In this document: piece after piece, positions 1-64,000 of the stretch
Numbering within the stretch: the first letter of the stretch is position 1
Layout of the letters: the number at the start of each line of letters is the position of its first letter
From: Candidatus Hadarchaeota archaeon
Lineage (GTDB): Archaea > Hadarchaeota > Hadarchaeia > Hadarchaeales > Hadarchaeaceae
Assembly: GCA_964514965.1 (NCBI GenBank)
Contig: CAZETV010000001.1
Coordinates: 889,239 to 953,238, forward strand
Reading direction: 5' to 3'
DNA length: 64,000 nucleotides
Program-made: the position numbers and the translations under genes
Notes under the pieces: generated by a model
What the model was told of the DNA's origin: nothing
What the model saw: the letters and a program-made list of their open reading frames with translations, nothing else
Database searches by the model: none

Positions 1-270
1 GAGCTTGGGTATTATTGTTCCCCACCAATGGTTTTCCACGTTGTCTTGGATATTTTCGAATGTGACGTACGAAGCTTCGAGTGCGAGTATAATCCTAGAG
101 CCACCTATGATATCCACCCCAAAATGGAGACCACGTGTATACTGAGCTGGCCACCCCACCGCGGTTTCCGCTTTTGAATCAACCGCTTTCCAAGGGCTCC
201 AAACCAGCAAGGTACACAAGAAAACTGTGAATAGCAACAGTGCGATGCGGCGTTCTCTAAATACTGACAT
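1..270 (-). CDS. secD: Protein-export membrane protein SecD, N-terminal part (gene runs off the window start)
   Basis: Minus-strand frame starting at ATG 270..268 translates MSVFRERRIALLLFTVFLCTLLVWSPWKAV...GVDIIGGSRIILAL, a typical SecD N-terminus with signal anchor and GGxRI motif; overlaps the secF stop by 14 nt. Not in the supplied ORF track, which lists a different frame. Confidence 0.6.
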   Translation of the reverse strand, partial: MSVFRERRIALLLFTVFLCTLLVWSPWKAVDSKAETAVGWPAQYTRGLHFGVDIIGGSRIILALEASYVTFENIQDNVENHWWGTIIPKL

Positions 271-1129
271 GGTATTCCTTCCTCCTCTGTCGTTCTGCAT
301 GCCGCATAATGATTGCAGCGTTTAAGAACCAAGTGTTAAAAATGTCAATTATTATTCCAAAGATTATCACGGCTGTTAACTGGTAAAGCTGGGGGGCTGT
401 CGTTAGAATGTTGATGGCGAAGAGAGGGGTAAGTGTGCTGCCGCTCATCATCAAGCCCGTGCGCATCGCATCGACCACCTGCTCCTTGGGTTCGCCCCCG
501 ACCCGCTTGAGCACTCGGGTGGTGAGCAGGATGTTTGTGTCAACGGCGTATCCGATGAGCATCAGCAGACCTGCTACCGACGCCAGGCTGAGTTCGACAC
601 GGAACAGCGCCATACATCCGAAGACCCCCAGCAAGTCGAGCCCTACGGCGAGCAAGATTGCCCCCACCGTGACGCGGTGCCGGAAGGCGATGAAGATGAT
701 GACGCCCATCGCGATGAAGGCGCCGACCATAGCTCTTACGGCCTGCTCAGAATAGATGCTGGTGATGGTCGCTCCTCTCACCTCCACGGTGACGGAGTTC
801 TCAGGGATGCCAAATCGGGATAAAAGCATGCTTTTAATGAGGAGAGTTTCGTTTTCATTCAGTACGTTGCCGATCCCTATATCGAGACCATTTTCAACGA
901 TGTCAACATTAGCATTGTAGCCAGTTAGATTTTCAACGGAGATTTCAACAGCGCTAGCATCAGGGACATTTTCTACCCCCTGCACTCTTATTAAAGCACT
1001 TTCCCTGAAATCAGTACTGAATGGGACACTGAGCACTAACATGGAAATAGTCAGAACCGCAATCAGGGCTAGCGGAATCGCAGCTAATTGGCGGTTGCTT
1101 AAGTGCTTCTGAGGCCAAGCGAATTTCAT
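257..1129 (-). CDS. secF: Protein-export membrane protein SecF
   Basis: 290 aa multi-TM protein with SecF-like periplasmic domain and C-terminal TM bundle; adjacent to secD. Confidence 0.8.
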   Translation of the reverse strand: MKFAWPQKHLSNRQLAAIPLALIAVLTISMLVLSVPFSTDFRESALIRVQGVENVPDASAVEISVENLTGYNANVDIVENGLDIGIGNVLNENETLLIKSMLLSRFGIPENSVTVEVRGATITSIYSEQAVRAMVGAFIAMGVIIFIAFRHRVTVGAILLAVGLDLLGVFGCMALFRVELSLASVAGLLMLIGYAVDTNILLTTRVLKRVGGEPKEQVVDAMRTGLMMSGSTLTPLFAINILTTAPQLYQLTAVIIFGIIIDIFNTWFLNAAIIMRHAERQRRKEYHVSI

Positions 1130-1185
1130 CGTTAACCCTCTTGTTATTTTTAGTAGAGGATAAATAACTTGACGAGGTCGGACGA

Positions 1186-1941
1186 ATGATAGAGGAAAAC
1201 GAGCAAATCATCCTCATCGACGAGCGAGGCAGAAAATATCTTGTCAAAGCCGAGCGAAAACATCTCCACACGGATCTGGGGGTTATTGATTTGAGCGAAG
1301 CTATCAAACAAGAACCAGGAGCGAGGTTAAAATCTCATGTTGGCAAAGAATTCATTCTTCTGCGCCCGCGCATCGTTGATTACCTCCAGAAGCTCCGTCG
1401 CGTTCCCCAGATAATGCTGCCCAAAGATGCCGCACAGATCGTCGCGTATACCGGCGTGGGACCGGGAGATTTCGTCGTCGATGCAGGTGCGGGGTCTGGT
1501 GCACTGGCGATTTTTCTCGGCAACCTTGTTCGACCCAACGGACGTGTGGTGAGCTATGAGGTGCGGGAGGATTTCGCGTGCGTGGCGGAAGAGAACATCA
1601 ACATGGCAGGGCTCGGCGATATTGTGACGGTGAAGCTGAAAGATATCTATGAAGGAATTGACGAGCTTGATGTTGACTTGTTGACGCTTGACCTCCCCCA
1701 GCCCGAGCGAGTTTTGCCGCACGCGGAACGAGTCCTTAAACCTGGTGGGCACCTTGTGACATTTGCTCCCTGCGTTGAACATTTACAACGCCTCTATCGG
1801 GAGCTACCAAATTACCGCTTCGTACACTACAAGACTATCGAGTGTCTTGTTCGGGAATTCGAGGTCAAACCGAGTTGCACCCGCCCCAAGACGCGGATGA
1901 TTGCACACACAGGCTATTTAACATTCGCACGGCGCACGTAA
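1186..1941 (+). CDS. trmI: tRNA (adenine-N1)-methyltransferase, TrmI/Gcd14 family
   Basis: SAM-binding motif VVDAGAGSGALAIFL in a 251 aa protein with TrmI-like N-terminal domain. Confidence 0.7.
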   Translation: MIEENEQIILIDERGRKYLVKAERKHLHTDLGVIDLSEAIKQEPGARLKSHVGKEFILLRPRIVDYLQKLRRVPQIMLPKDAAQIVAYTGVGPGDFVVDAGAGSGALAIFLGNLVRPNGRVVSYEVREDFACVAEENINMAGLGDIVTVKLKDIYEGIDELDVDLLTLDLPQPERVLPHAERVLKPGGHLVTFAPCVEHLQRLYRELPNYRFVHYKTIECLVREFEVKPSCTRPKTRMIAHTGYLTFARRT

Positions 1942-1951
1942 CAAACAGTTT

Positions 1952-2350
1952 TTAAGACTTTATTAAGCGTCCTTTGAATCCGTAATAAATGACACCGTCT
2001 TGGCTCTCCTCGCCCATCCGCCTGAAGACTATTTCAACCTCATCGCCCATCTTGATCTCATCTATGTTGCAGTCGGTGATCTGCGCAGTCAAGCGTGGCC
2101 CATCTTCGAGTTCGATGATTGCGAGCACGTAGGGCACTTGATCTTCAAAACCTTCTGCAGCAACGTGTATCACCGTGTAAGAGAGAACCTTGCCTTGGCG
2201 TTTGAGCCGGTAAGGTTCGAGCTTACCCATCCTCCTGCAGAAGGGGCAGATTGAGCGGGGCGGAAATAAGATTTTGTTGCAATTTCCGCAGCGTGCCCCT
2301 ATGAGGTTATATCGGTTTGGTATCTCTCTCCAGAAACGCGGAACGGCCAT
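1952..2350 (-). CDS. DUF35 OB-fold/zinc-ribbon protein, partner of archaeal thiolase and HMG-CoA synthase
   Basis: CxxC...CxxC zinc ribbon (CGNCNK...CPFC) followed by OB-fold-like region; start set to ATG at 2350 (MAVPRFW), 2 nt after the thiolase stop, rather than the longer ORF-track start at 2407. Confidence 0.7.
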   Translation of the reverse strand: MAVPRFWREIPNRYNLIGARCGNCNKILFPPRSICPFCRRMGKLEPYRLKRQGKVLSYTVIHVAAEGFEDQVPYVLAIIELEDGPRLTAQITDCNIDEIKMGDEVEIVFRRMGEESQDGVIYYGFKGRLIKS

Positions 2351-2351
2351 A

Positions 2352-3515
2352 TTAGTCACCTCGCCTAAACACATGCACCACCGCAGTTCCTCCCGAGCCA
2401 CCGACATTGTGTGCTAACCCAATCTCCGCTCCATCGACTTGGCGCTTGCCCGCCTCGCTTCTAAGCTGTTGCGTGATTTCCACGGCTTGAGCGATGCCAG
2501 TAGCGCCCACGGGGTGCCCCTTACCCTTGAGCCCGCCACTCGTGTTTACAGGGATTCGTCCACCTATCGCGGTCTCGCCCTGCTCGGTCACTTTGCCACC
2601 TTCACCTTTCTTGCAAAACCCTAGATCCTCGATTGCCATGAGTTCGGCTATTGTGAAGCAGTCGTGAACCTCTGCTAGATCGATGTTATTCGGCTTGACA
2701 CCAGCCATTTTGTACGCTGTTCGTGCAGCTTCAATGGCAGCTTGTAGACTCGTGAGAGATGTACGGCTGTGGAGCGAGATAGTATCACTCGCTTGGCCGG
2801 TACCAACTACCAAGATTGGGGTATCTGTGAGTTTTCGCGCCTTCTCCGCGGAGGCGAGGATTACGCAGGCAGCGCCGTCGGTAATCGGGGAGCAATCGAG
2901 CAATTTCAGGGGCAGGGTAACGGGTGGAGACTTCATCACGTCATCGACTGTTACCTCCATCTGATATTGCGCGCAGGTGTTGAAACACGCGTTGTGGTGA
3001 TTTTTTACAGCCACTGCCGCCATTTGTTCTTCTGTGGTTCCAAATTCGTACATGTGGCGGCGAGCCATCAGCGCATAGAGACCTGGGAAGGTGGCACCTA
3101 CGAATACCTCCCATTCTTGGTCAGCTGCTGTCGCAAGTGCTCCGGTGGCTGCCCCTGTGAGAACATCAGTCATTTTCTCTATGCCAGCCGCGACGACGAT
3201 ATCGTGGAGGCCCGAGCCAACGTCGATTACCGCTTGGCGGAGTGCAAGTCCGCCTGACGCGCAGGCTCCCTCGACGCGCGTGGATGGGAGGGGTACAAGT
3301 CCAGCGTGGTCTGCGACAATTGAGGAAATATGTTCTTGGCGGATGAACTGACCAGAGGACATGTTTCCCACGTAAATCGCGCCTATCTGTTTTCCGTCGA
3401 TTCCAGCATCCTCAATCGCACGAGCACCTGCTTCCATCATCATCTCTCTAAAAGAGACATCCCAGAGTTCGCCGAACTTCGTCAGTCCAACGCCTATTAC
3501 TGCAACATCGCGCAT
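2352..3515 (-). CDS. Acetyl-CoA C-acetyltransferase (archaeal thiolase)
   Basis: 387 aa thiolase-fold protein with active-site Cys context (EGACASGG) and C-terminal thiolase motifs (HNVGGSG). Confidence 0.85.
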
Positions 3516-4571
3516 CTACTTCACCAGCAGTCTCCTGAATTTTGCGTAGGTGGCGTAGTCGATGTAAACCTTCCGATTCGAATAGTCGAGCACCTTGGGG
3601 GACGCATCACGTTTATCCTCAATACCGTCGCTCACGAGGATGCTGAAGGCATCGCTTCCTGCACCCGATCCATACGAAACAGCGAGTATCCGCTCCTTGG
3701 GCTTGGCTTGGTCGAGGACAGCGGCTAGGCCTATCATGGTTGATCCCGAGTAGGTGTTGCCTATTATAGGTGTCAGCAAGCCCGGTTTTACTTGCTCCCT
3801 CGAGAATCCCAAATCCGTGGCAGCATGCAAGGGGAATTTTCCATTTGGCTGGTGGAAAACTGCGTAGGCGAAATCTTTGGGAGTGAGCTGAAGTTGTCGG
3901 AGCAGACCGTTAGCCGCGGAGAGCACGTGTTTATAGTAAGCGGGCTTTCCAGTGAACCGCCCTCCGTGTTTGGGGTAAGGTCGCATATCCCGACGCCAGA
4001 AGTCGGGCGTATCAGTGGTGTAGGAGTAGGTACCTTCGATCTTTGCTATGGTCTTGCTTCCGTTCTTGCCCACAATGAAGGCGCCCCCTCCAGCTGCAGC
4101 GGTGTACTCGAGGCTATCTCCAGGGGCCCCTTGAGCTGTATCAGACCCGATTGCCATACCATATTTTATCATGCCAGCTTCAACTGCCCCCATACAGGTC
4201 TGAATCCCGGCTGTGCCCGCTTTGCACGCGAATTCGTAGTCGGCGGCTGTGAGGTCTGGGGTTGCTTCTATAGCTTCTGCTACAATCGTGGCCGTTGGTT
4301 TAACTGCGTAAGGATGGGACTCTGAGCCGATGTAGATTGCGCCTATATCTTGAGGGTCAATGTCCGCCTGCTTCACGGCGTTGCGCGCGGCTTCGACTGC
4401 TATGGTGGCGGTATCTTCATCAGGTCCAGGGACGGATTTTTCCCCGACCAAAAGCCCATGCTTAACGCGCTCGGGATTTTCCCCCCAGACTTTTGCTATC
4501 TCTTCTACCCGTATACGGTACCTAGGAATGTAAACGCCGTAACCGACTATGCCAACGTCCATTAGCGTCAC
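3516..4571 (-). CDS. Hydroxymethylglutaryl-CoA synthase (archaeal)
   Basis: 351 aa; N-terminus [17 protein letters not shown] and catalytic Cys context (EFACKAGT) typical of archaeal HMGCS; translationally coupled to thiolase and DUF35 genes. Confidence 0.85.
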
Positions 4572-4667
4572 CTTTTATTGAATGTTAATTTTTGTGTCAA
4601 TGCTCAAGCGAAAGCAATAAAAACCTTTCGATTGTCGGAAAAAACATCGGCAATTGTCGTGAGAAGG

Positions 4668-5381
4668 TCAGCGAACGCACTTTCGAAGCCCCTCGATTAG
4701 TTCCCTGACTGACGGAAGTTTAGAAATTACGAGTGGAACTCGTAGAACCTCGGCTATTTTTACCCCAAGCACATCGGCACGCTTGAGTTCGCCGTGTAAA
4801 ATTACCATCCCAGGGGTTATCCCGATCACCTTCACAGCTACCATGGGCGAGCGTCCCGTCGTTACACCAGTAAAGACAAGCGCCCGCTCAGTAGTTAATC
4901 CGTAGAGTCGCCTGAAATCGTCGGCGGAGAGACCCAGTACAGCTTTGTGGCTATCGATGATGGTATACCCAAAGAGCTTCTGGTCGAGCAGCTCCTTGTT
5001 CGCAACGACATTGCCGTCGACCACCTTACAGACGGTCTTCCCATCAGTTGGTTCGCCAAACTCTCGGATTTCAAGCACGACATCTGGCGGCAACTGAGTG
5101 CCGAACACATGAGAAAATATCCTAGACACTTCTCCCCCATGTTGTTCATCAAGCTTAAGGAAGGCGTCGACCACACGCTTGATAGTCGCTGCCCCAGGCG
5201 ATTTCCTCCGCCCGGCCTCGTAGTCGCTGATTACTGAGGAGGAAACGTTCATCATTTTGGCGAGCGAGGTCTGGTTAATCCCAAATCGCTCTCGCCAGCG
5301 CTTAAAAGCTCCTCCTGGGTCGTCGGAGAGGGTTATGTCGCCAGCTATCCATCGCGCGATCCTTTCTCTTACTTCAGCCAT
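4668..5381 (-). CDS. HTH-domain transcriptional regulator (XRE-like HTH plus C-terminal domain)
   Basis: Helix-turn-helix segment GINQTSLAKMMNVSSSVISDYEAGRR near the N-terminus; 237 aa. Confidence 0.5.
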   Translation of the reverse strand: MAEVRERIARWIAGDITLSDDPGGAFKRWRERFGINQTSLAKMMNVSSSVISDYEAGRRKSPGAATIKRVVDAFLKLDEQHGGEVSRIFSHVFGTQLPPDVVLEIREFGEPTDGKTVCKVVDGNVVANKELLDQKLFGYTIIDSHKAVLGLSADDFRRLYGLTTERALVFTGVTTGRSPMVAVKVIGITPGMVILHGELKRADVLGVKIAEVLRVPLVISKLPSVRELIEGLRKCVR

Positions 5382-5432
5382 AATGTACCAATATCTAATC
5401 TCGGGATCGGAGGATAAGAATATTGGGAATGC

Positions 5433-6014
5433 TCAGTTTTTTTTCTGCGGTTTTCCAGCTAGTTTAAATAAGTCTGCTTTGGTAACAATGCCGATTACTT
5501 TTCCGTGTTCAACGACGACAACCGCCGGTTCATGTTCGAGTAGGGGGTAAACGACATCAATATCGGTGTCCTTGCTCACGGTTGGAAACGAATTTTCCAT
5601 TATCTCGCTGACGTTGCGTTTAAGCAGTCTGTTCATGTTTTCGCCCGAGGCAATATTGCGCACAACTGTAGCTTCAGATATCGAGCCCACCTGCACTTCT
5701 TCATTAAGCACTGGAAGTTGCGAAATGTCGTATGATTTCATGAGGTGGATTGCTTTGTCTACGGCGTCATGAGACTTTAAAGCTACAATTGGCGAAGTCA
5801 TTATTTGTCCAACTGTTGCACGCTTCTCCATAGCAGTTGCCCGCTCAAGCGCTTTGGATATTTTTTCAAGGGTGGAAACCCGGGGGTCTGCGGCTTTTGC
5901 CTCGATTTTAGCGATATAAGCTTGGGTTACGCCTGCGAGTTCTGCTAGTTGCGCTTGGGTTAGTCCGAGCCTCGTGCGCATTACTTTGATTTCGGAAAGT
6001 CGTAGTATTCGCAT
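5433..6014 (-). CDS. HTH (XRE-type) regulator fused to a CBS domain
   Basis: N-terminal HTH (LGLTQAQLAELAGVTQAYIAKIE) followed by CBS-like region (VGQIMTSP...VVVEHGKVIGIVTKADL). Confidence 0.55.
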   Translation of the reverse strand: MRILRLSEIKVMRTRLGLTQAQLAELAGVTQAYIAKIEAKAADPRVSTLEKISKALERATAMEKRATVGQIMTSPIVALKSHDAVDKAIHLMKSYDISQLPVLNEEVQVGSISEATVVRNIASGENMNRLLKRNVSEIMENSFPTVSKDTDIDVVYPLLEHEPAVVVVEHGKVIGIVTKADLFKLAGKPQKKN

Positions 6015-6089
6015 AAAAATCTTCTATTCCTAGCAGTTATATTTTTGGCAAAACCTATAAATAGATAGCGGATTGAAAATCCGAGAGGC

Positions 6090-7307
6090 GTGAACTTGGC
6101 GCGTAATATAATAGTCGAGGAGTTTAAGCAAATTCCCCTCGAGAAACAAAAGCTGGAAATCGTTGAGCGAAAGGGGCTTGGCCATCCTGACTCTATGTGT
6201 GATGCGATTTTGGATCGAGTTTCAGTAGAGTTAAGCAAAGAGTATTTGAAAAAATTTGGCATGATTATGCACCACAATGCGGATAAATCTTTGCTCGTCG
6301 CTGGGGAGGTTGAGACAAGATTTGGTGGTGGCGAAGTGAAGCAACCAATGCTTTTGATTTTCGGCGACCGAGCGACTGAAGAGGTTGAGGGAACCAAAAT
6401 TCCGGTGAAGGATATCGCGATTAGTGCTGCGAAGAGCTGGATAAAAGAAAATTTGAGGTTTGTCGATCCGGAAAAGCACATGCGCTATCAAGTCGAGTTT
6501 AAACCTGGGTCTGCGGCGCTCACGGACATCTTCAAGCGCAAGGGTAAAGTGCTTAGCGCTAATGACACCTCGGCTGCAGTCGGCTATGCACCGATGACTT
6601 GGACAGAGCAGCTTGTGTTAAAGACAGAACGCTACTTGAATTCTCCGGAGTTAAAAAAGGAATTTCCTGAAGCTGGTGAGGATGTCAAGGTGATGGGCTT
6701 TCGTAAGAACGACGAGCTCTATCTAACTGTTGGGATGGCTTTCGTTGACCGGTTCGTAGAGAACGAGGACGATTACTTCAGAAAGAGGGAAGAAATCCTC
6801 AAGCAACTATACGAATTCGTGAAAGGGAATTCCGTCCTCAAAAAGATCAAGCTCAAACTTAACACTCTCGATGTGCGCGGGCGGGGTGTTGGAGGAACGT
6901 ATCTCACTGTGCTCGGAACGAGCGCTGATGGGGCGGACTCTGGTCAAGTCGGAAGAGGCAATCGTCCAAATGGAGTGATTCCGCTAAATCGTCATGTTGG
7001 TTCGGAGGCGGCAGCGGGCAAGAATCCAGTTAGTCACGTGGGCAAAATTTACAATTTGCTTACGCATCAAATCGCGAATGAAATTTACAGTCAAGTTTCA
7101 GGATTGGATGAGGTCTATGTTTGGATAGTTAGCCAAATAGGGAAATCTATTGATGAGCCAGCAATCGCAGTCGCTCGAGTCGTCACTAAGCCTGGCACAA
7201 CAATCGAGAGTGTCAGGAGGCAGATAGCGGAAGTAGTGGACGAAGAGCTTGGGCATATAGACAAAATCTGCATTAAGCTCGCCGAAGGAAAAATTCCAAT
7301 TTGTTGA
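6090..7307 (+). CDS. metK: S-adenosylmethionine synthetase, archaeal type
   Basis: 405 aa with the archaeal MAT signature GHPDSMCDAI; GTG start. Confidence 0.85.
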   Translation: MNLARNIIVEEFKQIPLEKQKLEIVERKGLGHPDSMCDAILDRVSVELSKEYLKKFGMIMHHNADKSLLVAGEVETRFGGGEVKQPMLLIFGDRATEEVEGTKIPVKDIAISAAKSWIKENLRFVDPEKHMRYQVEFKPGSAALTDIFKRKGKVLSANDTSAAVGYAPMTWTEQLVLKTERYLNSPELKKEFPEAGEDVKVMGFRKNDELYLTVGMAFVDRFVENEDDYFRKREEILKQLYEFVKGNSVLKKIKLKLNTLDVRGRGVGGTYLTVLGTSADGADSGQVGRGNRPNGVIPLNRHVGSEAAAGKNPVSHVGKIYNLLTHQIANEIYSQVSGLDEVYVWIVSQIGKSIDEPAIAVARVVTKPGTTIESVRRQIAEVVDEELGHIDKICIKLAEGKIPIC

Positions 7308-7394
7308 ATTTCGTATTTCAAGCGGAAAACCTTTGTAAGGATTATTCAAAGTTTTAGTGGTGATGTTATTTTTCGGATCTTACACCGCGATGGC

Positions 7395-8867
7395 ATGGGT
7401 CGAGTGAGCAGGCTTAGCACCCCACACGGTGATGTGACAACCCCCACTCTTATGCCTGTTATCAATCCATCGGATGTAATTTTATCGCCCAACCAGATGC
7501 GTCGTGAGTTCGGCTCTGAGTTAGTGATAACAAACGCTTACCTAACCCGTCGCTGCTTCGGAGAAAATGCGACCAAAAAAGGGATTCACGGCGTTCTTGA
7601 TTACGATGGCCCAATCGCAACCGATTCTGGAGGTTATCAGATTTTACGCTACGGTGACGTGGATGTCAGTCCTGAGGAAATTGTGCGCTACCAAGAAGCA
7701 ATCGCTCCTGATATCGCGACTATCCTCGATATCCCGACTGGTGTTCGAGCGACTAAGACGCATGCAGCAGAAACGGTGCGGATAACACTTGAGCGAGCCA
7801 AACAGGCGGTCGAACTCAGGTCCAACCCTAAAGTGATGTGGTGTGGACCGGTGCAGGGGGGTCTCTTCAGCGATTTGGTCGCCCAGAGTGCACGCGAGAT
7901 TGGGAAGCTCGACTTTCAGCTGCACGCGATAGGGAGCCCCGTCGAGTTGCTAGAGGGATATCGTTATGCGGAGCTTGTCGATCTCGTCATGACTGCGAAG
8001 CAGCACCTGCCACTCGATCGCCCCACGCATCTTTTCGGTGCAGGACATCCTATGATGTTTGCGCTCGCCGTGGCGATGGGCTGTGACTTCTTCGACTCCG
8101 CTGCGTACGTGCTCTACGCGCGTGATGGCCGTTACATGACATCGGATGGAACATTTTGTCTCGATGAGCTATCTTATCTGCCATGTGAGTGCCCTGTTTG
8201 TGTGGCGCATTTGCCAAATGAGTTCAGACATGTCTCGCAGGACGAGCGAATCAAACTCTTGGCTAGGCACAATCTTCATGTCGCTTTCGGTGAGCTGCGA
8301 CGCATCCGTCAGGCGATTGTTGAGGGAAGTTTATGGGCATATCTCGAGATGCGGTGTCGCGCCCATCCGCGACTGCTTGATGGGTTTCGAAGATTAGTGA
8401 AATATCGAGATTTCATCGAGCGGTTTGACCCAGTGACCAAGCCATCAGCATTCTGCTATCTTGGTGAAGGATCTGCGAATCGTCCGGAGGTCGTGCGCCA
8501 TAGAAGGAGGCTTGAGGAGCGTTATAGTCCACCTCCGTTGTCCACCCTAGCACTTCTACCGGCCTTTGAAGGCGAGCGCCCCAAGCTGGAGAAATTTGAG
8601 CAAACCCACCTCGTAAGACTAGTGCCTCCTTTCGGCATCGTCCCTGAGGAACTCGAAGAGGTTTACCCGCTCGGGCAATTTCAGATACCTCGAGAACTTG
8701 ACGCGGTACAGATTAAATCAGTGACCGAGGCCCTTTCTCGCTTTTTCGAGCGGTACGGTGAACACTACGAACGAGTCTTGCTGTTCAACGACGAACGACG
8801 ATGGGGCAACGCACTCGTTGATGCATGCGAAAAAGTTGAGGAAAAACTAAAAACAATTCAGCTCTGA
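7395..8867 (+). CDS. tgtA: Archaeosine tRNA-guanine transglycosylase
   Basis: 490 aa TIM-barrel TGT with zinc site CECPVCVAH and tRNA-guanine transglycosylase core motifs (TDSGGYQ). Confidence 0.7.
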   Translation: MGRVSRLSTPHGDVTTPTLMPVINPSDVILSPNQMRREFGSELVITNAYLTRRCFGENATKKGIHGVLDYDGPIATDSGGYQILRYGDVDVSPEEIVRYQEAIAPDIATILDIPTGVRATKTHAAETVRITLERAKQAVELRSNPKVMWCGPVQGGLFSDLVAQSAREIGKLDFQLHAIGSPVELLEGYRYAELVDLVMTAKQHLPLDRPTHLFGAGHPMMFALAVAMGCDFFDSAAYVLYARDGRYMTSDGTFCLDELSYLPCECPVCVAHLPNEFRHVSQDERIKLLARHNLHVAFGELRRIRQAIVEGSLWAYLEMRCRAHPRLLDGFRRLVKYRDFIERFDPVTKPSAFCYLGEGSANRPEVVRHRRRLEERYSPPPLSTLALLPAFEGERPKLEKFEQTHLVRLVPPFGIVPEELEEVYPLGQFQIPRELDAVQIKSVTEALSRFFERYGEHYERVLLFNDERRWGNALVDACEKVEEKLKTIQL

Positions 8868-8940
8868 TGTGCAAAATTGAGCCCACAAAAAATAAATAAT
8901 CTAAGCGCCTAACAAATTCGGGCTGGATTGGTGATAAAAC

Positions 8941-9381
8941 TTGGACAGTGTTGACATAAAACTTTTGAAAATGTTAAACAACGACGCACACGTTCCGTTG
9001 CGCAGAATGGGGCGCGAGGTTGGCCTCAGCACTTCAGGAGTGAGGCGGCGAATTAAGCAACTCGAGCGCTCTGGTCTGATTAAACAATACTCAGCGCTTA
9101 TAGACCCTAGAAAATTCGGCTATGGGGTGATGGCTTTCGTCAGTGTTGATGTCGATAACAGGAGCATGGACGAGCTCGTTCGTTCTTTGTCGCGCTGCCA
9201 TCAAGTATGTGAGATTCATCACACGACAGGAGGTCATGGGTTAATGATGAAGATACGTGCCCGTGATTTAGAAAGCCTGAAGAAGTTCGTTGATGACCGC
9301 ATCCAATCATTCGACTCGGTAAAGAGCGTCCAGACCATCGTGGCTATGGGGACCGTCAAGGAAACCATCTTGAATCTCTAG
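8941..9381 (+). CDS. Lrp/AsnC family transcriptional regulator
   Basis: N-terminal HTH (DIKLLKMLNNDAHVPLRRMGREVGLSTSGVRRRIKQLERSGLIKQY) and C-terminal RAM domain; TTG start in the ORF track. Confidence 0.7.
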   Translation: MDSVDIKLLKMLNNDAHVPLRRMGREVGLSTSGVRRRIKQLERSGLIKQYSALIDPRKFGYGVMAFVSVDVDNRSMDELVRSLSRCHQVCEIHHTTGGHGLMMKIRARDLESLKKFVDDRIQSFDSVKSVQTIVAMGTVKETILNL

Positions 9382-9389
9382 GTGCTAAG

Positions 9390-9620
9390 ATGCAGGAAGC
9401 CGAGGCAAAACTCATTCGAGATTCGTTCTCATCTGTTAGGCCTTATCTTGCGTACCCTCAGGAACTCCGAAGCTTGATCGAGCAGAATATTGATGAGAGC
9501 GCAAGCGTCGAGAAATTCATCGAGGAGCTCAAACAAAATATTTCTGAGAAATTAGATACTACGCGAAAAACAGATAAACAGATTTTCCTGAATGAGTTGC
9601 GCCGCCATCTTTCCAAATAA
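9390..9620 (+). CDS. Hypothetical small protein (76 aa)
   Basis: ORF immediately downstream of the Lrp gene; no recognisable motif. Confidence 0.25.
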   Translation: MQEAEAKLIRDSFSSVRPYLAYPQELRSLIEQNIDESASVEKFIEELKQNISEKLDTTRKTDKQIFLNELRRHLSK

Positions 9621-9667
9621 AATCTAAATTAGTTTAAATCTGGGGGATAATATAGAAATTAGGAACT

Positions 9668-10600
9668 ATGGTAAATGCTGAAATCAAGCAAATCGCGCAG
9701 GATATTCGAACGATGCGCATACGTGGTGCTGGTAGAATCGCTCGTGCTGCGGCTCGGGCCTTAAAAATCGTTGCAAAAACGAGCCGAGCTAAGGCACCTG
9801 CCGAGTTCACGAGAGAGCTCGGTCGCGTTTCAGAACTTTTGTTGGCAACCCGACCGACCGCGGTTTCGTTGTCAAACGCTGTTCGCTACGTCATTTTGGG
9901 TGTGAAGCGAGCAAAAGGGGTAGATACTAAAGCCCTGCGAAGGGCCGTCATTTCCCGCGCGGACGAGTTCATTCGCGGTTCAATGGGGGCCGTCGAGCAG
10001 ATAGGCGAGATAGGCGCGCGTCGTATCTCTGACGGCGACGTAATACTCACCCACTGCAACAGCGATTGTGCGCTCGCGATAATCAAGGCGGCTTTCAAAC
10101 AGGGCAAAAATATCCAAACATTCGCTACAGAATCCCGTCCGATGCGGCAGGGCTTAATAAGCGTGCGAGAGCTGAGGAAAGTTGGAATTCCCACCACACT
10201 CATCGTCGACTCGGCTGTGCGTCACTTTATTCGGGATATAGACAAGGTAATAGTTGGTGCAGACAGCATCGCGGCGAATGGAGCGGTAGTCAACAAAATA
10301 GGGACTTCCCAAATCGCCCTCATCGCTCACGAAGCTCGAGTGTTGTTTTTCGTTGCTGCGGAGAGCTATAAATTCCACCCTGAGACGCTAGTAGGGCGGC
10401 TGGTAGAGATCGAGGAGCGCCCGCCCAAAGAGATTGTTAATCCTAGGCGCTTTCCAGGCGTGAAAATCCGCAATCCAGTCTTCGATATCACGCCGCCAGA
10501 GTATGTAGACCTTATCATAACCGAGCACGGCATAATCCCGCCTTCAGCAGCTTACATGGTGATTCAGGAACTCTTTGAGTGGAAGCTTAGAAAAGGATGA
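9668..10600 (+). CDS. eIF-2B alpha/beta/delta family protein, probably ribose-1,5-bisphosphate isomerase
   Basis: 310 aa e2b2-family sequence (IRGAGRIARAAARAL...TRPTAVSL...SYKFHPETLVG...DITPPEYVDLIITEHGIIPP) resembling archaeal R15P isomerases. Confidence 0.55.
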   Translation: MVNAEIKQIAQDIRTMRIRGAGRIARAAARALKIVAKTSRAKAPAEFTRELGRVSELLLATRPTAVSLSNAVRYVILGVKRAKGVDTKALRRAVISRADEFIRGSMGAVEQIGEIGARRISDGDVILTHCNSDCALAIIKAAFKQGKNIQTFATESRPMRQGLISVRELRKVGIPTTLIVDSAVRHFIRDIDKVIVGADSIAANGAVVNKIGTSQIALIAHEARVLFFVAAESYKFHPETLVGRLVEIEERPPKEIVNPRRFPGVKIRNPVFDITPPEYVDLIITEHGIIPPSAAYMVIQELFEWKLRKG

Positions 10601-10730
10601 ATCTAAATCCATCTGAGTTAAATTTCCATTTCTAGGGAATAAGATTTTTTGCAGTGAGATGAAAATTTGTCAAAATCTTAATTATCTTAACATTCTTCAC
10701 GTAATTTTGGGGGCATGTTTAATGCTTTTT

Positions 10731-11669
10731 TCACTGTTGTGACAAGGAGAGAATCTGCATACGTGTATCGGAAAGTTTTCGCGCGATGAGTTCCGCTACC
10801 TTCATCATCACCAGATATCCTCGATGGTGATTTTTTTTGAAGATTTTATCTACCAATTCATCAGCGACAATAGTAACAACTTTTGCCTTGTCCAAACAGC
10901 GCGCGTGAGTAGTGAACTTGCGAGTGCGAAGTAGAGAGGGATAGCCAAAAAGCCTACCTTTGGTCATCGTATAGACGGAAATTCTCTTTCCAGGGTAAAT
11001 TTCTATTTCGATGGAAACCCTTCCTTCCAGGGACATGTATATTTTTTCTGCTTTGTCCCCCTCTTTGAAAATCAAGTCCCCCTGTTCGAACTCCTCGACT
11101 TTTGCCAGTTTGGCAATGTCTTTCAGTTCTTCCAATGTTAAAAACTCAAAAATATCCATTTCCTTCAAAATTTCCGGTTTCACTGCCATCTTACCCTCTT
11201 CTTGATTGTTTATTTCTTTTAAAACTTTTTCGGCTAGAGTAGGCAATTTTTTTTCGATGGTTTTGCTCAATCTGTCGCCCCATGAAACTTTCTTTGGTTG
11301 TATGCCGACAATTCTCACATTTTTAAAATCGTAACCAATTTTCTTCCCCACCTTGATGACATCGATTAAATCAATTTCATGTAGTGAAAATTTCTCGCTG
11401 CTTGGCATGGCGAGGATCTGCTCGGCGTCAAAGCTAGCAATATAGCCTGGTTCTTTTCCCATATCCGCGGCGTCTACTAGCACTACCTTTTCAAAGCCCT
11501 TCATCTCTTCCAGAAACTCGAATCCAAAAATAGCCCCATCTACAAGTTTTATCTTATTATCTAGGACTCTGCTCTTCAAGTACTCCACACATCTTATGCC
11601 CACACCTTCATCTTTCAGTAGGATATTTCCTAGGCCGACGATGAGTTTGCGCTCATTCAACGAAATCAA
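10731..11669 (-). CDS. Hydrogenase maturation endopeptidase (HycI/HybD family) fused to a C-terminal cyclic-nucleotide-binding (CAP-like) domain
   Basis: N-terminal 155 aa carry protease motifs (LIVGLGNILLKDEGVGI, VVLVDAADMG, SLHEIDL); C-terminal 150 aa carry a cNMP-binding beta-roll signature (FKEGDKAEKIYMSLEGRVSIE...KGRLFGYPSLL). Single uninterrupted ORF directly downstream of the hydrogenase large subunit. Confidence 0.7.
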   Translation of the reverse strand: MISLNERKLIVGLGNILLKDEGVGIRCVEYLKSRVLDNKIKLVDGAIFGFEFLEEMKGFEKVVLVDAADMGKEPGYIASFDAEQILAMPSSEKFSLHEIDLIDVIKVGKKIGYDFKNVRIVGIQPKKVSWGDRLSKTIEKKLPTLAEKVLKEINNQEEGKMAVKPEILKEMDIFEFLTLEELKDIAKLAKVEEFEQGDLIFKEGDKAEKIYMSLEGRVSIEIEIYPGKRISVYTMTKGRLFGYPSLLRTRKFTTHARCLDKAKVVTIVADELVDKIFKKNHHRGYLVMMKVAELIARKLSDTRMQILSLSQQ

Positions 11670-12984
11670 CTTTCAGCATGTGGGTTGAACATGAAATGCA
11701 TGGGTCATAAGCTCTGACTAGCATCTCCAATAAACGGGTGATCTCCTTTTTTGGTTTGTCTAGTATCTCCGGTACCAATCTCCGAATATCTCCTTCAATG
11801 TTGGCTAGATTTTGTGCCGTTGGAATGATGCAGTTCGCCGATTCGATTAGACCGCGATCATTAAGTTTGTACTCGTGGATTAGGAGCCCTCTAGGGGCCT
11901 CAACTATGCCTACACCCCAACTCCTTTTTATGTTGGGAAGTTTTACTGACCAACCTGCGATTGGCGGCCGTTTTTCCCTCTCATCCTTTATCCCCTGCGA
12001 TAATAACTCCTCAATCAATTCTACCATGGACTCCAGACAATGTACGAGTTCAACTATTTGGGCGAAAGTTATGTGGTAAGGATTATAGCTTAGGGTCTCC
12101 AATCCAAGTTCCTCCGCTGTTTCCCTCGCCTTTGGCGTCAGTTGCTTGAAGTTGTTGTTGAATCTGGAAAGGGCACCCACCATATACGGTTTCATAGGGC
12201 CTAATGCATGCTTTGCTGTGGAATAATCTACGACATTTTCGCGTATCTTGTGTTTGTAGTCTCTCTGTTGATATTTGTCAGTTTCAGAAGATTTTATCGT
12301 CCCATCGTAGAATGCGTACTCATCGGGGTGGGTAAAACAAACGTAGTCGGTTTTCCTTTCGAATTGGGGGGCTTTAAATTTAGAGAAAAATTTGACTGTA
12401 CTTGGAACATCTTTTTCTAAAAATTGTTTTATTTTGGAGAGTAGTTCCCGCATTTGGTCATTGGTCACCAAGTTAGTGAAGCCGTCCACGGTCATGGAGA
12501 TAGGATGTGTATGTCGACCCACAATTGTATCACAGATATCGTGGGCAAGTTTTTTCCAGCTGATGCCTGTTTTCACAACCTCTGGAGAGGTAGAAGCTAG
12601 GGGGATTATTGAGTGTGTTCCAACAAAATCTGGGGCAGCGAGGAAGAAGCAGTGGAGGGCATGAGAATCCATAATTTCTGCAGCTGTTAGAATTTTCCTC
12701 AAGGTCTCCGTTTGCCAAGTGGGTTTAATGCCAAGTGCATCTTCAATTGCCTTTATGGAGGCATTCGTGTGTGATATAGAACAGATGCCACAAATACGGC
12801 TGACGATGTGAACAGCTTCAGAAAAACGCCGGCCGGCCAGCATCGCTTCAAAAAAGCGAGGTGACTCGGCAATTTCGAGTTTGACCTCTTTCAACTCCCC
12901 TCTTTTTACATCTACAACGATGTTCCCGTGACCTTCAATTCTGGCGATATGATGGACATGAACGTTGATGTCTTTTCTACTCAT
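11653..12984 (-). CDS. hydA: [NiFe] hydrogenase large (alpha) subunit, sulfhydrogenase-like (group 3b-type)
   Basis: N-terminal RxCGxCxxxH motif (RICGICSISH) and C-terminal DPCxxCxxH motif (DPCISCSTH). Confidence 0.85.
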   Translation of the reverse strand: MSRKDINVHVHHIARIEGHGNIVVDVKRGELKEVKLEIAESPRFFEAMLAGRRFSEAVHIVSRICGICSISHTNASIKAIEDALGIKPTWQTETLRKILTAAEIMDSHALHCFFLAAPDFVGTHSIIPLASTSPEVVKTGISWKKLAHDICDTIVGRHTHPISMTVDGFTNLVTNDQMRELLSKIKQFLEKDVPSTVKFFSKFKAPQFERKTDYVCFTHPDEYAFYDGTIKSSETDKYQQRDYKHKIRENVVDYSTAKHALGPMKPYMVGALSRFNNNFKQLTPKARETAEELGLETLSYNPYHITFAQIVELVHCLESMVELIEELLSQGIKDEREKRPPIAGWSVKLPNIKRSWGVGIVEAPRGLLIHEYKLNDRGLIESANCIIPTAQNLANIEGDIRRLVPEILDKPKKEITRLLEMLVRAYDPCISCSTHMLKVDFVE

Positions 12985-13730
12985 CTTACCAACCCACTCA
13001 ACCCGTTGTACATACGATAAAACCTCAACTTATCTTCGGCGGATATTCCATATTTCTCCAAGACCTCTTCGAAAGCGTCCAAATTGGGGTCGGGGATTGG
13101 TCCTCGACATCCTTCACAAGCATTCCCCACAGATGGACAGGCCGCCCCGCAGCCTGCTCTCGTTATCGGTCCCATGCAAACAATAGGGTTCGGTTTATGG
13201 TATAGGCAGACGTTTCCTTTCATTTTACACTCAACGCAGATAGGATAATCCGGGACAAAAGGTTTCGTGCCGTTTAAAAGGGAGGCTGTGACACGCAAAA
13301 ACTCCTTTTTATCGATGGGACACTCCGGGATAAAGTAATCCACCTTAATGATCGCATCGACAGGCTGGGCCAATATGGAATCAAAAACCCATGCCTTGTC
13401 CCCGTAGACCCTCTTTCTGATCTCTAGCTGATTGTGAAAGTTTTTAATGGCGTTGATTCCAGCGATATGAGCGCATGCGCCCAATGCCACACATATTTTC
13501 GCCCTCTTTCTAATTTTCCTGACCCTCTCTATATCTTGAGAAGTAGAGATCGAACCTTCGATGAAAGCAATATCGTAATCCTGTCCCTTGTAACTAGATG
13601 CCTCACGAAAGTTTACTATATCCACCGATTCGAATAGGTCCAGAAGTTTTTCTCCTAAGGAAAGGACGGTCAACTGGCAACCTTCGCAGCAGGTGAAGTC
13701 AAAAAATGCCACTTTTGGTTTCTTCATCAT
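12981..13730 (-). CDS. hydD: [NiFe] hydrogenase small (delta) subunit
   Basis: 249 aa with proximal cluster cysteines (FFDFTCCEGCQL) and further Cys ligands. Confidence 0.8.
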   Translation of the reverse strand: MMKKPKVAFFDFTCCEGCQLTVLSLGEKLLDLFESVDIVNFREASSYKGQDYDIAFIEGSISTSQDIERVRKIRKRAKICVALGACAHIAGINAIKNFHNQLEIRKRVYGDKAWVFDSILAQPVDAIIKVDYFIPECPIDKKEFLRVTASLLNGTKPFVPDYPICVECKMKGNVCLYHKPNPIVCMGPITRAGCGAACPSVGNACEGCRGPIPDPNLDAFEEVLEKYGISAEDKLRFYRMYNGLSGLVR

Positions 13731-14542
13731 ATAGCCTCTGGCAAATTTTTAATTTGATTGTAGTTGAAAACTGGGCCATCTTGACAAACATAGATGTTGT
13801 TGATTTGGCAATGCCCGCATTTTCCTACTCCACATTTCATCTTGCGCTCCAATGATATCCAGATGTTTTCATCAGGAACTTTGCGATTTTTCAGTTCCCT
13901 GATGACAAAGCGATACATGACTGGTGGGCCGACAATGGCCGCTTGGGTTTTTCTAGGATCGAACTGAATATGGGGGAAAAGGTTGGTGATGACCCCTACG
14001 TTGCCCTGCCATGTTTCGTCTCCGACATCAACCGTTACATGATACTCGACATCATCTCTTTCTTCCCAGCTATTCAACTCCTCTTTGAAAAGAAGTTCCT
14101 GTGGTCTCCTCGAACCGTAGAGGATGTAGACTTTTCCATAATCTTCTCTGGAATTTAAAACGGTCCAGATGAAAGAACGAAGGGGGGCCAGCCCAAGCCC
14201 TCCTGCTATGAAGAGTATGTCTTTTCCCTTGAAATACTTAAGTTCAAACCCTTTACCGAAAGGACCTCGAATTCCAATTTTATCTCCTGATTTCCTGCTG
14301 TGCAGAGCTCTGGTGACATTCCCAATCGCCCGTACACATAGTTGAAATGTCGGTAAGCTGGAGGGAGCGGACGAGATGGAGATGGGAGCCTCTCCAACGC
14401 CAAAAACCGATACCTCCACAAATTGTCCTGGCTGATAGTTGAGATTTTTTCCTGACAGAAGCTCGATTTCAAACAAACGTTCCGTTTTGGTAAGTTGTTC
14501 TATTTTGTTTATTCTTGCTATCTCGGGCGCATAGATCGTCAT
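13727..14542 (-). CDS. hydG: Hydrogenase gamma subunit (FAD/NAD(P)-binding with 2Fe-2S)
   Basis: 271 aa ferredoxin-NADP-reductase-like fold with C-terminal Cys cluster (CGVGKCGHCQ). Confidence 0.75.
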   Translation of the reverse strand: MTIYAPEIARINKIEQLTKTERLFEIELLSGKNLNYQPGQFVEVSVFGVGEAPISISSAPSSLPTFQLCVRAIGNVTRALHSRKSGDKIGIRGPFGKGFELKYFKGKDILFIAGGLGLAPLRSFIWTVLNSREDYGKVYILYGSRRPQELLFKEELNSWEERDDVEYHVTVDVGDETWQGNVGVITNLFPHIQFDPRKTQAAIVGPPVMYRFVIRELKNRKVPDENIWISLERKMKCGVGKCGHCQINNIYVCQDGPVFNYNQIKNLPEAI

Positions 14543-15633
14543 ATCCGCTTCCTCTTCTCATAAAGTTCATTTTCGATGTCTAAAGGATCAACAATCTTCG
14601 TTAAGCAAGCTTTTCCACATCTTCCACATCCAGTGCAAAAAGACTTCCCCCATTTTTCAAAAAGGTACCAGTCCTTCCGGTTGGTTCTGTGACGCAATCG
14701 AGTACCCCTTTCTTCTCTGAATATCTCTCCTGAGGCCACCCTAGTGAAATCGGTAAGAAGACAACCGTCCCAGAAGCGAGAACGATTCCCCCGCTTCAAG
14801 TTTAACTCGATATAATCTCTTACATCAAAGCAGTAACAGGTGGGGCAGACCATGTTGCAAGACCCGCAGTTGAAACACTTTGCTCCATGCTCATCCCATA
14901 CACGGCTGTCGTAATTTTCTTTCAGTAGCTTGGGTAGGTCTTCAAGTTTGGGCTTAAGCTTTCGCTGCTGTTTATTAAAGAAATTGTCTCTTCTCCTTCG
15001 GATTTTTCCCAATTCCTTGGCATCTGATCGGGTCGCTTTTTTAGCAATCCCAGAAATAAGAGATTCTCCTCTTTTGGAACCTACTTCTACAAAGAAGTTG
15101 TCCCCCATATCGGTTAAGAAAAGGTCAAACCCCTCCCGCGGAAGTACGGACCCCTTGCGGTAGCAGAATGACTCTGGGGAGCAGGGGAGGAGACATTCCG
15201 CTCCGATTATAGTTAGATACCCCCGCTTCTTGAGATAATTTTCATCCAAATTTTTTTCCGAGAAAACTTTATCCAAAAGTGCAGTTCCATTTATGTCGCA
15301 AGGATGGATCCCGAGTAAAATCACCGGTTTTGCATCCATCTTGGCCTCTACCTTGACCTCATCGTCAACTTCGTATTCGGTCAATTCTTCTTCTTGTGGG
15401 AAAAGAAAAGTTTTTGGAGGGATGACTGTTTGAGGACCTTCCCAGAGAATCTCTTTCGTGGACTTTATCGGTTTAAAATTAGCTTGATTTTCCTGCTTCA
15501 CGGGGGCTACTACTTCTTTTCCGTCTCTAATTATTCTATCAATTAACTTTAAAAAATCTTTTTTGGTTATCGAATATTTCCCCATTTTTTCACCATTCTG
15601 GATTTCCAAATTCACTGCTATCCAAGCCATCAC
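14539..15633 (-). CDS. hydB: Hydrogenase beta subunit (iron-sulfur)
   Basis: 364 aa with multiple 4Fe-4S Cys motifs (CFNCGSCNMVCPTCYC, CTGCGRCGKAC). Confidence 0.75.
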   Translation of the reverse strand: MMAWIAVNLEIQNGEKMGKYSITKKDFLKLIDRIIRDGKEVVAPVKQENQANFKPIKSTKEILWEGPQTVIPPKTFLFPQEEELTEYEVDDEVKVEAKMDAKPVILLGIHPCDINGTALLDKVFSEKNLDENYLKKRGYLTIIGAECLLPCSPESFCYRKGSVLPREGFDLFLTDMGDNFFVEVGSKRGESLISGIAKKATRSDAKELGKIRRRRDNFFNKQQRKLKPKLEDLPKLLKENYDSRVWDEHGAKCFNCGSCNMVCPTCYCFDVRDYIELNLKRGNRSRFWDGCLLTDFTRVASGEIFREERGTRLRHRTNRKDWYLFEKWGKSFCTGCGRCGKACLTKIVDPLDIENELYEKRKRI

Positions 15634-15657
15634 CTTTATCAGGCTTATTTAATTAAT

Positions 15658-15672
15658 TATCGTATCGATAAT
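15658..15672. promoter_or_regulatory. Inverted repeat TTATCG-N3-CGATAA upstream of the hydrogenase operon
   Basis: Perfect 6-bp half-sites separated by 3 nt, about 25-40 bp upstream of the hydB start in an AT-rich intergenic region; a candidate operator or promoter element. Confidence 0.2.
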
Positions 15673-15847
15673 TTCTTGTTGAATCGCAATTCATGTTTAA
15701 TATTCCCCCGATAGAGAAATTTTTGTCCATGTTAAACCTTTTCGTTCTTTAATTAAGCAGCTCCAGCATTTGAAGTGCAAGTTAGTTTGTAATAGGCGTC
15801 GCGAAAGGAGTTGCCTTTCTTTTTCGAATTTAAGAGTGCAGATAGAA

Positions 15848-16114
15848 TTATCCCATCTTGTAGACGAGATCACCTTCACGCACGCGCTCTTGGACTCTCA
15901 ACCCAATTGATTGCCCCGCGCCAGCGCTCTGCACTTTTTCGTGCTCAATCTGTATTGAATCCACCGTCTGTTGGATATTGGTCGTCGCGCCTTCAATCGA
16001 TATTTTATCGCCTACTTTGACCTCGTCACTTAGGTCCACGACTCCAACCCCTATCTTTGTAAAGTAGTGGGATATTTTACCCACGAGTTTCTTCTCAACG
16101 GGTGCTTCTTCCAT
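15848..16114 (-). CDS. Hypothetical small protein (88 aa)
   Basis: ORF between the cbiO end and the hydrogenase operon; no diagnostic motif recognised. Confidence 0.35.
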   Translation of the reverse strand: MEEAPVEKKLVGKISHYFTKIGVGVVDLSDEVKVGDKISIEGATTNIQQTVDSIQIEHEKVQSAGAGQSIGLRVQERVREGDLVYKMG

Positions 16115-16202
16115 TCAATTCACCAGATTAAGATAAGTTGACCCTAATTTATGCCTTTTCCTCTTCCACCAGTTGACTTTAGTATCGACAATTGAGGGTC
16201 TC

Positions 16203-16877
16203 TCATTTGAAAATCTCACTTTTTTTGCCAATTTCCTTTACGATTTTTCCATCATTGATCAGATAAGTTCGGTTACATATTTTCATTAAATCTAAATCAT
16301 GTCCTGCCACTACCATCGTGTGGTGTTTTTTAAGTTCTTTTAAAAGTTTCATAAACTCTTTTTTTATCCAAGGGTCGAGAGCCAATGTTGGCTCATCAAG
16401 AACCAAAATCTCAGGCTTCATGGAGAGTACGGTTGCTATTGCGACTCTTTTCTTTTCCCCGTAGCTTAAGTGATGCGAGCTTCGGTTTTCTAACCTTTCA
16501 AGACCCACAGCTTTTAGTGCTTTTCTAACTCTCCTTTTTACTTCCCATTCACTGAGCCCCATATTTACTGGCCCAAACGCGACATCTTCGAAAACCGTCG
16601 GCATGAACATTTGGTCATCTGGATTTTGGAACACAAGCCCCACTTTGCTTCTGACTTCCCTTGTTTTTTTGCGTAAATCCATCCCGATAACGCGTACACG
16701 ACCTCTTTGTGGCTGTAGGATGCCGTTTAAGTGAAGAAGAAGAGTAGATTTTCCTGAGCCGTTGGGGCCTATTAAGCATATGCTCTCCTCTCTTTCGATA
16801 TCTAGGTTAATGCCATGTAACGCTTTCGTACCATCAGGATAGGTGTAGTGCAGATTTTTTATTTCAATAGCTTTCAT
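16203..16877 (-). CDS. cbiO: ECF/CbiO-type ABC transporter ATPase (cobalt/nickel)
   Basis: Walker A (GPNGSGKST), ABC signature (LSYGEKKR) and Walker B (LVLDEP). Confidence 0.8.
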   Translation of the reverse strand: MKAIEIKNLHYTYPDGTKALHGINLDIEREESICLIGPNGSGKSTLLLHLNGILQPQRGRVRVIGMDLRKKTREVRSKVGLVFQNPDDQMFMPTVFEDVAFGPVNMGLSEWEVKRRVRKALKAVGLERLENRSSHHLSYGEKKRVAIATVLSMKPEILVLDEPTLALDPWIKKEFMKLLKELKKHHTMVVAGHDLDLMKICNRTYLINDGKIVKEIGKKSEIFK

Positions 16878-17674
16878 ACCACCACTAATATTAGTATTAG
16901 AAGTAAGAAAAAGCTAGAGAAGAAGAAGGTATCCGATCTCTTGAATTCAAGTTTGTGTGTTAGCTTAATTTCCCCATTGAACCCTCTGGATCGCATTGCA
17001 GTATAAATGCGCTCTCCTCTTTCATAGCTTTTTGCGAACAATGTTCCAATCATGTATCCAAAGAGTTTTACATTTTGTAATCTGCTAAGACTAGGTGCCC
17101 TTGCATCGCGTGCCCTGCGCATTCGCTCGAACTCATCTATAGCGATGAAAATAAAGCGGTACATAAAAGAGAGAATCATTACGAAGATTTTTGGCAGTTT
17201 CAGTCTTTGAAATCCGTTTAGGAGTTTCGGAAACGGGGTTGTTGAAGTAAGAGCGATCATGGCAAGCACACAAAGCCACGATTTTACAAGCACGTTGAGA
17301 AAAATCAACAGGGCTGAGTGGGTTATTCTAAAAATGCCAATATTGTATGATCCAGCTGCGTCACCACCGCCTAAGAACGGCAACCCTATAGCAACGAGCA
17401 GCACAAATGGAACTATCACCGAGGATCTCTTCAGGATAAATCTAAGCGGAACTCGTGAGATTAGGATAATCGAGAAGACTAGTGCCCCGTAAAAGGCGAA
17501 TTTCGGGGCCTGAGTTATTGGAGTGAAAATTACGAAGAAAAGGAAGGAAAAAAGCGCGATTATTTTCACTCTTGGGTCTAAAACATGTATTGAACTATGC
17601 AAATTACTATGCTGGTCTAGAAAATGATGCTTCATATGCTGTTTCAGCGTCTCCGTTTTAAGATTGTACCCCAA
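16874..17674 (-). CDS. cbiQ: Cobalt/nickel ECF transporter transmembrane component CbiQ
   Basis: Multi-TM 266 aa protein translationally coupled to cbiO and cbiN. Confidence 0.7.
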   Translation of the reverse strand: MGYNLKTETLKQHMKHHFLDQHSNLHSSIHVLDPRVKIIALFSFLFFVIFTPITQAPKFAFYGALVFSIILISRVPLRFILKRSSVIVPFVLLVAIGLPFLGGGDAAGSYNIGIFRITHSALLIFLNVLVKSWLCVLAMIALTSTTPFPKLLNGFQRLKLPKIFVMILSFMYRFIFIAIDEFERMRRARDARAPSLSRLQNVKLFGYMIGTLFAKSYERGERIYTAMRSRGFNGEIKLTHKLEFKRSDTFFFSSFFLLLILILVVV

Positions 17675-17937
17675 CCCAGAGTTATACCGATAATGATAAA
17701 CACTCCGACTAGACCCGCTAGCGATGTGGCAAGTGCTTTATTTTCAATGCCGGGGATGGCATAGTCAGGCATCGGAGAGTGCATGGCTTCTTGTCCCTCA
17801 GCTTTCTCTGCGAATCCTTGATCCTCTGCAACTCGTTCGAGACCATCTGGCTCGGAGGAGGCGAAAAGCGATAGCACACATGCCATAGAGATCGCGATGA
17901 CAAGTCCGGCGATCCACCATTTTTCTTTGAGTTTCAT
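17644..17937 (-). CDS. cbiN: Cobalt/nickel transport protein CbiN-like small membrane protein
   Basis: 97 aa with two TM helices, located between cbiM and cbiQ. Confidence 0.55.
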   Translation of the reverse strand: MKLKEKWWIAGLVIAISMACVLSLFASSEPDGLERVAEDQGFAEKAEGQEAMHSPMPDYAIPGIENKALATSLAGLVGVFIIIGITLGWGTILKRRR

Positions 17938-17945
17938 TTTTTCAC

Positions 17946-18581
17946 CTAGATTTTTGGTAGCTTCAGCAAGTCTGGCCGCGTCTTTAGGACGAAGCTAATT
18001 ACCGAAATGGTGATGGCGGCCTCGATGATGCCGATTATTACGTGGATTCCTACCATTGCCGGCAGAGCTATCCCAAGAGGCGAAGTTCCTGAAGCTGCTA
18101 ACTCAAATGCGCATGCCGCCGACGCGAGCACCACAGCGATCCAAGCAGCGACGCCAGCTCCAATAATCATGCCTCTGTCCCCTTTCACAGCTTTTTTAAC
18201 ACCCTGGTAGATGAAATAGCCAAGGATGGTGCCAATAAGCCCCATGTTGATGATGTTCGCGCCCATCGTAGTTATCCCTCCATCTTGGAAGAATATTGCT
18301 TGTACACCAAAGATTGACCCCATTACAATCGATCCAGCCAGCGGGCCGACAAAAACAGCGATGAGTACTCCGCCGAGCATATGTCCGCTGGTGCCGCCAG
18401 CTACTGGCACGTTTAACATTTGTGCTGCGAAAATGAATGCTGCTAGCACGCCTAGTAGTGGAACGTGCCTATCTCCAAGTTTTTTATTAGTCCTCCAAAC
18501 TGCGACGACCAGAATCAGCATAGCGACTACCCACAATGGTGCCCATACCGCAACGCTTAGAAATCCATCTGGTATGTGCAT
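17946..18581 (-). CDS. cbiM: Cobalt/nickel ECF transporter substrate-capture component CbiM/NikM
   Basis: Start set to ATG at 18581 giving the N-terminus MHIPDGFLS; the ORF-track start at 18680 would abut the nikR start. Confidence 0.8.
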   Translation of the reverse strand: MHIPDGFLSVAVWAPLWVVAMLILVVAVWRTNKKLGDRHVPLLGVLAAFIFAAQMLNVPVAGGTSGHMLGGVLIAVFVGPLAGSIVMGSIFGVQAIFFQDGGITTMGANIINMGLIGTILGYFIYQGVKKAVKGDRGMIIGAGVAAWIAVVLASAACAFELAASGTSPLGIALPAMVGIHVIIGIIEAAITISVISFVLKTRPDLLKLPKI

Positions 18582-18597
18582 AATGGCCCCATCTGGG

Positions 18598-18627
18598 AGT
18601 AATACTTTTTGGTATAAAAATATTACT
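18598..18627. promoter_or_regulatory. Candidate NikR operator: AGTAATA-N16-TATTACT
   Basis: Perfect 7-bp inverted repeat with 16-bp spacer, in the 97-bp divergent intergenic region between cbiM (start 18581) and nikR (start 18679); the spacer contains a TATA-like GGTATAAAAATA. Confidence 0.45.
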
Positions 18628-18678
18628 GTCATAGATAACTTGAAAAACACTTGGCAACGAAGTTTGCAGGGAGTTGGC

Positions 18679-19083
18679 ATGCCGAAAAAGATAACGCGAG
18701 TGAGCTTGACGTTGCCTCAAGATTTGTTGGATGAGCTCGATTGCTCTCTTAAAGCTCAAGGTTATACAAGTCGTTCGGAGGCGATCCGTGATGCTTTACG
18801 AGATTTTTTGGCGAGCTACAAGTGGCGCAAGGAGCTTAAGGGCGAACGTATCGGGGTCGTAATACTAGTGTACGAGCACGATGTCCGAGGGCTGATTGAC
18901 GCACTCATGGATATCCAGCACGTGAGTTCGAGTATAATAAGCGCAGTCCAGCATTTGCATGTCGACGCCAAAAACTGCTTGGAAACACTGATTGTCAAGG
19001 GCCCCTCAGAGGAGATCCGCAAGCTTGTCGATCGCTTGGGCGCCCTGCGAGGCGTCAAACAGGTCAAGCTGGTGGTTGTTTGA
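18679..19083 (+). CDS. nikR: Nickel-responsive regulator NikR
   Basis: 134 aa; N-terminal ribbon-helix-helix (KITRVSLTLPQDLLDELD...GYTSRSEAIRDALRDFL) plus C-terminal ACT-like metal-binding domain with His/Cys (EHD...HVD..C). Start taken at ATG 18679, not the 285-aa ORF-track extension. Confidence 0.8.
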   Translation: MPKKITRVSLTLPQDLLDELDCSLKAQGYTSRSEAIRDALRDFLASYKWRKELKGERIGVVILVYEHDVRGLIDALMDIQHVSSSIISAVQHLHVDAKNCLETLIVKGPSEEIRKLVDRLGALRGVKQVKLVVV

Positions 19084-19667
19084 AATTAAATGAATTTTTG
19101 GAAAGGCTTAACAACCTCAAGCGAATCTCCCGCACGGGCTGGTTGATTTGCAACGTCCCACTCAGCGAGGTCGAGGATGTGGCGCAGCATACCTTCGACG
19201 TTACGGCAATAACCCTGTTACTTGCCGATGAACTCGAGCGTAAAGGCAAGAAACTTGACAGGGAGCGAGCTCTAAGCATGGCGGTCGTGCACGATTGGGC
19301 TGAGGTCGAAGTCGGAGATTTTCCCTACACGGCGTTGAAATACTTAGGTCCCGCTGGTACGAAGAAACGCATAGAGAGGGGAGTACTTGAGGATATTCTG
19401 AATGGGCTGCCGAATAAAGAAAAATACCTAAAGCTTTGGTTGGAATATAGCGAGAAACGCACTCTCGAGGCTAAGCTCGTTCATGTGGCAGATTATATAT
19501 CAATGCTCGTGCAGGCGGTCAAATATCGTGAGCGAGGCAATCGTTCTAAGGAACTCGATGAGCTTTGGCATGCGGTTCGCAAGGATATCAAGATTTATGG
19601 AAAGGAATTGCCGCCAATAATGGCGTTGATAAAAGAATTTGACAGACGCTATTCTAGTCTCCAATGA
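19080..19667 (+). CDS. HD-domain phosphohydrolase
   Basis: HD motif context (HTFDV...HDWAEVEVGD); TTG start overlapping the nikR stop. Confidence 0.6.
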   Translation: MKLNEFLERLNNLKRISRTGWLICNVPLSEVEDVAQHTFDVTAITLLLADELERKGKKLDRERALSMAVVHDWAEVEVGDFPYTALKYLGPAGTKKRIERGVLEDILNGLPNKEKYLKLWLEYSEKRTLEAKLVHVADYISMLVQAVKYRERGNRSKELDELWHAVRKDIKIYGKELPPIMALIKEFDRRYSSLQ

Positions 19668-19713
19668 ACAAAATTATTTCATTTTTTGGGGCTGGAATTT
19701 CTCACATTTAAGA

Positions 19714-21660
19714 TTAAGTTTTAACGGATTGTTTTTCTATCATTTTTCTGAATTCTTCATATTCACGTTTTACTTCCTCTACAGAAGCTCCATCCTCCAA
19801 TGTGGTGACATCACCTAATGGTATCTGTGAGGCGATTGCTTTCAAAACTCTTCTCATAATTTTTCCGCTTCTTGTCTTCGGAAGTTTTGAAACGAAGTGT
19901 ATTTCCTCTGGTTTCGCGACAGGCCCAACAGAATTTCTTAAGTGTTTTGTTATTTCTTTTTTAAGTTCTTCGCTGGGTTCATATTTTTTTCTTAAAATAG
20001 CGAAAACTACAATAACTTCTCCCTTAATTTCATCCGGTTTGCCGATCACTGCGGCCTCTGCTACCGCTGGGTGGGAAACAACTGCGCTTTCTAGTTCCAT
20101 GGTGCCTAACCTGTGTCCCGCGATTTTTAAAACCTCATCCGCCCTGCCGAGCAGCCAGAAGTATCCTTCTGAGTCTTTTATACAATAATCTCCCGTATAG
20201 TAAACATTTGGAAACTTAGACCAGTAAGTTTGCTTATAACGCTCGGGGTCCTTGTATATTGTCATAAACATGCCTGGCCAAGGCTTCTTTATAATGAGGT
20301 AACCTCTTACGCCTGGATTCGCAGGTGTGCCGTTTTCTTCCACCACATCGGCGTCAATGCCTGGTAACGGGAATGTTGCAGATCCAGGTTTAAGAGGGAC
20401 CAATCCTATACCTGGCGCGGGTGAAATCATCACACCTCCTGTTTCTGTCTGCCACCAAGTGTCGACTATGGGGCAACGTTCTCCGCCTATGTTTTTGAAA
20501 TACCATCTCCATGCCTCTGGGTTTATTGGCTCTCCTACAGTGCCTAAGATTGATAGGCTACTCAAATCGTGTTTTTTAGGCCATTCTTCTCCGTATCTCA
20601 TGAACATGCGTATGGCTGTTGGCGATGTGTAAAAGATTGTTACCTTATATTTTTCGATTATTTCCCACCACCTGTCTGGATTTGGATAATCAGGTGCTCC
20701 TTCGTGTACAACTATAGAAGCCCCGTGCATTAGTGGTGCGTAAACAATTGAGCTGTGCCCGGTCACCCATCCCACATCAGCAGTGCACCAATATACGCTG
20801 TCTTCTTTTATGTCGAAAACCCATTCATAGATGGAATTTATAAAGGTCAGGTAACCTCCTGTGCTGTGGACTATGCCTTTTGGTTTTCCTGTCGTGCCTG
20901 ACGTATATAGAATGTAAAGTGGATGAGTGCTTTCTACAAGCTCTGGGAGAATATATTCCCCGACATCTTTTTTCGTGATTTCGTGGTACCATAAGTCTCT
21001 CCCTTTCTTCATGTTAACCTCTTGGCCTGTTCTTTTCACCACTATTACTCTCTCAATTGAGGGGGTATTCTCCACGGCAGCGTCTACTATCTCTTTTAAT
21101 GGTATTTTTTTACCTCTTCTGAAGCTGCCATCTGCCGTTATGAGCACTTTTGCTCCCGTGTCGTTCACACGATCCGCGAGTGCTATTGAGCTGAATCCAG
21201 AAAATATCACGGTGTGTATTGCGCCTATTCTTGCTGCTGCCAACATAGCAATGGGTAGTTCGGGGATCATAGGCAAATAGAGGGCTACCTTATCCCCGAC
21301 TTTGACTCCGAGTTTTTGAAGTGCTGATCCTAAACGATTTACCATCCGCCCCAGTTGCGAGTAACTTAATGTTCTTTCCTCACCGCCCTCTCCTTCCCAG
21401 TATATTGCTACTTTGTTTCTCCTCCAAGTTTTCAAGTGTCTATCGATACACAAAGAAGAGGCGTTGAGCATTCCTCCAACGAACCATTTTGCAAATGGAG
21501 GATTCCATTCAAGTACCTTATCCCATGTTTTGAACCATTCAAGTTTTCTCGCTTCTTGTCCCCAAAACTCTTCTGGGTTATCTAAGGACTTTCGGTACAT
21601 ATCTTCATATTTCTTTATCGGCCAATATTTCAGCTCTGCCGGGAGAGATTCTGGTTGCAT
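19714..21660 (-). CDS. acs: Acetyl-CoA synthetase (AMP-forming)
   Basis: 648 aa with adenylate-forming motifs (YTSGTTGKPKG, YWCTADVGWVTGHS, TGDY, PKTRSGKIMRR). Confidence 0.9.
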   Translation of the reverse strand: MQPESLPAELKYWPIKKYEDMYRKSLDNPEEFWGQEARKLEWFKTWDKVLEWNPPFAKWFVGGMLNASSLCIDRHLKTWRRNKVAIYWEGEGGEERTLSYSQLGRMVNRLGSALQKLGVKVGDKVALYLPMIPELPIAMLAAARIGAIHTVIFSGFSSIALADRVNDTGAKVLITADGSFRRGKKIPLKEIVDAAVENTPSIERVIVVKRTGQEVNMKKGRDLWYHEITKKDVGEYILPELVESTHPLYILYTSGTTGKPKGIVHSTGGYLTFINSIYEWVFDIKEDSVYWCTADVGWVTGHSSIVYAPLMHGASIVVHEGAPDYPNPDRWWEIIEKYKVTIFYTSPTAIRMFMRYGEEWPKKHDLSSLSILGTVGEPINPEAWRWYFKNIGGERCPIVDTWWQTETGGVMISPAPGIGLVPLKPGSATFPLPGIDADVVEENGTPANPGVRGYLIIKKPWPGMFMTIYKDPERYKQTYWSKFPNVYYTGDYCIKDSEGYFWLLGRADEVLKIAGHRLGTMELESAVVSHPAVAEAAVIGKPDEIKGEVIVVFAILRKKYEPSEELKKEITKHLRNSVGPVAKPEEIHFVSKLPKTRSGKIMRRVLKAIASQIPLGDVTTLEDGASVEEVKREYEEFRKMIEKQSVKT

Positions 21661-21812
21661 TTACAAACCACCGAGGTTTAAATTCAATTTTATTGGATTA
21701 AAACTTTTTTACTACATTATATATTTATCTTTCCAAGCAAATTGGACCAATAGAGTCAGTTATTAAGACCTTTAGTCATGTCTAAATATCTACTAATTGA
21801 AAGTGCGTTAGA

Positions 21813-23681
21813 ATGGACCAGATTTCAATCGTCTTTCAGCCTTATGGCAAGAGGGTTCGCGCGTCTAACGATGATGACATACTGGAGATTGCAAATAGGG
21901 CTGGAATAAACATCAGGAGTATATGCGGCGGTAAGGGGAGCTGCGGCAAGTGCAAGGTGATAATAAGAAAAGGGAGGATCGATTTTAGATACAATCAAAA
22001 GGAAAAGCTTCTGACGGAGGAAGAACTCTCAAGCGGGTATGTGTTGGCTTGTTTAACCCGCTGCGAGTCGGACTGTGAAGTGCTGGTTCCACCTGAGTCT
22101 AGAATTGAGGGGCAAAAAATACTCTCGGACGCCACGATACCTGAAATCCAGATTGACCCCGCGGTTAAGAAATTCTTTATCCCGCCCAAGCAACTCCGCG
22201 GCCAATCCGCCGAACAGCTCATGAAGAGCTTTCAATCGTTTACCAAGGCGCGCAGCTTCTCGGACGAAGTCGGTTCAAAGCTAAAATCTATCGCTGACCG
22301 ATGCGGCGAGGAAGGAGCAACCCTGACCGTTTGGTTGTTGAAGCCTACGAAGATTTTGGATGTAGAGATCGGGGATACATCGAAAAGGAACTTCGGCCTT
22401 GCAATCGATATCGGGACAACAAAGCTTTCTGCATATCTTGTGGACCTAACGACGGGGAAAATCCTCGGAAGTGAATCCGATTACAATCGACAGCTGATGT
22501 ACGGTGAAGACTTGGTTTCGAGAATTGGGTATACGGTGGACAGAGAAGATGGGATAAAAAACATGCAGAGGGCGGTACTTAATACAGCTAATAACTTGAT
22601 CAAAAGGCTAGCCTCGAATCACGGTGTGGAAGCGAGTTGGATAACTGACGTGTGTACTGCAGGGAACACCGTGATGACCTATTTTTTCCTGAATAAGGAT
22701 GCATCTCCCCTCCTCGAACCGAACGCTGAGGTATCAAAGCAATCGATGATTACGGATGCTCAGTCCATAGGTCTTGGGGTTAATTCCGAGGCAAAAGTTT
22801 ACTGCCTGCCTTGCGTGAGCAGATTTTTAGGCGGGGACATCATTGGGGACGTCCTGCTCTCGCGAATCTACGCGTCTGAAGAAATCTCTTTGCTTTTAGA
22901 TATCGGAACAAACGTTGAGGTCATCTTCGGGAGCAAGGGATGGTTCCTTTCTACGACTGCGGCTGCGGGTCCGGCTTTTGAAGGGTGGGGAATAAAATTC
23001 GGAATGAGGTCGGTCGAAGGAGCAATAGACCATGTGAAGATTGACCCGGAGACTCTAAAGGCGAGCTTTACAGTTATCGGAGGGGTGAAACCGAGGGGGA
23101 TATGTGGTTCGGGCTTGATAGATGCGATGAGCGAGATGTTCAGGAATGGTATCTTAGATAGCTTGGGGAAGGTGAATATGAAGCTGGGCTCCCCCTACGT
23201 TCGGAGCGGCGAGGAAGGGTATGAATACGTTGTGGCGCCAGCTTCTGAAACGGACATCGGCAAGGATATAGTCATAACCAAAAAGGACATTCTAAACCTC
23301 ATCGATTCCAAGGCCGCGGCTTGCTCCTCCATCAGCGTTATAATGAAAAAAATGAATTTGTCCGTGCACGATGTTGCCAATGTGTATGTTTGTGGTGCGT
23401 TTGCCAACTACATGGACCTGAACAGCGCGATGGCGATAGGGCTCCTGCCGGAATTCCCAAAAGCCCAAATGAAGTTCCTCGGAAACGGTTCGGTAGCCGG
23501 GGCTTATTTGACATTAATTTCTCAGGAGCAGAGGAAAAAAGCAGATGAGATAGCAAGCTTGATGGCTTACTTCGATTTGCTCAAGGATGCGGACTTTATG
23601 GATGAATATACGGCGGCCTACATGCTTCCCGGAAAACGTGAGCTTTTCCCGACATGGTGGGAAGCGAGCCGGAAAAGGTAA
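21813..23681 (+). CDS. Reductive activator of corrinoid iron-sulfur protein (RACo-like): 2Fe-2S ferredoxin plus ASKHA ATPase
   Basis: N-terminal plant-type ferredoxin Cys motif (CGGKGSCGKCKV...C) followed by an ASKHA-like ATPase domain (DIGTTKL...); convergent with cdhE. Confidence 0.7.
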   Translation: MDQISIVFQPYGKRVRASNDDDILEIANRAGINIRSICGGKGSCGKCKVIIRKGRIDFRYNQKEKLLTEEELSSGYVLACLTRCESDCEVLVPPESRIEGQKILSDATIPEIQIDPAVKKFFIPPKQLRGQSAEQLMKSFQSFTKARSFSDEVGSKLKSIADRCGEEGATLTVWLLKPTKILDVEIGDTSKRNFGLAIDIGTTKLSAYLVDLTTGKILGSESDYNRQLMYGEDLVSRIGYTVDREDGIKNMQRAVLNTANNLIKRLASNHGVEASWITDVCTAGNTVMTYFFLNKDASPLLEPNAEVSKQSMITDAQSIGLGVNSEAKVYCLPCVSRFLGGDIIGDVLLSRIYASEEISLLLDIGTNVEVIFGSKGWFLSTTAAAGPAFEGWGIKFGMRSVEGAIDHVKIDPETLKASFTVIGGVKPRGICGSGLIDAMSEMFRNGILDSLGKVNMKLGSPYVRSGEEGYEYVVAPASETDIGKDIVITKKDILNLIDSKAAACSSISVIMKKMNLSVHDVANVYVCGAFANYMDLNSAMAIGLLPEFPKAQMKFLGNGSVAGAYLTLISQEQRKKADEIASLMAYFDLLKDADFMDEYTAAYMLPGKRELFPTWWEASRKR

Positions 23682-23698
23682 GGATACATTTTCGTCGT

Positions 23699-25117
23699 TT
23701 AGGAGTTTTTCCATTTCTCTTTGACGAATTTCGATATTCCCGAGGAGTCCCGGGGCCCTACCATAACTTCCCACCCGGTCTCGTCTTCGATCTCCCCCGA
23801 AAGCCTTGCGGCCATCCCCGGGATTATGAGCTTTTTGTGTTTGACCATTTTTTCTACGCCGGATTCCTTGACGACCTCGGCCACCTGCTTTGCGGTCAGC
23901 TTTCTACCGGCAACGGCGCTCTCAAGAGATATCCCTTCGGAGTCGGCCACGAGCAGGTAGCAATCGATTTTAGCGGCCTCGATATCCCCAGAGACGATAT
24001 AATATGTCAGGGCGAAGTTGCTCGTCACGAAAACGGGGGATGTTTCATTTGGATTGCCTATAGGCCTCAATCCGGGTTTGACCGAGACGGGCTTTCTAGG
24101 GTCTGTGTACATGTTGAATCTTAGCACGACGTTCGGCAATAGGGTCCAGCCCTCTAAACTGTGCATTATCAATATGTCTGTATACCTCTCTATCAGCATG
24201 GCCGCCACGAGCGCCTCTCGCCAAGCCTTCGATTGACCTTCCCCATTAGATGATGCCCACGCGGTTATCGGGGTTCCCATCAAGGGAAAACCGGATAGTT
24301 TATCTTCTTCGTTGCAAGCCTTCCATCGGAGCATCGTGAGCGCGTTTATGGTTGATGATAGACCTTCGCCGGAAAATGTGCCTGGGTCGATCACCAAGTT
24401 TTTCACACCATAGTCCAAGAGCGTTTTGGTCAGGGATCTTAACGTGCCCAAGTCATTCGGGCTGGAAACGGTCAAAGGACACTTATGCTTTAAAGAGAGC
24501 TCGGCCATCTCCTTCCAGTTATCCTTCGTTGCCGCGTAGAGAAGGGGGCTACTATCCCCGATTGCCGATAATCCTGCCTTCATGACTTCCGGGTTCAACG
24601 AACAGAGGACAAGGGGTAGGTTCGTGTTATTGCTCACAAATTTCACGATTTTCCCGAATTTTTTTGGTTCGTTTGAAACCGATCTAACGGCCAAGGCGTC
24701 GAGAGTTAGCTCCTTTCCTATGTAAGTGTAATCGAAATTTTCAACGAACTTGATTCTTTTCATCAACTCACTTTCACTCATTTCATCGGTTACATCGAGG
24801 GCGATCGTTGTGGGGTTAAAGTAAGTTAGTTCGTGCCTATGCATGACGAATTCTCCCCCGATCTTTGCCACTTTGCCCTTGTTCCCGAATTCCACCTCGT
24901 TCACGGATGGGCTCAGCATAACCTTCAACTCCGAGTAATTCTTCTTGTACTTTTCATCCTCCAAGAGCGGGGAGCACTTTTCGATTTTTGTCTCCATGTT
25001 CACGAGTCCCACTGCGAAGGCCATGCAGTTTTCCGCTCCGCACTTCTTGCAGTTGGTCCGCGGGAGCAGCGTGTAAACTTTGATTGGGCTAATGTTCTTC
25101 TTAGGCACTTCAACCAC
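23699..25117 (-). CDS. cdhE: CODH/ACS gamma subunit (corrinoid Fe-S protein large subunit)
   Basis: N-terminal 4Fe-4S motif (CKKCGAENCMAF) and TIM-barrel corrinoid-binding region; 472 aa. Confidence 0.85.
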   Translation of the reverse strand: MVEVPKKNISPIKVYTLLPRTNCKKCGAENCMAFAVGLVNMETKIEKCSPLLEDEKYKKNYSELKVMLSPSVNEVEFGNKGKVAKIGGEFVMHRHELTYFNPTTIALDVTDEMSESELMKRIKFVENFDYTYIGKELTLDALAVRSVSNEPKKFGKIVKFVSNNTNLPLVLCSLNPEVMKAGLSAIGDSSPLLYAATKDNWKEMAELSLKHKCPLTVSSPNDLGTLRSLTKTLLDYGVKNLVIDPGTFSGEGLSSTINALTMLRWKACNEEDKLSGFPLMGTPITAWASSNGEGQSKAWREALVAAMLIERYTDILIMHSLEGWTLLPNVVLRFNMYTDPRKPVSVKPGLRPIGNPNETSPVFVTSNFALTYYIVSGDIEAAKIDCYLLVADSEGISLESAVAGRKLTAKQVAEVVKESGVEKMVKHKKLIIPGMAARLSGEIEDETGWEVMVGPRDSSGISKFVKEKWKNS

Positions 25118-26294
25118 CTAATTTCGCCGATGTCCAGTCGGGGATCTCCCTCGCTACCCCATTTTTGAGTAGATAATCGACGATTTCTTTTACAGTTTTC
25201 ACGGATGTTGGATGAAGCATCATGAGGTAATCCGCGCCGGCCAAGAGCATGGACAAAGCCGTTATAGTTTCCCATATGGGCCCTCTGATTTCCTTCGGGC
25301 CCCATATTGGTTCCATCTCCAACCAGGCCTCTCTGGAAGCCCAAGCGTTCGATATCCCAGAGACCAATGGGTGCTGAAGTTCTTGGTCACCTTTCAGAGC
25401 TGCAAGCCTAGCCCGCTCCGCGATGGTGAACCCATATTCAAGACCATAACCTATCCCTGCGCAATTCGTGTCCATAACTATTTGGTTCTTTGATAGATAA
25501 TCGTATAGCCTTCGGTTGAGCTCTCTAGCCTTGTCCAAGTCCATCTGTGTGAAAGCGATGGCCACATGCCCATGCTCTTTGAATGGTTTGCTTGCTTTCT
25601 CGATATCCATGTCCAAGTTGAGAGAGTTTATCAGGAGCCTTTCGCCAGACCCCGCCTCGGCTACTTTTTCAAATACCTCAACATCTTTGGCGGGATTTCC
25701 AGAACCTCCCACGCATAGCGGAACCTTAATGGCTTGGAGAACTTCTTCGATTAACCTCGCCGAGTCTCGAGGAGAAGTGTCTTTAATGTACGGATCCGTG
25801 CTCACCAAGTGTAGGTTAACCATATCTGCGCCGTATTTTTCAACACATTGTTTGGCCCACTCAGGGGGATCTTCTAGCGCATCGCCGAAATAGCTCCTGA
25901 CCGCCCCGGGGAGTGTGATTTTCATGTCGAACACATCCATAGATATCACTGGACGGTGCACCATGGAGCCCTCGAACGTGTAGAATGCCGCTGTAGTCTC
26001 GCCCCCTATGATGTAATTCCTGTCCCGCGTCCCCTCATCGTTCACCTTGGCACCCAGTGTGACTTCGGGGATTTTTCCGACCCACTCGGTTTTCGGAAGA
26101 CTGAATTCGGCCTTGGCCAACTCAGTCGGTTTTACTTTGGTGGGGATAACTCTGTGGAGGGTTGGGAGCATTTTTAATGCTAGTTCTTTAACATCGATTG
26201 TAACGTCTTCCAGCTCAAGCTCTTCATACTTTGACAAATTTCCAACTAAACTGTCGCTGAGTTTTTTGGCGAGGTCATCTTCTTTTTTTGCCAT
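25110..26294 (-). CDS. cdhD: CODH/ACS delta subunit (corrinoid Fe-S protein small subunit)
   Basis: 394 aa TIM-barrel protein between cdhC and cdhE. Confidence 0.8.
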   Translation of the reverse strand: MAKKEDDLAKKLSDSLVGNLSKYEELELEDVTIDVKELALKMLPTLHRVIPTKVKPTELAKAEFSLPKTEWVGKIPEVTLGAKVNDEGTRDRNYIIGGETTAAFYTFEGSMVHRPVISMDVFDMKITLPGAVRSYFGDALEDPPEWAKQCVEKYGADMVNLHLVSTDPYIKDTSPRDSARLIEEVLQAIKVPLCVGGSGNPAKDVEVFEKVAEAGSGERLLINSLNLDMDIEKASKPFKEHGHVAIAFTQMDLDKARELNRRLYDYLSKNQIVMDTNCAGIGYGLEYGFTIAERARLAALKGDQELQHPLVSGISNAWASREAWLEMEPIWGPKEIRGPIWETITALSMLLAGADYLMMLHPTSVKTVKEIVDYLLKNGVAREIPDWTSAKLGG

Positions 26295-26315
26295 CTCATC
26301 CCTCTAAAGTAATGA

Positions 26316-27695
26316 TTACTCTTTTTTCTTTCGTCTTCGAATGATGACTTTTTCGGCATGGATTTTCGCGTTTTTAAGGATGATGGTAAAGCCGCCAGTC
26401 GTTGGTATTGCGATCTCCCCGGTCGATTCAGCAGGTACGGGCTCGTTGACCTCAGCTGGTGCAGCAACTTCTGGCGTGGCCTTCCAGCGCTCGGTGACTG
26501 GGTGTGTATGTGTCTCAAGGAACCCCTTTAAATCATCAATTGTTCCTACGTCTTTTTCGGTCGCGATTTTGTCCACAACCTCGGCAGGTATGAAATTCTT
26601 GACTCTCTCTTTTATCACCGCGGGCATCCAGACTATACGGTTCCATCCTCCGTCCACTTGGAGAAACTTGGGAGACCTCATGTACTCAATCGACACACCG
26701 TGGAAACCATCGACTTGCCGTCCCCCCGCAGTTGAATCAGCCATTGCCGAAAATGTCAATCCATTAACGGCCGATCCCCTGAAATCTCTGTGAATCAATC
26801 CAATCCCATCCACTTCAGGAATGTAGAACGCTGTCCCTTCAAAGCAGCCACATGATGTGTGAGGGTGATCAAATGCCGTGTATAACTGCACTCTGTCATA
26901 CTCCCCGAGCGTTTTTTCCTTCACTATTTTGTTAACACCTTCGAATTCGCCTGCAAACTCGTCGATGGTTTTTCCCTTTTTTATTTCAAAGATTGAACCC
27001 TTGGGATCAACTCGCGCGGCGGCCCTTCCATCGAACCAACTTATGGCACCGCAATTGGCGTATCTTTGTGGGGTTATTATGCAAACGTGAGTTGGAGCGA
27101 AGGATTGACAAAGTGTGCACCCGTAAAAAACCTCAACATCGCCGTCCTTCAATCCTCGAGCCCTAGCATCGCGGGCCTCGTAGATTTTGAGGGCCTCGGA
27201 GTGCATTTCCTGTACTTTCGAGGGGTCCGTGATGAAGGTGATTTGTATTTTTTCGATGATTGGCAATTCACTTCTGTATAACCTTTCCAAGACTTTTCCA
27301 ATCAATTGAAGAGTCAATCCTTTTTTGACTGACTTTTTGCTCACGCGGAACCAGATGTCATAACGCTGGTTTAGGTGCATGAACCCCTCGATGTAGTTGC
27401 AGAAATCGTGGATATGCCTCTCGAAGACTCCTTCCATCTCCTCATCGAGTTCATTGCCGGCAACTTCGATGTAGATTCCAAGTGGGACAGAACTCCCTTC
27501 CTTCAAATCCTTGAGTTCCGGGCCTATTACGGTGATTTTTCCGTCCTCAACATCATCCTTTACCCGCAAAAGTTCAAATTTATAATTTACTTTAGTTCCA
27601 CCGAACTCTACGTGCATGTCTGGCTTCCGGATTCTCTCTCCCTCGTATATCACTCCTACATCTACTGGGATGTCTGCAAACATGCCAGTTTTCAT
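26316..27695 (-). CDS. cdhC: CODH/ACS beta subunit (acetyl-CoA synthase, A-cluster)
   Basis: 459 aa with A-cluster cysteine region (CTLCQSF...C, HTSCGCFEG). Confidence 0.85.
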   Translation of the reverse strand: MKTGMFADIPVDVGVIYEGERIRKPDMHVEFGGTKVNYKFELLRVKDDVEDGKITVIGPELKDLKEGSSVPLGIYIEVAGNELDEEMEGVFERHIHDFCNYIEGFMHLNQRYDIWFRVSKKSVKKGLTLQLIGKVLERLYRSELPIIEKIQITFITDPSKVQEMHSEALKIYEARDARARGLKDGDVEVFYGCTLCQSFAPTHVCIITPQRYANCGAISWFDGRAAARVDPKGSIFEIKKGKTIDEFAGEFEGVNKIVKEKTLGEYDRVQLYTAFDHPHTSCGCFEGTAFYIPEVDGIGLIHRDFRGSAVNGLTFSAMADSTAGGRQVDGFHGVSIEYMRSPKFLQVDGGWNRIVWMPAVIKERVKNFIPAEVVDKIATEKDVGTIDDLKGFLETHTHPVTERWKATPEVAAPAEVNEPVPAESTGEIAIPTTGGFTIILKNAKIHAEKVIIRRRKKKE

Positions 27696-28228
27696 TTCCC
27701 TTCCACCTTTTGAGCAATTATTTCCAAATTTTCATGCCAATTTTTAAGCGAGAGATTTGGGAAAGACCAACTGCAATGTGGCTGATAAAATCTGTTTATG
27801 GAGATCGTCTTGAGGTTGGGAACAAAGGATTTGAGCCCAGATTCGATTACCCATTCCATATAATATGGGATTCCTAAGAGCAACGCGAGGTCGTGGGAAC
27901 TTCCTTCACCAGAAACGCTCCACTCCGGGTCGGTGAGTCTAGTACCTATATCCATCGCGGACATCCAGGCATCTGGCTGAAAATCCCTCTTAAGGAACTC
28001 CGCAACAGTTTGAGCAGTGGCAACTACAGGTATTTTCGCAGCTCTTGCGATGCGAATGACATAATCGATTGGCTTTTTATTCCCCAAATCTACTTCAGCA
28101 GCCTCATGCCCGACGATGAAAATCGGACGTTTGGCTTTCTTTATCATCGTGGAGGCAACTTCCGGATTTTTAATCACGAGGGCCTTTTTCGGACCAGGAA
28201 TTTCAGCTTTCTGCCAAGGCTCGGCCAT
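27692..28228 (-). CDS. cdhB: CODH/ACS epsilon subunit
   Basis: 178 aa protein between cdhA and cdhC, the conserved position and size of the epsilon subunit. Confidence 0.7.
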   Translation of the reverse strand: MAEPWQKAEIPGPKKALVIKNPEVASTMIKKAKRPIFIVGHEAAEVDLGNKKPIDYVIRIARAAKIPVVATAQTVAEFLKRDFQPDAWMSAMDIGTRLTDPEWSVSGEGSSHDLALLLGIPYYMEWVIESGLKSFVPNLKTISINRFYQPHCSWSFPNLSLKNWHENLEIIAQKVEGK

Positions 28229-28230
28229 GT

Positions 28231-30573
28231 TTATTCCTTCTTCGTTCTGATGAGTCTATGTATCAGTGTGGGATCTGGAATTTCGCTCTCCTTCCAGCCC
28301 TTCTCTTTGAGTACTCCTATTACCTCATCCTTCATCGTAATTGGGATGTCGCCGACTGAACGCACAAATAAGTGGATATCTTCGGGTAAGATTCTGTAAA
28401 GCCTCCTGTGCAGATCAATGTAATGATTCAGCTTTATTGCTCTACCTTTAGTTGTGTCGTTGGGCCTCATGCAAAGTTTGGGTATCATTACCATTGCTTC
28501 CTCTTTTGTCTCCGCCGTGCAGAATAAATGTTCAGGCGTCGGTCCTACATAAACGCGCTTCCCTGAGCGAGCGTCAAGCACATACCAGTCCTCCTCACGA
28601 TCTTCCCTCCCCAAGAGCATGCGTCTATATTTAGACCCGTGTGGGCCGACGATGACCGGAATACCCAGCCGCCAACAACCGCTGGCTATGGAAGCGGCCT
28701 TTTGGGACATAGCCCCCCAAGCTACACCAACCGCACCAACCCGATTGTGTATATAGTCTGCGATTTCCTCGTAATTTGCACGGAGCTTACGCTTAGCGAA
28801 AATGCTCGCTATCTTGATCGCGGCCCCTGTTATGTGAGAATTGGCGACACAAGAGCCAACGTTGACGAGCCCGCCGGCATCGAACACGCCGGAGTATGTT
28901 TCGTAAAGGCCGATCCCTTCCTCATTTTTATAATTCGCGATACTCATGGCGGAGCATCCCGAAGTTGTTATAATGTAGCGGCGCTTTGCGAATTCATTGA
29001 CCATGTTTCCAACATCTTTCCAGCTACCCGGATAGTTCGAGCAACCTACGAATGCCACGATTCCAGGTATCTCACCCAAGACTATTGGAGAACCCACCCG
29101 CCTTATTTCTACATCTTGGATCGCGCCCCTGCCAACCCGAATTTTACTCTTTTCCTCTTTGATCTTCGACCTCGATGCTCCGACTATCATGGTGTGTGGG
29201 AGCAAATTTTGGGGGCAGACCCACTCGCAACGCCCACAGCCTATGCAAGAATCGTAGAGGTCCGCGAACTTCTGTAAGTCCCTTTTAGCTGCTGCCTCCA
29301 TAGCTTCGGGAATGAGCAAATCGTTTGGACAGGCCCGCCTGCATGCATCGCACTTCGTGCATCGCTGTGCTGCCTTGATTATCTTCCCTTTCGCTGGAAC
29401 CACTTTGAACTTGTTTCGTTTTGGAGCTACTTCAATCGCTACTCTAACAGCTACTTCTCCAACCTTTTCTGGATCGACGATAAACGCGCCAGGGCTCTTC
29501 CCTTCCACGAGATCTCTCACTATTTCATCCGCTGGATCCAAAGTTCGGTTGGGCAACCCTTGAGAATTCTTGGGGTTCGTCGCAATCAGAGGTGCCTTGA
29601 CCTTCTGAGCTTCAATGAGCACATCCGCACGAATGCATTGCTCATCGGTCACGATAACATCCGGGATCCCGTTCCTCACGAATCTTAGTTGCCAAGAGAG
29701 TGGCCCAACTATCTTGGCCCTCGAATGATGTCTGGTGATATCATGAGCTGTACAGCATAGCCCACAGAGCTCTACGTTTTCCTCAAGCCCCCTTTCTTTT
29801 AAGTAATCCATTATCCCAATTGCAGGCGGGACGTTGTGTCCGATGACTAAGATAACTGGCTTGGATGCATCGATGGAACCCATGCCTATTTCAGCGAGCG
29901 GAGCTTCTGGGTCAGCTTTTGGAAAACCGTAGGTCGAAATTTGCGCTATATCTGCTATCTCCATGGCGACATGATCTATCATGCCAGCATGGAACACTTT
30001 GGACTCAAAATCTAGATTGTTGCCTTCTTGCCCCGTATGGGTGGCAGAAAGGAGTTGGACGATTTCAGTCTCGCAGTAATCGAGAGCATCCTCCAAGTCT
30101 CCAAGCCTTCTGGGCTTGATACCCGTTACCAAGCGGAGGTGAGGGGCCTCAACTTCAACATTTTCCTCCCCCACGTTGATTGGATAATCTCGGCCATATT
30201 TCTCCATCAAATGGTCGAATAAGTGTCTGGCGTGACCGCAATGGGTTGCTGCCCCTATGCAACACGCTAGCAAGACGATGCGTGACTGCTGTGCCGACAT
30301 GTCGAGCCCGCATGCCCCTCGCTTTCCTTGGCTCAGATCGCACTTACCCATCGTGCATAGGCAACAGAGATCGCAGAACGGTAGATAAAATGGTTTGTAT
30401 TTATTTAAGAGCTTGAGATCCCATTCCCTCAGGGCCTCCATCTCAGGCATAGGAGTTGGACCAGCCTCTTCCTCCCACTCCTCTATAATTTTTCCTATGG
30501 TTAACTCGAGGCCTTTTGCCTTCACGAGGCCTGTTTCAAGTTCATCAAGTTTGATTCGCGCTTTGGAGCCCAC
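28231..30573 (-). CDS. cdhA: CODH/ACS alpha subunit (Ni-Fe CO dehydrogenase catalytic subunit)
   Basis: 780 aa with N-terminal Cys-rich cluster region and internal two-4Fe-4S ferredoxin insert (CTKCDACRRACP, CIGCGRCEWVCP), typical of archaeal CdhA. Confidence 0.9.
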   Translation of the reverse strand: MGSKARIKLDELETGLVKAKGLELTIGKIIEEWEEEAGPTPMPEMEALREWDLKLLNKYKPFYLPFCDLCCLCTMGKCDLSQGKRGACGLDMSAQQSRIVLLACCIGAATHCGHARHLFDHLMEKYGRDYPINVGEENVEVEAPHLRLVTGIKPRRLGDLEDALDYCETEIVQLLSATHTGQEGNNLDFESKVFHAGMIDHVAMEIADIAQISTYGFPKADPEAPLAEIGMGSIDASKPVILVIGHNVPPAIGIMDYLKERGLEENVELCGLCCTAHDITRHHSRAKIVGPLSWQLRFVRNGIPDVIVTDEQCIRADVLIEAQKVKAPLIATNPKNSQGLPNRTLDPADEIVRDLVEGKSPGAFIVDPEKVGEVAVRVAIEVAPKRNKFKVVPAKGKIIKAAQRCTKCDACRRACPNDLLIPEAMEAAAKRDLQKFADLYDSCIGCGRCEWVCPQNLLPHTMIVGASRSKIKEEKSKIRVGRGAIQDVEIRRVGSPIVLGEIPGIVAFVGCSNYPGSWKDVGNMVNEFAKRRYIITTSGCSAMSIANYKNEEGIGLYETYSGVFDAGGLVNVGSCVANSHITGAAIKIASIFAKRKLRANYEEIADYIHNRVGAVGVAWGAMSQKAASIASGCWRLGIPVIVGPHGSKYRRMLLGREDREEDWYVLDARSGKRVYVGPTPEHLFCTAETKEEAMVMIPKLCMRPNDTTKGRAIKLNHYIDLHRRLYRILPEDIHLFVRSVGDIPITMKDEVIGVLKEKGWKESEIPDPTLIHRLIRTKKE

Positions 30574-30706
30574 CGAATCGCCTTGTTTAAATTTGTATCT
30601 ACCAATAATAACCCTTTTGAATTGTATGGAATTTCTTATTCATTTTTTTGGAAAAAATACTTAAAAAAAATAATAAAACTAGGTACAAACTGGAATATAG
30701 AAAAAA

Positions 30707-30997
30707 TTATTTTTCGGTTTTTGCACTTTTAGCTATTTTTTTAAGCTCTTTCGCCCTAGAAGGGGTTATAAGTTTTCGTTTTTCTAGATCTTCGATGCAT
30801 TTCAATGCATATCCACACCAGGTGACACATGAAGGCGTTGCCTCTCTATGCAACATTCGCCCACAATTATAACATTTTACTTCGGTCTCGTAGCCCAAGA
30901 ATTCTACTTCTTCACCGCAGGCTGGGCAAGTTCGCACTGTTATTTTTGGCTCCACGAGTTCCTTAGCACCCGGACATCTCTTCAGCATTTTTCCCAC
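30707..30997 (-). CDS. Cys-rich zinc-ribbon-like small protein (96 aa), unknown function
   Basis: Eight Cys in CxxC-type pairs (CPACGEE, KCYNCG, SCVTWCGYALKC) and a basic C-terminal tail; sits 133 bp upstream of cdhA on the same strand. Confidence 0.4.
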   Translation of the reverse strand: MGKMLKRCPGAKELVEPKITVRTCPACGEEVEFLGYETEVKCYNCGRMLHREATPSCVTWCGYALKCIEDLEKRKLITPSRAKELKKIAKSAKTEK

Positions 30998-31117
30998 TTT
31001 TGGATATAATTGTTTAATTAAACGATTTAAGCTTAATTTTTAAAATGAGCGAAAGAAAGTTACTGTTAAAGTCTTAGACGGCGAATAAGTTTTAGGACGG
31101 AAAATAAAGGTGTTCGA

Positions 31118-31897
31118 ATGGAAAAGAAGAGGTTGGTTTTAGCCATCTCAGGAAAGGGCGGGGTGGGCAAAACCACTTTGGCCGCTTTAATGCTGAAAAT
31201 CTTAACCGAAAAAAAACAAAAAAGTATCTTGGTCATCGATGCGAATCCCGACTCAAATCTCTCCAATCTCTTAGGGATTTCTAATGGTAAAAAAACAGTT
31301 GGGAACGTAACGGATGAGCTGAAGAGGTCCCTCTGGAAAGGCGAAATCCCGCCAAATGTGATGAAGAAGGATATTCTCGAATACCACATTTTTGAAATTT
31401 TGGAGGAAACTCCGAATTTTGATCTATTAGTAATGGGGAGGAGTGAGGGTGAAGGATGCTATTGTTTGTTGAACAAGCTCATCGCAGATATCATCGACAC
31501 GCTCTCTAAAAATTACGACTTGACGATAATGGACGAGCATGCGGGGCTAGAGCACCTAAGTCGAAGAACTGATCGGGATGTTGATGTAATGATAATCGTC
31601 ACAGATCCTAGCTCCATGGGATTTCAGACGGCGCGGAGGATAAAGGAGCTAGCTAAAGAGGTCCACATCGAGTTCAAAAAAATCTACCTCGTGGGGAACA
31701 AGTTCACGCCTGAGATGGAGCAGATGCTAGAGGACGAAGCAAATAAAATAGGCGTCGAATATGCTGGTAATATCCCGCACGACGACGATGTTCTCAGATA
31801 TAACCTCACCGGGCGACCGTTGGTTGAACTGCCGTCCATGAGCCCGGCCTTGGTGACGGCGAAAAACATCTTGATACGGATGGGGCTTTTGGGCTAA
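31118..31897 (+). CDS. cooC: CO dehydrogenase nickel-insertion ATPase CooC/AcsF
   Basis: Deviant Walker A (GKGGVGKTT) and MinD/ParA-like fold; divergent from the cdh operon. Confidence 0.8.
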   Translation: MEKKRLVLAISGKGGVGKTTLAALMLKILTEKKQKSILVIDANPDSNLSNLLGISNGKKTVGNVTDELKRSLWKGEIPPNVMKKDILEYHIFEILEETPNFDLLVMGRSEGEGCYCLLNKLIADIIDTLSKNYDLTIMDEHAGLEHLSRRTDRDVDVMIIVTDPSSMGFQTARRIKELAKEVHIEFKKIYLVGNKFTPEMEQMLEDEANKIGVEYAGNIPHDDDVLRYNLTGRPLVELPSMSPALVTAKNILIRMGLLG

Positions 31898-31952
31898 ACA
31901 AGAAGTCAAAAATTTGAACCAAAATTAAAGGATTCGGTTCGCATGAAGGGAT

Positions 31953-32681
31953 TTATTTTCTGAATTTTTGTAGTTTTTTTAGCAGCTCCTTGTCACCTTC
32001 ATAGTCTCCAGCGCAAGTCGCGATTATGCCATCTACAAGACCATCCAATTTCGCTGCGTATTCTTCAACACGATCCATAGTCGTTGTGCTTGGCCACCCG
32101 ATTATCTTTAAAATTTCCTTATTTTTGGGGGTTCCTACAAGGAAGTAAGAGTACAAGGGTTTGTTTAGACGTTTACACTCTTCAGCTATTCGCTCCAGTA
32201 TGGGGAAGGACTTATCTTCAAGTCTCATGAAACATATGAAATCCCATGCACCCCCCACTCGGGCAATACTTTCTTCCGCGGATCGGCGTGCTGTAATCAA
32301 GCAGCCTAACTTTAGATCTTTTATATGCACCGTTGTGCGTAAGAAATTTCGGGCTTCCTCGGAGGATTTTAACATTTTTATGGGCTCTCCGTGCTTGGGG
32401 ATGTCGCCCATAGAGAGCACGATTCCGTCAAGACCTATAGCATCTGCAGCTAGAGCCAGGCCCCCGGCTTCAACCGGGCCCTTATAGTGTAATATGAAGA
32501 TGGGTATCACCATTTTGTCTGGGTATTTAGTTTTGAGGATGCAGCCCACAACCGTCCCGCTGGGTGCCGGCATGCCTGCGGCGCTATCCGTGACGTTCCA
32601 TCCATCAACCAAATCATGAGTTTCTTCGGCAAGTTTCAGAAAATCGCGCGTTGGGACAAACTCGTGTAATATCCTCATCAC
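31953..32681 (-). CDS. MetF-like methylene-tetrahydrofolate/H4MPT reductase family protein (short form)
   Basis: Segments EFVPTRD, VTDSAAG and IVLSMGD align by eye with E. coli MetF segments EFFPPRT, VTYGANS and IVALRGD; only 242 aa, shorter than canonical MetF. Confidence 0.5.
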   Translation of the reverse strand: MMRILHEFVPTRDFLKLAEETHDLVDGWNVTDSAAGMPAPSGTVVGCILKTKYPDKMVIPIFILHYKGPVEAGGLALAADAIGLDGIVLSMGDIPKHGEPIKMLKSSEEARNFLRTTVHIKDLKLGCLITARRSAEESIARVGGAWDFICFMRLEDKSFPILERIAEECKRLNKPLYSYFLVGTPKNKEILKIIGWPSTTTMDRVEEYAAKLDGLVDGIIATCAGDYEGDKELLKKLQKFRK

Positions 32682-32951
32682 AATCCCTAAGAAGGATATT
32701 GGTTGGGATTAAAAAATCTTTTGGGCGCAATCACAATCGTTCTTTATAAACCTTGAGTGGTTCATGGCTTTGCTAATAAACTCCCCGATCACCCCGACTT
32801 TATTAGCAGAATCGACTTTATGAGCAAAGCCGTGGTTCATCCCTCCGAAATACGGGAAGGACCGCAAAGCCTACGATTCGGGAAAGCTGGGGGGGAAAGG
32901 CATAAGTCAACATACTTTACCACGCTCAAGTGAATAGGGTGGGCGTCTGCC

Positions 32952-33722
32952 ATGATGGCTAAAAGAAAAATCCTAAAAATCGACCTCAGAAAACGCAAAA
33001 AATCCGAAGAGGAGGATCTCCTAGCTGTTGACAAGCTTATTAACATCTTCGTTAACGGGGAGTATTTCGTCACCCTCATGGCAAGTCCAAGAAATATTCG
33101 GGAATTGGCGATCGGTCACTTGCTGGGGCAGGGCATCATTAGTACGCTGGAGGATATCGAGCATGTGAGCATAAGGGGAAAAAACGTCAACCTGAGGACA
33201 AAAGCTGAAATTCAACTTGGAGCCACCAAATTCCCGAAGGTAATCCCGACCGCTTGTGGTGCATCGGAGGACATTATTGAACTTCTAGGTAAATCGGGTG
33301 TACTGAAACTCAAGGTGAAATTTAGTGCAGAAAATATTGGGGGTGCGTTTAAATCACTTTACTCTGCGTCTAAGATTTTTAAAAAAAGCGGGGGCACCCA
33401 CGCAGCGGCTTTGTTCGCGTGGAATGGAAAAATGAAATTTTGCATAGAGGATGTCGGGAGGCATAACGCGGTAGACAAGGTCATCGGGAGAGGGCTGATT
33501 GAGGGCGTGAATTTTACAAGGAGCTTTATGATCTCGACGGGTAGGTTATCGGCGGATATGGTGATCAAGTGTGCGAGAGCCGGGATACCGCTCGCTGCAT
33601 CAAAAGCAGCCCCTCTTGAATCAGGCCTCCTAGCGGCTGAGATGAGCGGCTTGACGCTTGTCGGTTTCGTTAGGGGGAGCCGAATGAACGTGTACACGCG
33701 CCCTGAACGGGTGAAATTTTAG
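32952..33722 (+). CDS. fdhD: Formate dehydrogenase accessory sulfurtransferase FdhD
   Basis: 256 aa FdhD-like sequence (TACGASE...GGTHAAALF...GRHNAVDKVIG). Confidence 0.8.
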   Translation: MMAKRKILKIDLRKRKKSEEEDLLAVDKLINIFVNGEYFVTLMASPRNIRELAIGHLLGQGIISTLEDIEHVSIRGKNVNLRTKAEIQLGATKFPKVIPTACGASEDIIELLGKSGVLKLKVKFSAENIGGAFKSLYSASKIFKKSGGTHAAALFAWNGKMKFCIEDVGRHNAVDKVIGRGLIEGVNFTRSFMISTGRLSADMVIKCARAGIPLAASKAAPLESGLLAAEMSGLTLVGFVRGSRMNVYTRPERVKF

Positions 33723-34343
33723 ATGGGAAAGCTCGGCATTTTGGTTTTAGCGGGCGGGGGCAGCAAGAGGTTTGGTAGAGAGAAGCCCTTTTTCGAGATA
33801 AACGGGAAACCCATGATTCAGCACGTAGTAGGAAAGATCTCCAAACTATCCAAAGAATTAGTGATATCGTGTAGGTCTAGCCGAGAGAAACTGGCGAGAA
33901 TGTTTCCTAGCGCAAAAGTCATTGTGGACAAGGATGAGAGGAAAGGAGCATTAACGGGCCTAGTGAGCGTGCTTCCTGAGATCAGATCTGAGTACACGGC
34001 TTTGGTAACGTGCGACTGCCCGAAAATCAGGCTGGAAGTCATTGAGTTGTTATTTGAGAAAGCGAAAAACCATAGCGGTGCAGTCGCCAGATGGCCGAAT
34101 GGTTATGTGGAACCACTTCAAGCCGTTTACGAAACGGAAAAACTGCTAAAGGCCGTGAACGAGGTGTGGAAAAGGGGGGAAATGAGGTTAATGGAGGTCC
34201 TAAATATAGTCCCGGATATCGTTTACGTATCGACGGAGGAACTAAGGGGGATTGATCCAAAATTGGAATCATTCCTGAATGTGAACTCACCTGAGGACAT
34301 CGAGCTTCTGTCGGCGGGAAATCTAAATAGAGGATATAGGTAG
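33723..34343 (+). CDS. mobA: Molybdenum cofactor guanylyltransferase MobA
   Basis: N-terminal LAGGGSKRFG nucleotide-binding motif, 206 aa; start immediately after the fdhD stop. Confidence 0.75.
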   Translation: MGKLGILVLAGGGSKRFGREKPFFEINGKPMIQHVVGKISKLSKELVISCRSSREKLARMFPSAKVIVDKDERKGALTGLVSVLPEIRSEYTALVTCDCPKIRLEVIELLFEKAKNHSGAVARWPNGYVEPLQAVYETEKLLKAVNEVWKRGEMRLMEVLNIVPDIVYVSTEELRGIDPKLESFLNVNSPEDIELLSAGNLNRGYR

Positions 34344-34448
34344 GCGAGTTAACCCTGAAAACCTTCGACCATTCTATAAACAGCATTTACCAAAACCATG
34401 TTAATGGTGGTAATTACGTCAAGGCCCACTTTGCCTATTAATTCAATC

Positions 34449-35612
34449 ATGGTGGTCGGTGTCAACACCAGACCAATCGTCAAATCAGCGAAGGCCCTCG
34501 GCTTGAAAACTATTGCTGTAGATTGTTTTGGCGACATCGATTTGCGTGGATATGCAGATGATGTGTTTTCTGTCAGATCCGCCGAGTTGAAGGTTCAGCC
34601 TAAAAGCTCGAAAAGACCTAGTCTCTTTCATCTCTCGCTCCAAGCTCTTGAAACCCACAACGTCGATGCAATTATTTTAACATCGGGCATGGAGCACTAC
34701 TCAGCGTTTATTGAGGATCTTGGAAAGAGGGCAAAAATAATTGGAAATGACACGACAAGCTTGGAGACGTGCAAAAATAAAGAGAAACTTTTTCGCATAG
34801 CGGATAAACTTGGCATCCCCTACCCGCTCACACGTAGGGTTAGAAAGCTAGATGAAGCGTTAGAGGCCGCACGGGATATCGGGTACCCCGTTGTTTTGAA
34901 GCCGGCTTTTGGAGGCGGCGGCATCGGGATAAGGCTTGCTAGGTCACCGGATGAGTTGGTGCGATTCTTTGGAAGGGTGTTGTCAGCGGGTGATAAAAAG
35001 AATTTGTACGTGCAAAAGTACATTCAAGGCATCGATGCTAGCACATCTATCTTGTCGAACGGTGATGAGGCCAAGTGTCTAACAATTAACGAGCAAATCA
35101 TAGGCGACAAACGGTTGGGCGTGCCCAGGCCATTTGGTTACTGTGGCAACGTGATACCTCTAAACAAAACCGAGTTTGAAAACCAAATCGCCGAGACATC
35201 GAAAGCGATTTGTGAGGAAATCGGATTGGTGGGCTCGAATGGGGTCGATTTCGTCCTTTCTGACAAGCCATACCTGATGGAGATAAATCCCAGATTTCAG
35301 AATACGATTGATTGCGTCGAAGGACTTCTCGGGATAAACCTTGTTTGGGAACATATCCAATCTTGTCTGGGTGAGCTAGGCAGATACAAGCAACCCAGCG
35401 GTTACTCCGCTAAGCTAATCCTGTATGCTAAGAGAGATTCTAGAATTCCGGACCTCAGAGGAACACCAAGTATTGTTGATGTGCCCGCACCCAAAACAAC
35501 GGTTAGAAAAGGAAAACCAATTTGCTGCGTCTTAAAGTTTGGTGGAGACAGACGCAGGCTAATCGTCGATGCGTATAGAGCGGCGGGTAAGCTCTACGAG
35601 AAAATATATTAA
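34449..35612 (+). CDS. ATP-grasp family ligase, unassigned (adjacent to methanofuran biosynthesis genes)
   Basis: ATP-grasp fold features (VVLKPAFGGGGIGIRLA, nucleotide-binding and Mg-binding regions EINPRFQ); start chosen at ATG 34449 (MVVGVNTRP). Confidence 0.6.
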   Translation: MVVGVNTRPIVKSAKALGLKTIAVDCFGDIDLRGYADDVFSVRSAELKVQPKSSKRPSLFHLSLQALETHNVDAIILTSGMEHYSAFIEDLGKRAKIIGNDTTSLETCKNKEKLFRIADKLGIPYPLTRRVRKLDEALEAARDIGYPVVLKPAFGGGGIGIRLARSPDELVRFFGRVLSAGDKKNLYVQKYIQGIDASTSILSNGDEAKCLTINEQIIGDKRLGVPRPFGYCGNVIPLNKTEFENQIAETSKAICEEIGLVGSNGVDFVLSDKPYLMEINPRFQNTIDCVEGLLGINLVWEHIQSCLGELGRYKQPSGYSAKLILYAKRDSRIPDLRGTPSIVDVPAPKTTVRKGKPICCVLKFGGDRRRLIVDAYRAAGKLYEKIY

Positions 35613-36334
35613 CACAGCTTCAACCGATTAATGTCTTCTCTTGTAATCACTCCTTTGTGAAGTGATGTTGCAACAAGGACGCCTGCTGCGCCATGGTCAC
35701 GCAACAAGCGAATATCTTCGATGCTTATCACCCCGCCCCCCACAAGCACTGGCATATTTGTGCATTGCAAAGCTAAGTTCAACGATTCAAAATCCGGCCC
35801 CCCTTGGGTGCCTACCCTATCTAAGGACAGAAGAATTATCTCAGAAGCCCCCTCACCCTCAAATTTTCGAATGAGTTCTTCTAGTCGTAGCCGCATCAAG
35901 TCCGACCTAGCAACCACATGTCCAAATTTAACATCGATACTGGCCGCCACGGGCATTTTATGAGCGTTTATTAATTTGGGAATTTCCTCGAAGGATTCAA
36001 GCGTCTCCGTAGCGAGCACAATTTTTTCCACACCTTTTTCCACGTATTTATCAACTTCATCAGCTCGTCTGAAGCCCGCATCCACCATGATTTTCATCCC
36101 GGTTTCGGCCACGATTTGGCCTATCACACGGTGATTGTGGCCGATTCGACGAATGGCATCCAGATCTGCGATGTAGAGTTCTTCTAGGCCGAGCTTTTGG
36201 AACGCCCTTGCCACTGATAGGGGATCAGAATTCCCCACGAGGACACTTCGAACCGCTTTGTATCTCTCTCGTTCACCTGCAATCGCATGGACGACTTTGC
36301 TGTGCATGATGTCAATGACTGGAATAACCCTCAT
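35609..36334 (-). CDS. HisA/HisF-family TIM-barrel protein, unassigned
   Basis: 241 aa with (beta/alpha)8 HisA/HisF-like phosphate-binding segments (VIPVIDI...YIADLD...VLVGGGVISIEDI); translationally coupled to mfnE. Confidence 0.6.
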   Translation of the reverse strand: MRVIPVIDIMHSKVVHAIAGERERYKAVRSVLVGNSDPLSVARAFQKLGLEELYIADLDAIRRIGHNHRVIGQIVAETGMKIMVDAGFRRADEVDKYVEKGVEKIVLATETLESFEEIPKLINAHKMPVAASIDVKFGHVVARSDLMRLRLEELIRKFEGEGASEIILLSLDRVGTQGGPDFESLNLALQCTNMPVLVGGGVISIEDIRLLRDHGAAGVLVATSLHKGVITREDINRLKLC

Positions 36335-36972
36335 AGCGAGACCTCCGGTAATATCGTTGTGCAGGTAGTTTCCTTTCCACTTAGTATTTTTTTGATTCGA
36401 TCAGGATGCCTTCCGTTCACCACCCAGCAGGTTATACCCGTGTGCTCTAAAGTCTGCGACAGTTTTGGATCCACACAGGATTGGTCAATTTTCCTAAGCT
36501 TCTGGATGGAGATAGATTTCTGAAGTCGCCCCTGTTCGAGAATTCCGTCAATCATTTTAACCAAAAGGAGTTTTTTACAACCAATCTTTTCGGTGACCCA
36601 TGCTGCAATTGAATCTGAGGTTACCTTCCATGTGGGTTCAAGTTCCGGAGAGCAACCCAAAGTTCTATACGGAAGAAATATCGAACACCCCCGCGCTTCC
36701 CTTTTAGGGATATCCGTTAAGGTCGAGCCATCGATTAGATCGTGGAACATCAACCCATAGAGATTCATGCTAAGAATCGCCATTTGGTGGGCAACTTGAT
36801 CGGAGAACTCGTGCTTCATCTGCAGCTTACGCACGAGATTCGCAAAATCACCACCGCCTGGGATAATGAGTAAGCCGTGGCGATTGGATATCTCCTTTAA
36901 AGTTCTGCATAAGTTCCTCAGGGCAGGGGGGTCAGCTTGTAAGCCTCCACCCACCTTAATCACGACATCCAT
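36331..36972 (-). CDS. mfnE: Amino-acid-kinase-family kinase, probable MfnE (methanofuran biosynthesis)
   Basis: 213 aa with kinase N-terminus VVIKVGGGL and IIPGGGDFAN; position inside the mfn cluster. Assignment by family and context. Confidence 0.5.
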   Translation of the reverse strand: MDVVIKVGGGLQADPPALRNLCRTLKEISNRHGLLIIPGGGDFANLVRKLQMKHEFSDQVAHQMAILSMNLYGLMFHDLIDGSTLTDIPKREARGCSIFLPYRTLGCSPELEPTWKVTSDSIAAWVTEKIGCKKLLLVKMIDGILEQGRLQKSISIQKLRKIDQSCVDPKLSQTLEHTGITCWVVNGRHPDRIKKILSGKETTCTTILPEVSL

Positions 36973-38002
36973 GCTTGAGCGCCTCCGCAGCCAGTAGACT
37001 GGCGCCGAATGCGGGCGCCATCAACGCCGCCTCCTCACCATACAGAGTTGCGAAATCGATGACTTCATTGAATCCCAAGGCCCGAACAGCTTTTTCAGCG
37101 AGAATCCTCCTACCGAGGCCTGCCACTACAATCTTCGAACTCTTTGGAAGCTTATGTAATCTAATGACTTTTTCAAGTACTTTGGCCACGAGGTCTATTT
37201 GTTTCTCATGGAAGGCTTTCGCAGCCATGATGATTTGCCTTTTCCCGATCTCATCCACATCACTGCAGAAAACCCTTGCGATACGTTGCATACAGCTCGC
37301 TCTATCCTTTTTCCTGCCGTCGGGAGTTTCGCACATATAATCCTCCTCTTCAATCATCCCAAGCACTCTATAGACATCGGCTGTGATGGCAAAGTTTTCG
37401 GCGGCAATCCTCGTTTTTTTGCCGCTGAGCGACACTTCTGAGCAAATAAATGGCAGCGGGGTGCGGAGAACCCCCATATAAAGAAGTTCGCCAGTCCTCA
37501 ATCTCTGAAGGTCGGTCTGTCCCAGAGGGGAGGGCCTGACTTTCTTTAAGGGAATTATGTCTGTGGTAGTGCTTCCGACGTCCATGAAAATGCAATTAGG
37601 ATATTTCCTTCCCACGATCGAGGTGCTGGCAATCCAATTGGCTGCTGCGAGCTTTCCCGGGAAAGCAAGCGATTGTTCGCGCGTAAACAAGGCACCATCT
37701 AACGACACAAACAAACAGACCTTTTTCCCAAATGCACCACATGTGACTTCAACTATCTCAGCTACTCCTTCATGTTTGGTCCGAAAGATATCGCAGAGTT
37801 CCCCAGTTAAGGTAACTCCAACGACTTGTGGGCGGGTGAATTCGGCGAGATTTCTAAGGAATCGGTCGAGCGCTTCCTTGTTCTTCCATAGCGGAATGTA
37901 CTTGAGCCAGCATCTTTGTACTTTCTCGTCCTCAAGCAGAACGGCTTTTGTGTTTGCCCCGCCTATGTCAAGACCAAGCGATCGCATCCCCACCGACCCC
38001 AA
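36956..38002 (-). CDS. mfnF: Hydantoinase-A-like ASKHA protein, probable MfnF (methanofuran biosynthesis)
   Basis: 348 aa ASKHA-like protein with LGLDIGGANTK and FMDVGSTTTDIIP motifs, matching the H4MPT-linked C1 pathway family to which MfnF belongs. Confidence 0.5.
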   Translation of the reverse strand: MGSVGMRSLGLDIGGANTKAVLLEDEKVQRCWLKYIPLWKNKEALDRFLRNLAEFTRPQVVGVTLTGELCDIFRTKHEGVAEIVEVTCGAFGKKVCLFVSLDGALFTREQSLAFPGKLAAANWIASTSIVGRKYPNCIFMDVGSTTTDIIPLKKVRPSPLGQTDLQRLRTGELLYMGVLRTPLPFICSEVSLSGKKTRIAAENFAITADVYRVLGMIEEEDYMCETPDGRKKDRASCMQRIARVFCSDVDEIGKRQIIMAAKAFHEKQIDLVAKVLEKVIRLHKLPKSSKIVVAGLGRRILAEKAVRALGFNEVIDFATLYGEEAALMAPAFGASLLAAEALKHGCRD

Positions 38003-39116
38003 TCAAAGTAGCAACCTCGTTTAACGTGCTTTCGAGCCTGTGTTCAGCGCTTCTGGCGGTGATTCCAGATTCCACGATGATTGAAAGCGGGCGCCCTTTC
38101 TGGATACTCCCATTGGACGGGATGGGTGGAGAGATAACTCCTGGGATTTCCCGGAGTTTGCCCAGCTTTTTGACATTCATTCTGATGTTCTTTCCAGCTT
38201 TGGGGATTTTCATCAAAGAATATCCCTCAAGCTTTGGGTTGGGCATGGTTGCTCCGTCGATGAGCACCCTCACCAAGATTTCTCCTAGATTTGCTTGGAG
38301 TACTCGAGCTAATGCGACGAAGGATGTAGTTATCCGAGGGTTTAACTCTATGAAAAAAGGCGAAGTTCCGACAACTAGGTCGACCCCACAATAACCGCGC
38401 AAACCTAGACTTTCGGCAGCTTTGAGAGCGATCTCGGCGCATTTTTCTTTTAGCGGATGATCAAGCGGGACTGCTCCGCCAACATACATGAATCGGCCTT
38501 TTTGAATTGCTATCTCCTGTCGGTTTACAGATAGTACAGTTCCTCCCTCTTCCCCCATCATCAAACAACAACTTGCATGTTCACCCTCAAGGAATTCCTG
38601 AAAAATCACACCCGCGGCGCCACGTGATGACGTAGCAAATTTGATTCCTTCGCAGCCAATCCCATCCACAGGTTTGATAAGGACTCTTCCGGTGCCGCGC
38701 GGTTTTTTCCATGTCTTCGGCTGTGGAACAATCCCTTGGAGCATGCGATGCGTGAGCCATTTGTTTGCGCAAATCCGAATGATTTCTGCTTGGGACCCGA
38801 GCACCTTTATACTCCTTTTTCTTAGTTTCGTGCTTATCTCCTCAAGCTCGCGTCCTTTCTCAGGTGCTATAACCAATGCTGCATCGGGCCTGCATTTCAA
38901 AGCTGCATTTAATCCATTTCGATTTGGGAACACATCTGCATCTAACCAATCAGCTAGCCCCCTAAGCCTTTTGTCGAGAACCGTGATGATGTCGAAGCCG
39001 CTACCGCTGAACTCGCTCACCATGGTTCTCAACATGGCGAAGCCTTCGGAGAGAAGTTGAGCGTTAGTCTCTGGATGAAGGCCCCCAGCCACACTTTCAA
39101 GTATTAAGACGCGCAT
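37968..39116 (-). CDS. mfnD: ATP-grasp ligase, probable tyramine--L-glutamate ligase MfnD
   Basis: 382 aa ATP-grasp protein (KPVDGIGCEGI, ELNPRITTSF) between mfnB and mfnF. Confidence 0.5.
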   Translation of the reverse strand: MRVLILESVAGGLHPETNAQLLSEGFAMLRTMVSEFSGSGFDIITVLDKRLRGLADWLDADVFPNRNGLNAALKCRPDAALVIAPEKGRELEEISTKLRKRSIKVLGSQAEIIRICANKWLTHRMLQGIVPQPKTWKKPRGTGRVLIKPVDGIGCEGIKFATSSRGAAGVIFQEFLEGEHASCCLMMGEEGGTVLSVNRQEIAIQKGRFMYVGGAVPLDHPLKEKCAEIALKAAESLGLRGYCGVDLVVGTSPFFIELNPRITTSFVALARVLQANLGEILVRVLIDGATMPNPKLEGYSLMKIPKAGKNIRMNVKKLGKLREIPGVISPPIPSNGSIQKGRPLSIIVESGITARSAEHRLESTLNEVATLIGVGGDAIAWS

Positions 39117-39118
39117 AA

Positions 39119-39850
39119 CTAAGCCCTCAGAATTTTTTTCAGCCGCCGAACGAGTCTCTCGGATACTCTGCCATTTTTTCTGTCCCCACCCTCACAGACC
39201 ACTCCCCTAACCCCGATTACGTCTGGATTCAGCGACTTCAGCGTCTGTACTTCTTTAAGCCCTAACGAACCGGCGAGAGAAGCCCATAGACCGTATGAAT
39301 GTGAATTGTTAACGAAATTCTCCAAATCTTCTCTCCGAAGGAAATCTGTGAGGGGCCGGCCGTCCTTGATTGCCGTATCTATCATTGCAATGTCAGCTTC
39401 ACATTCGCCCGCTATTTCAGGTATGAGCAGGGGATTTATTGTTCCAGACCTCTCAAAGTCCCCATAAGTACATACAGCAACCTTTGCCGATCCATAAGTG
39501 CCTTTAACCGCCCTTACCACCTGCTTTACAAAGTATATGGCACTTTTCACATCTTTTGGACCTTTCAGTCCGACTTTTATTATATTAGCCCCCGCTTTAA
39601 GGGCACCAAACGCCGCTAGGGCAGCACTTCCCGGAAGGTCAGGGAAATCGCCAATGGCCGCGCTGAGAGGTATGTTCGCGGGTACGGATTGCCTCACGTT
39701 AGCTATGACCCATGGGAAGTTTGCACCGAGCGATCCCTCTTCAGGGTTCTTAATGTCGAGAATATCGGCTCCCCCTCTGATAGCGGCCAATGCCTCCTCG
39801 ATGTCTCTAGGGCTGACAAGAAGTAGGGTCAAGTTAGGTCCTCCAGGCAT
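39119..39850 (-). CDS. mfnB: DUF556/MfnB-type (5-formylfuran-3-yl)methyl phosphate synthase
   Basis: 243 aa class I aldolase-like TIM barrel with LLLVSPRDIEEALAAIRGGADILDIKNP N-terminus and catalytic Lys context (IIKVGLKG). Confidence 0.65.
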   Translation of the reverse strand: MPGGPNLTLLLVSPRDIEEALAAIRGGADILDIKNPEEGSLGANFPWVIANVRQSVPANIPLSAAIGDFPDLPGSAALAAFGALKAGANIIKVGLKGPKDVKSAIYFVKQVVRAVKGTYGSAKVAVCTYGDFERSGTINPLLIPEIAGECEADIAMIDTAIKDGRPLTDFLRREDLENFVNNSHSYGLWASLAGSLGLKEVQTLKSLNPDVIGVRGVVCEGGDRKNGRVSERLVRRLKKILRA

Positions 39851-40959
39851 TCGTCGAAATCAGCCAAAAATGAAGTTATGTGTTTTAGACGATGATGGGG
39901 CATGACCACAAGTCTGATGCTCCGCGGCTGACTATTCATAGATACGAGCCACCCTCTTGCTTCCAGTTTATCGCAGACATCGCTTAAATTGACAGTATCC
40001 GATTTGACGGCAACGATGTTGAGTTCGGGCTCCACTATGAGGTCCACGGCGTCCATCTTTCTGATGCCTATCGCCAGCTTTTGCGTTAGGTCCATGCAGC
40101 GCTTAACTATCTTTTGGTAGCCTTTGTACCCTAATGAGTTAAGAAGGGCCCAAACTGCGGCTACGGACGCGCCCGATCTCGTGCCCAAGAGAGTTGAGTT
40201 TGGGCTGTTCAGATAGGGCGGATTCATTTCGATTTTTTTAAGCCAATTTCCATTGCGGAAAAGGATGGACCCCGCTGGTATGGGGGCAAGCCCCATCTTA
40301 TGAGGGTCTAGGGTGATGGATGATACCGAACCTATGCTAAAATCCCAAGGGGGAGGATTTTTAATGAAGGGTAAGACAAAACCTCCAAACGATGCATCTA
40401 CGTGAAGAAAACAGCCAAGATCCTCAGCAATTTCAGCGATCTCCTCGATTGGATCTACCAAACCAAGTGCCACCGTGCCAGCAGTGGCCGTAATGGCTAG
40501 AGTCTCTTTGCTGGCTTTTTCTTGTATGCTGTCGACGCTTGCACGGTAAGTCTCATCGAGTGCTATGTGAGTAAGATTCAGCTGTTGAAGATTACATGCC
40601 TTAGTTACAGAATAATGAGCAGAAACAGGCGCGATTACATTTTTTCGGTTTAGTAGTTTTCTGGCAACCCACAAGGTAACTATGTTCCCTTCAGTTCCTC
40701 CCGAAGTTATGTAGCCAGCTGCCTCAGGTCTTGAAGTCAATGTACCGATTTTTCTTATCGCCTCTTCTTCCAGTGATTTCACGCTTGGGAAAATTCGGGG
40801 GTCCAATAGATTCGTTTCAAGAAACATCAAATATGCATCAACGGCTACCTTCAATGGTTTTGAACACATGGAGCAAAAAACTCTGCCAGAATCATAGCTC
40901 CAATCCTGGCTCCGTCTGTCCTCAAGCGATTTCAACAGCTCTTTGGCGGAGCCAGTCAT
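39829..40959 (-). CDS. mfnA: L-tyrosine decarboxylase MfnA (PLP-dependent, group II decarboxylase)
   Basis: 376 aa with PLP-lysine motif context (SITLDPHKMGLAPIPAG) and SGGTEGN segment typical of archaeal MfnA. Confidence 0.8.
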   Translation of the reverse strand: MTGSAKELLKSLEDRRSQDWSYDSGRVFCSMCSKPLKVAVDAYLMFLETNLLDPRIFPSVKSLEEEAIRKIGTLTSRPEAAGYITSGGTEGNIVTLWVARKLLNRKNVIAPVSAHYSVTKACNLQQLNLTHIALDETYRASVDSIQEKASKETLAITATAGTVALGLVDPIEEIAEIAEDLGCFLHVDASFGGFVLPFIKNPPPWDFSIGSVSSITLDPHKMGLAPIPAGSILFRNGNWLKKIEMNPPYLNSPNSTLLGTRSGASVAAVWALLNSLGYKGYQKIVKRCMDLTQKLAIGIRKMDAVDLIVEPELNIVAVKSDTVNLSDVCDKLEARGWLVSMNSQPRSIRLVVMPHHRLKHITSFLADFDECLEDLT

Positions 40960-41030
40960 AGAATCCCAAGCGTAAATTTTTGGTCTGAATTTATAAATGC
41001 GAGAGTGCCAATAAATTTGGAGGTTTGGTC

Positions 41031-41858
41031 ATGGTTCAAAGGGTGAGAGTAGGATTAGTTAAGATGGGCAACCTCGGCACTTCTGCCATGTTAGATCTGA
41101 TGCTCGATGAGCGGGCGGAAAGGGAGGACATCGACTTTAGGGTTGTGGCATCTGGGCCGAAAATAACCGAGGAGGACTGTAAAGGGGTTTCTGAAAAAAT
41201 TCTTGATTTCAATCCCGAACTAATCATAGCAATAAGCCCAAATCCTTCCGTTCCGGGACCTTCGAAGGCCAGAGAAATCCTCAAGAAATCTGGCAAGCCT
41301 TGCATAATCATCGGCGATGCCCCAGGTACTAAAATCGCCGGAGAACTTGAGAAGACAGGTTTTGGCTACATATTCGTCGAGGCGGATTCCATGCTTGGCG
41401 CAAGAATGGAATTTCTTGACCCTATCGAGATGTCGCTCTTTAATGCGGATGTAATCAAGGTTCTTTCAGTAACCGGCGCTTTCCGAGTTGTTTATGAGGA
41501 GGTTGATAAAGCAATCGAGGGCGTGAAGTCTAGCAAGCCCTATTTGCCGAAGATAATTATCGACCGTGATAAAGCTGTAAACGCCGCCGAATTTGAAAAT
41601 CCCTATGCGCGTGCGAAGGCCATGGCAGCTTTTGAAATAGCGAAAAAAGTTGCAGACGTAAGCGTTGAGGGCTGTTTTAGGGTCAAGGAGAAAGAGAGGT
41701 ACATACCGATTGTGGCGGCGGCGCATGAGATGATGAGGACGGCCGCAAAGTTATGTGACGAAGCTCGCGAAATAGAAAAAAGCGAGGACTCTGTGCTAAG
41801 GAGGCCGCATGGAAGAAAAGGCGAACTCCTCTCGAAACGAAAGCTTATGGGAATCTAG
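41031..41858 (+). CDS. mtd: F420-dependent methylene-tetrahydromethanopterin dehydrogenase
   Basis: N-terminus MVQRVRVGLVKMGNLGTSAMLDLMLDERAERED matches the Mtd family; GGAGGT Shine-Dalgarno 8 nt upstream of ATG 41031 (ORF track began at an upstream TTG). Confidence 0.85.
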   Translation: MVQRVRVGLVKMGNLGTSAMLDLMLDERAEREDIDFRVVASGPKITEEDCKGVSEKILDFNPELIIAISPNPSVPGPSKAREILKKSGKPCIIIGDAPGTKIAGELEKTGFGYIFVEADSMLGARMEFLDPIEMSLFNADVIKVLSVTGAFRVVYEEVDKAIEGVKSSKPYLPKIIIDRDKAVNAAEFENPYARAKAMAAFEIAKKVADVSVEGCFRVKEKERYIPIVAAAHEMMRTAAKLCDEAREIEKSEDSVLRRPHGRKGELLSKRKLMGI

Positions 41859-41860
41859 AA

Positions 41861-42967
41861 TTGGCACTCCTCGGTACTAAGTGCGGGGATTCTTGTACGC
41901 TCATTAATAGAGGGGCACTAAAATTGTTTGGAATAGGGATGAAAGGAAAACCGCTGGAAGGTGACATGGTAGAAACGGCGGATAACATTATTTTCGATGT
42001 TAGAGGACATACCCATCCGCCCGGAAGGGTCATTGCTTATCCCAAGTACGTGTCAGATTTGAGAGGGAACTTGAGGCGTGGCGAAACCACTTTTCGGAGG
42101 GTCCGCACCTTTCAAGATTTGCATGATGCAATTGAGCAGTTGGATTCAAAGTATTTGATTTACGATCCTGTTTTCGGCGAAAAATTATGCGAAGTTTCGG
42201 AGGAAGGTATAAACTATCACTATAGACCCAGCGACTGTCTGTCAGAGCTGCGACGTAAAAAGGAGCTGGACAAAGTCGAAAATGAGGCACTTTCCCTGCT
42301 TCAGCTCATGAAAACGGAAGCCAAAGTTCCGTGGAACAAGCTAGGACTTTCTGGGTCAATACTTACGAAGCTCTACACAATCTCGTCTGACATTGATCCC
42401 GTTGTTTATGGATTGAAGAACTGCTGCCGAGTATACGCGAGCATAATGCAGTTGTTGGAGGATGGGGAAATAGAATTAGAGAAGGTGAAGGAGGAAGAGA
42501 AGAAGGAAGATTATAAAAAAGAAATTCGTTCCGGAGAGTTGGATAAATCTGTAGTCTCTTATGAAGATTACATGCGCGTGGAAATGAGAAAAACCTTTGT
42601 GGGGCGGTTTGGCGGTCGGAAGTACTCCATAAAATTCGTCAAGGATTGGGGTGAGGTAGAGAGTACCTATGGGGTGGTTAAGTGTACTCCAAGAGGAAGT
42701 GTTAGAATAAAGGCCAAAATCGAGGACGATTCGGATGCAATCTTCATGCCAGGCGCCTATAAGATTTGTAACGTCAAGCTCTTGGAGGGGCCAGATTTTG
42801 TGCCAGTGGAGATTTTATCAGTTCACTTAAGGTTCTGTGAACAGGCAAAAAGGGGCGAAACTGTTATCGCGCGGGGAAAGCTTGAATCTGTACAGCGGAG
42901 AAGTGGGGACGAATATTATAGGCTCGTCCTTGGGAACGAGGCTTCAGACTACATGATTTTAGTTTGA
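41861..42967 (+). CDS. Uncharacterized protein with central Pol-beta-superfamily nucleotidyltransferase motif
   Basis: 368-aa ORF starting 3 nt after the mtd stop; contains GS-x9-DxD signature (LGLSGSILTKLYTISSDIDPVVYG) about 150 aa from the N-terminus, flanked by unrecognised N- and C-terminal domains. Confidence 0.4.
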   Translation: MALLGTKCGDSCTLINRGALKLFGIGMKGKPLEGDMVETADNIIFDVRGHTHPPGRVIAYPKYVSDLRGNLRRGETTFRRVRTFQDLHDAIEQLDSKYLIYDPVFGEKLCEVSEEGINYHYRPSDCLSELRRKKELDKVENEALSLLQLMKTEAKVPWNKLGLSGSILTKLYTISSDIDPVVYGLKNCCRVYASIMQLLEDGEIELEKVKEEEKKEDYKKEIRSGELDKSVVSYEDYMRVEMRKTFVGRFGGRKYSIKFVKDWGEVESTYGVVKCTPRGSVRIKAKIEDDSDAIFMPGAYKICNVKLLEGPDFVPVEILSVHLRFCEQAKRGETVIARGKLESVQRRSGDEYYRLVLGNEASDYMILV

Positions 42968-43004
42968 GGTTCAAAAATCAGGTTTCTAAAACTAAGATTA
43001 AAAT

Positions 43005-43877
43005 TCAATGAGTTAAAACGTGATCGATTATCTTTTTGGTTATACTTACTTTTGTCGTGGATTGGAGACCTTTCCACCCAGGAATGGCGTTGACCTCAGT
43101 AATGAAGAACTCGTCATCCCGTTCAACGATGTCCACCCCGGCGTACTCACATCTCAAGATTTCTGCCGACTTTATCGATGCTTCTTCTAGCTCTCCACGT
43201 AATTCACATGGCTCGACTCTCGCTCCCTTTGAAAAGTTAGTCTTCCAGCTTTCGCCGACTCTCTTCATTGCCGCTATAACTTCATCCCCGATAATGAAAG
43301 CCCTTATATCCTCGTTGCGATGAGGAATGAACTCTTGGACGTAATACACATACCTTCCAAATTCAAGGGCCGTAAAAACTCTATATGCTAGGTCCCGATC
43401 ACTCACTCGTACCATCCCCGCACCCAAAGAGCCGAAGAGGGGCTTGACTATCACGTCCTTGAACTCCTCGAAGGCCTTCATGGCATCGTCATGCTTTTCG
43501 GTAACGATAGTCTTGGGGGTCGGGATTCCCGCATCTTCCAACAAAGAGCACGTATAGAACTTATCCGCACATCGCTCTATGGCGATTGCAGGGTTCAGTA
43601 CCTTTACTCCCAAATTCTCCAGCCTGTGAAGCGTATCCATTCTGAATATCAGCTGTTCCGCTGATCCTTTCGGCACCCATCTGACAATTAATGAGTCGAA
43701 CTCATCAAGATCGTGACCACAACATGAGACGCGTGGCTTTCCGCTCAACTTTGCGACTAGGTAAGAAAGAGGAAAGGTAAAACAGCTGATTTTTCTGCTT
43801 TCTATTTCTTCCCTCAACTGCTCAACATTCCAGTCATTTTTACCTGAGGTAAAAATTCCGATTTTCTTCACACGCAT
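43005..43877 (-). CDS. mptN: RimK-like ATP-grasp glutamate ligase, probably tetrahydromethanopterin:alpha-L-glutamate ligase (MptN) or CofF-like
   Basis: 290 aa RimK-type ATP-grasp (VIVKPLFGSLGAGM, EVNAIPGWKG); last gene of the fwd-ftr-mch operon. Confidence 0.55.
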   Translation of the reverse strand: MRVKKIGIFTSGKNDWNVEQLREEIESRKISCFTFPLSYLVAKLSGKPRVSCCGHDLDEFDSLIVRWVPKGSAEQLIFRMDTLHRLENLGVKVLNPAIAIERCADKFYTCSLLEDAGIPTPKTIVTEKHDDAMKAFEEFKDVIVKPLFGSLGAGMVRVSDRDLAYRVFTALEFGRYVYYVQEFIPHRNEDIRAFIIGDEVIAAMKRVGESWKTNFSKGARVEPCELRGELEEASIKSAEILRCEYAGVDIVERDDEFFITEVNAIPGWKGLQSTTKVSITKKIIDHVLTH

Positions 43878-44809
43878 GCACCCAGTGATTTCGCCAGCAC
43901 TTCCTCGTCAATGCTTCCGGCATGAAAAACTCTTCCGGTCCTCAGGTTGTTTATCGTTACTTCGGCGGGGGAGAAAAGTTTTGGATCGATCTTGAAGAAG
44001 TCCCTATCATATTTTTCGAAGAGTTCAAGGAATGGCAGGCCGTAGTCCTTGGAGGCGCGTGAGGGAATTTCATCGATCACCTTCTCAACCTCAGAGTCGT
44101 CAGCATCCACGAAGTACATCGTCCTCCCACCGTAGAGCACACAGTCGTTGGTTTTCCCCATCGCTTCTAGATCGTTTTTGGTCACTGGCGCTACGGGAGC
44201 ACTTCCGCTCCCGCAGATTATCTCGCCTATATCGAACCCGACCTCATGTAGCTTGTGCACGCCGGTTTCCACAATTCTCGCTGATATCTGGATGCTCCCA
44301 ACAATGCTTGCAGTCGGGGCAGCCAAGATGTAGAGACTATCGGGCTTCACCTTGCATTTTTGGGCGATGAAATCCGCTACCTTTTCGTTTGGTATTTTTC
44401 TAGTCTCGAGCGTGATGACCGCTTTCTCACACCTATCTTCATATTTCAATTCTCGGAACAGCTTTTCCTCCACCCTCGCCAGCGCCCTCGCGGGACCCGA
44501 ACCCATCGCGAAGTAATCTTCAACTTTTATCGCCCACCCAGCAAATTGAGAAGCCATGCATGATATCGCGGGATGGTCCACGTTCACATGGACATAGGGC
44601 CTTTTCTCCATGCAAAGACTAACGCCGCCAAGACCCCCTAGACACGCCTCTGAAAAAAGTTTGCCAGCTTTAAGGCTCCCCTGCACCTTGATTCCAGAGT
44701 CGATCACTACTGCCCCATTTTTTAGTTTGAGGACTTTGACCCCCAGTTCTTCCTCACTTTGAGTCATCGCGTCTGCTATTTTTGAAGCTCTTTCGTTCAC
44801 GCTTATCAT
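43868..44809 (-). CDS. mch: Methenyl-tetrahydromethanopterin cyclohydrolase
   Basis: 313 aa with the Mch family N-terminus (ISVNERASKIADAM) and conserved core. Confidence 0.85.
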   Translation of the reverse strand: MISVNERASKIADAMTQSEEELGVKVLKLKNGAVVIDSGIKVQGSLKAGKLFSEACLGGLGGVSLCMEKRPYVHVNVDHPAISCMASQFAGWAIKVEDYFAMGSGPARALARVEEKLFRELKYEDRCEKAVITLETRKIPNEKVADFIAQKCKVKPDSLYILAAPTASIVGSIQISARIVETGVHKLHEVGFDIGEIICGSGSAPVAPVTKNDLEAMGKTNDCVLYGGRTMYFVDADDSEVEKVIDEIPSRASKDYGLPFLELFEKYDRDFFKIDPKLFSPAEVTINNLRTGRVFHAGSIDEEVLAKSLGACV

Positions 44810-45627
44810 GTCGCGCCTCCTTTCCAGATCAGTATCTCCCCCTTCCCTAGGGCGGCAATATCTCCGTTATACCTATCGTAGAAACCCTCGATGTGTTCTT
44901 TTTTGACAGGTAAATCATATTTTTCCAGTCTTTTTAGGAAGGCTCTGATGAAAGTCGGTTTGTAGGTGCAACTATATCTGAAGGTCGGCAGTAGCTTCGG
45001 GGGATTGAAGGCTATGATGGTTCCCCTATCCATCCCGGCTCCCGCTTTCTCCCCGATATCGCCGGAACAGACTATTGACCCACCTGTCATGAGTGCGCCG
45101 GTTAAGTTTCCTAGTTTGCCTTTGATGACGATTGCGCCCCTTCTCATCAGTTCTCCGACCTCGCGTCCGGCATCGCCTTCAATTATAATCATTCCGCCCT
45201 TCATTCCGACTTTAGAACCCCGGTAACCCGAACCAACGAGGTTTCGGGCGTTCCCTCTGACCCTTATCAGCCCCCCTTTCATCTCGGCCCCGAGCCAATC
45301 CCCAGCGTTTCCGTGAACGAGTATCTCTCCTCCTTGCATCTCCCGACCAAGGTGCATTCCAGCACTCCCCTCGATTACCAACTTGCCTTTGCTCATCCTT
45401 GCCCCAATATGCTTGACCGCGCTGACATCGCCAGTGATAACTATCTTCTCAGTTCCATCCGATTCCTGTTCGATATTGAAGATATCAGTCAATCTTTTCC
45501 TTCGGTTTCCCCACAAAAGCTCGAGACTTTTTAGCTCCGCCACAGACTTACCAGAAAATACATCGGGTGAGATGCATTCGGCCTCAACCGGCACCTTAAA
45601 TTTGACTTTAGGTTTGAGGATGATCAT
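44806..45627 (-). CDS. fwdC: Formylmethanofuran dehydrogenase subunit C
   Basis: 273 aa beta-helix protein with repeated G-x-x-G-x-x-M/L-x-x-G repeats (GNAGDWLGAEMKGG, GDAGREVGELMRRG). Confidence 0.8.
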   Translation of the reverse strand: MIILKPKVKFKVPVEAECISPDVFSGKSVAELKSLELLWGNRRKRLTDIFNIEQESDGTEKIVITGDVSAVKHIGARMSKGKLVIEGSAGMHLGREMQGGEILVHGNAGDWLGAEMKGGLIRVRGNARNLVGSGYRGSKVGMKGGMIIIEGDAGREVGELMRRGAIVIKGKLGNLTGALMTGGSIVCSGDIGEKAGAGMDRGTIIAFNPPKLLPTFRYSCTYKPTFIRAFLKRLEKYDLPVKKEHIEGFYDRYNGDIAALGKGEILIWKGGAT

Positions 45628-46520
45628 CGGTTGCCCTCGAAGAGTTTGTGGAGGTAGACCAAGTGTTTGCCCAGCTTGCCCCCATAGTTTCCGGCAGTTA
45701 TGAGCTTTATCCCGTCCACACTACAGGCTTCTTCGATTCCCGCCTTCGTGGCTTTTTTCACGCTTTCTCCGTCCAATCCGTTTATCACTATTTCTAGGAC
45801 GGAGTTGACATCCTGCGGTATCTTGCTTTCCACTACAGATCTCAGGGTCGGACAATATGCGGTATTCGTCGAAGCCCTTAGGAACTTGTACTTCGACCCG
45901 ACCTTGCTACCGCTCCTTACTACACCGCCGGGAAATGGAGTTATCACATTTTTGATTCCTTTTATAGCTTCGACTGCTTTCTCCGCGGCCTCAAGCACGC
46001 AGTCGGCATCTCTCCCCAAGATGAGGAAGTTACCTCCTCCCACGGCTTTTCGGACTTTGAACTTTTCCTCAACTAAAAATTCACCCTCCATGGCGGGGAT
46101 TCTCCAAAACCTCCTGCCGTCGATCCGCTTGGCAATTTGATAGCCGTCCCCGAAAAATCTCAACTTCCCACCAATGTTTATTTCCTTCTCCCCTTCCAAG
46201 TTGTTGAAACAGGCCGTTGTGGGACAAGTCATTATGCATTGACCAACCCTCCGCATGAGCTGGTCCTCGAGGGTCTTTTCGGACATGGCTAAAACTAGAA
46301 TGTTCGCCCCCGGTCTTCCATCTGGGGTTTCTTTGACTCTCACAAGATTCTCTATCCCAGCTTCAGCCCCGCACGCTATGACTGAAGTGGCAAATCCCGT
46401 GGTGGTGTTCGTAGCGTGCAAAGCCCATTTTTTGTTTTTCGCCGTTATCAACAAGCGTGCCGCTACCATATCGAAGGCTTCGGCAAATGTATCTTCTATT
46501 TCCACTCCGTTTATCTGCAT
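45624..46520 (-). CDS. ftr: Formylmethanofuran--tetrahydromethanopterin N-formyltransferase
   Basis: 298 aa with the Ftr N-terminus (MQINGVEIEDTFAEAFDMVAARLLITA) and length typical of Ftr. Confidence 0.9.
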   Translation of the reverse strand: MQINGVEIEDTFAEAFDMVAARLLITAKNKKWALHATNTTTGFATSVIACGAEAGIENLVRVKETPDGRPGANILVLAMSEKTLEDQLMRRVGQCIMTCPTTACFNNLEGEKEINIGGKLRFFGDGYQIAKRIDGRRFWRIPAMEGEFLVEEKFKVRKAVGGGNFLILGRDADCVLEAAEKAVEAIKGIKNVITPFPGGVVRSGSKVGSKYKFLRASTNTAYCPTLRSVVESKIPQDVNSVLEIVINGLDGESVKKATKAGIEEACSVDGIKLITAGNYGGKLGKHLVYLHKLFEGNR

Positions 46521-48118
46521 GGTATCATCTCTCCTCTGGGCAGGTACTCGTCCTGCACGGGGTAGTTTTCTAAGGCGACCGTATAGTACTTAGCGAAATC
46601 TTCCCTCATCTCATCGGTCACCTCGCCTCCAGCGTTTACCCAGTAAGTTCTCCCTTGGGGTGATTCAACTATTTTCCCATCCTTCAACACAATTTTCCCA
46701 TCCTTGATCACGTATTTAGCCCTCGAGAAAGAGCGTTTTATATCGTTCTCTTTGAACTCGTAAATTGCTACATCGGCATCGGCTCCCACACCTAGATGTC
46801 CTTTTTGCGTGAGTCCCAAGAGCTTGGCAGCGGCTGCCCTCGTTATTATGGCAATTTCGAACAGCGAATATTCCCTGTCTATCCCTCCGAGACCAGTTCT
46901 AGACGAAGCGGCGCGATGAACGGACTGAAGCATCTGATCGCGCGCCTGCTTGTTCATCAACCAAGAGATGACTTCTGGGTAGTGGTAGAATGGGCCCCCG
47001 TTGGGGTGATCGGTGGTCATGAAGAACTTCCACGGATCTTTAACTAGCAGAGCCATCTCCAACCCGATTGCCCACTGAACGGCATTGACGGGGCTCTTAG
47101 CTTTGTAAACATGCGGGACTATGCCAGCGCCCTCTTCCATCTCCACATCTGCATTGTACCACTTGTTCCCGGTCATCTTGTAAAGGCTGTGTTGCATTGG
47201 ACCGTCGGCCGTCATTGTGGTAGCGTCGTCGAATATGACTTGCCCCATATCACAAGTCACGTTTTCGCGCTGGTTTATCCGCTTCGCGAGCTCGGCTGCC
47301 CCCGAGGCTAATTTCGCCCAACTGTCCCCCGCGTAAGAGTTAAACTGGATGTGAGTGATGTGAATCCTTCCTTTGACTGCATTTATCGATTCTGCGGTCG
47401 TCTCGAAATTCCCGGGTGTCCCAAGGTTGTTGCAGTGAACGTGAATGGGGTGGGGGAGTTTCAACTCTTCGTTGACCTTCGCTAGACCAGTGAGTATCTC
47501 TCGGGGGGTTACTTCGTAATTATCGACCCTGTCATTGATGCTTTTTACGTTCCTGCCCCACTTCCAGTTTTCCACTCCACCTGGATTCACTATTTTTACG
47601 ACGCACCCCCTTGTCGCCTTTAAGAGCCATGCAACGAAGTTCTTGAGCTTTTCAAAGTCCTTCTCCTTGACGTACCTCAAGACGAAGTGGTTATTGCCCA
47701 TGAGTGTGTAACACCCCTTGTCCACGATTGGGATGTCGTTTAGCTCCTCGTGTGTGTGCCTCGCCCCTAGTGGAGGTACAGCAGCTTCCATCAGGGTCGT
47801 GTAACCAAGCTTCACGTACCTATACCCTGTCACAAACGTTGTGGGGACAGTGTATCCGACCCCGCCTCTCGTGATTTCTGTTTTCGAAACGGGGTCCTTT
47901 CTGTGGTCTTCAGGTCTGAACAACCTGCCGAGGTTAACCTTAGAACCAGCGATGTGGGTGTGGATCTCCACGCCTCCAGGTAGGACGATCAGCCCAGAGG
48001 CATCTATTTCCTTTCCATCAGCTTCCTCGACTATTTTCCCGTTTTTGATGAACAGATCTTTCTTTTCTCCGTTTATCCCGTTCAAGGGGTCGTAGATGGT
48101 GCCATTCTTGATAATCAA
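46511..48118 (-). CDS. fwdA: Formylmethanofuran dehydrogenase subunit A (amidohydrolase)
   Basis: 535 aa amidohydrolase fold with metal-binding HxH (GGVEIHTHIAG) and downstream His/Asp ligands. Confidence 0.85.
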   Translation of the reverse strand: MIIKNGTIYDPLNGINGEKKDLFIKNGKIVEEADGKEIDASGLIVLPGGVEIHTHIAGSKVNLGRLFRPEDHRKDPVSKTEITRGGVGYTVPTTFVTGYRYVKLGYTTLMEAAVPPLGARHTHEELNDIPIVDKGCYTLMGNNHFVLRYVKEKDFEKLKNFVAWLLKATRGCVVKIVNPGGVENWKWGRNVKSINDRVDNYEVTPREILTGLAKVNEELKLPHPIHVHCNNLGTPGNFETTAESINAVKGRIHITHIQFNSYAGDSWAKLASGAAELAKRINQRENVTCDMGQVIFDDATTMTADGPMQHSLYKMTGNKWYNADVEMEEGAGIVPHVYKAKSPVNAVQWAIGLEMALLVKDPWKFFMTTDHPNGGPFYHYPEVISWLMNKQARDQMLQSVHRAASSRTGLGGIDREYSLFEIAIITRAAAAKLLGLTQKGHLGVGADADVAIYEFKENDIKRSFSRAKYVIKDGKIVLKDGKIVESPQGRTYWVNAGGEVTDEMREDFAKYYTVALENYPVQDEYLPRGEMIPCR

Positions 48119-49386
48119 GCTTTCACCTTCTCAATAATTCTTTTCAAAATTTCTCTATCGGGTAAGAACTCCGAATCGATTACTTTTTTGAGCCTTAGGG
48201 GGATTCCGTCCATTCTGTAGGCAGTTCCATCGCACTCTATCCCAGCTATCGCTGAGGGAATTACAATCCTGGCAATTAAGGAAGTAAGGCTGATTTTTGG
48301 ATCGATAACGATTGTTGGGATCGTAGTCAAATGCTTGGAAGCTTGGGCGGGGAAATGCGCAACGGGGTCGGAGGCTATTATGAGAGCGGCATCACATTCT
48401 CCACGAGCCAAGATATCCACAGCAGAAAATTCACCTGGATTGTAAACCGGATAACCTTTGGAGAAATTGACCGCATAAGGGTAGCCAGTGCACCAAGTCA
48501 TCACATCGTTGGCACCAGACACGTTATAGTGGCCCCTCATCGGGATTATGGCGAATTTGGTGTGGTCATTCAAATCCCTGACGAGGCGGAGAGCCGCGTC
48601 GACGTTCATGTGCTTTCCCCCAGTCATCGTAAGACCTAGGCCGAAGAATATCACCCCAAATTTGCAACTCTTCATTTTCTCCGCAAGTTGTTTGATGGTT
48701 TCAGAAGGTACCCCTGCAACATCCCCCACATCATATCCCTTGACCACAGCTCTGAATGCCGAAAGCAACTCGTAGTCTTGGCCGGGCTTAACTTTTACAA
48801 AAAGATTGGCCATCTTCGAGGTCTTCGTTTCTCTCACATCAATGTGCACTATCTCCCGACCTTTCTTTCCACTTTCTGTGTAGAGGCCTCTAGGGGTTAT
48901 CGAGTATCGCGTTGCGTGCTTGATATGGGCCTCCGCTGGGTTACACCCCCAGAAAATCACCAAATCGGCCCTGTTTTTGACTTCCCCTAGTGTACATTTT
49001 GCAGCTCCACAATCTTGGGCTGCTTGAATGGTTGGTCCGTGGCAGACGGAGCTCGTGTTATCAATGGATGCTCCAGTCAATTCGGCGAGCTCGACAGCCA
49101 GTCTCTGGGCGTCGGTTTCGGTAGAGCTCAGGCCGTATATCAATGGAAAATCGGCTTTCTTCAAAATCTCCGCTGTTTTCTCCAAAGTTCTTTCTATTGA
49201 CACTTCAACGAGTTTCCTTTTTTTCTTTATTTGAGGTTTAGCTCTGTCTTTAGCGTGGTTCAGAAATTTACTTTTGGAGAATGCGCAAGCATTTTTAACA
49301 TCGACTACCCTTCCATCTTCCGTTACAACTTCTATATCATCACAAAGACATCCACAAAGAGGACACACGATATTTTTGTAATTCAT
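48115..49386 (-). CDS. fwdB: Formylmethanofuran dehydrogenase subunit B (molybdo/tungstopterin catalytic subunit, Cys-type)
   Basis: N-terminal 4Fe-4S motif CPLCGCLCDD; catalytic Cys-His dipeptide in SSVCHGP (Cys, no in-frame TGA), so not a selenoprotein. Confidence 0.85.
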   Translation of the reverse strand: MNYKNIVCPLCGCLCDDIEVVTEDGRVVDVKNACAFSKSKFLNHAKDRAKPQIKKKRKLVEVSIERTLEKTAEILKKADFPLIYGLSSTETDAQRLAVELAELTGASIDNTSSVCHGPTIQAAQDCGAAKCTLGEVKNRADLVIFWGCNPAEAHIKHATRYSITPRGLYTESGKKGREIVHIDVRETKTSKMANLFVKVKPGQDYELLSAFRAVVKGYDVGDVAGVPSETIKQLAEKMKSCKFGVIFFGLGLTMTGGKHMNVDAALRLVRDLNDHTKFAIIPMRGHYNVSGANDVMTWCTGYPYAVNFSKGYPVYNPGEFSAVDILARGECDAALIIASDPVAHFPAQASKHLTTIPTIVIDPKISLTSLIARIVIPSAIAGIECDGTAYRMDGIPLRLKKVIDSEFLPDREILKRIIEKVKA

Positions 49387-49772
49387 TTAATCCCTTTTAT
49401 TTGTGTTATGGCATTTACTATTTTCAATATATCTTTGTCCGTCGCTAAAATCTCCGCTTCAACGCCTTTAGAATCTGGCATCCCGGTTCCTTGAGTATCC
49501 GCGCTTATCACCATATTTGCCCAAGGCCCGTAGGGCATGAAAGCGATTCCGTGGTCTATTCTCGACTCTTTACACCTAACGACGGTTGAACCGAATTTGG
49601 TGCTAACTTCTACATTTTCACCCTCTTTAGCACCGATTTCTTTCATATCGTTTTCATTCATCATGACCATGGCGACATTTTTAGAATATTCCTCAGAAGT
49701 TTTGCTAATTTCTAGACTTGTCCCCTGTTCTACCGTCCTTCCACTGATTAAAATCACTTTCATGTGATTCAT
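49383..49772 (-). CDS. fwdD: Formylmethanofuran dehydrogenase subunit D
   Basis: 129 aa molybdopterin-dinucleotide-binding-domain-like small subunit, first gene of the operon. Confidence 0.75.
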   Translation of the reverse strand: MNHMKVILISGRTVEQGTSLEISKTSEEYSKNVAMVMMNENDMKEIGAKEGENVEVSTKFGSTVVRCKESRIDHGIAFMPYGPWANMVISADTQGTGMPDSKGVEAEILATDKDILKIVNAITQIKGIK

Positions 49773-49876
49773 CTAGCTCTTTTCTAGTTCTAATATTAAA
49801 GCGGGACATTTTAACTTTTTGTAAAAAATATTTGTGTAGATATGGAAAAAGTTGTAGGCAGAAGATTTAAACAAAA

Positions 49877-50941
49877 ATGAAACATACGCAAACTTGTAGC
49901 GACGATGGAAAGGTAAAGTTGATGAATATACCATATGGGGAACTTAAAACGACCGTGGTCGGGAGCTTTCCCTTACAGCACTCTATAGAAAACATGCGTA
50001 GGACATTTTCAGATCAGATCGAAGCTGGGATAAATTTCCCATGTTATGGGCAACTTTTGGATATGAATTTAATGTTTCTAGAACCTTTGGCAAAAGAAAA
50101 ATGTGGAATCGATATAATTGCGGGGGAGGCGTGGATCACCGGTTTATTAGAGGTTCCTAAGAGGCCCATATCTCTCGAGTTCTTGGAACTAGCTCAAGAG
50201 TACCTCAAAAAGAACCCCTCCGAAGAGGTTGACGGGATTAAAGTCCCCATCACAGGCCCAATCACCTTATCATCCGCGACGAAGGTTTCTGAAAAACATC
50301 TTGCTATAGAACACCCAGATTTTATTCTAGATTTTTCCAATATCGTGGCTGAAATCGCGAAATGGTACGACAAAGCAGGGGCGGGGCTGATAATGATTGA
50401 TGAGCCTTCTTTGAGTTATGCCAAATGGTTTGGGACGGAGCCCGATGTTCTAATCGAAGCGATTAATAAACCCATGAAAGCGATAAAGAACGCCCTATCT
50501 TCGGTTCACGTATGTGGTGACATTTCCGCGGTCACGGACATCCTCATCCAATCGGAAGCTCCAATATTAGATCACAGCTTCAGTGACTTTCCAGCCAACT
50601 TAGGATTTTATTCCAGAGGCGTTTTAGAGAGAGCCGATAAGATGATAGGGTTTGGCTGTGTGAGTTCAACACCAGACCCACAGCTTCTGTTAGACATCAG
50701 CGCGGGAAAGGCTCAATGGACGGAAGCGGTAGAATCCGTGGATAAAATAGAAAAGTTGATTCTTGAGGGAGGGAAGAGGTTCGGACTTGAGAGATTAATT
50801 ATAGACCCAGATTGCGGGTTTGGCGGGATGAGAGAATATTTTAAAGACGACACTGGGCAGAGGATAGCAACTGGAAAGCTGAGAAATATGGTCGGGGCTG
50901 TAAGGGGTGCTAGGAAAAAATTGGGAATGCCCCATAGTTAG
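49877..50941 (+). CDS. metE: Cobalamin-independent methionine synthase (MetE C-terminal domain) family protein
   Basis: VVGSFP motif, IMIDEP, and zinc-ligand contexts HVCGD and DPDCGFG characteristic of the MetE catalytic domain; archaeal short form. Confidence 0.6.
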   Translation: MKHTQTCSDDGKVKLMNIPYGELKTTVVGSFPLQHSIENMRRTFSDQIEAGINFPCYGQLLDMNLMFLEPLAKEKCGIDIIAGEAWITGLLEVPKRPISLEFLELAQEYLKKNPSEEVDGIKVPITGPITLSSATKVSEKHLAIEHPDFILDFSNIVAEIAKWYDKAGAGLIMIDEPSLSYAKWFGTEPDVLIEAINKPMKAIKNALSSVHVCGDISAVTDILIQSEAPILDHSFSDFPANLGFYSRGVLERADKMIGFGCVSSTPDPQLLLDISAGKAQWTEAVESVDKIEKLILEGGKRFGLERLIIDPDCGFGGMREYFKDDTGQRIATGKLRNMVGAVRGARKKLGMPHS

Positions 50942-50968
50942 TGATTATTTTCAGATGAGTGTGATATT

Positions 50969-51922
50969 TTGAGAATTCACATCAAAACACCATCGCGGTT
51001 GCATTTTGGGATAATCGATCTCAGCAGAAGCTTAGGCCGCAGCTATGGTTCAATGGGTTTAGCGATAGAGGGGCGTGGGTATGAAATCCTTGCCGAGAAA
51101 GGCGAGGAGCTAGAGGTACTTGGGCCGGGGGAGGATGCAGAGCAAGCAAGAAAGATTGCCGAAAAAGTTACGCAAATTTACAAAATTCCACGTCAGGTCA
51201 AAATAAACATACTTGAGAACATCCCGATGCATGTAGGGCTGGGCTCCACGACCCAACTGACGCTGGCGGTGGCAACGGCTATCACGAAACTTTATGGTGT
51301 GAAGGCTTCATCCGTTGAGCTTGCGGAGAAAATGGGCAGGGGGAAAAATTCTGGTGTGGGGGCCTACGCTTTCATGAAGGGGGGTTTCATTGTTGGTGGA
51401 GGGATTAAGAGAAGAGGATTTCCGCCGATGATTTTCAGACACGATTTTCCTGAAGAATGGCGCTTCGTAATCGTTATACCGCAAATTGGGAGGGGACTCG
51501 ATGAAAAAACTGAAGAGGGGCTGTTCAAGCGAATAACAGCTTCTACTGATGTTGCCCGAAGAATTTGCCACTCACTCGTCATGAAAATGCTGCCCTCTAT
51601 TGTGGAACATGACGTAGAGAGTTTTGGACAGGTTTTGACTGAGGTTCAGAGGCTCGTTGGGGAAGCTTTTTCCCCCTACCAAGGAGGCGTGTTCGGGGGT
51701 CAGATAGTTTCTGATATCGTTAATCGGATGCTGGAGGAGGGGGCATATGGTGCTGGGCAGAGTTCTTGGGGTCCGACGGTTTATGGGTTGGTTGAGGATA
51801 ATGCCCAAGCGGAGGAACTAAAAGAAAAAATTTTGGAGTTCTTAAAGGGTAAAAGTTACAAAGCTGGCTTAATGGTGGTCAGACCAAACAATGAAGGAGC
51901 TAAGGTAGAAATCGAGGACTAA
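50969..51922 (+). CDS. mptG: Beta-ribofuranosylaminobenzene 5'-phosphate synthase (GHMP-kinase fold), methanopterin biosynthesis
   Basis: N-terminus PSRLHFGIIDL and GHMP motif (PMHVGLGSTTQL) typical of beta-RFAP synthase. Confidence 0.7.
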   Translation: MRIHIKTPSRLHFGIIDLSRSLGRSYGSMGLAIEGRGYEILAEKGEELEVLGPGEDAEQARKIAEKVTQIYKIPRQVKINILENIPMHVGLGSTTQLTLAVATAITKLYGVKASSVELAEKMGRGKNSGVGAYAFMKGGFIVGGGIKRRGFPPMIFRHDFPEEWRFVIVIPQIGRGLDEKTEEGLFKRITASTDVARRICHSLVMKMLPSIVEHDVESFGQVLTEVQRLVGEAFSPYQGGVFGGQIVSDIVNRMLEEGAYGAGQSSWGPTVYGLVEDNAQAEELKEKILEFLKGKSYKAGLMVVRPNNEGAKVEIED

Positions 51923-53063
51923 ATGGGATTTTCTCTTCCAACTTTTGTTTCACGCTTTTTCCTTTTGGATGATAAATATGGTCCAATGCTGTACCTTTTG
52001 AATTTTTGATGCCCATCCACTCGATGAGCTTGGCAAATTTGCTCCTTGTCAAACCATCAGCGACCATTGCGTACCCTTGAGCCGATTCTTTGACCCTTCT
52101 CGCCCCCTGAAGCCACCCGATTCTCCTCACTGGCGCGAATTTGGCGAGTCTCTCTAGCAGTTCATCCTTAACTCTTTCGATTCTCGTTAATCTACCTGAA
52201 AGCAGGATTTCTTTGGGATGGGGAACCGTGACCATCATTGAAGCGACGCCCTTTACTATATCCTCGATCATTGTCTCCCACGCCACTTCGCAGTGCTTAT
52301 CAGAATTTGCGCATCCAATCAGCTCTTCAGGGGAAAGCTTGCCAGACACGGAAATTCCACCACCCGTGAAAATATCCATTTTTTCCCATTTCCCGACTAG
52401 CTGTGTGAGTTCCGCGTCCATGCCGCCTGAAGTTAGAAATCCGATTCCCCCCATAGTTCCGCCGATTCCATCGACAATTTTTCCTTCGCTTATGCCAAGA
52501 ACTGCGTTATACCCAAAGCCCATCTCAACGAGGATGAAGGAGACCTCGGAGTATGGAATGTTTAGCTTTTGGGCCTGATCGTAAACTCCGAGGACGCCAA
52601 TGCACATCTTGTCGACTGTCCCCATGTCAAGCTTGTTGATTTTTCTGTGCGCGGGCACTGTGGGAAGCTCAATCACGCCTGGGATGTAACAAACCGGCCA
52701 ACCCCTGCGCTTCATTTCCATTGCTGTTTCGGTCATAGCTGAATAGACCATTATTCCGATGTCACCTTTTGTTAAAGCGGCCTCCAAGTCCTCTTTCTTC
52801 AGGAGGAGTATGTAGGTAAGGTACCAGTCCCTAAGGGTCTGGATGTTCAAATCTCTCAGATACGTTAATTCAACGCCGTATCCAGAGGGACCAGCTATCA
52901 AATCTAGCGGCATCGCTTTTTCGGTAGCTTCGATTAACAGCTTTGGGTTTTTGGCAACCTCAGGAGTTTCTAAAATTTCCTCAAAGTACACTTCTCCATT
53001 TTCCAGCCCGCATAAATCAAAACTCTTTGTACCGGGGTCTATACCCAAAACCCTGACTTTCAT
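51900..53063 (-). CDS. ASKHA-superfamily protein (DUF1464-like), unknown function
   Basis: N-terminal phosphate-1 motif (VLGIDPGTKSFD) of the actin/sugar-kinase fold; last gene of the H4MPT biosynthesis operon. Confidence 0.4.
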   Translation of the reverse strand: MKVRVLGIDPGTKSFDLCGLENGEVYFEEILETPEVAKNPKLLIEATEKAMPLDLIAGPSGYGVELTYLRDLNIQTLRDWYLTYILLLKKEDLEAALTKGDIGIMVYSAMTETAMEMKRRGWPVCYIPGVIELPTVPAHRKINKLDMGTVDKMCIGVLGVYDQAQKLNIPYSEVSFILVEMGFGYNAVLGISEGKIVDGIGGTMGGIGFLTSGGMDAELTQLVGKWEKMDIFTGGGISVSGKLSPEELIGCANSDKHCEVAWETMIEDIVKGVASMMVTVPHPKEILLSGRLTRIERVKDELLERLAKFAPVRRIGWLQGARRVKESAQGYAMVADGLTRSKFAKLIEWMGIKNSKGTALDHIYHPKGKSVKQKLEEKIPFSPRFLP

Positions 53064-53110
53064 CGATTCATCCTTCCGTGAGGTCTATTCCATTTTCCAT
53101 TGTGTGCGAT

Positions 53111-54676
53111 TTAGAAAAGCTCTTTCTCCTGCAGATAGCTCCTGCCAGTTCTCAGAGCAATCTCGGCTTTCTGGAGTTCGCGCCCCAAGTATGCGGCATG
53201 TTCGATATCACTAATCAATCCTTTTTCTATAATTTCATAGCATATCTCCTCGGCGGTTTTCCCTCTTATCACGATTTTTGGGTCCCTTCCAGCGTACATG
53301 ACGGCGACTATCTCATATTTGTCAACGAAAATTTTGAAGAAACCTGTTTGATCGAGCTTAAACTTTCTCTTTGCCGATGCGTGGATTGCACTTGCTACCT
53401 TCTCGACATTTTTATCGTATAGGTCGAAAACCTTTCTCTTTTCCTTTAGGATTAGCAGGTCCAATCCTAAATCCTTGGGGACGGTGGACCTTATCTTCGA
53501 TATCGTCGTCATCTCCCTCGCCTTTCTGACCTCTGCAACATTTCCCTGCGTTTTATCGCTCGCTTCCACGGTGAGCACGAAACTTGTCCCTAGTTCGCTT
53601 GCGGCTCCAACTAACAAAGCTGTCATACCCACTGAATCTGCATCGTAAAGCTCAACCACGTTTCCTATCCCCATCAAGATCGGAAGTTCGGGATCAAGTC
53701 CCCTCAACTCGTAAAAGGACAACAGGGAGGCAACGAATCCACGGTTAACGGGTTCTAGGATGGGGTCGGCTATCACCCGTTTGTATCCGAGTTTCTCCGA
53801 TTTTTTCACCAGTTTCATCAAATACTCTACCTTTTCTCTTGGTGCACGCGGGTAATAGCCGCGCTTCGTGTTTAATGGAACGAGGACAGCGGGCACTTCA
53901 AGATTTTGAAATTCATTGATGGTGGCGCCGTTTATGCTCAGGATCAAATCAATTTCGCACTCGATGGCCTTTTTGATCTCAGTTTTGTTTAAAGTGTCAA
54001 TGCTTATCGGGACATCGAAATTATCTTTTAGTGTGGACACAAGCCTCGGAACTTCATCGACCATCTCCCTTCCCGCGAGCATTCCGATATCGATGATTTC
54101 AGCTCCGCTTTCGAAGTATCGTTTGGCGACTTCAATGATTTTCTCGTCAGAAAAGAGTGGCGCATCAGCTATTTCTCCGATGACCCTCGGCGGAAAATCT
54201 CTGCCAGCGGGAACCGCCGTCTTGCCCTTCCCAATCAAGAAATTGTGAGGTTCAGAAAGCCTTTTTTTAGCAGCTTCCTCGGCGATTTTAAGTTGTTTTT
54301 TTATAGAGGCTTTAATCTCAGAGTTTAGGAGCTCGCATGCTGGTTTCTCTTTCGAAAGCTCTATTTTATCTAAATTGTCCAGCACAATGGGGATGTCTGC
54401 AGCGTACTTTGGCCCCTTAAAAGTGGGTATCCCAAGTTTATTTTCTATCATCTTCAAGTCAAATCTAACTAGCCCTGGAACGAGGAGCATCGAGAAGTTG
54501 TTCAAGTTGATTTTTTTTAATTCATTTATCAAAAGTTCTGGAGTCATGAATGATGCAACGGAGAGTGGCAGGACTTTTACATCAGAAGGTATAGTGCTTT
54601 CGACGGCATACCTTCGAACTAACTTTTCAGCGAGTTCAGCCGTTACCAGCAGTATTCTCTTGCCCATCGGCACCAC
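53111..54676 (-). CDS. Dihydropteroate-synthase-like protein with C-terminal extension (methanopterin biosynthesis)
   Basis: 521 aa; pterin-binding TIM-barrel segments (EIIDIGMLAG, ISIDT) resembling the DHPS homologues that condense dihydropterin-PP with beta-RFAP in methanogens. Confidence 0.6.
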   Translation of the reverse strand: MVPMGKRILLVTAELAEKLVRRYAVESTIPSDVKVLPLSVASFMTPELLINELKKINLNNFSMLLVPGLVRFDLKMIENKLGIPTFKGPKYAADIPIVLDNLDKIELSKEKPACELLNSEIKASIKKQLKIAEEAAKKRLSEPHNFLIGKGKTAVPAGRDFPPRVIGEIADAPLFSDEKIIEVAKRYFESGAEIIDIGMLAGREMVDEVPRLVSTLKDNFDVPISIDTLNKTEIKKAIECEIDLILSINGATINEFQNLEVPAVLVPLNTKRGYYPRAPREKVEYLMKLVKKSEKLGYKRVIADPILEPVNRGFVASLLSFYELRGLDPELPILMGIGNVVELYDADSVGMTALLVGAASELGTSFVLTVEASDKTQGNVAEVRKAREMTTISKIRSTVPKDLGLDLLILKEKRKVFDLYDKNVEKVASAIHASAKRKFKLDQTGFFKIFVDKYEIVAVMYAGRDPKIVIRGKTAEEICYEIIEKGLISDIEHAAYLGRELQKAEIALRTGRSYLQEKELF

Positions 54677-55414
54677 TTAGAGAACTTCATTTAGAGTTTT
54701 TGGAATTTTTTTCGGACTATCGATTACAACATAGTTTTTATTTTTCTGCATTTTCTTGACATTTTCGATATCAATTTTTCTGAGAGTAACTTTGACTTCT
54801 TGGCCGAAGGTAACCGCGCCATAAGGGCACTTTTTGAGGCAAATGCCGCACCCTTCACACTTGGTGAGGTCTATTTTTGAATGTCCGTCAGAGAGAACTA
54901 TCGCTTCAAATAGGCAAAGGTCGATTATCGAACAAGCTTCGCAATTCAGACAAATTTCTCGGTTTATCAGGTACGGAAGTCTCGTTCTTTTCTTAATCCC
55001 AATTTGATCGCTCGGAACAATTATTATCGGTACTTTTCCCTTCTCGGCCTGTGCTATGGCGTTTGTAACTAAGGTGTCGGTGATTCCAGCAATAGTTTTT
55101 GCAACCGTGTTTGCACTCGCCGGTGAAATGATCAGAGCATCGTAGGTTCCTCTTAATAAACGTCCTGCAAGCGGGAAGTCGGGGCCCTGCTGGACTTCAA
55201 GGATCACTTCTCGGTAATAATTACCCGGGCAAATCTTGCTCAGTTTTTGCCAAAGCCCATAAACGCGAACGACCCTTTCTCCAGCTGAGGAAACGAAGCA
55301 TGATACCACATGCTCTCTCGCTAATTTCTCCATAACGTCGAATGTCTCTTGAAGAAAATGTCCGGCTCCTGTTATGCCCCACCCTATTTTTACCAATTCA
55401 CTACCCCATCTCAT
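54677..55414 (-). CDS. dmrX: Flavoprotein with two 4Fe-4S ferredoxin motifs, DmrX-like dihydromethanopterin reductase
   Basis: N-terminal flavoprotein fold (IGWGITGAGH, IISPASANT) plus C-terminal CLNCEAC...CEGCGICLKKCP motifs. Confidence 0.55.
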   Translation of the reverse strand: MRWGSELVKIGWGITGAGHFLQETFDVMEKLAREHVVSCFVSSAGERVVRVYGLWQKLSKICPGNYYREVILEVQQGPDFPLAGRLLRGTYDALIISPASANTVAKTIAGITDTLVTNAIAQAEKGKVPIIIVPSDQIGIKKRTRLPYLINREICLNCEACSIIDLCLFEAIVLSDGHSKIDLTKCEGCGICLKKCPYGAVTFGQEVKVTLRKIDIENVKKMQKNKNYVVIDSPKKIPKTLNEVL

Positions 55415-56087
55415 TTTTGAAGAGACCCTTAATTTTTATCATCAGGTTTAGCTCCACTGAGTGAGGAGCGATTCGCCGACATTTTTCCAAATATTCACTA
55501 ATCTCAAGGAATTTCTTTTTTGCCACGTCATATTTACCATTTTTTAACGCTTCCTTTACCCGAGTTGCCAGTATTGCGGATTCGGTCACGAAGAACTCGG
55601 ACCTTTTGAACGGATAGATGGACGGAGTAATTAACTCAATATTTTTCACCCTTGCAGTAATGTGGGCCACTTCCGAACTGCCGATCTCATCCGAAATCTT
55701 TGCTCGTTCTACCTTTTCAACCTCAATCTCCACATGGGCATCGCTTTTCGCCAGTTTGGGCGCGTTCACGTTTCTCGATTTTTCGAATTCTATTGCGATT
55801 TTACCGAAGCTGGTGAATTCTTTTAGAGCAAGAGATACCAGGAGTTCCACATCTCTTACGATGTTTATAACCGCGGCCTTCGAATGGAGGAGATTCTGGA
55901 AAGTTCTGGTGTTAGTGAAAATTCTTAGAAACAACTTTGATTGATTTATTGTCTTGATACCAACAACCGATGCGTGCGGTCTTTTATCAGGTGAGAAGGT
56001 AGTCAAAATGATTTCCGCTGGGGATTGCTCAGATAGCCCAGTTTCTGCTAATGAGGACATAACAGGCATCTTCATTTCAACATGCAT
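55401..56087 (-). CDS. DUF447-like protein associated with methanopterin biosynthesis
   Basis: 228 aa protein between dmrX-like and CitG-like genes; the same gene set (DUF447 plus CitG-like) accompanies H4MPT biosynthesis in methylotrophs. Confidence 0.45.
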   Translation of the reverse strand: MHVEMKMPVMSSLAETGLSEQSPAEIILTTFSPDKRPHASVVGIKTINQSKLFLRIFTNTRTFQNLLHSKAAVINIVRDVELLVSLALKEFTSFGKIAIEFEKSRNVNAPKLAKSDAHVEIEVEKVERAKISDEIGSSEVAHITARVKNIELITPSIYPFKRSEFFVTESAILATRVKEALKNGKYDVAKKKFLEISEYLEKCRRIAPHSVELNLMIKIKGLFKNEMG

Positions 56088-56120
56088 ATGTTTTTCTCAC
56101 ACATAAAACTCTCAAAGATT

Positions 56121-57104
56121 TCAAGGTATCAACCCATCGAGGATTGCCAGCATTAGGGAGGATGCGGTGAGGTCAGCCGTTGTTCCTGGATTTATTCTTT
56201 TTTTTCTCAGCTCCTCATCAAATTTTTTGATAAGGGTTCTCCCCGCACTTGTTAACATTCCTCCTTTCTTGATGATCGACCTTGCCTCCCCCGATACGTT
56301 TTCCGAGATTTCTTTGCCGTGTATCCTTTGCACGAAGGTATCGGGATATTTTGAGAGTATCTCGAGAAAGCTCTGGACGGTCGTCGTGTTCATGGTTTTA
56401 GTCTTTTCGTACAATTTTTTCACGAGTGGATAGCCGAATTCAAAAGTTATCTCCATGCCGGTGACCCATTCTCTGGATATGTTATCCCACTTTGAGCTGA
56501 TATTCATTATCTCATAGAGCGAGATATGCTCTTTCTTTATCCTATCCTTTGATGTCTCATTCTTTACATCGAGTTCATCCACTCCCTCAAGGCCTGCCGG
56601 GTCCGCAATCAAGATCGCATCGTAGACATTCAGCGCGTCCTCAGGAGTCGTGGATTTCAAGACATTTGAGAGGTTTGCCCTAAGCTTTTTCATTTCAATT
56701 TTACCTTCCCTGCCCAGCGTTATTCCTGCTGCTGCTGCAAGCGGTGTTAAGAGCAGCACTACGCCCAGATTTGTGTTTCCGTCTCTTTGCCATTTCATCG
56801 TGTTTTCAATTGCACTTTTTATTGCTCTTCCAACTCCGATATGAGTCGTTTTGACCCCTCTCTTTCCAACCCTGAACCCTCTCTTGGCCACATCGAGCAA
56901 AATGGGGCCTATCGCTATGGAGCTTGCTATGAAATGCTCAAACGTCATTTCCTTTATATCCGCAGTTCTGTGAACATTTCCCGGCTTTGGGTACCCGCTA
57001 ACCTCTAGCGCTGACGCGAGTTGTGCGGCTCTTGCTATATCTTCGATATCCATCAAGATTACCTGCGCGGCCTTGCTTATTTTTCGTGTTGTATCATTTA
57101 ACAA
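56121..57104 (-). CDS. Triphosphoribosyl-dephospho-CoA synthase (CitG)-like protein, methanopterin biosynthesis associated
   Basis: CitG-family motif GYPKPGNVHR and 327 aa length. Confidence 0.6.
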   Translation of the reverse strand: MLNDTTRKISKAAQVILMDIEDIARAAQLASALEVSGYPKPGNVHRTADIKEMTFEHFIASSIAIGPILLDVAKRGFRVGKRGVKTTHIGVGRAIKSAIENTMKWQRDGNTNLGVVLLLTPLAAAAGITLGREGKIEMKKLRANLSNVLKSTTPEDALNVYDAILIADPAGLEGVDELDVKNETSKDRIKKEHISLYEIMNISSKWDNISREWVTGMEITFEFGYPLVKKLYEKTKTMNTTTVQSFLEILSKYPDTFVQRIHGKEISENVSGEARSIIKKGGMLTSAGRTLIKKFDEELRKKRINPGTTADLTASSLMLAILDGLIP

Positions 57105-57107
57105 CGT

Positions 57108-57578
57108 TTATGAGAGATGTTTGAGGTTACCAGACTTGGCTCGTTTTTTCTTCACGAGTTTTCCGAGCCCACGTTTTTGGAGCATCGCTTCGATCTCTCG
57201 CTCGGACGGTTGCGGGAGTAAGGTAGGAGCAGGGGTTCGGGACAGTTTCATCCTGAACGCTCCAATTATTTTGCTTGCAGCGAGCGTATACGCAAGCACT
57301 ACCGCGCAGAAGTAGAGCGGTTCAAGCGCGAGCGCCATGGATGTGAAGATTGCGGGTCCGACGATTGCGACCCCGACCGCTAGGGCAATCACGATCGTTT
57401 TGACCTTTCGACGGCGATAAATTACCGTGAGCTTGCCGCCCAGACCTAAGAGCAGCGCCTCCAGCCCAAAAGCCAAAGAACCGAAGAGGAGAATTATATA
57501 GAGGATTTCGATGGTGCTCAAGCAGGTCACCAATCGAGCTAGGTTGACAAACGATTTAAAATGTGAGCGGCGCCGCAT
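57108..57578 (-). CDS. Small membrane protein (start uncertain)
   Basis: Hydrophobic helices (ILYIILLFGSLAFGLEALLLGL, IVIALAVGVAIVGPAIF); longest ORF overlaps the nth start, so the true start is probably internal (TTG at 57521 or ATG at 57338). Confidence 0.35.
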   Translation of the reverse strand: MRRRSHFKSFVNLARLVTCLSTIEILYIILLFGSLAFGLEALLLGLGGKLTVIYRRRKVKTIVIALAVGVAIVGPAIFTSMALALEPLYFCAVVLAYTLAASKIIGAFRMKLSRTPAPTLLPQPSEREIEAMLQKRGLGKLVKKKRAKSGNLKHLS

Positions 57579-58227
57579 GGTGGCAATTTTGGGACGTTTG
57601 GGTGCTGAGTTCGAGCTCTGGCGCCGTTACACTAATGACCCGTTTCTCCTATTGGTTGGGACGGTGCTCTCGCAGAACACCAACTGGCGCAACACCCGTG
57701 CAGCCTATAACCGGCTCATCGCTAAGTTTCGAACACCCGAACAGCTCGCGAGGGCGAGAATAAGGGATATTCAACAGTTAATCAAACCTGCTGGCCTGTA
57801 CAGGATGAAATCTAAACACCTGAAGGAGCTAGCGCGCATAGTGCTCGAGCGATATCACGGGGACCTAAGCACTTTGCTCCGAAAGCCGCCCGAAAAGGCG
57901 CGCCAAGAGTTGCTCTCTTTGCCCGGAATCGGCTACAAGACCGCTGATGTGCTGCTGGTCTTCGGGGCAGGGCGTGACGTGCTGCCGGTTGACACCCACA
58001 TTTTCAGGATCTCAAAACGTCTTGGGTTTGCTTCACCTAAGGCCAACTACGAAAAAGTAAGACTCAAACTTGAGGAACTCACACCTAGCGGCCGTCGCGG
58101 CGAGGCGCATGTGCTGTTGATTCAACACGGTCGGCGTTACTGTCTCGCTCGCAACCCGCTTTGCGATGAATGCCCGATCAAAGACCTCTGCCCAATTGGA
58201 ATTAGTCGTGTAAAGCACGCGCCATAG
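57511..58227 (+). CDS. nth: Endonuclease III (DNA glycosylase/AP lyase)
   Basis: HhH-GPD fold (LPGIGYKTADVLL) and C-terminal 4Fe-4S motif (CLARNPLCDECPIKDLC). Confidence 0.8.
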   Translation: MVLKQVTNRARLTNDLKCERRRMVAILGRLGAEFELWRRYTNDPFLLLVGTVLSQNTNWRNTRAAYNRLIAKFRTPEQLARARIRDIQQLIKPAGLYRMKSKHLKELARIVLERYHGDLSTLLRKPPEKARQELLSLPGIGYKTADVLLVFGAGRDVLPVDTHIFRISKRLGFASPKANYEKVRLKLEELTPSGRRGEAHVLLIQHGRRYCLARNPLCDECPIKDLCPIGISRVKHAP

Positions 58228-58292
58228 CGGAGTTGACGACCACGAGCTTGTCACGCTTTGTATCGAAAAAATGAACTTGATAAATTAACTGT

Positions 58293-58646
58293 TCATCTTT
58301 CTTCAGATTCGATTACATAGTATCTATCTAGCAACTCACAGACGGCTTTAGAAAGAGCATGATAGCACATGTCGGCATCAACTTTTTCTGTGGAGATGCT
58401 AAGAACGTAGTCTCTACAGGTGCAGAAAGTGCGGAAAACTTCATACTCGTCTGATTTCCCCCGCACGAACCATCGCCTACCCCGCCTTATAACGCAATGG
58501 TGCTTGATGGCCTCTAAAGCACGCTTCCCTCGTCCGCTGTAGGCGTCAATTATCGCTCGCTCAAGTTGCGGAGTCAAAATTTCGCCTCGCTTGAGCTGCT
58601 TGAACAGTTCATTCTTTTTGCGGAGGAAAGTTTCCGAGACCACCAC
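58293..58646 (-). CDS. Hypothetical Cys/His-containing small protein (SWIM-zinc-finger-like)
   Basis: 117 aa with CTCRDY...CYH pattern; no firm family assignment. Confidence 0.35.
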   Translation of the reverse strand: MVVSETFLRKKNELFKQLKRGEILTPQLERAIIDAYSGRGKRALEAIKHHCVIRRGRRWFVRGKSDEYEVFRTFCTCRDYVLSISTEKVDADMCYHALSKAVCELLDRYYVIESEER

Positions 58647-58692
58647 ATCCCTATTTCTAAAGGCACGAGAGAGCTATAAAAAATGGAGGCAC

Positions 58693-59523
58693 ATGCTCGA
58701 GCAAACTTTAAGCCTGTTGCGCAAGCAGGGCATAAGACTCAGTAAGCGTGCTGGGCAGCATCAAGTTATAGATTCAACCATTTTGAAACAGATGGTTGGT
58801 TACGCCGAACTCTCCCGTGATGACATGGTGCTGGAGATAGGTGCCGGGATAGGAAATTTAACGCTTTTACTCGTCGCGAATGCGGGTAGAGTGATAGCGA
58901 TAGAGCGAGATAGAAAGCTCGTGAAAGTTCTGGGGGAACGATTGAGGGGGCACTCAAATTTTGAGTTGTTGTGCGGGGATGCGTTGCACATCGAGCTCCC
59001 CAAGTTTAACAAGGTAGTCGCGAACCTCCCCTATGGCATCTCCTCGGACATCACGTTCAAATTACTCGAGCATGGTTTCGAGTCAGCCGTACTTATGTAC
59101 CAACGGGAGTTCGCCGAGCGGCTCGTGGCAAAGCCGGGGTCCGATGATTACAGCCGCCTGACGGTGAATGCTTATTACCGGGCAAGCGTCGAGTTGTTGG
59201 AGGAAGTGTTACCCGAGGCATTTTTCCCCCAACCGAAGGTCACGTCGGCGATCGTCAGGTTCAGGCCGCGAGAGCCCCCATTCAAAGTTAAAAACGAGCA
59301 AGTTTTTTTTGATGTTGTTCGAGCGCTCTTTCAGCATCGGCGCCAGCGGGTGAGGAACGCAATGTACCATTCGTTCGGGGAAATATTCCAGGGGAGGCGC
59401 CCCCCGAAAGCTGAGCGCAGGGCGTTTATCGATAGGAAACTTACAAAGAAGCTTGCGGAGGCCCGTGTGATGGACCTACCGCCCGAGAAATTTGGGGAAA
59501 TAGCGAATTGTTTGGTTAGCTAA
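58693..59523 (+). CDS. rsmA: 16S rRNA (adenine1518/1519-N6)-dimethyltransferase KsgA/Dim1
   Basis: SAM-binding motif LEIGAGIGNLT and catalytic ANLPYGISS; start set at ATG 58693 (MLEQTLSLL) rather than the longer ORF. Confidence 0.8.
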   Translation: MLEQTLSLLRKQGIRLSKRAGQHQVIDSTILKQMVGYAELSRDDMVLEIGAGIGNLTLLLVANAGRVIAIERDRKLVKVLGERLRGHSNFELLCGDALHIELPKFNKVVANLPYGISSDITFKLLEHGFESAVLMYQREFAERLVAKPGSDDYSRLTVNAYYRASVELLEEVLPEAFFPQPKVTSAIVRFRPREPPFKVKNEQVFFDVVRALFQHRRQRVRNAMYHSFGEIFQGRRPPKAERRAFIDRKLTKKLAEARVMDLPPEKFGEIANCLVS

Positions 59524-59609
59524 TCTTCTTTTTTCCTTGTGTTCGTTAAGAAAATGTAGTGAATAGTGAACGGCGAGGATAGCAGCCGCCTGTTCCATTT
59601 TGTCCGGTC

Positions 59610-61805
59610 TTACTCCATAAAGTCTTCAGGCTTGGGCGGCTCCAGTTTTAATCCTTTGCGTTTTCGCGTGTCCCGAACGACTTGTTCTTGAAGCTCCTTT
59701 GGCAGTTGTTCGAATTTTTCGAATTCTGTTCCCCAGATTGCCCTCCCCTCGGTCTCCGAACGCATCTCTGCCGCGAGTCCGAAGGAATTTGCTACTGGCA
59801 GCGAAGCTTTGATGATCGCGATGTCTTCTTCTGACTCCATGGTGGTGATTCGGCCCCGGCGCCCTTGGATGACCTTGGTGGCGCCACCCATGAACTCCTG
59901 CGGCACCCGTACCTCGAGTTTGAGCAAGGGTTCGAGCACCACTGGATTGGCGAGAAGGACCCCAGCCTGAATTGGGCGCCTGACCGCCGGGATGATCTGC
60001 GCTGGCCCGCGGTGCACCGAGTCTTCGTGCAACGATGCGTCGGTGATGAGTAACTTGAGCCTGCGTATGGGCTCACGCATCAGCGGTCCCTCTTCGACTA
60101 CCTCTTTGAAAGCCTCGATAGCATAGTCTTCGACTTCGCGCATGTACTGCACGCCTTTTGTAGCATCAACGAAAATGTTTGAACCGATTATCGAGAGTAC
60201 ATTCCGAGCGGTGTGGGTCTCCCAGCCCAGCTCCCGGAGCACGTTTGCGCGCTCCTTTTTGTCTTGTTTTTCAGCAACTTTGCCCTCCTCGATTGCTTTT
60301 ATAACCTCCGGCTTGAGGGGTTCGGCTGTAATAAAAAAGCGATTGTGTTTGTTTGGGGACTTTCCCTCGACATGTTCGGCCTTACCAAGAATCGTCTCGC
60401 GATAGACGACTATGGGTTCAGATGATTTCACTTCCAGTCCGGCTTCCTTAAGTTTGTATTCGACTATCTCGAGATGAACTTCACCCATCCCCGAAACTAG
60501 GTACTCCCCAGTCTCCTCGTTGATTTTTATCTTTATGTTTGGGTCCTCGCGGGAAATTTTCTTGAGTTCGTTGATGAGCTTTGGCAGATCTTGGAAGTTC
60601 TTCGGCTCGACAGCAACGGTAACTACAGGTTCACTGATGTAGCGGAGCTCCTCGAAGCCCTTACCCTCCGCCCCAACTTCTACTAGCGTCTCTCCCACGT
60701 AGGCCTCTTTCATCCCGATGAGCGCGGCGATGTTGCCAGCGGGCACCTTGTCGACCATCTCGCGCTTAGGCCCTATGTAAATACCGACCTGCTGGATGCG
60801 CGCGTCCTGCCCAGCACTCACCAGTTTGACTGTTTTGCCCTTTTCAAGTGTGCCGGAGAAGACTCGGCCCGTCGAGATGACTCCCGCCTGCTCGTCGACG
60901 ATGACATCGGTGACTATCATGCAAATTTTGCCCTCAGGATTGCAGGAGAACATGTCCTTACCGAGTTCACTCTCCACGTCTCCCTTCCATATAATTGGGA
61001 TTCGGTTCGCCTGTGCCTGTTTTGGGTTGGGAAGGTGGCGAATAACCATATCGAGCACGACCTCGTAAAGTGGGCTTTTCTTCGCCAGCTCCGCTATGTT
61101 GTTCGTCTGGTAAGCGTTGATGATGTCCTTGAAGCTGATGTTTCTGGCCTTCATCTGGGGAATCGAGAGGGCCCACTTCTCTTTCGCCGACCCAAAGGCG
61201 ACTGAACCCTTCTCAACACTTACCCGCCATTTTTCGGCGATGTCAGGAGAAGCGTACCTCCCGATTAGCTGGTTGAACCTAGTTATGAGTTTGACGAACC
61301 GTGCTTGCATCCCATCGGGGGTTAGTTTGAGCTCGTCAATGAGGCGATCCACCTTGTTGATGAATAGTATGGGTCTCGCTCGCTCGCGCAGCGCTTGGCG
61401 GAGCACGGTTTCGGTCTGTGGCATGACGCCCTCGACTGCATCCACAACTACAATCACACCATCGATTGCGCGCAGGGCTCGCGTGACATCACCGCTGAAG
61501 TCGACATGACCCGGGGTGTCAAGCAAGTTGATGAGGTGCTCCTTCCCCCCGAAAGCATGCGCCAGACTCACTGCCGCAGTCTGCACGGTTATCCCGCGCT
61601 GCTGTTCGATTTCAAGATAATCTGTGAAAAGTTGCTCACCCGCCAGCTCGAAACTTATGATTCCCGAAGCGGCGACTAAGCTGTCTGTGAGCGTCGTCTT
61701 GCCGTGATCGACGTGGGCAACTATACCTATGTTTCGGACATGTTCTGGCGTCCACATTATCTTGGCCACGTCGCCTAAGTGTTTGTAACGTCGCATATCC
61801 ACCAC
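59610..61805 (-). CDS. fusA: Translation elongation factor 2 (aEF-2)
   Basis: 731 aa; GTPase motifs AHVDHGKTT, DTPGHVDF, NKVD, and diphthamide-region GRRG...H context (RGPAQIIPAVRR). Confidence 0.9.
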   Translation of the reverse strand: MVDMRRYKHLGDVAKIMWTPEHVRNIGIVAHVDHGKTTLTDSLVAASGIISFELAGEQLFTDYLEIEQQRGITVQTAAVSLAHAFGGKEHLINLLDTPGHVDFSGDVTRALRAIDGVIVVVDAVEGVMPQTETVLRQALRERARPILFINKVDRLIDELKLTPDGMQARFVKLITRFNQLIGRYASPDIAEKWRVSVEKGSVAFGSAKEKWALSIPQMKARNISFKDIINAYQTNNIAELAKKSPLYEVVLDMVIRHLPNPKQAQANRIPIIWKGDVESELGKDMFSCNPEGKICMIVTDVIVDEQAGVISTGRVFSGTLEKGKTVKLVSAGQDARIQQVGIYIGPKREMVDKVPAGNIAALIGMKEAYVGETLVEVGAEGKGFEELRYISEPVVTVAVEPKNFQDLPKLINELKKISREDPNIKIKINEETGEYLVSGMGEVHLEIVEYKLKEAGLEVKSSEPIVVYRETILGKAEHVEGKSPNKHNRFFITAEPLKPEVIKAIEEGKVAEKQDKKERANVLRELGWETHTARNVLSIIGSNIFVDATKGVQYMREVEDYAIEAFKEVVEEGPLMREPIRRLKLLITDASLHEDSVHRGPAQIIPAVRRPIQAGVLLANPVVLEPLLKLEVRVPQEFMGGATKVIQGRRGRITTMESEEDIAIIKASLPVANSFGLAAEMRSETEGRAIWGTEFEKFEQLPKELQEQVVRDTRKRKGLKLEPPKPEDFME

Positions 61806-61845
61806 GTTAGAAAATATCTATATGTCTCATCGTTTAAAAGTAGAG

Positions 61846-63036
61846 CTAACGTAAAGGTAGGAAATCAGATTCAAGTTCATCCTTATTTTTCTCGGGTGGT
61901 GAGGGAAATTCCGTTGGTAACTCCTCGACGCGCTGTCCTATCCCAATCGTATTTCCTATACCGGCGACAATAACCACGTCACCCGGTTTAGTCCGCTCCC
62001 GCACCGCTCGCTTGATTCGTTCGACAGCTACATCGACAGCGCGTACGAGACGTTTGTTGAGGGGTTTTATAGCTTCCTTGAATGACTCCTTGATTATGAT
62101 CGCATCGAGCGGCACCTTGCGCTTTACCGATATTTCCTCGATCTTGTATTTCTCCGTGGGGGGTCCACCTATCGCAGCCCCGACGCCCTCGACCACCTGT
62201 CCGCTCACGTCTCCCTCAAGCTTCAGGGCGGCATCTATCATGATGATTCTGTTCACCTTGCGTTGTGCTACCAAGTGCTTGATTAATTCGCCGGGTTTGC
62301 CGACCCGCCCCCCAGGCCCTTTTGCCTTGACTACAAGCAGTTTTCGCCCCTCGAACTTTGTCTCAGCGTAGACGGTATCTTCGATGGGTTCCCGGCAGGA
62401 GGCCTTCCCGATCAACTGCGTCGCTGTCATTGCCCCAACTCCGTCACCTATCGGTTTTCCGGCAACGAAGGTTTTCGTCGCATCCACGAACGCTTTCGCA
62501 TACTCTTTCAGGAAGGGTAGTTGCATCTGGAGGATCATGACGAGTTGATAACTCTTCGTCTTCTCGGCCAGCAACGTGAAGTGGCGCACCAAGCGATAGA
62601 GGCTGTAGCTCGCCATCGTTCCCTCGATAGTCATCTCCAAATTGGCGGCAGCTTCGGATTCGGCGTTTGGAGCCAAGCGTGTGACGATGTCCTCGAACCT
62701 TTTCTTCCGCACATCCAACACATGTTCAAGTCTGCTAAGCACTCCCGCTGGGTCATCGCTAACTGGCGAAATTGCGAAGAATTCGAGAAAATTGTTGAGC
62801 TCCTGCTCGACATCACGTTTTGGTTTGCCGTGTTTTGTTATCTCCCGGAGCGCGACTCTTTTGCTCTCTTTCGCCCAGCCCTCGAGCTCGTGGACCGACT
62901 TGCGCAGCTGTCCCATCCCCATGCGGGCTTGTAGCCCTATCATGCGGGGCGTGATGAATATGGAGATAGCGAAGAAGACAAAGGCGAAGAGTATCCACGT
63001 AAATATGTCTATGTCGAACGGCATAGCAATCCCCAA
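61846..63036 (-). CDS. Conserved archaeal membrane-anchored protein (DUF1512-like)
   Basis: N-terminal TM helix (IFTWILFAFVFFAISIFI) followed by a soluble domain; 396 aa. Confidence 0.45.
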   Translation of the reverse strand: MGIAMPFDIDIFTWILFAFVFFAISIFITPRMIGLQARMGMGQLRKSVHELEGWAKESKRVALREITKHGKPKRDVEQELNNFLEFFAISPVSDDPAGVLSRLEHVLDVRKKRFEDIVTRLAPNAESEAAANLEMTIEGTMASYSLYRLVRHFTLLAEKTKSYQLVMILQMQLPFLKEYAKAFVDATKTFVAGKPIGDGVGAMTATQLIGKASCREPIEDTVYAETKFEGRKLLVVKAKGPGGRVGKPGELIKHLVAQRKVNRIIMIDAALKLEGDVSGQVVEGVGAAIGGPPTEKYKIEEISVKRKVPLDAIIIKESFKEAIKPLNKRLVRAVDVAVERIKRAVRERTKPGDVVIVAGIGNTIGIGQRVEELPTEFPSPPEKNKDELESDFLPLR

Positions 63037-63111
63037 TCTTGATTGTTCTCTTTTTTCATATAAGTTTGCCGTCGAAAAATTAAAGCCATTCGGTAGTGAA
63101 GTTTGTTAGCT

Positions 63112-63218
63112 GCGGGGGTAGCCAAGTCAGGTCAAAGGTCTAACGACCGGCTGAAGGCGTACGGTTCAGGGCCGTATCCCGTAGGGGTTCGGGGGTTCGA
63201 ATCCCCTCCCCCGCACCA
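63112..63218 (+). tRNA. tRNA-Leu (anticodon CAG) with a 19-nt insertion between the D-arm and the anticodon stem (probable non-canonical intron); CCA encoded
   Basis: Acceptor stem GCGGGGG/CCCCCGC, discriminator A and CCA; D-arm GCC-AAGTCAGGTCAAA-GGT; perfect 5-bp anticodon stem TACGG/CCGTA (63160..63164 with 63172..63176) enclosing loop TTCAGGG (anticodon CAG at 63167..63169); long variable arm CCCGTAGGGGTTC; T-arm GGGGG-TTCGAAT-CCCCT. Nineteen extra nt (about 63140..63158) lie between the D-stem and the anticodon stem. Confidence 0.7.
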
Positions 63219-63307
63219 AATGCGCAATGAGTAAGAAGGTCTATGGAGGTATTTGCGGGCTTTATAGACAAAAATAAGGCAGGAAAACAGGAATTTACAG
63301 TTGCTGC

Positions 63308-63448
63308 CTATTTTCCGAGGAAATTTCGTATTTGCTCTCTCAACCATTCAGCCTTTGAATTATAACCAGATGCCTTCAGTTTTGCTTCAAAAGCTTCAAG
63401 AATCTCCTTTTCAATTTGGGCTTTGATTTCAATAATATCCTGCATCAT
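63308..63448 (-). CDS. Putative ribbon-helix-helix (CopG/antitoxin-like) mini-protein, 46 aa
   Basis: Translated by hand: MMQDIIEIKAQIEKEILEAFEAKLKASGYNSKAEWLREQIRNFLGK; the GYNSKAEWLREQIRNFL segment resembles the RHH helix-2 of NikR and CopG (compare GYTSRSEAIRDALRDFL in the nikR product here). Below the ORF-track length cutoff. Confidence 0.3.
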   Translation of the reverse strand: MMQDIIEIKAQIEKEILEAFEAKLKASGYNSKAEWLREQIRNFLGK

Positions 63449-63501
63449 GATCACTAACGAACAATAAGTTTATAAATATAAGAATATTCTAATATGTTAA
63501 T

Positions 63502-63807
63502 ATGAAAGAGATATATAAAATCCATGCTGAGATGTGTAAAGTTTTTTCAAATCCAACTAGATTGGAAATTCTTAATCTATTAAGAGACAATGAACTGACT
63601 GTTTCTGAATTGACTAATAAGTCAGAATTTACTCAAGTTAACATTTCTCAGCATTTGTCAATAATGAAAAATAAAGGAATAGTCTCATCAAGACGAAAAG
63701 GGAAAAACGTTTACTACAAACTTACTAATCCCAAGATAATCAAAGCATTTGATATAATTAAAGAAGTGTTGGCTGAAAGGTTGAAGAAGAATGGAACGCT
63801 TGTTTAA
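63502..63807 (+). CDS. arsR: ArsR/SmtB family transcriptional regulator
   Basis: 101 aa winged-helix regulator (FSNPTRLEILNLLRDNELTVSELTNKSEFTQVNISQHLSIMKNKGIV). Confidence 0.75.
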   Translation: MKEIYKIHAEMCKVFSNPTRLEILNLLRDNELTVSELTNKSEFTQVNISQHLSIMKNKGIVSSRRKGKNVYYKLTNPKIIKAFDIIKEVLAERLKKNGTLV

Positions 63808-63825
63808 GTGCTATGAGGTGGAAAA

Positions 63826-64000
63826 ATGAGAAAAACTTTCACAATTTTGATTTTTAGTATGTTGTTGTTAAGTGTAAGTCTAGTGTCTGCACATGAATAC
63901 AATTTTAATGAGACAAAGCAACTTATAGATTCAGGAATAAATTGCGATAAACTCACAGACGAGCAGCTTGAAGCCATTGGAGATTATTATATGGAACAAA
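63826..64000 (+). CDS. Secreted or membrane-anchored hypothetical protein (5' part; continues beyond window)
   Basis: ATG preceded by GAGGTG ribosome-binding site; N-terminal signal peptide MRKTFTILIFSMLLLSVSLVSA. Confidence 0.4.
   Translation, partial: MRKTFTILIFSMLLLSVSLVSAHEYNFNETKQLIDSGINCDKLTDEQLEAIGDYYMEQ

Follow-up and report, generated by a model that had tools for sequence, protein, structure and literature searches.

A Hadesarchaeal fwdDBA-ftr-fwdC-mch operon predicted to encode a redox-active formylmethanofuran dehydrogenase core and a candidate docking element for the formyltransferase

The 64-kb stretch of DNA analysed for the current report (the window) contains seven successive minus-strand genes, from fwdD to a gene for a RimK-family ligase (Table 1), whose overlaps measure 4, 4, 10, 4, 4 and 10 nt in that order. 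The original prediction had named these genes and described their tightly overlapping layout with a RimK-like ligase at its end, and all seven ORFs were found as it described them; from their arrangement they are predicted to form one operon, which covers the opening three steps by which archaea convert CO2 to the methyl level. The ligase has an alternative start 6 nt downstream that would yield a protein of 288 aa (Logan gene call). A putative archaeal TATA box, TTTAATATTA, lies at 49800-49791, 19-28 nt 5' of the fwdD ATG, and the spacer that follows the ligase gene, which separates convergent genes, might serve as an oligo-T terminator.

Table 1. Positions, within the window, of the operon, its sequence motifs and neighbouring features
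Feature	Position	Strand	Description
Divergent intergenic region	49773..49876	.	104 bp, AT-rich; sequence read
fwdD	49383..49772	-	129 aa; MPT-dinucleotide-binding cap domain; ATG at residue 4 is a possible true start
fwdB	48115..49386	-	423 aa; W/Mo-bis-pterin catalytic subunit
FwdB N-terminal [4Fe-4S] motif	49285..49365	-	CPLCGCLCDD...NAC; Cys8, 11, 15 and 34, plus extra Cys13
FwdB active-site motif	49033..49053	-	SSVCHGP; Cys115-His116, equivalent to M. wolfeii Cys118-His119
fwdA	46511..48118	-	535 aa, TTG start; binuclear-metal amidohydrolase, formate + methanofuran condensation
ftr	45624..46520	-	298 aa; formylmethanofuran:H4MPT formyltransferase, relatively FhcD-like
fwdC	44806..45627	-	273 aa; beta-helix scaffold subunit
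FwdC C-terminal Fhc-type helix-loop-helix	44860..44994	-	Residues 212-256, LLPTF...RYNGD; candidate Ftr docking element
mch	43868..44809	-	313 aa; methenyl-H4MPT cyclohydrolase
RimK-family alpha-L-glutamate ligase	43005..43877	-	290 aa; MptN-like; last gene of operon
Spacer after ligase stop codon	42968..43004	-	37 nt, three T4-T5 runs; sequence read
ORF	41025..41858	+	NF002162, 411.8 bits (cut-off 297)
mobA (MobA-like)	33723..34343	+	NF001457, 132.1 bits, under cut-off of 164
fdhD	32952..33722	+	TIGR00129, 208.5 bits (cut-off 140.9)

Five of the gene products score above the cut-offs of their NCBIfam models: FwdB (TIGR03129, 582.5 bits against 327.8), FwdA (TIGR03121, 807 against 392.75), Ftr (NF002554, 457.7 against 297, and a further curated model, 442.4 against 292.6), FwdC (TIGR03122, 290.8 against 130.65) and Mch (TIGR03120, 435 against 228.8; Pfam MCH, 432 bits). 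FwdD falls under the cut-off of an NCBIfam exception model (109.8 bits against 175); it passes Pfam Molydop_binding (PF01568, 65.4 bits) and matches the structures 2KI8 (E=2.3e-26) and 5T5I_D (E=6.6e-23). The ligase passes the RimK family model (219.8 bits against 143.4), and its best match by far is MptN_Meth (NF040720), at 292.8 bits but short of the equivalog cut-off of 350, compared with 181.7 for LysX and 101.6 for CofF; the best explanation for this protein would be an MptN-like glutamate ligase that tailors a cofactor.

The surroundings of the operon are a C1 supercluster, with genes for CODH/ACS and for methanofuran and H4MPT biosynthesis, and the FwdB is 94% identical to that of Hadesarchaeon DG-33. 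Mtd is encoded in the window, from which it follows that the organism uses F420. At a distance of 10 kb from the operon, fdhD and the mobA-like gene specify factors for the maturation of a pterin cofactor of the sulfurated bis-guanine-dinucleotide type.

The FwdB of the window aligns over its full length with that of M. wolfeii (5T5I_B, E=2.6e-142), and only at E=2.8e-18 with FhcB (6S6Y_B). The four cysteines of its N-terminal motif, Cys8, Cys11, Cys15 and Cys34, align with the cluster cysteines of 5T5I_B and show no variation among 18 relatives. The same holds for Cys115, His116 and Arg284 (MR284GH), which likewise align with their counterparts in that structure. In the M. wolfeii enzyme Cys118 ligates the metal, His119 is adjacent to it and Arg288 is catalytic (PMC6926001). 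FwdA matches 5T5I_A at E=1.7e-186 and has kept all ligands of the binuclear metal site (HxH, carboxy-Lys, His, His and Asp), with the motifs HTHIAG, KIVNPGG, HVHCNNLG, THIQF and TTDHPNGG aligned with the FwdA chain of 9SW6. Collectively, FwdABCD looks like the redox-competent core of a W- or Mo-pterin formylmethanofuran dehydrogenase, apparently fully active. The alignment with a structurally characterised FwdB, in which the cluster cysteines, the Cys-His pair and the catalytic arginine are all retained, upholds the earlier proposal of a genuine dehydrogenase: since FwdB and FwdD are both intact, the operon would encode such an enzyme and not an Fhc-type hydrolase.

Carbon enters or leaves the methyl branch of the archaeal Wood-Ljungdahl pathway through formylmethanofuran dehydrogenase, and structural work is actively addressing how this enzyme is connected to its electron donors. 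A scan of all six frames of the window for the motif CxxCxxCxxxC returned five instances, two in CdhA, two in a hydrogenase beta subunit and the fifth in DmrX. Scans with family models covered the majority of the window's larger ORFs and gave no match to FwdE, FwdH, FrhB or polyferredoxin; within the 64 kb there was also no FwdF/G/E/H-like gene, no member of the Hdr or FlpD families and no identifiable gene for a soluble ferredoxin. The original claim that FwdF, FwdG, FwdE and FwdH are missing in and near the operon holds for the window, but the implied view of their absence as an anomaly is not supported. The gene order D-B-A-Ftr-C was found at 15 loci, including the contig of the window itself, and none of the 15 has an adjacent ferredoxin gene; published precedents are also at hand in PMC7325909 and in the ANME-1 genomes that lack FwdFG (PMC9012536). 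Ferredoxin-like ORFs are situated directly 5' of fwdB in about 15 of 80 related loci, and adjacent ferredoxin genes do occur at the loci of Asgard archaea, Hydrothermarchaeota and Methanocaldococcus.

A soluble ferredoxin of low potential that acts on FwdB's own cluster is the most probable electron partner. A donor with a potential near -0.5 V is required for the reaction, ferredoxin being one example (PMC11656701). No dedicated FwdF or FwdG would be needed if electrons were passed directly between the single N-terminal [4Fe-4S] cluster of FwdB and a ferredoxin encoded elsewhere, which might be reduced, for example, by CODH/ACS, whose genes lie at a distance of 13 kb. Cores of four subunits that lack FwdFG, and for which free ferredoxin is the presumed partner, are also known from the Fwd of ANME-1 and the FwdDBAC of Methanosarcina acetivorans. 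Two ANME-1-type loci, L042 and L074, have no ftr after fwdA, though both loci are partial, and their FwdC type is not linked to Ftr.

Two other arrangements for the supply of electrons have to be weighed. We consider it unlikely that the operon is stripped down in appearance only and belongs to a canonical holoenzyme of the methanogen type, with FwdG (2x[4Fe-4S]) and/or the polyferredoxin FwdF encoded elsewhere in the genome and connecting FwdB to its donor. The absence of these subunits has the 64-kb window as its scope, and FwdB is 55-60% similar, in an end-to-end alignment, to FwdB proteins that bind FwdG; however, the sampled lineages that possess FwdF/G-type subunits always encode them directly upstream of fwdD/B, no A-Ftr-C locus has them, and their absence at the genome level has been reported both for the Hakuba Actinobacteria that carry this operon (PMC7325909) and for ANME-1 (PMC9012536). 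Position 13 of FwdB also argues against such a holoenzyme: of 14 FwdB proteins that have ferredoxin genes upstream, 12 carry Thr there, whereas the window copy carries Cys, as do most FwdB proteins that have no such genes. Still less probable is a dedicated module other than ferredoxin, encoded elsewhere and either F420-reducing and of the FrhB type, as in 8RJA, or bifurcating and of the Hdr type. Alternative modules of this kind exist, and the F420-reducing enzyme of Ca. Ethanoperedens thermophilum (8RJA), whose ABCD core is homologous to that of the window (E 1e-136 to 1e-178) and electronically connected to an F420 reductase, shows that electron modules are interchangeable (PMC11656701). 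A related Hadarchaeales contig carries an FrhB-like gene 3 kb 5' of fwdD and, close to cdhA, encodes a FlpD/Fer4 protein, and the organism of the window is itself a user of F420. Against this arrangement stand the absence from the window of any such F420 reductase gene, together with the negative results for FrhB, Hdr and FlpD given above, and the lack of any gene of this sort that is conserved beside the operon across its class.

The D-B-A-Ftr-C order is found again in Hadarchaeales, Bathyarchaeia, Theionarchaea and three lineages of bacteria. Our explanation as a whole, to which we give a probability of roughly 70%, takes the operon of the window as the Hadesarchaeal copy of a conserved and already published class, fwdDBA-ftr-fwdC(-mch-mptN), with a redox-competent dehydrogenase core. 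An fwdDBA-ftr-fwdC operon without fwdE/F/G was described in Hakuba Actinobacteria by Merino et al. (2020, PMC7325909), who already pointed out its likeness to Fhc. The two operons have in common the gene order, the absence of fwdE/F/G (here within the window) and a FwdB with both the N-terminal cluster and the catalytic cysteine, and the Ca. Hakubella locus L051 (B-A-Ftr-C-MptN) has a FwdC of the helix type; they differ in that the host is an archaeon here, that mch is also part of the window operon and that genes for methanofuran and H4MPT biosynthesis lie beside it, which PMC7325909 reported not to have observed in its genomes. With the tungsten enzyme FwdABCDFG of Methanothermobacter wolfeii (5T5I) the window shares the FwdB cluster, the Cys-His-Arg site, the FwdD cap, the binuclear site of FwdA and the beta-helix of FwdC. 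Unlike in M. wolfeii, FwdG and FwdF are not encoded nearby, the operon itself includes ftr, mch and the ligase gene, Cys13 replaces Thr in the cluster motif, and FwdC has a helix-loop-helix where the methanogen protein has a beta-hairpin (residues 229-241).

This C-terminal element of FwdC is of the type found in the bacterial formyltransferase/hydrolase complex. The AlphaFold2 model of the window FwdC (pLDDT 93.7) has helices at residues 225-237 and 243-247, and the protein aligns with FhcC (6S6Y_C) over residues 18-269, whereas its alignment with 5T5I_C ends at residue 219. Foldseek matched the model to 5T5I_C, 8RJA_C and 6S6Y_C and did not separate FhcC from FwdC (TM-scores of 0.87 and 0.86), the best E-value being that of 5T5I_C. 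In Fhc, FhcD binds the helix-loop-helix of FhcC at residues 216-246 (PMC6926001). A long C-terminal spacer in FwdC was detected by regular expression at 11 of 12 A-Ftr-C loci (12 of 12 by eye) as against 2 of 48 others, an association of gene order and spacer with a Fisher p of 2.6e-9 when kinship among the loci is ignored. The FhcC C-terminus scores 29-43.5 bits on FwdC from A-Ftr-C loci, and no more than 24.6 on all others except L004_12907 (37). The Ftr proteins follow the same division: the score against FhcD minus that against the M. kandleri enzyme ranges from +14 to -32 for Ftr co-encoded at A-Ftr-C loci and from -65 to -114 for Ftr elsewhere, in all but one divergent Ftr. The Ftr of the window matched Ftr structures in the PDB at 1e-101 to 1e-98 and FhcD at 3e-94. 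The Undinarchaeales locus L004 has a helix-type FwdC with no ftr adjacent, and the Ftr encoded nearby does not resemble FhcD. In bulk charge, FwdC proteins of the A-Ftr-C class (pI 5.1 to 9.6; the window protein is basic, at 9.6) do not differ from other FwdC proteins and so give no indication of a polyglutamate anchor in the manner of Fhc.

Gene order, helix-loop-helix and FhcD-like Ftr probably go together because they arose once and were then spread by descent and transfer, and such co-inheritance is not proof of contact between Ftr and FwdC. It does suggest, without proving it, a redox-active Fwd-Ftr supercomplex, in which Ftr would sit on the Fhc-type helix-loop-helix of FwdC as FhcD does on FhcC, and formyl-methanofuran made at FwdA would be consumed on the same particle. 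The one new point is the docking element, with its hint that the dehydrogenase and the next enzyme might be joined in one complex. That the operon specifies a previously uncharacterised five-subunit particle, with Ftr docked on the FwdC of a redox-active Fwd and CO2 converted to formyl-H4MPT on one complex, is a tentative reading of the sequences to which we would give somewhat less than even odds.

The resemblance to the fhc layout is closer than had been proposed, since fhcBADC of Methylorubrum extorquens (6S6Y; Hemmann et al. 2019, PMC6926001) has the same B-A-ftr-C order as the window operon. Both have a helix-loop-helix at the C-terminus of subunit C, the docking site of FhcD in Fhc, and formyltransferases of a similar type; Fhc, which releases formate, no longer has the cluster domain, the pterin site or FwdD, whereas the window operon retains all of the redox features. 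It is most improbable that the latter encodes a non-redox formyltransferase/hydrolase that releases formate and uses FwdB as a mere scaffold, as the identical gene order, the Fhc-type FwdC C-terminus and the FhcD-like Ftr could be taken to indicate, because each feature missing from FhcB (an N-terminal cluster domain, Cys118, His119, Arg288 and FwdD as a partner) has its equivalent here, FwdB is far closer to other FwdB than to FhcB, and FdhD and MobA are encoded nearby. The operon class would instead be the redox-active counterpart of bacterial fhcBADC and probably resembles its ancestor. A tightly bound, polyglutamylated methylofuran has been demonstrated in Fhc. In the window operon, the RimK-type ligase might act on methanofuran and not on H4MPT, and with its glutamate tail lengthened methanofuran could serve as a swinging arm like the methylofuran of Fhc.

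Carbon may flow toward CO2 reduction for acetyl-CoA synthesis or in the direction of C1-unit oxidation. What the window offers is a dehydrogenase core, apparently fully active but with no built-in ferredoxin chain, in the Hadesarchaea, a widespread subsurface lineage, and within a supercluster whose other products include the two C1 carriers and acetyl-CoA. The gene order, the docking-type helix-loop-helix and the FhcD-like Ftr travel together through Hadarchaeales, Bathyarchaeia, Theionarchaea and some bacteria. If the five-subunit particle exists, it would represent an extant intermediate stage from archaeal Fwd to bacterial Fhc, and the formyltransferase would have been recruited before the dehydrogenase function was lost. 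If Ftr does dock, these operons would encode the redox-active form from which the Fhc of methylotrophs was derived, and would be candidate systems in which substrates are channelled during CO2 fixation.

ORF mapping places the seven consecutive minus-strand genes of the operon exactly where the original prediction had put them (see the table below), and since adjoining genes overlap, by 4, 4, 10, 4, 4 and 10 nt from fwdD onwards, they are likely to be translationally coupled in one transcript. The scores of FwdB, FwdA, Ftr, FwdC and Mch lie far over the curated NCBIfam cut-offs. FwdD falls below the cut-off of the narrow "tungsten FwdD" NCBIfam model, passes that of Pfam Molydop_binding and matches the solved FwdD chains, and the ligase is a clear RimK-family member that is nearest to MptN in NCBIfam (292.8 bits, with a cut-off of 350). 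The 104-bp, AT-rich divergent spacer 5' of fwdD, which contains TTTAATATTA 19-28 nt ahead of the fwdD ATG, is a putative promoter, and the 37-nt spacer with three T-runs between the ligase stop and the convergent gene on the 3' side is a putative terminator. The interval from mtd to the operon's end holds a 368-aa ORF with 9 Cys and no Pfam or NCBIfam match, called as a 347-aa gene on a Logan contig.

Positions of the operon genes and of neighbouring features in the window
Feature	Position	Strand
FwdD	49772-49383	-
FwdB	49386-48115	-
Codon for Cys13 of FwdB	49348-49350	
FwdA	48118-46511	-
Ftr	46520-45624	-
FwdC	45627-44806	-
Mch	44809-43868	-
RimK-type ligase	43877-43005	-
368-aa ORF, 9 Cys	41861-42967	+
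C1 supercluster	21813-57104	
242-aa ORF	31953-32681	-
96-aa, 8-Cys ORF	30707-30997	-
[NiFe] hydrogenase, four subunits	11653-15633	
Maturation protease fusion	10731-11669	-
ECF-type metal transporter region	16203-19083	
NikR-domain gene	18226-19083	

FwdB shares 94% identity with its counterpart in Hadesarchaea archaeon DG-33 and 89% with the one in another Hadesarchaea MAG. Its operon belongs to a C1 supercluster of about 35 kb that also holds genes for AcsV, CdhABCDE and a CooC-like ATPase; methanofuran biosynthesis (MfnA, B, D, E and F); H4MPT biosynthesis (beta-RFAP synthase, a pterin-binding MptH-like protein, DmrX, DUF447 and a CitG-like protein); Mtd, FdhD and a MobA-like protein; and an ATP-grasp ligase, a HisA/F-like protein, a MetE-like protein and DUF1464. 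The 64-kb window also encodes an AMP-forming acetyl-CoA synthetase. No mer gene was seen in it; the related Hadarchaeales contig L083 has instead a gene for MTHFR adjoining cdhA. The cooC-like gene beside cdhA is flanked on one side by a 242-aa ORF that matches no family and on the other by a 96-aa, zinc-ribbon-like ORF with 8 Cys; in L083 the corresponding place is taken by genes for MTHFR, DUF5981 and an FlpD/Fer4 protein. Elsewhere in the window are a sulfhydrogenase-like (group 3b) [NiFe] hydrogenase and, downstream of its genes, an unusual fusion protein, in which a hydrogenase maturation protease (residues 1-155) is joined to a ~150-aa C-terminal domain with weak matches to cyclic-nucleotide-binding/CRP-like models. 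An ECF-type CbiO/CbiQ(/CbiN) metal transporter adjoins a gene with NikR domains, for which the N-terminal extension of the mechanical ORF is implausibly long; together these probably form a nickel-uptake unit that serves the hydrogenase and the CODH.

The claim that the operon encodes a genuine dehydrogenase is well supported, because the critical residues of FwdB and FwdA are conserved and FdhD and MobA-like genes lie nearby. FwdB aligns end to end with FwdB of M. wolfeii (5T5I_B; E=2.6e-142), while its match to the degenerate FhcB of Methylorubrum reaches merely E=2.8e-18. It retains the cluster Cys 8, 11, 15 and 34 together with Cys115-His116 (SSVCHGP) and Arg284, none of which varies when the protein is aligned with 17 relatives; the last three correspond to Cys118, His119 and Arg288, which are among the losses that Hemmann et al. 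give for FhcB (PMC6926001). The metal-ligand motifs of FwdA likewise align with those of the solved enzymes, and the genes for the sulfurtransferase FdhD and a MobA-like guanylyltransferase are found ~10 kb from the operon. Synthesis of the sulfurated bis-guanine-dinucleotide pterin cofactor requires both FdhD and MobA. The product is thus predicted to be a redox-competent formylmethanofuran dehydrogenase, and a hydrolase of the Fhc type is very unlikely in view of the residues kept in FwdB and the far weaker match to FhcB.

The reported lack of genes for Fwd electron-transfer subunits near the operon holds throughout the 64-kb window. A six-frame scan found five occurrences of CxxCxxCxxxC, all of them within CdhA, the beta subunit of the group-3b-type hydrogenase and the dihydromethanopterin reductase DmrX. 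When most of the larger ORFs were scanned against family models, no member of the FmdE, FwdH, FrhB, Hdr or polyferredoxin families turned up. With a potential near -0.53 V, the CO2/formyl-methanofuran couple calls for a donor of the ferredoxin kind, and neither H2 nor NAD(P)H suffices (PMC11656701). Direct donation by the NAD(P)-type hydrogenase is implausible. As the window encodes no FwdG/F that could dock, the most economical interpretation is a direct exchange in which a soluble ferredoxin would trade electrons with the cluster of FwdB itself; the CODH/ACS of the same window would be the obvious ferredoxin-linked partner, and the direction of flux is not decidable from sequence. The cluster motif of FwdB (CPxCG-C-LCDD) includes an extra invariant Cys13. 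This position is Thr in 12 of the 14 FwdB proteins with ferredoxin genes just upstream, as it is in the aligned M. wolfeii and 9SFI chains; the FwdB proteins that do not have such genes upstream carry Cys in 45 cases, Ser in 14 and Thr in 2. The difference could be linked to access to the cluster, or it could be purely phylogenetic.

We mapped the seven proteins, and all ORFs with at least two ferredoxin motifs, in 80 loci that surround FwdB homologues in GTDB species representatives. The order D-B-A-Ftr-C recurs, usually with the MptN-like ligase next and Mch before or after, in Hadesarchaea (L003), Bathyarchaeia (L005, L006, L008, L010, L011, L019 and L046), Theionarchaea (L017), Ca. Desulfaltia (L009), Ca. 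Hakubella (L051), a Desulfobacteraceae MAG (L060, with an insertion between fwdA and ftr) and two more contigs (L083 and L084), and no ferredoxin gene adjoins the operon in any of these loci. Asgard loci carry ~90-aa two-motif and ~240-aa three-motif ferredoxin genes immediately 5' of fwdD; comparable pairs accompany the Hydrothermarchaeota loci, and Methanocaldococcus encodes a polyferredoxin with ten motifs. The arrangement is also in the literature: Merino et al. described "fwdDBA-ftr-fwdC" lacking fwdE and fwdFG in Hakuba Actinobacteria, pointing out the likeness to Fhc and noting that the cluster domain and Cys118 are intact (PMC7325909), and Chadwick et al. stated that FwdFG is missing from all ANME-1 (PMC9012536). 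In light of these precedents the operon adds a Hadesarchaeal member to a widespread class that has been noted before and is biochemically uncharacterised. The observations behind the original prediction (the operon, its gene identities and the absence of Fwd electron-transfer subunits from the window) are thus confirmed, and its interpretation stands as to gene identity, the integrity of the enzyme and the likeness to Fhc; the oddness that it attached to the missing ferredoxin subunits was overstated.

Several of these loci have features of their own. The fwdA-ftr gap of L060 (12897-15844) was considered as the site of an inserted electron-transfer gene, but the translations of its two ORFs (490 and 469 aa) look instead to be of the H4MPT-biosynthesis type; one may be a fusion resembling HPPK and GTP cyclohydrolase and the other a pterin-binding protein like MptH. 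If so, a bacterium would carry the archaeal-type operon plus genes for cofactor synthesis. Many close FwdB homologues (65-69% identical; P0018, P0021, P0026-P0028, P0030, P0032 and others) are 559-604 aa long and contain both Molybdopterin and Molydop_binding Pfam domains. These natural FwdB-FwdD fusions agree with a survey of fusions in Archaea, which reported FwdB-D and FmdE fusions and no Ftr-FwdC fusion (PMC11237513); none long enough to be an Ftr-FwdC fusion is present among the best 120 FwdC homologues listed. The Undinarchaeales MAG L004 (1-14800) has a tandem arrangement of two fwd clusters, Ftr-D-B-A-C followed by large iron-sulfur proteins of two motifs (530 aa) and four motifs (894 aa), and then D-B-A-C-Mch.

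The suggested likeness to the fhc layout is borne out by the Methylorubrum cluster, fhcBADC (PMC6926001), whose B-A-formyltransferase-C order is that of the window operon minus fwdD. Beyond what had been predicted, it extends to an Fhc-type feature of FwdC and to a matching type of Ftr. In Fhc, the formyltransferase FhcD binds a helix-loop-helix near the C-terminus of FhcC (residues 216-246; PMC6926001). Residues 18-269 of the window FwdC align with FhcC, including LLPTF...F(I/V)R...RYxGDxAxLGKGE; the alignment with M. wolfeii FwdC ends at residue 219. In an AlphaFold2 model (pLDDT 93.7), residues 225-237 and 243-247 form helices that lie between the final strands. Among sixty FwdC proteins from the fetched loci, all 12 that directly follow ftr have a long insert of 41-43 residues from LLPTF to the GD motif (one was missed by the regular expression and visibly has the same insert), whereas 46 of the 48 others have a hairpin-like spacer of 16-28 residues, including those of Bathyarchaeia D-B-A-C-Mch loci and of loci with ftr after fwdC. 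The C-terminal segment of FhcC scores 29-43.5 bits on the 12 ftr-following proteins and L004_12907, and no other FwdC exceeds 24.6 bits; the beta-helix core gives no such separation. The Ftr proteins of the operons lean towards FhcD: subtracting the M. kandleri Ftr score from the FhcD score gives +14 to -32, against -65 to -114 for those encoded elsewhere, apart from the divergent Ftr of L073, a poor match to both references.

The gene order, the putative docking element and the type of formyltransferase thus co-occur, as would be expected if Ftr sits on FwdC and if Fhc, through loss of FwdD and of the redox sites, had arisen from such an operon. The Fisher p of 2.6e-9 overstates the independence of the three traits, because they probably share one origin. 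Against the link to docking, the second cluster of L004 encodes a FwdC with the Fhc-type helix-loop-helix despite having no adjoining ftr, the nearby Ftr not being FhcD-like, and L066 (Thorarchaeota) has the long insert in a divergent arrangement. A Foldseek search of the FwdC model against the PDB did not separate Fhc-type from Fwd-type subunit C (TM-scores 0.84-0.87 for all), because the shared beta-helix dominates. Net charge and pI of FwdC, FwdA, FwdB, FwdD and Ftr, considered as a proxy for an anchor like the basic polyglutamate anchor described for FhcC, did not separate the operon classes and lent the idea no support. We put the probability that Ftr docks on FwdC in these organisms at roughly 0.4-0.5. 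The main value of the operon is as a clean example for two questions, that of a redox-active Fwd-Ftr particle and that of a four-subunit core served by free ferredoxin.

Follow-up and report, generated by a model that had tools for sequence, protein, structure and literature searches.

A probable H4MPT-biosynthesis operon at the end of a Wood-Ljungdahl/C1 island in a Hadarchaeota genome, with proposed steps for its enzymes

A minus-strand operon ending a ~38-kb Wood-Ljungdahl/C1 island in a Hadarchaeota genome is probably part of a conserved archaeal gene set that builds H4MPT, closing that island, and we propose steps for its members from fold, motifs and neighbourhood. The cluster type is already known and several of its enzymes are without a proven reaction; genome comparison points to jobs for them. 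Families were called from profile matches to Pfam and NCBIfam, with bit scores compared to family cutoffs, across the 64-kb window (the whole stretch of DNA analysed), and every assignment made earlier from the raw sequence was upheld by these profiles. All eight ORFs of the original prediction are present at their coordinates (Table 1), and CODH/ACS genes are also found by profile annotation among the operon's surroundings. As described originally, mptG lies opposite a tight minus-strand operon: coordinates and strands agree, gaps are at most 47 bp (gaps or overlaps of 3, 33, -14, 0 and 47 bp), and the last minus-strand gene, DUF1464, is convergent with mptG and overlaps its 3' end by 23 bp. 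Gene calls on the source contig use later starts for the small membrane protein, the CitG-like protein and the pterin-binding protein, giving 137, 310 and 518 aa respectively. The portrayal of these genes as a compact set fits the tightness of the operon but not its completeness, as a partner gene of the CitG-like gene, encoding a nucleotidyltransferase and OB-fold protein (NTase-OB), lies outside it.

Table 1. Features of the C1 island and the H4MPT operon (positions in the window)
Feature	Coordinates	Strand	Length and basis
Methanofuran-biosynthesis block	35609-40959	-	HisA/HisF-related protein, MfnE, MfnF, MfnD-like ATP-grasp protein, MfnB, MfnA; NCBIfam TIGR00734, MfnE, TIGR03123/MfnF, MfnD; Pfam 4HFCP_synth, Pyridoxal_deC
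Operon-adjacent H4MPT/methanofuran-dependent C1 enzymes	41025-49772	both	Order: mtd, NTase-OB, RimK/MptN-like ligase, mch, fwdC, ftr, fwdA, fwdB, fwdD; Pfam MTD, RimK, MCH, GXGXG, FTR, Amidohydro_3, Molydop_binding
mtd	41025-41858	+	Pfam MTD
NTase-OB	41861-42967	+	Likely start 41939, 342 aa; 3 bp downstream of mtd
RimK/MptN-like ligase	43005-43877	-	Pfam RimK; MptN_Meth 293 bits, below cutoff 350
mch, fwdC, ftr, fwdA, fwdB, fwdD (in that order)	43868-49772	-	Pfam profiles
MetE-like 'core' methyltransferase	49877-50941	+	354 aa; Meth_synt_2, 42.6 bits
MptG	50969-51922	+	317 aa; TIGR00144 (beta-RFAP synthase family), 199 bits, cutoff 113.5
DUF1464 protein	51900-53063	-	387 aa; Pfam DUF1464, 290 bits
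Three-domain pterin-binding protein	53111-54676	-	521 aa; TIGR00284 'dihydropteroate synthase-like protein', 381 bits, cutoff 257
DmrX-type reductase	54677-55414	-	245 aa; TIGR02700 dihydromethanopterin reductase, 284 bits, cutoff 251
DUF447 protein	55401-56087	-	228 aa; DUF447_N, 58 bits
CitG-like protein	56121-57104	-	327 aa; Pfam CitG, 267 bits
Small membrane protein	57108-57578	-	156 aa; no family match; ~three hydrophobic helices

Linkage was examined with the pterin-binding gene as anchor, in 45 genome loci that extend at least 4 kb on each side of it. Within 10 kb of this gene, in a sample that is mostly from Bathyarchaeia and not phylogenetically independent, DUF447 is present in 29 of the 45 loci, mptG in 24, and the CitG-like gene, DUF1464 and dmrX in 11, 9 and 8 respectively, whereas the control housekeeping neighbours nth, ksgA and EF-2 recur in just 3-4 of the 45, all in close Hadarchaeota relatives. 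The genes for the pterin-binding protein, DUF447, DmrX/AfpA, MptG, the CitG-like protein and DUF1464 keep their mutual linkage across several archaeal phyla (Hadarchaeota, Bathyarchaeia, Promethearchaeota, Altiarchaeota and others) and in part in Proteobacteria, so that the anticipated genetic link to H4MPT biosynthesis is borne out in related genomes. None of these neighbours was found beside the pterin-binding gene in eight Methanobacteriales loci and three loci of Thermococci-labelled MAGs.

At the family level MptG is, as judged from its sequence, a beta-ribofuranosylaminobenzene 5'-phosphate synthase, predicted to catalyze the first committed step in the aryl-ribosyl branch of H4MPT biosynthesis, in which it would make the aryl-C-riboside. 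It has GHMP kinase N and C domains, scores 222 bits against the equivalog NF040726 (short of the cutoff of 328), and has its gene no more than 300 bp from that of the pterin-binding protein (26 loci) and from DUF447 (25 loci). A MetE-like gene ends 27 bp upstream of mptG; its product falls under every NCBIfam methionine-synthase cutoff (the best is NF002119, 135 bits against a cutoff of 258), and a search for a solved-structure relative at E <= 0.1 found none. Inspection of the sequence reveals H211-x-C213 and D-P-D-C313-G motifs, and the probable function is Zn-dependent methyl transfer to a thiol (homocysteine), not cofactor biosynthesis. Homologues adjacent to mptG are seen in Hadarchaeota only, at 67-84% identity in loci L002-L004 with a distant one (24%) in L006, and because the adjacency is so confined, the suggestion that the two genes share a regulon has local adjacency as its sole basis. 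Most likely, the MetE-like protein stands outside the pathway as a methionine-synthase-type consumer of its methyl groups.

The small membrane protein is the other gene with restricted linkage. Its length is ~137-156 aa depending on the start; about three helices are predicted by hydropathy analysis, the tail is basic, and a TTTAAA box lies upstream of its internal GTG/TTG starts; no Pfam or NCBIfam family was found for it. Homologues occur only in the Hadarchaeota loci L002, L003 and L012, the last again placing it beside the NTase-OB gene and DUF447, and it has no similarity (E 0.15 or worse) to the ECF-S-like membrane proteins whose genes adjoin CitG-like genes in Bathyarchaeia. Its membership of the cluster, as originally proposed, holds in that it is the operon's first gene but not beyond Hadarchaeota, and it is probably a lineage-specific addition outside the pathway.

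DUF1464 is an ASKHA protein with an acetate/butyrate-kinase-like fold (AlphaFold2 model, pLDDT 92); the DxGT, GGT and SGR motifs are invariant in its family, and no conserved Cys cluster was found there. The gene directly adjoins mptG in 12 of 15 occurrences, and an Altiarchaeota contig carries the pair in the order mptG->DUF1464. The family is confined to archaea as far as sampled and is without a match in 72,556 plasmids. DUF1464 might work at the MptG step as an acetate-kinase-like phosphotransferase that uses ATP and acts on an acidic oxygen, a reading that we consider rather doubtful; one candidate role would be to activate the phenolic oxygen in the phenol-to-aniline route to the arylamine (cited as White 2011). 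H4MPT genes of methylotrophs are 'commonly associated' with pabB, which was counted in favour of this reading.

The pterin-binding protein consists of DUF6513, Pterin_bind (a TIM barrel) and PterinBD-DUF4346 domains and is a homologue of bacterial 'orf19'. An orthodox DHPS was ruled out, with 33 bits to the equivalog TIGR01496 against a cutoff of 163. The family profile gives similar scores to DHPS (47.9 bits) and to MeTr, a corrinoid methyltransferase (42.5 bits); unlike DHPS, the protein is without the 'GGESTRPG' loop 2, and it shares with MeTr the DPxxxP and G-x-G-N-V motifs. Bacterial homologues (25-27% identity) are encoded beside folB, an AfpA-type flavoprotein and DUF447, and also beside an HPPK fusion, and MptA and PTPS are further pterin-branch neighbours. 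It is nearly an even call whether the protein couples activated 6-hydroxymethyl-dihydropterin to the aryl-riboside, in a DHPS-like reaction with a non-DHPS active-site loop; counting against this, a different protein, MJ0301, is reported for the DHPS-type step in M. jannaschii.

Two other members have flavoprotein or flavin-reductase-like features. The DmrX-type protein matches flavoprotein-domain and Fer4 profiles, and its eight Cys form two 4Fe-4S motifs (C155/158/161/167 and C186/189/192/196); in 10 loci its gene and the pterin-binding gene are neighbours. PMC6193120 describes DmrX, like its relatives AfpA/DmrB, as a dihydromethanopterin reductase, and by family this protein is predicted to be the enzyme that reduces H2MPT to H4MPT, the final step. 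DUF447, a homologue of bacterial 'orf20', is the steadiest neighbour of the pterin-binding gene and a neighbour in bacteria too. Its family profile matches the structural-genomics entries 2PTF, 2IML, 2NR4 and 3B5M (E 1e-18 to 1e-24) and, weakly, the FMN-binding proteins 1EJE and 3IN6, indicating a flavin-reductase-like split barrel, and one homologue has a weak Flavin_Reduct match. Tentatively, DUF447 may be the reductase that uses FMN to open the ribofuranosyl ring, yielding ribitol.

The CitG-like protein is 24% identical to E. coli CitG over its full length, shares the PKPG and PG(G/T)(S/T)ADL motifs with it, and matches PDB 3H9P (E 7e-24). A true CitG/MdcB orthologue was rejected (63-70 bits against equivalog cutoffs of 272-282), and the contrary case raised with the original prediction, a genuine citrate lyase CitG with citDEF nearby, does not apply here, as profile annotation found no citDEF, citX or mdc genes in the whole 64-kb window. 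The gene corresponds by gene order to bacterial 'orf7'; its linked genes are those for H4MPT in archaea and mch-RimK-...-fae in bacteria. The product of CitG (EC 2.4.2.52) bears an alpha-ribosyl 5-triphosphate, and methanopterin contains 5-phospho-alpha-D-ribofuranosyl-(1->5)-ribitol. We somewhat favour a reaction in which the CitG-like protein would use ATP as donor, releasing adenine, and transfer 5-triphospho-alpha-D-ribosyl onto the ribitol 5-OH, giving the alpha linkage of methanopterin. Counting against this, the second ribose reportedly came from PRPP rather than ATP in White's cell-extract work, in which it was the hydroxyglutarate step that required ATP. In favour of the proposed reaction, bacteria too have the CitG-like gene, and their dH4MPT keeps the ribose and has neither the phosphate nor the hydroxyglutarate.

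NTase-OB has a nucleotidyltransferase fold with an invariant G-x-x-G-S...S-D-x-D signature, and no Pfam or NCBIfam family was found above cutoff. Of 44 loci anchored independently on the NTase-OB family, 37 have a CitG-like gene no more than 5 kb away. NTase-OB is found inside H4MPT operons in three phyla, amid DUF447, the pterin-binding gene, mptG and MptA in Hadarchaeota and Promethearchaeota contigs, and it is absent from proteobacterial H4MPT plasmids. Acting after the CitG-like protein, it might join the alpha-phosphate to the 2-OH of (S)-2-hydroxyglutarate with release of pyrophosphate, although we put this below an even chance. The chemical logic is that of CitX after CitG, but the proteins are unrelated, and no sequence relationship was found (hhalign probability 0.1). 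Bathyarchaeia have three conserved NTase-OB paralogues with all motifs intact, which fall outside what the hydroxyglutarate model explains.

Two alternatives concern the pterin side. The 'DHPS-like' protein could be no synthase at all but a pterin-binding or methyl-handling module that offers H2MPT/H4MPT intermediates to the neighbouring flavoproteins (DmrX/AfpA, DUF447) or has a part in C-methylation of the pterin. The barrel aligns over a longer stretch with MeTr, including DPxxxP and G-x-S-N-V, with DHPS loop 2 missing, flavoprotein genes flank it almost always, and its C-terminal domain is common to long MtrA variants; its bacterial neighbours, however, are folB and HPPK, makers of the DHPS substrate, and the bacterial islands examined (L082-L084 and L093) show no alternative candidate for the condensation. 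We regard the module as unlikely, and prefer the coupling role. NTase-OB might likewise serve the pterin branch, or work with the pterin-binding protein, by nucleotidylating or otherwise activating the hydroxymethyl-dihydropterin intermediate while other enzymes finish the tail. It is directly downstream of MptA in Promethearchaeota and of the pterin-binding gene in Hadarchaeota, and one bacterial contig encodes it as a fusion with a canonical HPPK domain, with afpA and orf19 as the next genes. Yet its commonest neighbour, the CitG-like gene, has no obvious pterin-side role, and as HPPK already gives an activated pterin, a second activation would be redundant; this seems improbable.

A role for NTase-OB as an RNA/tRNA nucleotidyltransferase or other nucleic-acid enzyme, near C1 genes by neighbourhood inheritance in a few lineages, appears more improbable still. 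Its C-terminal OB fold, typical of nucleic-acid binders, resembles those of SSB, MCM and aaRS anticodon-binding domains, its catalytic core is similar to those of terminal uridylyl and poly(A) polymerases, Bathyarchaeia genomes carry several paralogues each, and in this window it lies ~13 kb from the CitG-like gene. Against this, it accompanies differing H4MPT genes in differing arrangements in Hadarchaeota, Bathyarchaeia, Promethearchaeota and a bacterium, including the HPPK fusion, and a linkage so rearranged yet persistent makes inheritance alone hard to accept. Least probable, in our view, is that the CitG-like protein and NTase-OB make a phosphoribosyl-linked prosthetic group and load it onto a C1-pathway protein (maybe a formylmethanofuran dehydrogenase/formyltransferase subunit), as CitG and CitX do for the citrate lyase ACP. 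The CitG fold and motifs are retained, the CitG-like/NTase module typically abuts fwdDBAC-mch in Bathyarchaeia, the CitG-like gene lies by mch, myfB and fae in bacteria, and in bacteria methylofuran is already known as a prosthetic group bound tightly to the Fhc complex (PMC6926001). The operon, however, has no visible small acyl-carrier-like protein, and bacteria keep the CitG-like gene without the NTase. Neither methanofuran nor methylofuran is known to contain ribose, whereas the alpha-ribosyl unit expected from CitG chemistry is exactly that of methanopterin, where we place the CitG-like protein.

New here are the fold of DUF1464 and its adjacency to mptG, the barrel lacking loop 2, and the uncatalogued NTase-OB partner gene. 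Compared with the H4MPT gene sets of methylotrophs, part of the operon recurs in bacterial islands, as folB-afpA-orf19-orf20 and mch-RimK-CitG-fae. In the methanofuran block, bacterial orf17 corresponds to the HisA/HisF-related gene, orf21 to MfnE, orf9 to MfnF and orf22 to MfnB (PMC8141765). The same 2021 paper still lists several genes of the bacterial 'archaeal-like' cluster as being of unknown function, in agreement with the original view that several of these families are without an assigned reaction.

All eight ORFs named in the original prediction of a methanopterin biosynthesis cluster were recovered by profile annotation where they had been placed and in the families that had been guessed for them, and we conclude that the locus is genuine and had been read correctly. 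The six minus-strand genes are tightly packed, with spacings of 3, 33, -14, 0, and 47 bp, and the last of them runs 23 bp into the 3' end of mptG. About 30 nt 5' of internal GTG/TTG starts within the first gene of the operon there is a TTTAAA box, in agreement with the shorter call of this gene (137 aa) on the source contig; the database call of the 521-aa pterin-binding ORF begins three codons later. No Rfam matches at gathering thresholds and no tRNA genes were found within the window, and a compositional scan of it gave no island-like break. Loci of this kind had been recognised before, both in the bacterial 'archaeal-like' islands and through the NCBIfam models curated for DmrX and the pterin-binding protein, and the novelty here is a compact Hadarchaeota member of a known cluster type.

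Features of the window, with family matches and scores (cutoffs in brackets)
Feature	Position	Strand	Match or remark
HycI domain fused to cyclic-nucleotide-binding domain	10731-11669	-	
NikR-type regulator	18226-19083	+	285 aa
Acetyl-CoA synthetase, RACo, CODH/ACS subunits, CooC	19.7-31.9 kb		
ORF without family	30707-30997	-	96 aa
ORF without family	31953-32681	-	242 aa
FdhD, MobA, ATP-grasp, HisA/HisF-related, MfnE, MfnF, MfnD-like, MfnB, MfnA	33-41 kb		
HisA/HisF-related TIM-barrel protein	35609-36334	-	TIGR00734
Mtd, 368-aa ORF (NTase-OB), RimK/MptN-like ligase, Mch, FwdC, Ftr, FwdA, FwdB, FwdD	41-49.8 kb		
NTase-OB	41861-42967	+	368 aa; probable start 41939
MetE-like Meth_synt_2 protein	49877-50941	+	42.6 bits
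MptG family	50969-51922	+	TIGR00144, 199.2 bits (113.5)
DUF1464	51900-53063	-	290 bits
DHPS-like pterin-binding protein	53111-54676	-	521 aa; TIGR00284, 381 bits (256.65)
DmrX	54677-55414	-	245 aa; TIGR02700, 284.4 bits (251.35)
DUF447 protein	55401-56087	-	58 bits
CitG-superfamily protein	56121-57104	-	Pfam PF01874, 266.6 bits
Small hydrophobic/membrane protein	57108-57578	-	without family
ORF without family	58293-58646	-	117 aa

The operon stands at the end of a long C1 island, as annotated across 61 of the 67 ORFs of the window. Almost the entire archaeal Wood-Ljungdahl apparatus (CODH/ACS, RACo, CooC, Fwd, Ftr, Mch, and Mtd), together with genes for both special cofactors, falls within about 38 kb (19714-57578), and no mer gene was seen within the window. 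The HisA/HisF-related gene lies directly upstream of mfnE and was considered as a ribofuranosyl-ring opener; this was rejected on its mfn neighbours and on the bacterial orf17 mutant, which still makes methenyl-dH4MPT (the dephospho form of tetrahydromethanopterin, H4MPT) and is missing methylofuran (PMC8141765). Because orf17 is needed for methylofuran and not for dH4MPT, we group this gene with the adjoining mfn genes as a candidate for methanofuran biosynthesis. Elsewhere in the window, the HycI hydrogenase maturation protease fusion, an unusual domain combination, adjoins a group-3-type NiFe hydrogenase operon, and the NikR-type regulator has its ribbon-helix-helix and nickel-binding domains in residues 158-284 only, following an N-terminal extension of about 150 aa with no domain assignment. 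Two of the three ORFs without family (96 and 242 aa) are placed between the CODH/ACS and cofactor-gene blocks. The nearest genome loci are from Hadesarchaea/Hadarchaeota MAGs, with 84% identity in the pterin-binding protein; a residue-for-residue identical copy of DmrX is present on a Logan contig of run SRR14802574, and the DUF1464 and nucleotidyltransferase proteins are each matched at 100% identity on an NCBI contig.

The linkage of these genes is retained in related genomes, as predicted. Window proteins were mapped onto 80 genome loci fetched around homologues of the pterin-binding protein, and neighbours within 10 kb of its gene were counted at the 45 loci flanked on both sides by 4 kb or more. 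DUF447 is a neighbour at 29 of these, mptG at 24, the CitG-like gene at 11, DUF1464 at 9, and dmrX at 8, and the control genes nth, ksgA, and EF-2 at 3-4, exclusively in close Hadarchaeota relatives; these loci are phylogenetically non-independent, and the counts reflect persistence through rearrangement and are not probabilities. Hadarchaeota and Bathyarchaeia show strong linkage, which is also seen at single loci of Scotarchaeum, Thermoprotei, and Hydrothermarchaeota, with further contigs from Promethearchaeota and Altiarchaeota; it was not found in eight Methanobacteriales and three Thermococci-labelled loci. The pterin-binding gene is also carried by contigs labelled 'Bacteroidaceae bacterium' (L077) and 'Thermococcus sp.' or 'Thermococci' (L059, L061, L066, and L078). 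The length and identity profile of the first match Methanobrevibacter copies, which suggests that this contig is mis-binned.

Full-length homologues of the pterin-binding protein (25-27% identity) are also encoded in bacteria such as Azospirillum, Paraburkholderia, and Phyllobacterium, on 36 plasmids or chromids in all, in the arrangements folB-flavoprotein-DUF6513 protein-DUF447, mtdB-ATP-grasp-mch-RimK-CitG-fae, a hydantoinase-type MfnF with a HisA/HisF-related gene, and fhcB-A-D-C. The island gene orders given for Methylosinus, orf19-orf20-afpA-orf21-orf22 and mch-orf5-orf7-fae-orf17 (PMC3615186), agree with these, and the comparison with methylotroph gene sets identified counterparts of orf19, orf20, afpA, orf7, and mptG. 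We considered whether the CitG-like and membrane genes correspond to orf21 and orf22, and rejected this on the identification of Orf21 as MfnE and Orf22 as MfnB (PMC8141765). As Orf9 is in turn MfnF, and Orf5 (MyfB) and OrfY (MyfA) are glutamate ligases for methylofuran (PMC8141765), the shared gene order indicates that the window CitG-like gene corresponds to orf7.

Beta-RFAP synthase converts pABA or 4-hydroxybenzoate and PRPP to a C-riboside, CO2, and PPi. The window MptG is a divergent member, above the family cutoff but below that of the equivalog NF040726 (221.6 versus 328 bits), and the name is therefore safe at the family level only. D17 and R24 are apparent counterparts, by inspection rather than formal alignment, of an N-terminal acidic/basic stretch that has been studied (PMC6787355). 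A second, divergent MptG-like paralogue of the GHMP family, with 32-33% identity to the window MptG, occurs in other loci (L011 12746-13729, L019 12734-13717, L025, and L046); several Bathyarchaeia loci have it flanked by mptG and DUF1464. DmrX has a flavoprotein domain (PF02441, residues 9-137) followed by two 4Fe-4S motifs (Cys 155/158/161/167 and 186/189/192/196), and the DmrX/AfpA/DmrB family provides the last step of H4MPT biosynthesis (PMC6193120). The MetE-like protein exceeds the Meth_synt_2 cutoff of 21 bits and scores far under the cutoff of every NCBIfam methionine-synthase model; H-x-C and P-D-C-G motifs are visible by eye, a single-sequence search of solved structures found no relative, and the gene recurs in Hadarchaeota only, where three homologues are clear (67-84% identity) and a fourth is distant (24%). 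The membrane protein has no Pfam or NCBIfam family and recurs in only three loci, all Hadarchaeota; a membrane ORF in the equivalent position is missing from most other lineages.

Three domains, DUF6513, Pterin_bind, and PterinBD-DUF4346, make up the pterin-binding protein. Its family profile scores about as well against DHPS (47.9 bits) as against the methyltransferase MeTr (42.5 bits), the MeTr alignment being longer and taking in the DPxxxP and G-x-(S/G)-N-V motifs, and the DHPS loop-2 motif (GGESTRPG) is a gap in the profile alignment to DHPS 1TWS. With the two matches about equal and loop 2 deleted, this is a pterin-binding barrel and not an orthodox DHPS; the score against the DHPS equivalog TIGR01496 (33.1 bits) is well below the cutoff of 162.6. 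Because its bacterial neighbours, folB and in one contig HPPK, make the DHPS substrate, our best single guess is that it has a condensing role. The DUF447 family profile matches the structural-genomics entries 2PTF, 2IML, 2NR4, and 3B5M and, more weakly, FMN-binding proteins, and one homologue has a weak Flavin_Reduct match; a single-sequence search of solved structures with the DUF447 protein returned nothing. We infer that DUF447 may be a flavin-dependent reductive opener of the ribofuranosyl ring, since this step has no enzyme and would suit its fold.

The CitG-like protein, which retains the N-terminal PKPG and C-terminal PGxxADL motifs, matches all 284 positions of the CitG domain profile and is similar to E. 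coli CitG along its whole length (24% identity, E = 3e-9), but its scores against the equivalogs TIGR03125, TIGR03132, and NF002315 (63-70 bits) fall below their cutoffs of 272-282. In E. coli, citCDEFXG form one operon, and we found no citDEF, citX, or mdc genes among the 61 annotated ORFs of the window or in related loci, so that the citrate-lyase setting that would have counted against the original prediction is not seen here. The CitG reaction turns ATP into a ribosyl 5-triphosphate in alpha linkage, and methanopterin carries a 5-phospho-alpha-D-ribofuranosyl unit on the 5-OH of its ribitol. The CitG-like gene is retained by bacteria that make dH4MPT.

The nucleotidyltransferase and OB-fold protein that we call NTase-OB is encoded outside the cluster and has no Pfam or NCBIfam family. 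Six residues (G136, G139, S140, S150, D151, and D153) are invariant in 53 sequences, and the protein has the Pol-beta fold and signature G-[GS]-x(9-13)-[DE]-x-[DE]; Pfam NTP_transf_2 scores above its cutoff in just one family member, and a family profile search of solved structures gave no meaningful match. At 50% identity this family comprises 1,480 representatives, and members are named from Bathyarchaeia, Promethearchaeota, and Wukongarchaeota. One Hadarchaeota contig carries CitG, mch, PTPS, MptA, DUF447, the pterin-binding gene, NTase-OB, mptG, DUF1464, and mer; in Promethearchaeota we see DUF1464, a flavoprotein, the pterin-binding gene, MptA, and NTase-OB; and in another arrangement two NTase-OB genes come after RimK, next to ftr, mtd, fwd, and mch. 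In 80 metagenome loci anchored on NTase-OB alone, 44 of which had flanks of at least 4 kb and were counted, a CitG-like gene lies within 5 kb at 37 of the 44, usually divergent and with one multi-pass membrane gene between, and at least two NTase-OB paralogues are present at 37. The paralogues form three orthologous groups with the motifs intact in all, and the window has only the CitG-adjoining group. Bathyarchaeia-like contigs (L105, L124, L135, and most of L097-L176; for example L105 7998-11117) have three conserved paralogues whose arrangement is fixed, one forward and two reverse, and which adjoin the CitG-like gene and an ECF-S-like membrane gene with 5-7 helices; the window membrane protein has no similarity to these ECF-S-like proteins.

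The most economical reading of the CitG-like and NTase-OB genes is a two-step scheme, drawn by analogy with citrate lyase prosthetic-group synthesis. The CitG-like enzyme would move a 5-triphospho-alpha-ribosyl group from ATP onto the ribitol, and NTase-OB would then make the phosphodiester to (S)-2-hydroxyglutarate with release of pyrophosphate. This fits the alpha linkage of methanopterin and the co-localisation of the two genes, as well as the gene content of the proteobacterial H4MPT islands examined, which have CitG-like genes without NTase-OB and whose relative M. extorquens makes the dephospho cofactor. Counting against an ATP donor, cell-extract work reportedly named PRPP as the source of the ribose, and we favour the proposed CitG-like reaction only slightly. 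The second step is more doubtful, and we advance it tentatively: the scheme does not explain the OB fold or the three Bathyarchaeia paralogues, both of which count against it, and NTase-OB could instead act on the pterin side. The adjacency of MptA would suit such a role, as would a 505-aa fusion of a canonical HPPK to NTase-OB on a bacterial-type contig (L093 5626-7143, assembly GCA_964441405.1), where bacterial-type afpA and orf19 follow. NTase-OB was also tried as a CitX homologue and rejected (hhalign probability 0.1 against E. coli CitX), and the parallel of the two-step scheme with CitX is one of chemistry and not of family membership.

DUF1464 is unusually conserved, with 56-67% identity across phyla, and directly adjoins mptG in 12 of 15 occurrences. 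Its predicted structure has the acetate/butyrate-kinase fold and its phosphate and adenosine motifs are invariant, with no conserved cysteine cluster; its score against butyrate kinase TIGR02707 is 15 bits, under a cutoff of 289, and a family profile search of PDB sequences gave no kinase and no meaningful match. The best reading is a putative phosphotransferase that would depend on ATP and have an acidic oxygen as its target at the MptG step. One concrete candidate task is the phenol-to-aniline conversion (White 2011, as cited in PMC8141765), and on this reading DUF1464 would not be needed by pabB-bearing bacteria. At one locus (L095 6001-9234) DUF1464 lies away from mptG and adjoins shikimate dehydrogenase and chorismate mutase/prephenate dehydrogenase genes, an arrangement that may link it to the aromatic precursor.

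Taken jointly, the CitG-like protein (with ATP as donor) and NTase-OB would attach the alpha-ribose 5-phosphate and hydroxyglutarate, and DUF1464 would activate the phenol in a phenol-to-aniline route; that all of this holds together we consider unlikely. If it did, the joint scheme would be a small-molecule re-use, by analogy, of CitG/CitX prosthetic-group chemistry with a non-homologous second enzyme, and through it most of the pathway genes still counted as 'unknown' would gain a reaction. Methanogenesis, anaerobic methane oxidation, and bacterial methylotrophy all use H4MPT as a C1 carrier, as does the archaeal Wood-Ljungdahl pathway, and to our knowledge several steps of H4MPT synthesis have had no assigned enzyme since the biochemical outline of the 1990s. 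In this window most of the candidates lie no more than a few kilobases apart, in a lineage that retains their linkage, and comparison across loci narrows each unknown to a specific, assayable reaction, sorts H4MPT genes apart from methanofuran genes, and adds NTase-OB, a family not described in current protein-family libraries. Literature and full-text searches, whose coverage stops short of the 2005 J. Bacteriol. gene-island papers, gave nothing relevant pairing methanopterin with CitG, DUF447, or a nucleotidyltransferase. The value of the locus is as a guide to assigning the last steps of H4MPT biosynthesis, and the assignments are falsifiable; if they hold, the pathway would be complete, with better metagenomic markers for H4MPT and new targets for methanogen inhibition.

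Several of these proteins can be set beside a known system. The window CitG-like protein belongs to the same superfamily as CitG and MdcB, with similarity and motifs over the full length of E. coli CitG, and the proposed logic is like that of CitG/CitX or MdcB/MdcG, with triphosphoribosyl transfer from ATP followed by a phosphodiester formed with loss of pyrophosphate. It is nonetheless no orthologue, its equivalog scores being about a quarter of the cutoffs, and its neighbourhood differs from citCDEFXG; the proposed acceptors are a small-molecule ribitol rather than dephospho-CoA and hydroxyglutarate rather than a protein serine, and the partner put forward here, a nucleotidyltransferase of Pol-beta type that carries an OB fold, has no detectable similarity to CitX. 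The pterin-binding protein has the TIM barrel common to FolP and the MeTr/MetH modules, and its S-I-D-T and D-P motifs align with both, but it adds the N-terminal DUF6513 and C-terminal DUF4346 domains and, compared with FolP, is without the loop-2 motif. DUF1464 has merely 12-16% sequence identity to acetate and butyrate kinases and differs from them in context, with mptG as its constant neighbour and no phosphotransacetylase or phosphotransbutyrylase. DmrX is an ordinary member of the DmrX/AfpA/DmrB reductases, with nothing notably different.

A further comparison is with the bacterial islands. Their pterin-binding protein is shorter (about 440-465 aa versus 521 aa), as is their flavoprotein, which has no ferredoxin domain (175-199 aa versus 245 aa), and orf21 and orf22 are mfnE and mfnB rather than CitG-like or membrane genes. 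DUF1464, part of the window operon, was found on none of the plasmids searched, and NTase-OB, also present in the window, is missing from the proteobacterial H4MPT plasmids. The bacterial product, dH4MPT, keeps the ribose and is without the phosphate and hydroxyglutarate of H4MPT (PMC8141765). Common to the window and these islands are the pterin-binding protein, DUF447, an AfpA/DmrX-type flavoprotein, the CitG-like protein, MptG, a RimK-type ligase, a HisA/HisF-related protein, and MfnB, MfnE, and MfnF, with adjacencies that are partly identical, and the window order fwdB-fwdA-ftr-fwdC is that of bacterial fhcB-A-D-C.

Follow-up and report, generated by a model that had tools for sequence, protein, structure and literature searches.

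A Hadarchaeota tRNA-Leu(CAG) gene with a 19-nt non-canonical, probably protein-spliced intron in the D-loop

We find that positions 63112..63218 (plus strand) of the window, i.e., the whole 64,000-nt stretch of Candidatus Hadarchaeota archaeon DNA analyzed here, constitute a gene for tRNA-Leu(CAG) whose D-arm contains an insert of 19 nt and whose CCA end is encoded. The insert forms a splice motif with the neighboring exon, the motif is conserved and covaries among relatives, and removal of the insert leaves a canonical tRNA. We therefore hold, with high confidence, that the locus is a Hadarchaeota tRNA-Leu(CAG) gene interrupted by a protein-spliced intron of the bulge-helix-bulge (BHB) type between positions 21 and 22 of the D-loop.

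The gene is 107 nt long in its unspliced form and 88 nt long when the 19 nt are removed. With permissive filters, the Rfam tRNA model RF00005 matches 63112..63215 over its full length (model positions 1-71) with 43.9 bits against a gathering threshold of 29 (E = 4.7e-6 for the whole window and 1.7e-8 locally), and this tRNA is the sole Rfam match across the 64-kb window under those filters. The alignment leaves 24 extra or unaligned nucleotides in the D-loop, keeps the anticodon loop UUCAGGG intact, and contains a long variable arm. In addition, ARAGORN reads the 19-nt-deleted sequence as an 88-nt tRNA-Leu(CAG), and over 100 archaeal tRNA-Leu genes match the exons. The parts of the gene, all on the plus strand, are as follows (basis in brackets).

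63112-63118 and 63208-63214, plus: acceptor stem GCGGGGG/CCCCCGC (sequence, Rfam alignment)
directly after the acceptor 5' strand, plus: U8 A9 (sequence, Rfam alignment)
63121-63123 and 63156-63158, plus: D-stem GCC/GGC (sequence, Rfam alignment)
63112..63135, plus: 5' exon, 24 nt, through D-loop A13..A21 (Rfam alignment, BHB enumeration)
63136..63154, plus: 19-nt non-canonical intron AGGUCUAACGACCGGCUGA at tRNA position 21/22 (deletion scan, BHB enumeration)
63155..63218, plus: 3' exon, 64 nt, starting at A22 (Rfam alignment, ARAGORN on the spliced product)
between the D-stem 3' strand and the anticodon arm, plus: G26 (Rfam alignment)
63160-63176, plus: anticodon arm UACGG/CCGUA with loop UUCAGGG, anticodon CAG at 63167-63169 (sequence, Rfam alignment)
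63177-63190, plus: variable arm, 14 nt, UCCCGUAGGGGUUC (sequence, Rfam alignment)
63191-63207, plus: T-arm GGGGG-UUCGAAU-CCCCU (sequence, Rfam alignment)
63215, plus: discriminator A73 (sequence, Rfam alignment)
63216-63218, plus: encoded CCA (sequence)

Written out with slashes around the intron, the layout is GCGGGGG-UA-GCC-AAGUCAGGUCAA / AGGUCUAACGACCGGCUGA / A-GGC-G-UACGG-UUCAGGG-CCGUA-UCCCGUAGGGGUUC-GGGGG-UUCGAAU-CCCCU-CCCCCGC-A-CCA. The anticodon CAG, the 14-nt variable arm, and A73 are those of a class II tRNA-Leu, a class that is also defined by the archaeal Leu-type D-loop AAGUCAGG. The initial annotation, made from the letters of the window, had recognized a tRNA-Leu(CAG) with 19 nt left over outside position 37/38. 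Every element that it listed is present at 63112..63218 by sequence and by the Rfam alignment; the 19-nt excess is supported both by the Leu(CAG) call that ARAGORN gives after the deletion and by the extra nucleotides that Rfam places in the D-loop; and the covariance-model fold, with UUCAGGG uninterrupted, confirms that the excess lies elsewhere than in the anticodon loop.

Upstream of the gene, the alignment contains an A/T-rich box, GAAAAATTAAAGCC, at 63074..63087 (plus strand), i.e., 25-38 nt 5' of the tRNA start. It is kept in all close orthologs, and related A/T-rich boxes (containing GGATAAAG) occur in the more distant relatives L084 and L070. Judging from the usual geometry of archaeal promoters, this box is likely a BRE/TATA promoter element.

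Standard searches miss this gene. ARAGORN with default settings returned nothing on the whole window, and Rfam at gathering thresholds with default filters gave no match on the whole window. The latter miss is due to the speed filters and not to the score, given that 43.9 bits exceed the gathering threshold of 29. Both misses were thus false negatives, caused by the insert and by the speed filters. It follows that intron-disrupted tRNAs can escape speed-filtered searches, and that a Hadarchaeota genome annotated by default finders (ARAGORN, standard-filter Rfam) would seem to lack tRNA-Leu(CAG). The archaeal mode of tRNAscan-SE 2.0, by comparison, searches for non-canonical introns by default (PMC8450103).

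With the -i option, ARAGORN does report a gene here, but reads it as tRNA-Asp(AUC) and assigns 29 nt to a canonical intron within the anticodon loop. In that model, the anticodon stem is mismatched and the anticodon, AUC, is an unused one; the perfect UACGG/CCGUA stem, A73, and the variable arm of the Leu type are all disregarded, while the Rfam covariance model and all orthologs favor Leu(CAG). Since ARAGORN places introns in the anticodon loop only, the Asp(AUC) call is an artefact, and we give it practically no chance of being correct. The insert also differs from two other intron classes. A canonical intron would lie between 37 and 38, where the anticodon loop is uninterrupted. Self-splicing group I and group II introns require a catalytic core that runs to hundreds of nucleotides, and the insert is only 19 nt long and has no Rfam match besides tRNA.

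The exact boundaries of the insert cannot be set by ARAGORN because it tolerates many D-arm deletions: in the deletion scan, about 200 different deletions of 15-30 nt were accepted as Leu(CAG). Moreover, a direct repeat, AAGG, brackets the intron (63135..63138 and 63154..63157), so the product is identical for five 19-nt excisions, those that begin at 63135 through 63139. We therefore enumerated helix-bulge-helix motifs in two polarities in 104 intron-bearing archaeal tRNA-Leu genes from public genomes. In the adopted polarity, a 4-bp central helix (H) is followed by a 3-nt bulge on each strand, and the cut falls after the second nucleotide of each bulge. This arrangement gives a perfect 4-bp H together with a canonical spliced product in 80 of the 104 genes and reproduces the canonical 37/38 introns of the set (e.g., H = CUCA/UGAG with bulges AG|A and CC|A, the bar marking the cut). 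[quoted passage not shown] The mirror polarity, with the bulge 5' of each H strand, accounts for only 23 of the 104 genes and offers no motif for the 19-nt excision; it was rejected. In the adopted polarity, the window contains the following elements, all on the plus strand.

63130-63133, plus: exon strand of helix H, GGUC (G18 G19 U20 C20a) (BHB enumeration)
63134-63136, plus: 5' splice-site bulge AA|A, predicted cut 63135/63136 (cleavage rule validated on canonical introns)
63137-63148, plus: intron hairpin h', GGUC-UAAC-GACC (BHB enumeration, orthologs)
63149-63152, plus: intron strand of helix H, H' = GGCU (pairs with GGUC as G.U, G-C, U.G, C-G)
63153-63155, plus: 3' splice-site bulge GA|A, predicted cut 63154/63155 (BHB enumeration, orthologs)

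Helix H thus has 4 bp (two G-C and two G.U), and the inner helix also has 4 bp. The 5' bulge is bounded by H and the 4-bp hairpin, and the 3' bulge lies between H and the D-stem. Opposite the 3' bulge are six D-loop nucleotides (63124-63129), which makes the motif a relaxed HBh' instead of a strict hBHBh': it has H, one well-formed bulge, and h', stands at a position other than 37/38, and gives a canonical product on excision, with the D-arm GCC-AAGUCAGGUCAAA-GGC. The relaxed bulge-helix-bulge that the initial annotation had anticipated was hence found, in the form of H, two 3-nt bulges, and a hairpin, with the relaxation at the 3' site.

This splice motif singles out 63136..63154 among the sequence-equivalent excisions, and it places the intron between A21 and A22, where the D-loop borders the 3' strand of the D-stem. 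The AAGG repeat itself follows in part from what the motif needs, since both bulges end in A and are then followed by GG. The initial annotation had set the insert at about 63140..63158, in the interval between the D-stem and the anticodon stem; the motif moves it approximately 4 nt further 5' and into the D-loop. An intron at 63140..63158 (about 25/26), which would give a D-stem GCC/GGU, is compatible with ARAGORN, which accepts the 19-nt deletion starting at 63140 as tRNA-Leu(CAG). However, the junctions of that excision have neither a flanking 4-bp helix nor 3-nt bulges (H would be AAAG against GAAG, which do not pair), its product would carry U25, and thus a G10-U25 pair in the D-stem, in place of the C25 of other tRNA-Leu genes in the set, and the motif conserved in the orthologs indicates 63136..63154. 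This placement is accordingly very unlikely.

The arrangement at 63136..63154 is rare in randomized sequence: when the insert was shuffled, an in-register 4-bp H together with an inner helix of at least 3 bp arose in just 0.13% of trials. In the local segment comprising H, the bulge, the hairpin, and H', the proposed structure is the minimum free energy (MFE) structure in 5 of 6 sequence variants; the energies are modest, and the local fold energies were not significantly lower than those of shuffled sequences. The MFE fold of the full-length precursor favors a competing pairing, UCAG/CUGA. We rejected this helix, as it is not conserved, being broken in L084, and its use as H would require a 24-nt excision that either removes G18 G19 or destroys the D-stem. 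A further register, that of the relative L070 (H = UCAA/CUGA with a 26-nt 5' exon), can form only three of its four pairs in the window, and the L084 change weakens it; it was rejected as well.

To follow the insert across relatives, we used two scans. The genome-collection scan looked for tRNA-Leu genes with extra nucleotides and required an insert. The metagenome scan, which was smaller, looked for these exon sequences with 0-30 nt allowed between them; it found seven more loci, all with an insert, and no intron-less copy or paralog with these exons, a 0-nt gap being allowed. Given that the genome scan required an insert, it is the smaller metagenome scan that excludes intron-less Hadarchaeota orthologs. 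Altogether, 13 orthologous loci were recovered, all insert-bearing and sharing a common EF-2/DUF1512 synteny, and the six from the genome collection are Hadarchaeota/Hadesarchaea metagenome-assembled genomes (MAGs). The insert lies at 21/22 in 12 of these loci, in six sequence versions, and 2 nt further 3' in the more distant L070. The identical gene, including the intron, is present in the Hadesarchaea/Hadarchaeota MAGs L030 and L069, and variants occur in the Hadarchaeota MAGs L020, L084, and L085. The EF-2 proteins of close relatives are 93-95% identical in amino acid sequence, with 84% for L084. This sharing of the exact gene and intron with Hadarchaeota MAGs assigns the window to Hadarchaeota and upholds the taxonomic value that had been ascribed to the insert.

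The exons and the insert evolve very differently. The 5' exon is identical in 13/13 orthologous loci, and variable columns amount to 10/19 in the intron against 1/88 in the exons (Fisher p = 2.6e-8). The sole exon change, found in L084, is a G to A in the T-stem that turns a G.U pair into an A-U pair. These observations bear on two alternatives. The first is that an insertion inactivated a tRNA-Leu gene and left a pseudogene in decay, as the rejection of the gene by default tRNA finders might indicate. Such a history is highly improbable: the exons are identical among loci whose flanks differ by 10-27%, the single substitution converts G.U into A-U, the promoter-like box upstream is conserved, and the metagenome scan contains no intron-less paralog of these exons. 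The second is that the 19 nt are retained, so that the mature tRNA would have an enlarged D-loop or an extra mini-arm, in line with the above-threshold score that the Rfam model gives while treating the insert as extra D-loop sequence. We see only a slight chance for retention. The insert sequesters G18 G19, which are required for the contact between the D-loop and the T-loop; it evolves approximately 50 times faster than the exons, yet preserves a helix-bulge-helix in the exact splice register; and the length of same-site inserts varies between 12 and 21 nt in other lineages, which fits excised spacers and not a structural arm.

What is preserved within the fast-evolving insert is precisely the splice motif. 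Among the six variants, H' reads GGCU, GACU, or GGCC, each of which pairs with GGUC, and the changes are G.U to G-C and U.G to U-A. The hairpin GGUC-UAAC-GACC is replaced in orthologs by GGCA-GUU-UGCC, GGCG-GUU-UGCC, or GGC-CAUUU-GCC, with two pairs changed on both sides (U-A to C-G and C-G to A-U). The bulges AA|A and GA|A are invariant in 6/6 Hadarchaeota variants. Since MAFFT set the 1-nt length difference inside the hairpin stem, pairs were instead counted by a script and with fixed-length pseudo-sequences, which covered the D-stem, H, the bulges, and the inner-helix edges of 23 distinct tRNA-Leu genes with D-loop introns. In these 23 genes, 90.5% of motif cells are paired (90.2% for helix H), against 21-43% when the partner strand is slid by 1-3 columns, and the covariation score is 0.395 against 0.03-0.12 for the slid strands. 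None of 500 shuffles reached the observed percentage of pairing or the covariation score, and all four inner-helix pairs (4/4) changed on both sides, so that compensatory changes are present. The insert is not a chance arrangement. The suggestion that it is a non-canonical archaeal intron therefore holds well: the genome is archaeal, the motif has the validated polarity, the D-arm of the product is canonical, and the motif is kept in orthologs.

With these elements in place, we infer the following path from gene to mature tRNA. Transcription would probably proceed from the conserved A/T-rich box at -38..-25. In the precursor, G18 G19 U20 C20a would pair with the intron GGCU to form the 4-bp central helix, followed on the 5' side by the AA|A bulge and the hairpin GGUC-UAAC-GACC, and accompanied on the 3' side by the GA|A bulge beside the D-stem. 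The splicing endonuclease EndA is predicted to cleave each bulge behind its second nucleotide, at 63135|63136 and 63154|63155, and an RtcB-type ligase would then join the exons, freeing G18 G19 and restoring the D-arm GCC-AAGUCAGGUCAAA-GGC. G18 and G19 are needed for the D-loop/T-loop tertiary contact. An EndA of strict specificity might cut the relaxed 3' site, with its six nucleotides opposite the bulge, poorly. No EndA gene was found among 20 mid-size open reading frames of the window, so the enzyme type of the host is taken from the literature. Hadesarchaea YNP_N21 has been described as having numerous disrupted tRNA genes and an EndA of the alpha4 type that carries an L3 loop (PMC5829648).

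The closest known counterpart is the D-loop intron at 20b/21 of the Methanopyrus kandleri pre-tRNA-Glu(UUC), a relaxed HBh' (Kaneta et al. 2018, PMC5829648). Both are non-canonical D-loop introns of the protein-spliced type in nearly the same place (the positions differ by at most one nucleotide), both are HBh' motifs with a good bulge beside the intron hairpin and a disrupted outer side, and both hosts stand outside the classical intron-rich Crenarchaeota. In contrast to the window, the M. kandleri gene encodes tRNA-Glu and not tRNA-Leu and also has a canonical intron, and its intron has in vitro and RNA-seq support, whereas that of the window is known here from sequence. The enzymes differ too: that of M. 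kandleri is an (alpha-beta)2 EndA lacking a specificity loop, and for Hadesarchaea the alpha4 form with the L3 loop is reported. In vitro, a comparable D-loop HBh' intron was cleaved inefficiently by the enzymes of M. kandleri and A. fulgidus (PMC5829648).

A second counterpart is the D-loop BHB intron of the Aeropyrum pernix pre-tRNA-Thr2(UGU), which is cleaved in vitro (Hirata et al. 2011, PMC3241643), without an extra factor and more slowly than at 37/38 (PMC3241643). Here too, EndA must excise an intron from the D-loop. However, the A. pernix intron forms a canonical (strict) BHB, whereas that of the window is relaxed at the 3' site, and A. pernix is a crenarchaeon with an (alpha-beta)2 EndA that carries the Crenarchaea-specific loop. 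More generally, non-canonical archaeal tRNA introns are known at 20/21, 22/23, 25/26, 29/30, and other positions (Marck & Grosjean 2003; Sugahara et al. 2008; reviewed in PMC4090602). Those of Thermoproteales, Thaumarchaeota, and other lineages, which BHB searches and tRNAscan-SE 2.0 in archaeal mode detect, belong to the same class, i.e., short BHB or HBh' introns outside 37/38, but the classical examples include neither Hadarchaeota (kingdom Methanobacteriati) nor a Leu-CAG intron at 21/22. The initial annotation had described such introns as known mainly from some archaeal lineages; the non-canonical class is correct, and the case is less exotic than implied, heavy disruption of tRNA genes in Hadesarchaea having already been published (PMC5829648).

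D-loop introns are thus already known in archaea, and the intron of the window is a well-supported but ordinary example, which leaves the current understanding of tRNA splicing unchanged. Its value lies in the comparative validation of a relaxed HBh' intron from a lineage whose endonuclease is reported to be of the alpha4 type with an L3 insertion. The intron lends support to the published view that the substrate breadth of EndA is set by inserted loops and not by subunit architecture.

The same position is used in other archaea. Bathyarchaeia tRNA-Leu(CAA) genes (L006, L010, L011, L013, L029, L051, L059, L068, L077, L078, L081, L082, and L096) have 12-21-nt introns at the same insertion point, with a 24-nt 5' exon, the H strand GGUC, and bulges AA|N and NN|A. 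They differ from the window in isoacceptor (CAA and not CAG) and in phylum. The tRNA-Leu(CAG) genes of Bathyarchaeia (e.g., L005, L008, L024, and L076) have their intron at about 29/30 with H = GCGC/GCGU, and the tRNA-Leu(CAA) genes of Hadarchaeota (L042 and L043) have a canonical intron of 13-14 nt. Owing to these differences in isoacceptor and intron position, common descent with the Bathyarchaeia introns is not established.

Two further loci show a shifted intron. In the more distant Hadesarchaeon AUK037 (L070, 7292-7365, minus strand), tRNA-Leu(CAG) adjoins DUF1512, so the locus is orthologous; its intron, at about 23/24, has H = UCAA/UUGA and a different sequence, AGGCGUCUCGAAAACGCCUUGAAA. 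A very similar intron, AGGCGUUUAGUACGCCUUGGAA, occupies the same place as that of L070 in an Asgard archaeon of the Hodarchaeaceae (L073, 1498-1569, plus strand). This pair suggests intron sliding and/or sharing across phyla. One may speculate that the 21/22 position of the tRNA-Leu D-loop is an old or recurrently re-used slot shared across phyla through sliding and/or through intron transfer from one tRNA gene or lineage to another, with alpha4-type processing in Hadarchaeota; we consider this broader proposal unlikely, if conceivable. Alpha4-type endonucleases were once thought to be strictly limited to the canonical BHB. If the slot were indeed re-used and processed by the alpha4 type, Hadarchaeota would be a natural test case for the broadening of EndA specificity by L3.

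Eight other tRNA-Leu genes of the set (L002, L012, L014, L016, L022, L036, L061, and L106), from Nitrososphaerota, Aigarchaeota, Bathyarchaeia, and Asgard archaea, were not resolved by the removal of a single intron and appear to contain two. L108 (Patescibacteria) was discarded as a chance match to the search pattern that is not a tRNA-Leu.

The surroundings of the gene are in keeping with its host. The following genes of the window were identified.

1186-1941: TrmI/GCD14 tRNA m1A methyltransferase
27692-28228: CODH/ACS epsilon subunit
32952-33722: FdhD
39119-39850: 4-HFC-P synthase (methanofuran biosynthesis)
about 50000-57600: methanopterin-biosynthesis-like cluster (CitG-like, DUF447, flavoprotein, pterin-binding, GHMP kinase)
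59610-61796: archaeal elongation factor aEF-2

This gene content fits the C1 and CO metabolism of Hadarchaeota. The aEF-2 gene stands next to the tRNA (TIGR00490, E = 6.8e-301), an identical EF-2 protein is encoded on the metagenome contig Logan SRR14802574, and the EF-2/DUF1512/tRNA arrangement is conserved in Hadarchaeota relatives.

On the other side of the tRNA, the nucleotide homology with every Hadarchaeota relative ends exactly at the last base of the gene (CCA, 63218). No integrase and no att-like repeat of at least 12 nt was found in the available 2.5 kb. The sequence 3' of the tRNA in the window (63219..64000) and in L001 (1..2490) encodes ArsR (63502-63807), a 170-aa open reading frame, a tRNA-Thr_ED protein, a methyltransferase, and DsrE, and these genes are absent 3' of the tRNA in the relatives. 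The break in homology at 63218 may be the trace of an old breakpoint at the tRNA, left by integration or recombination.
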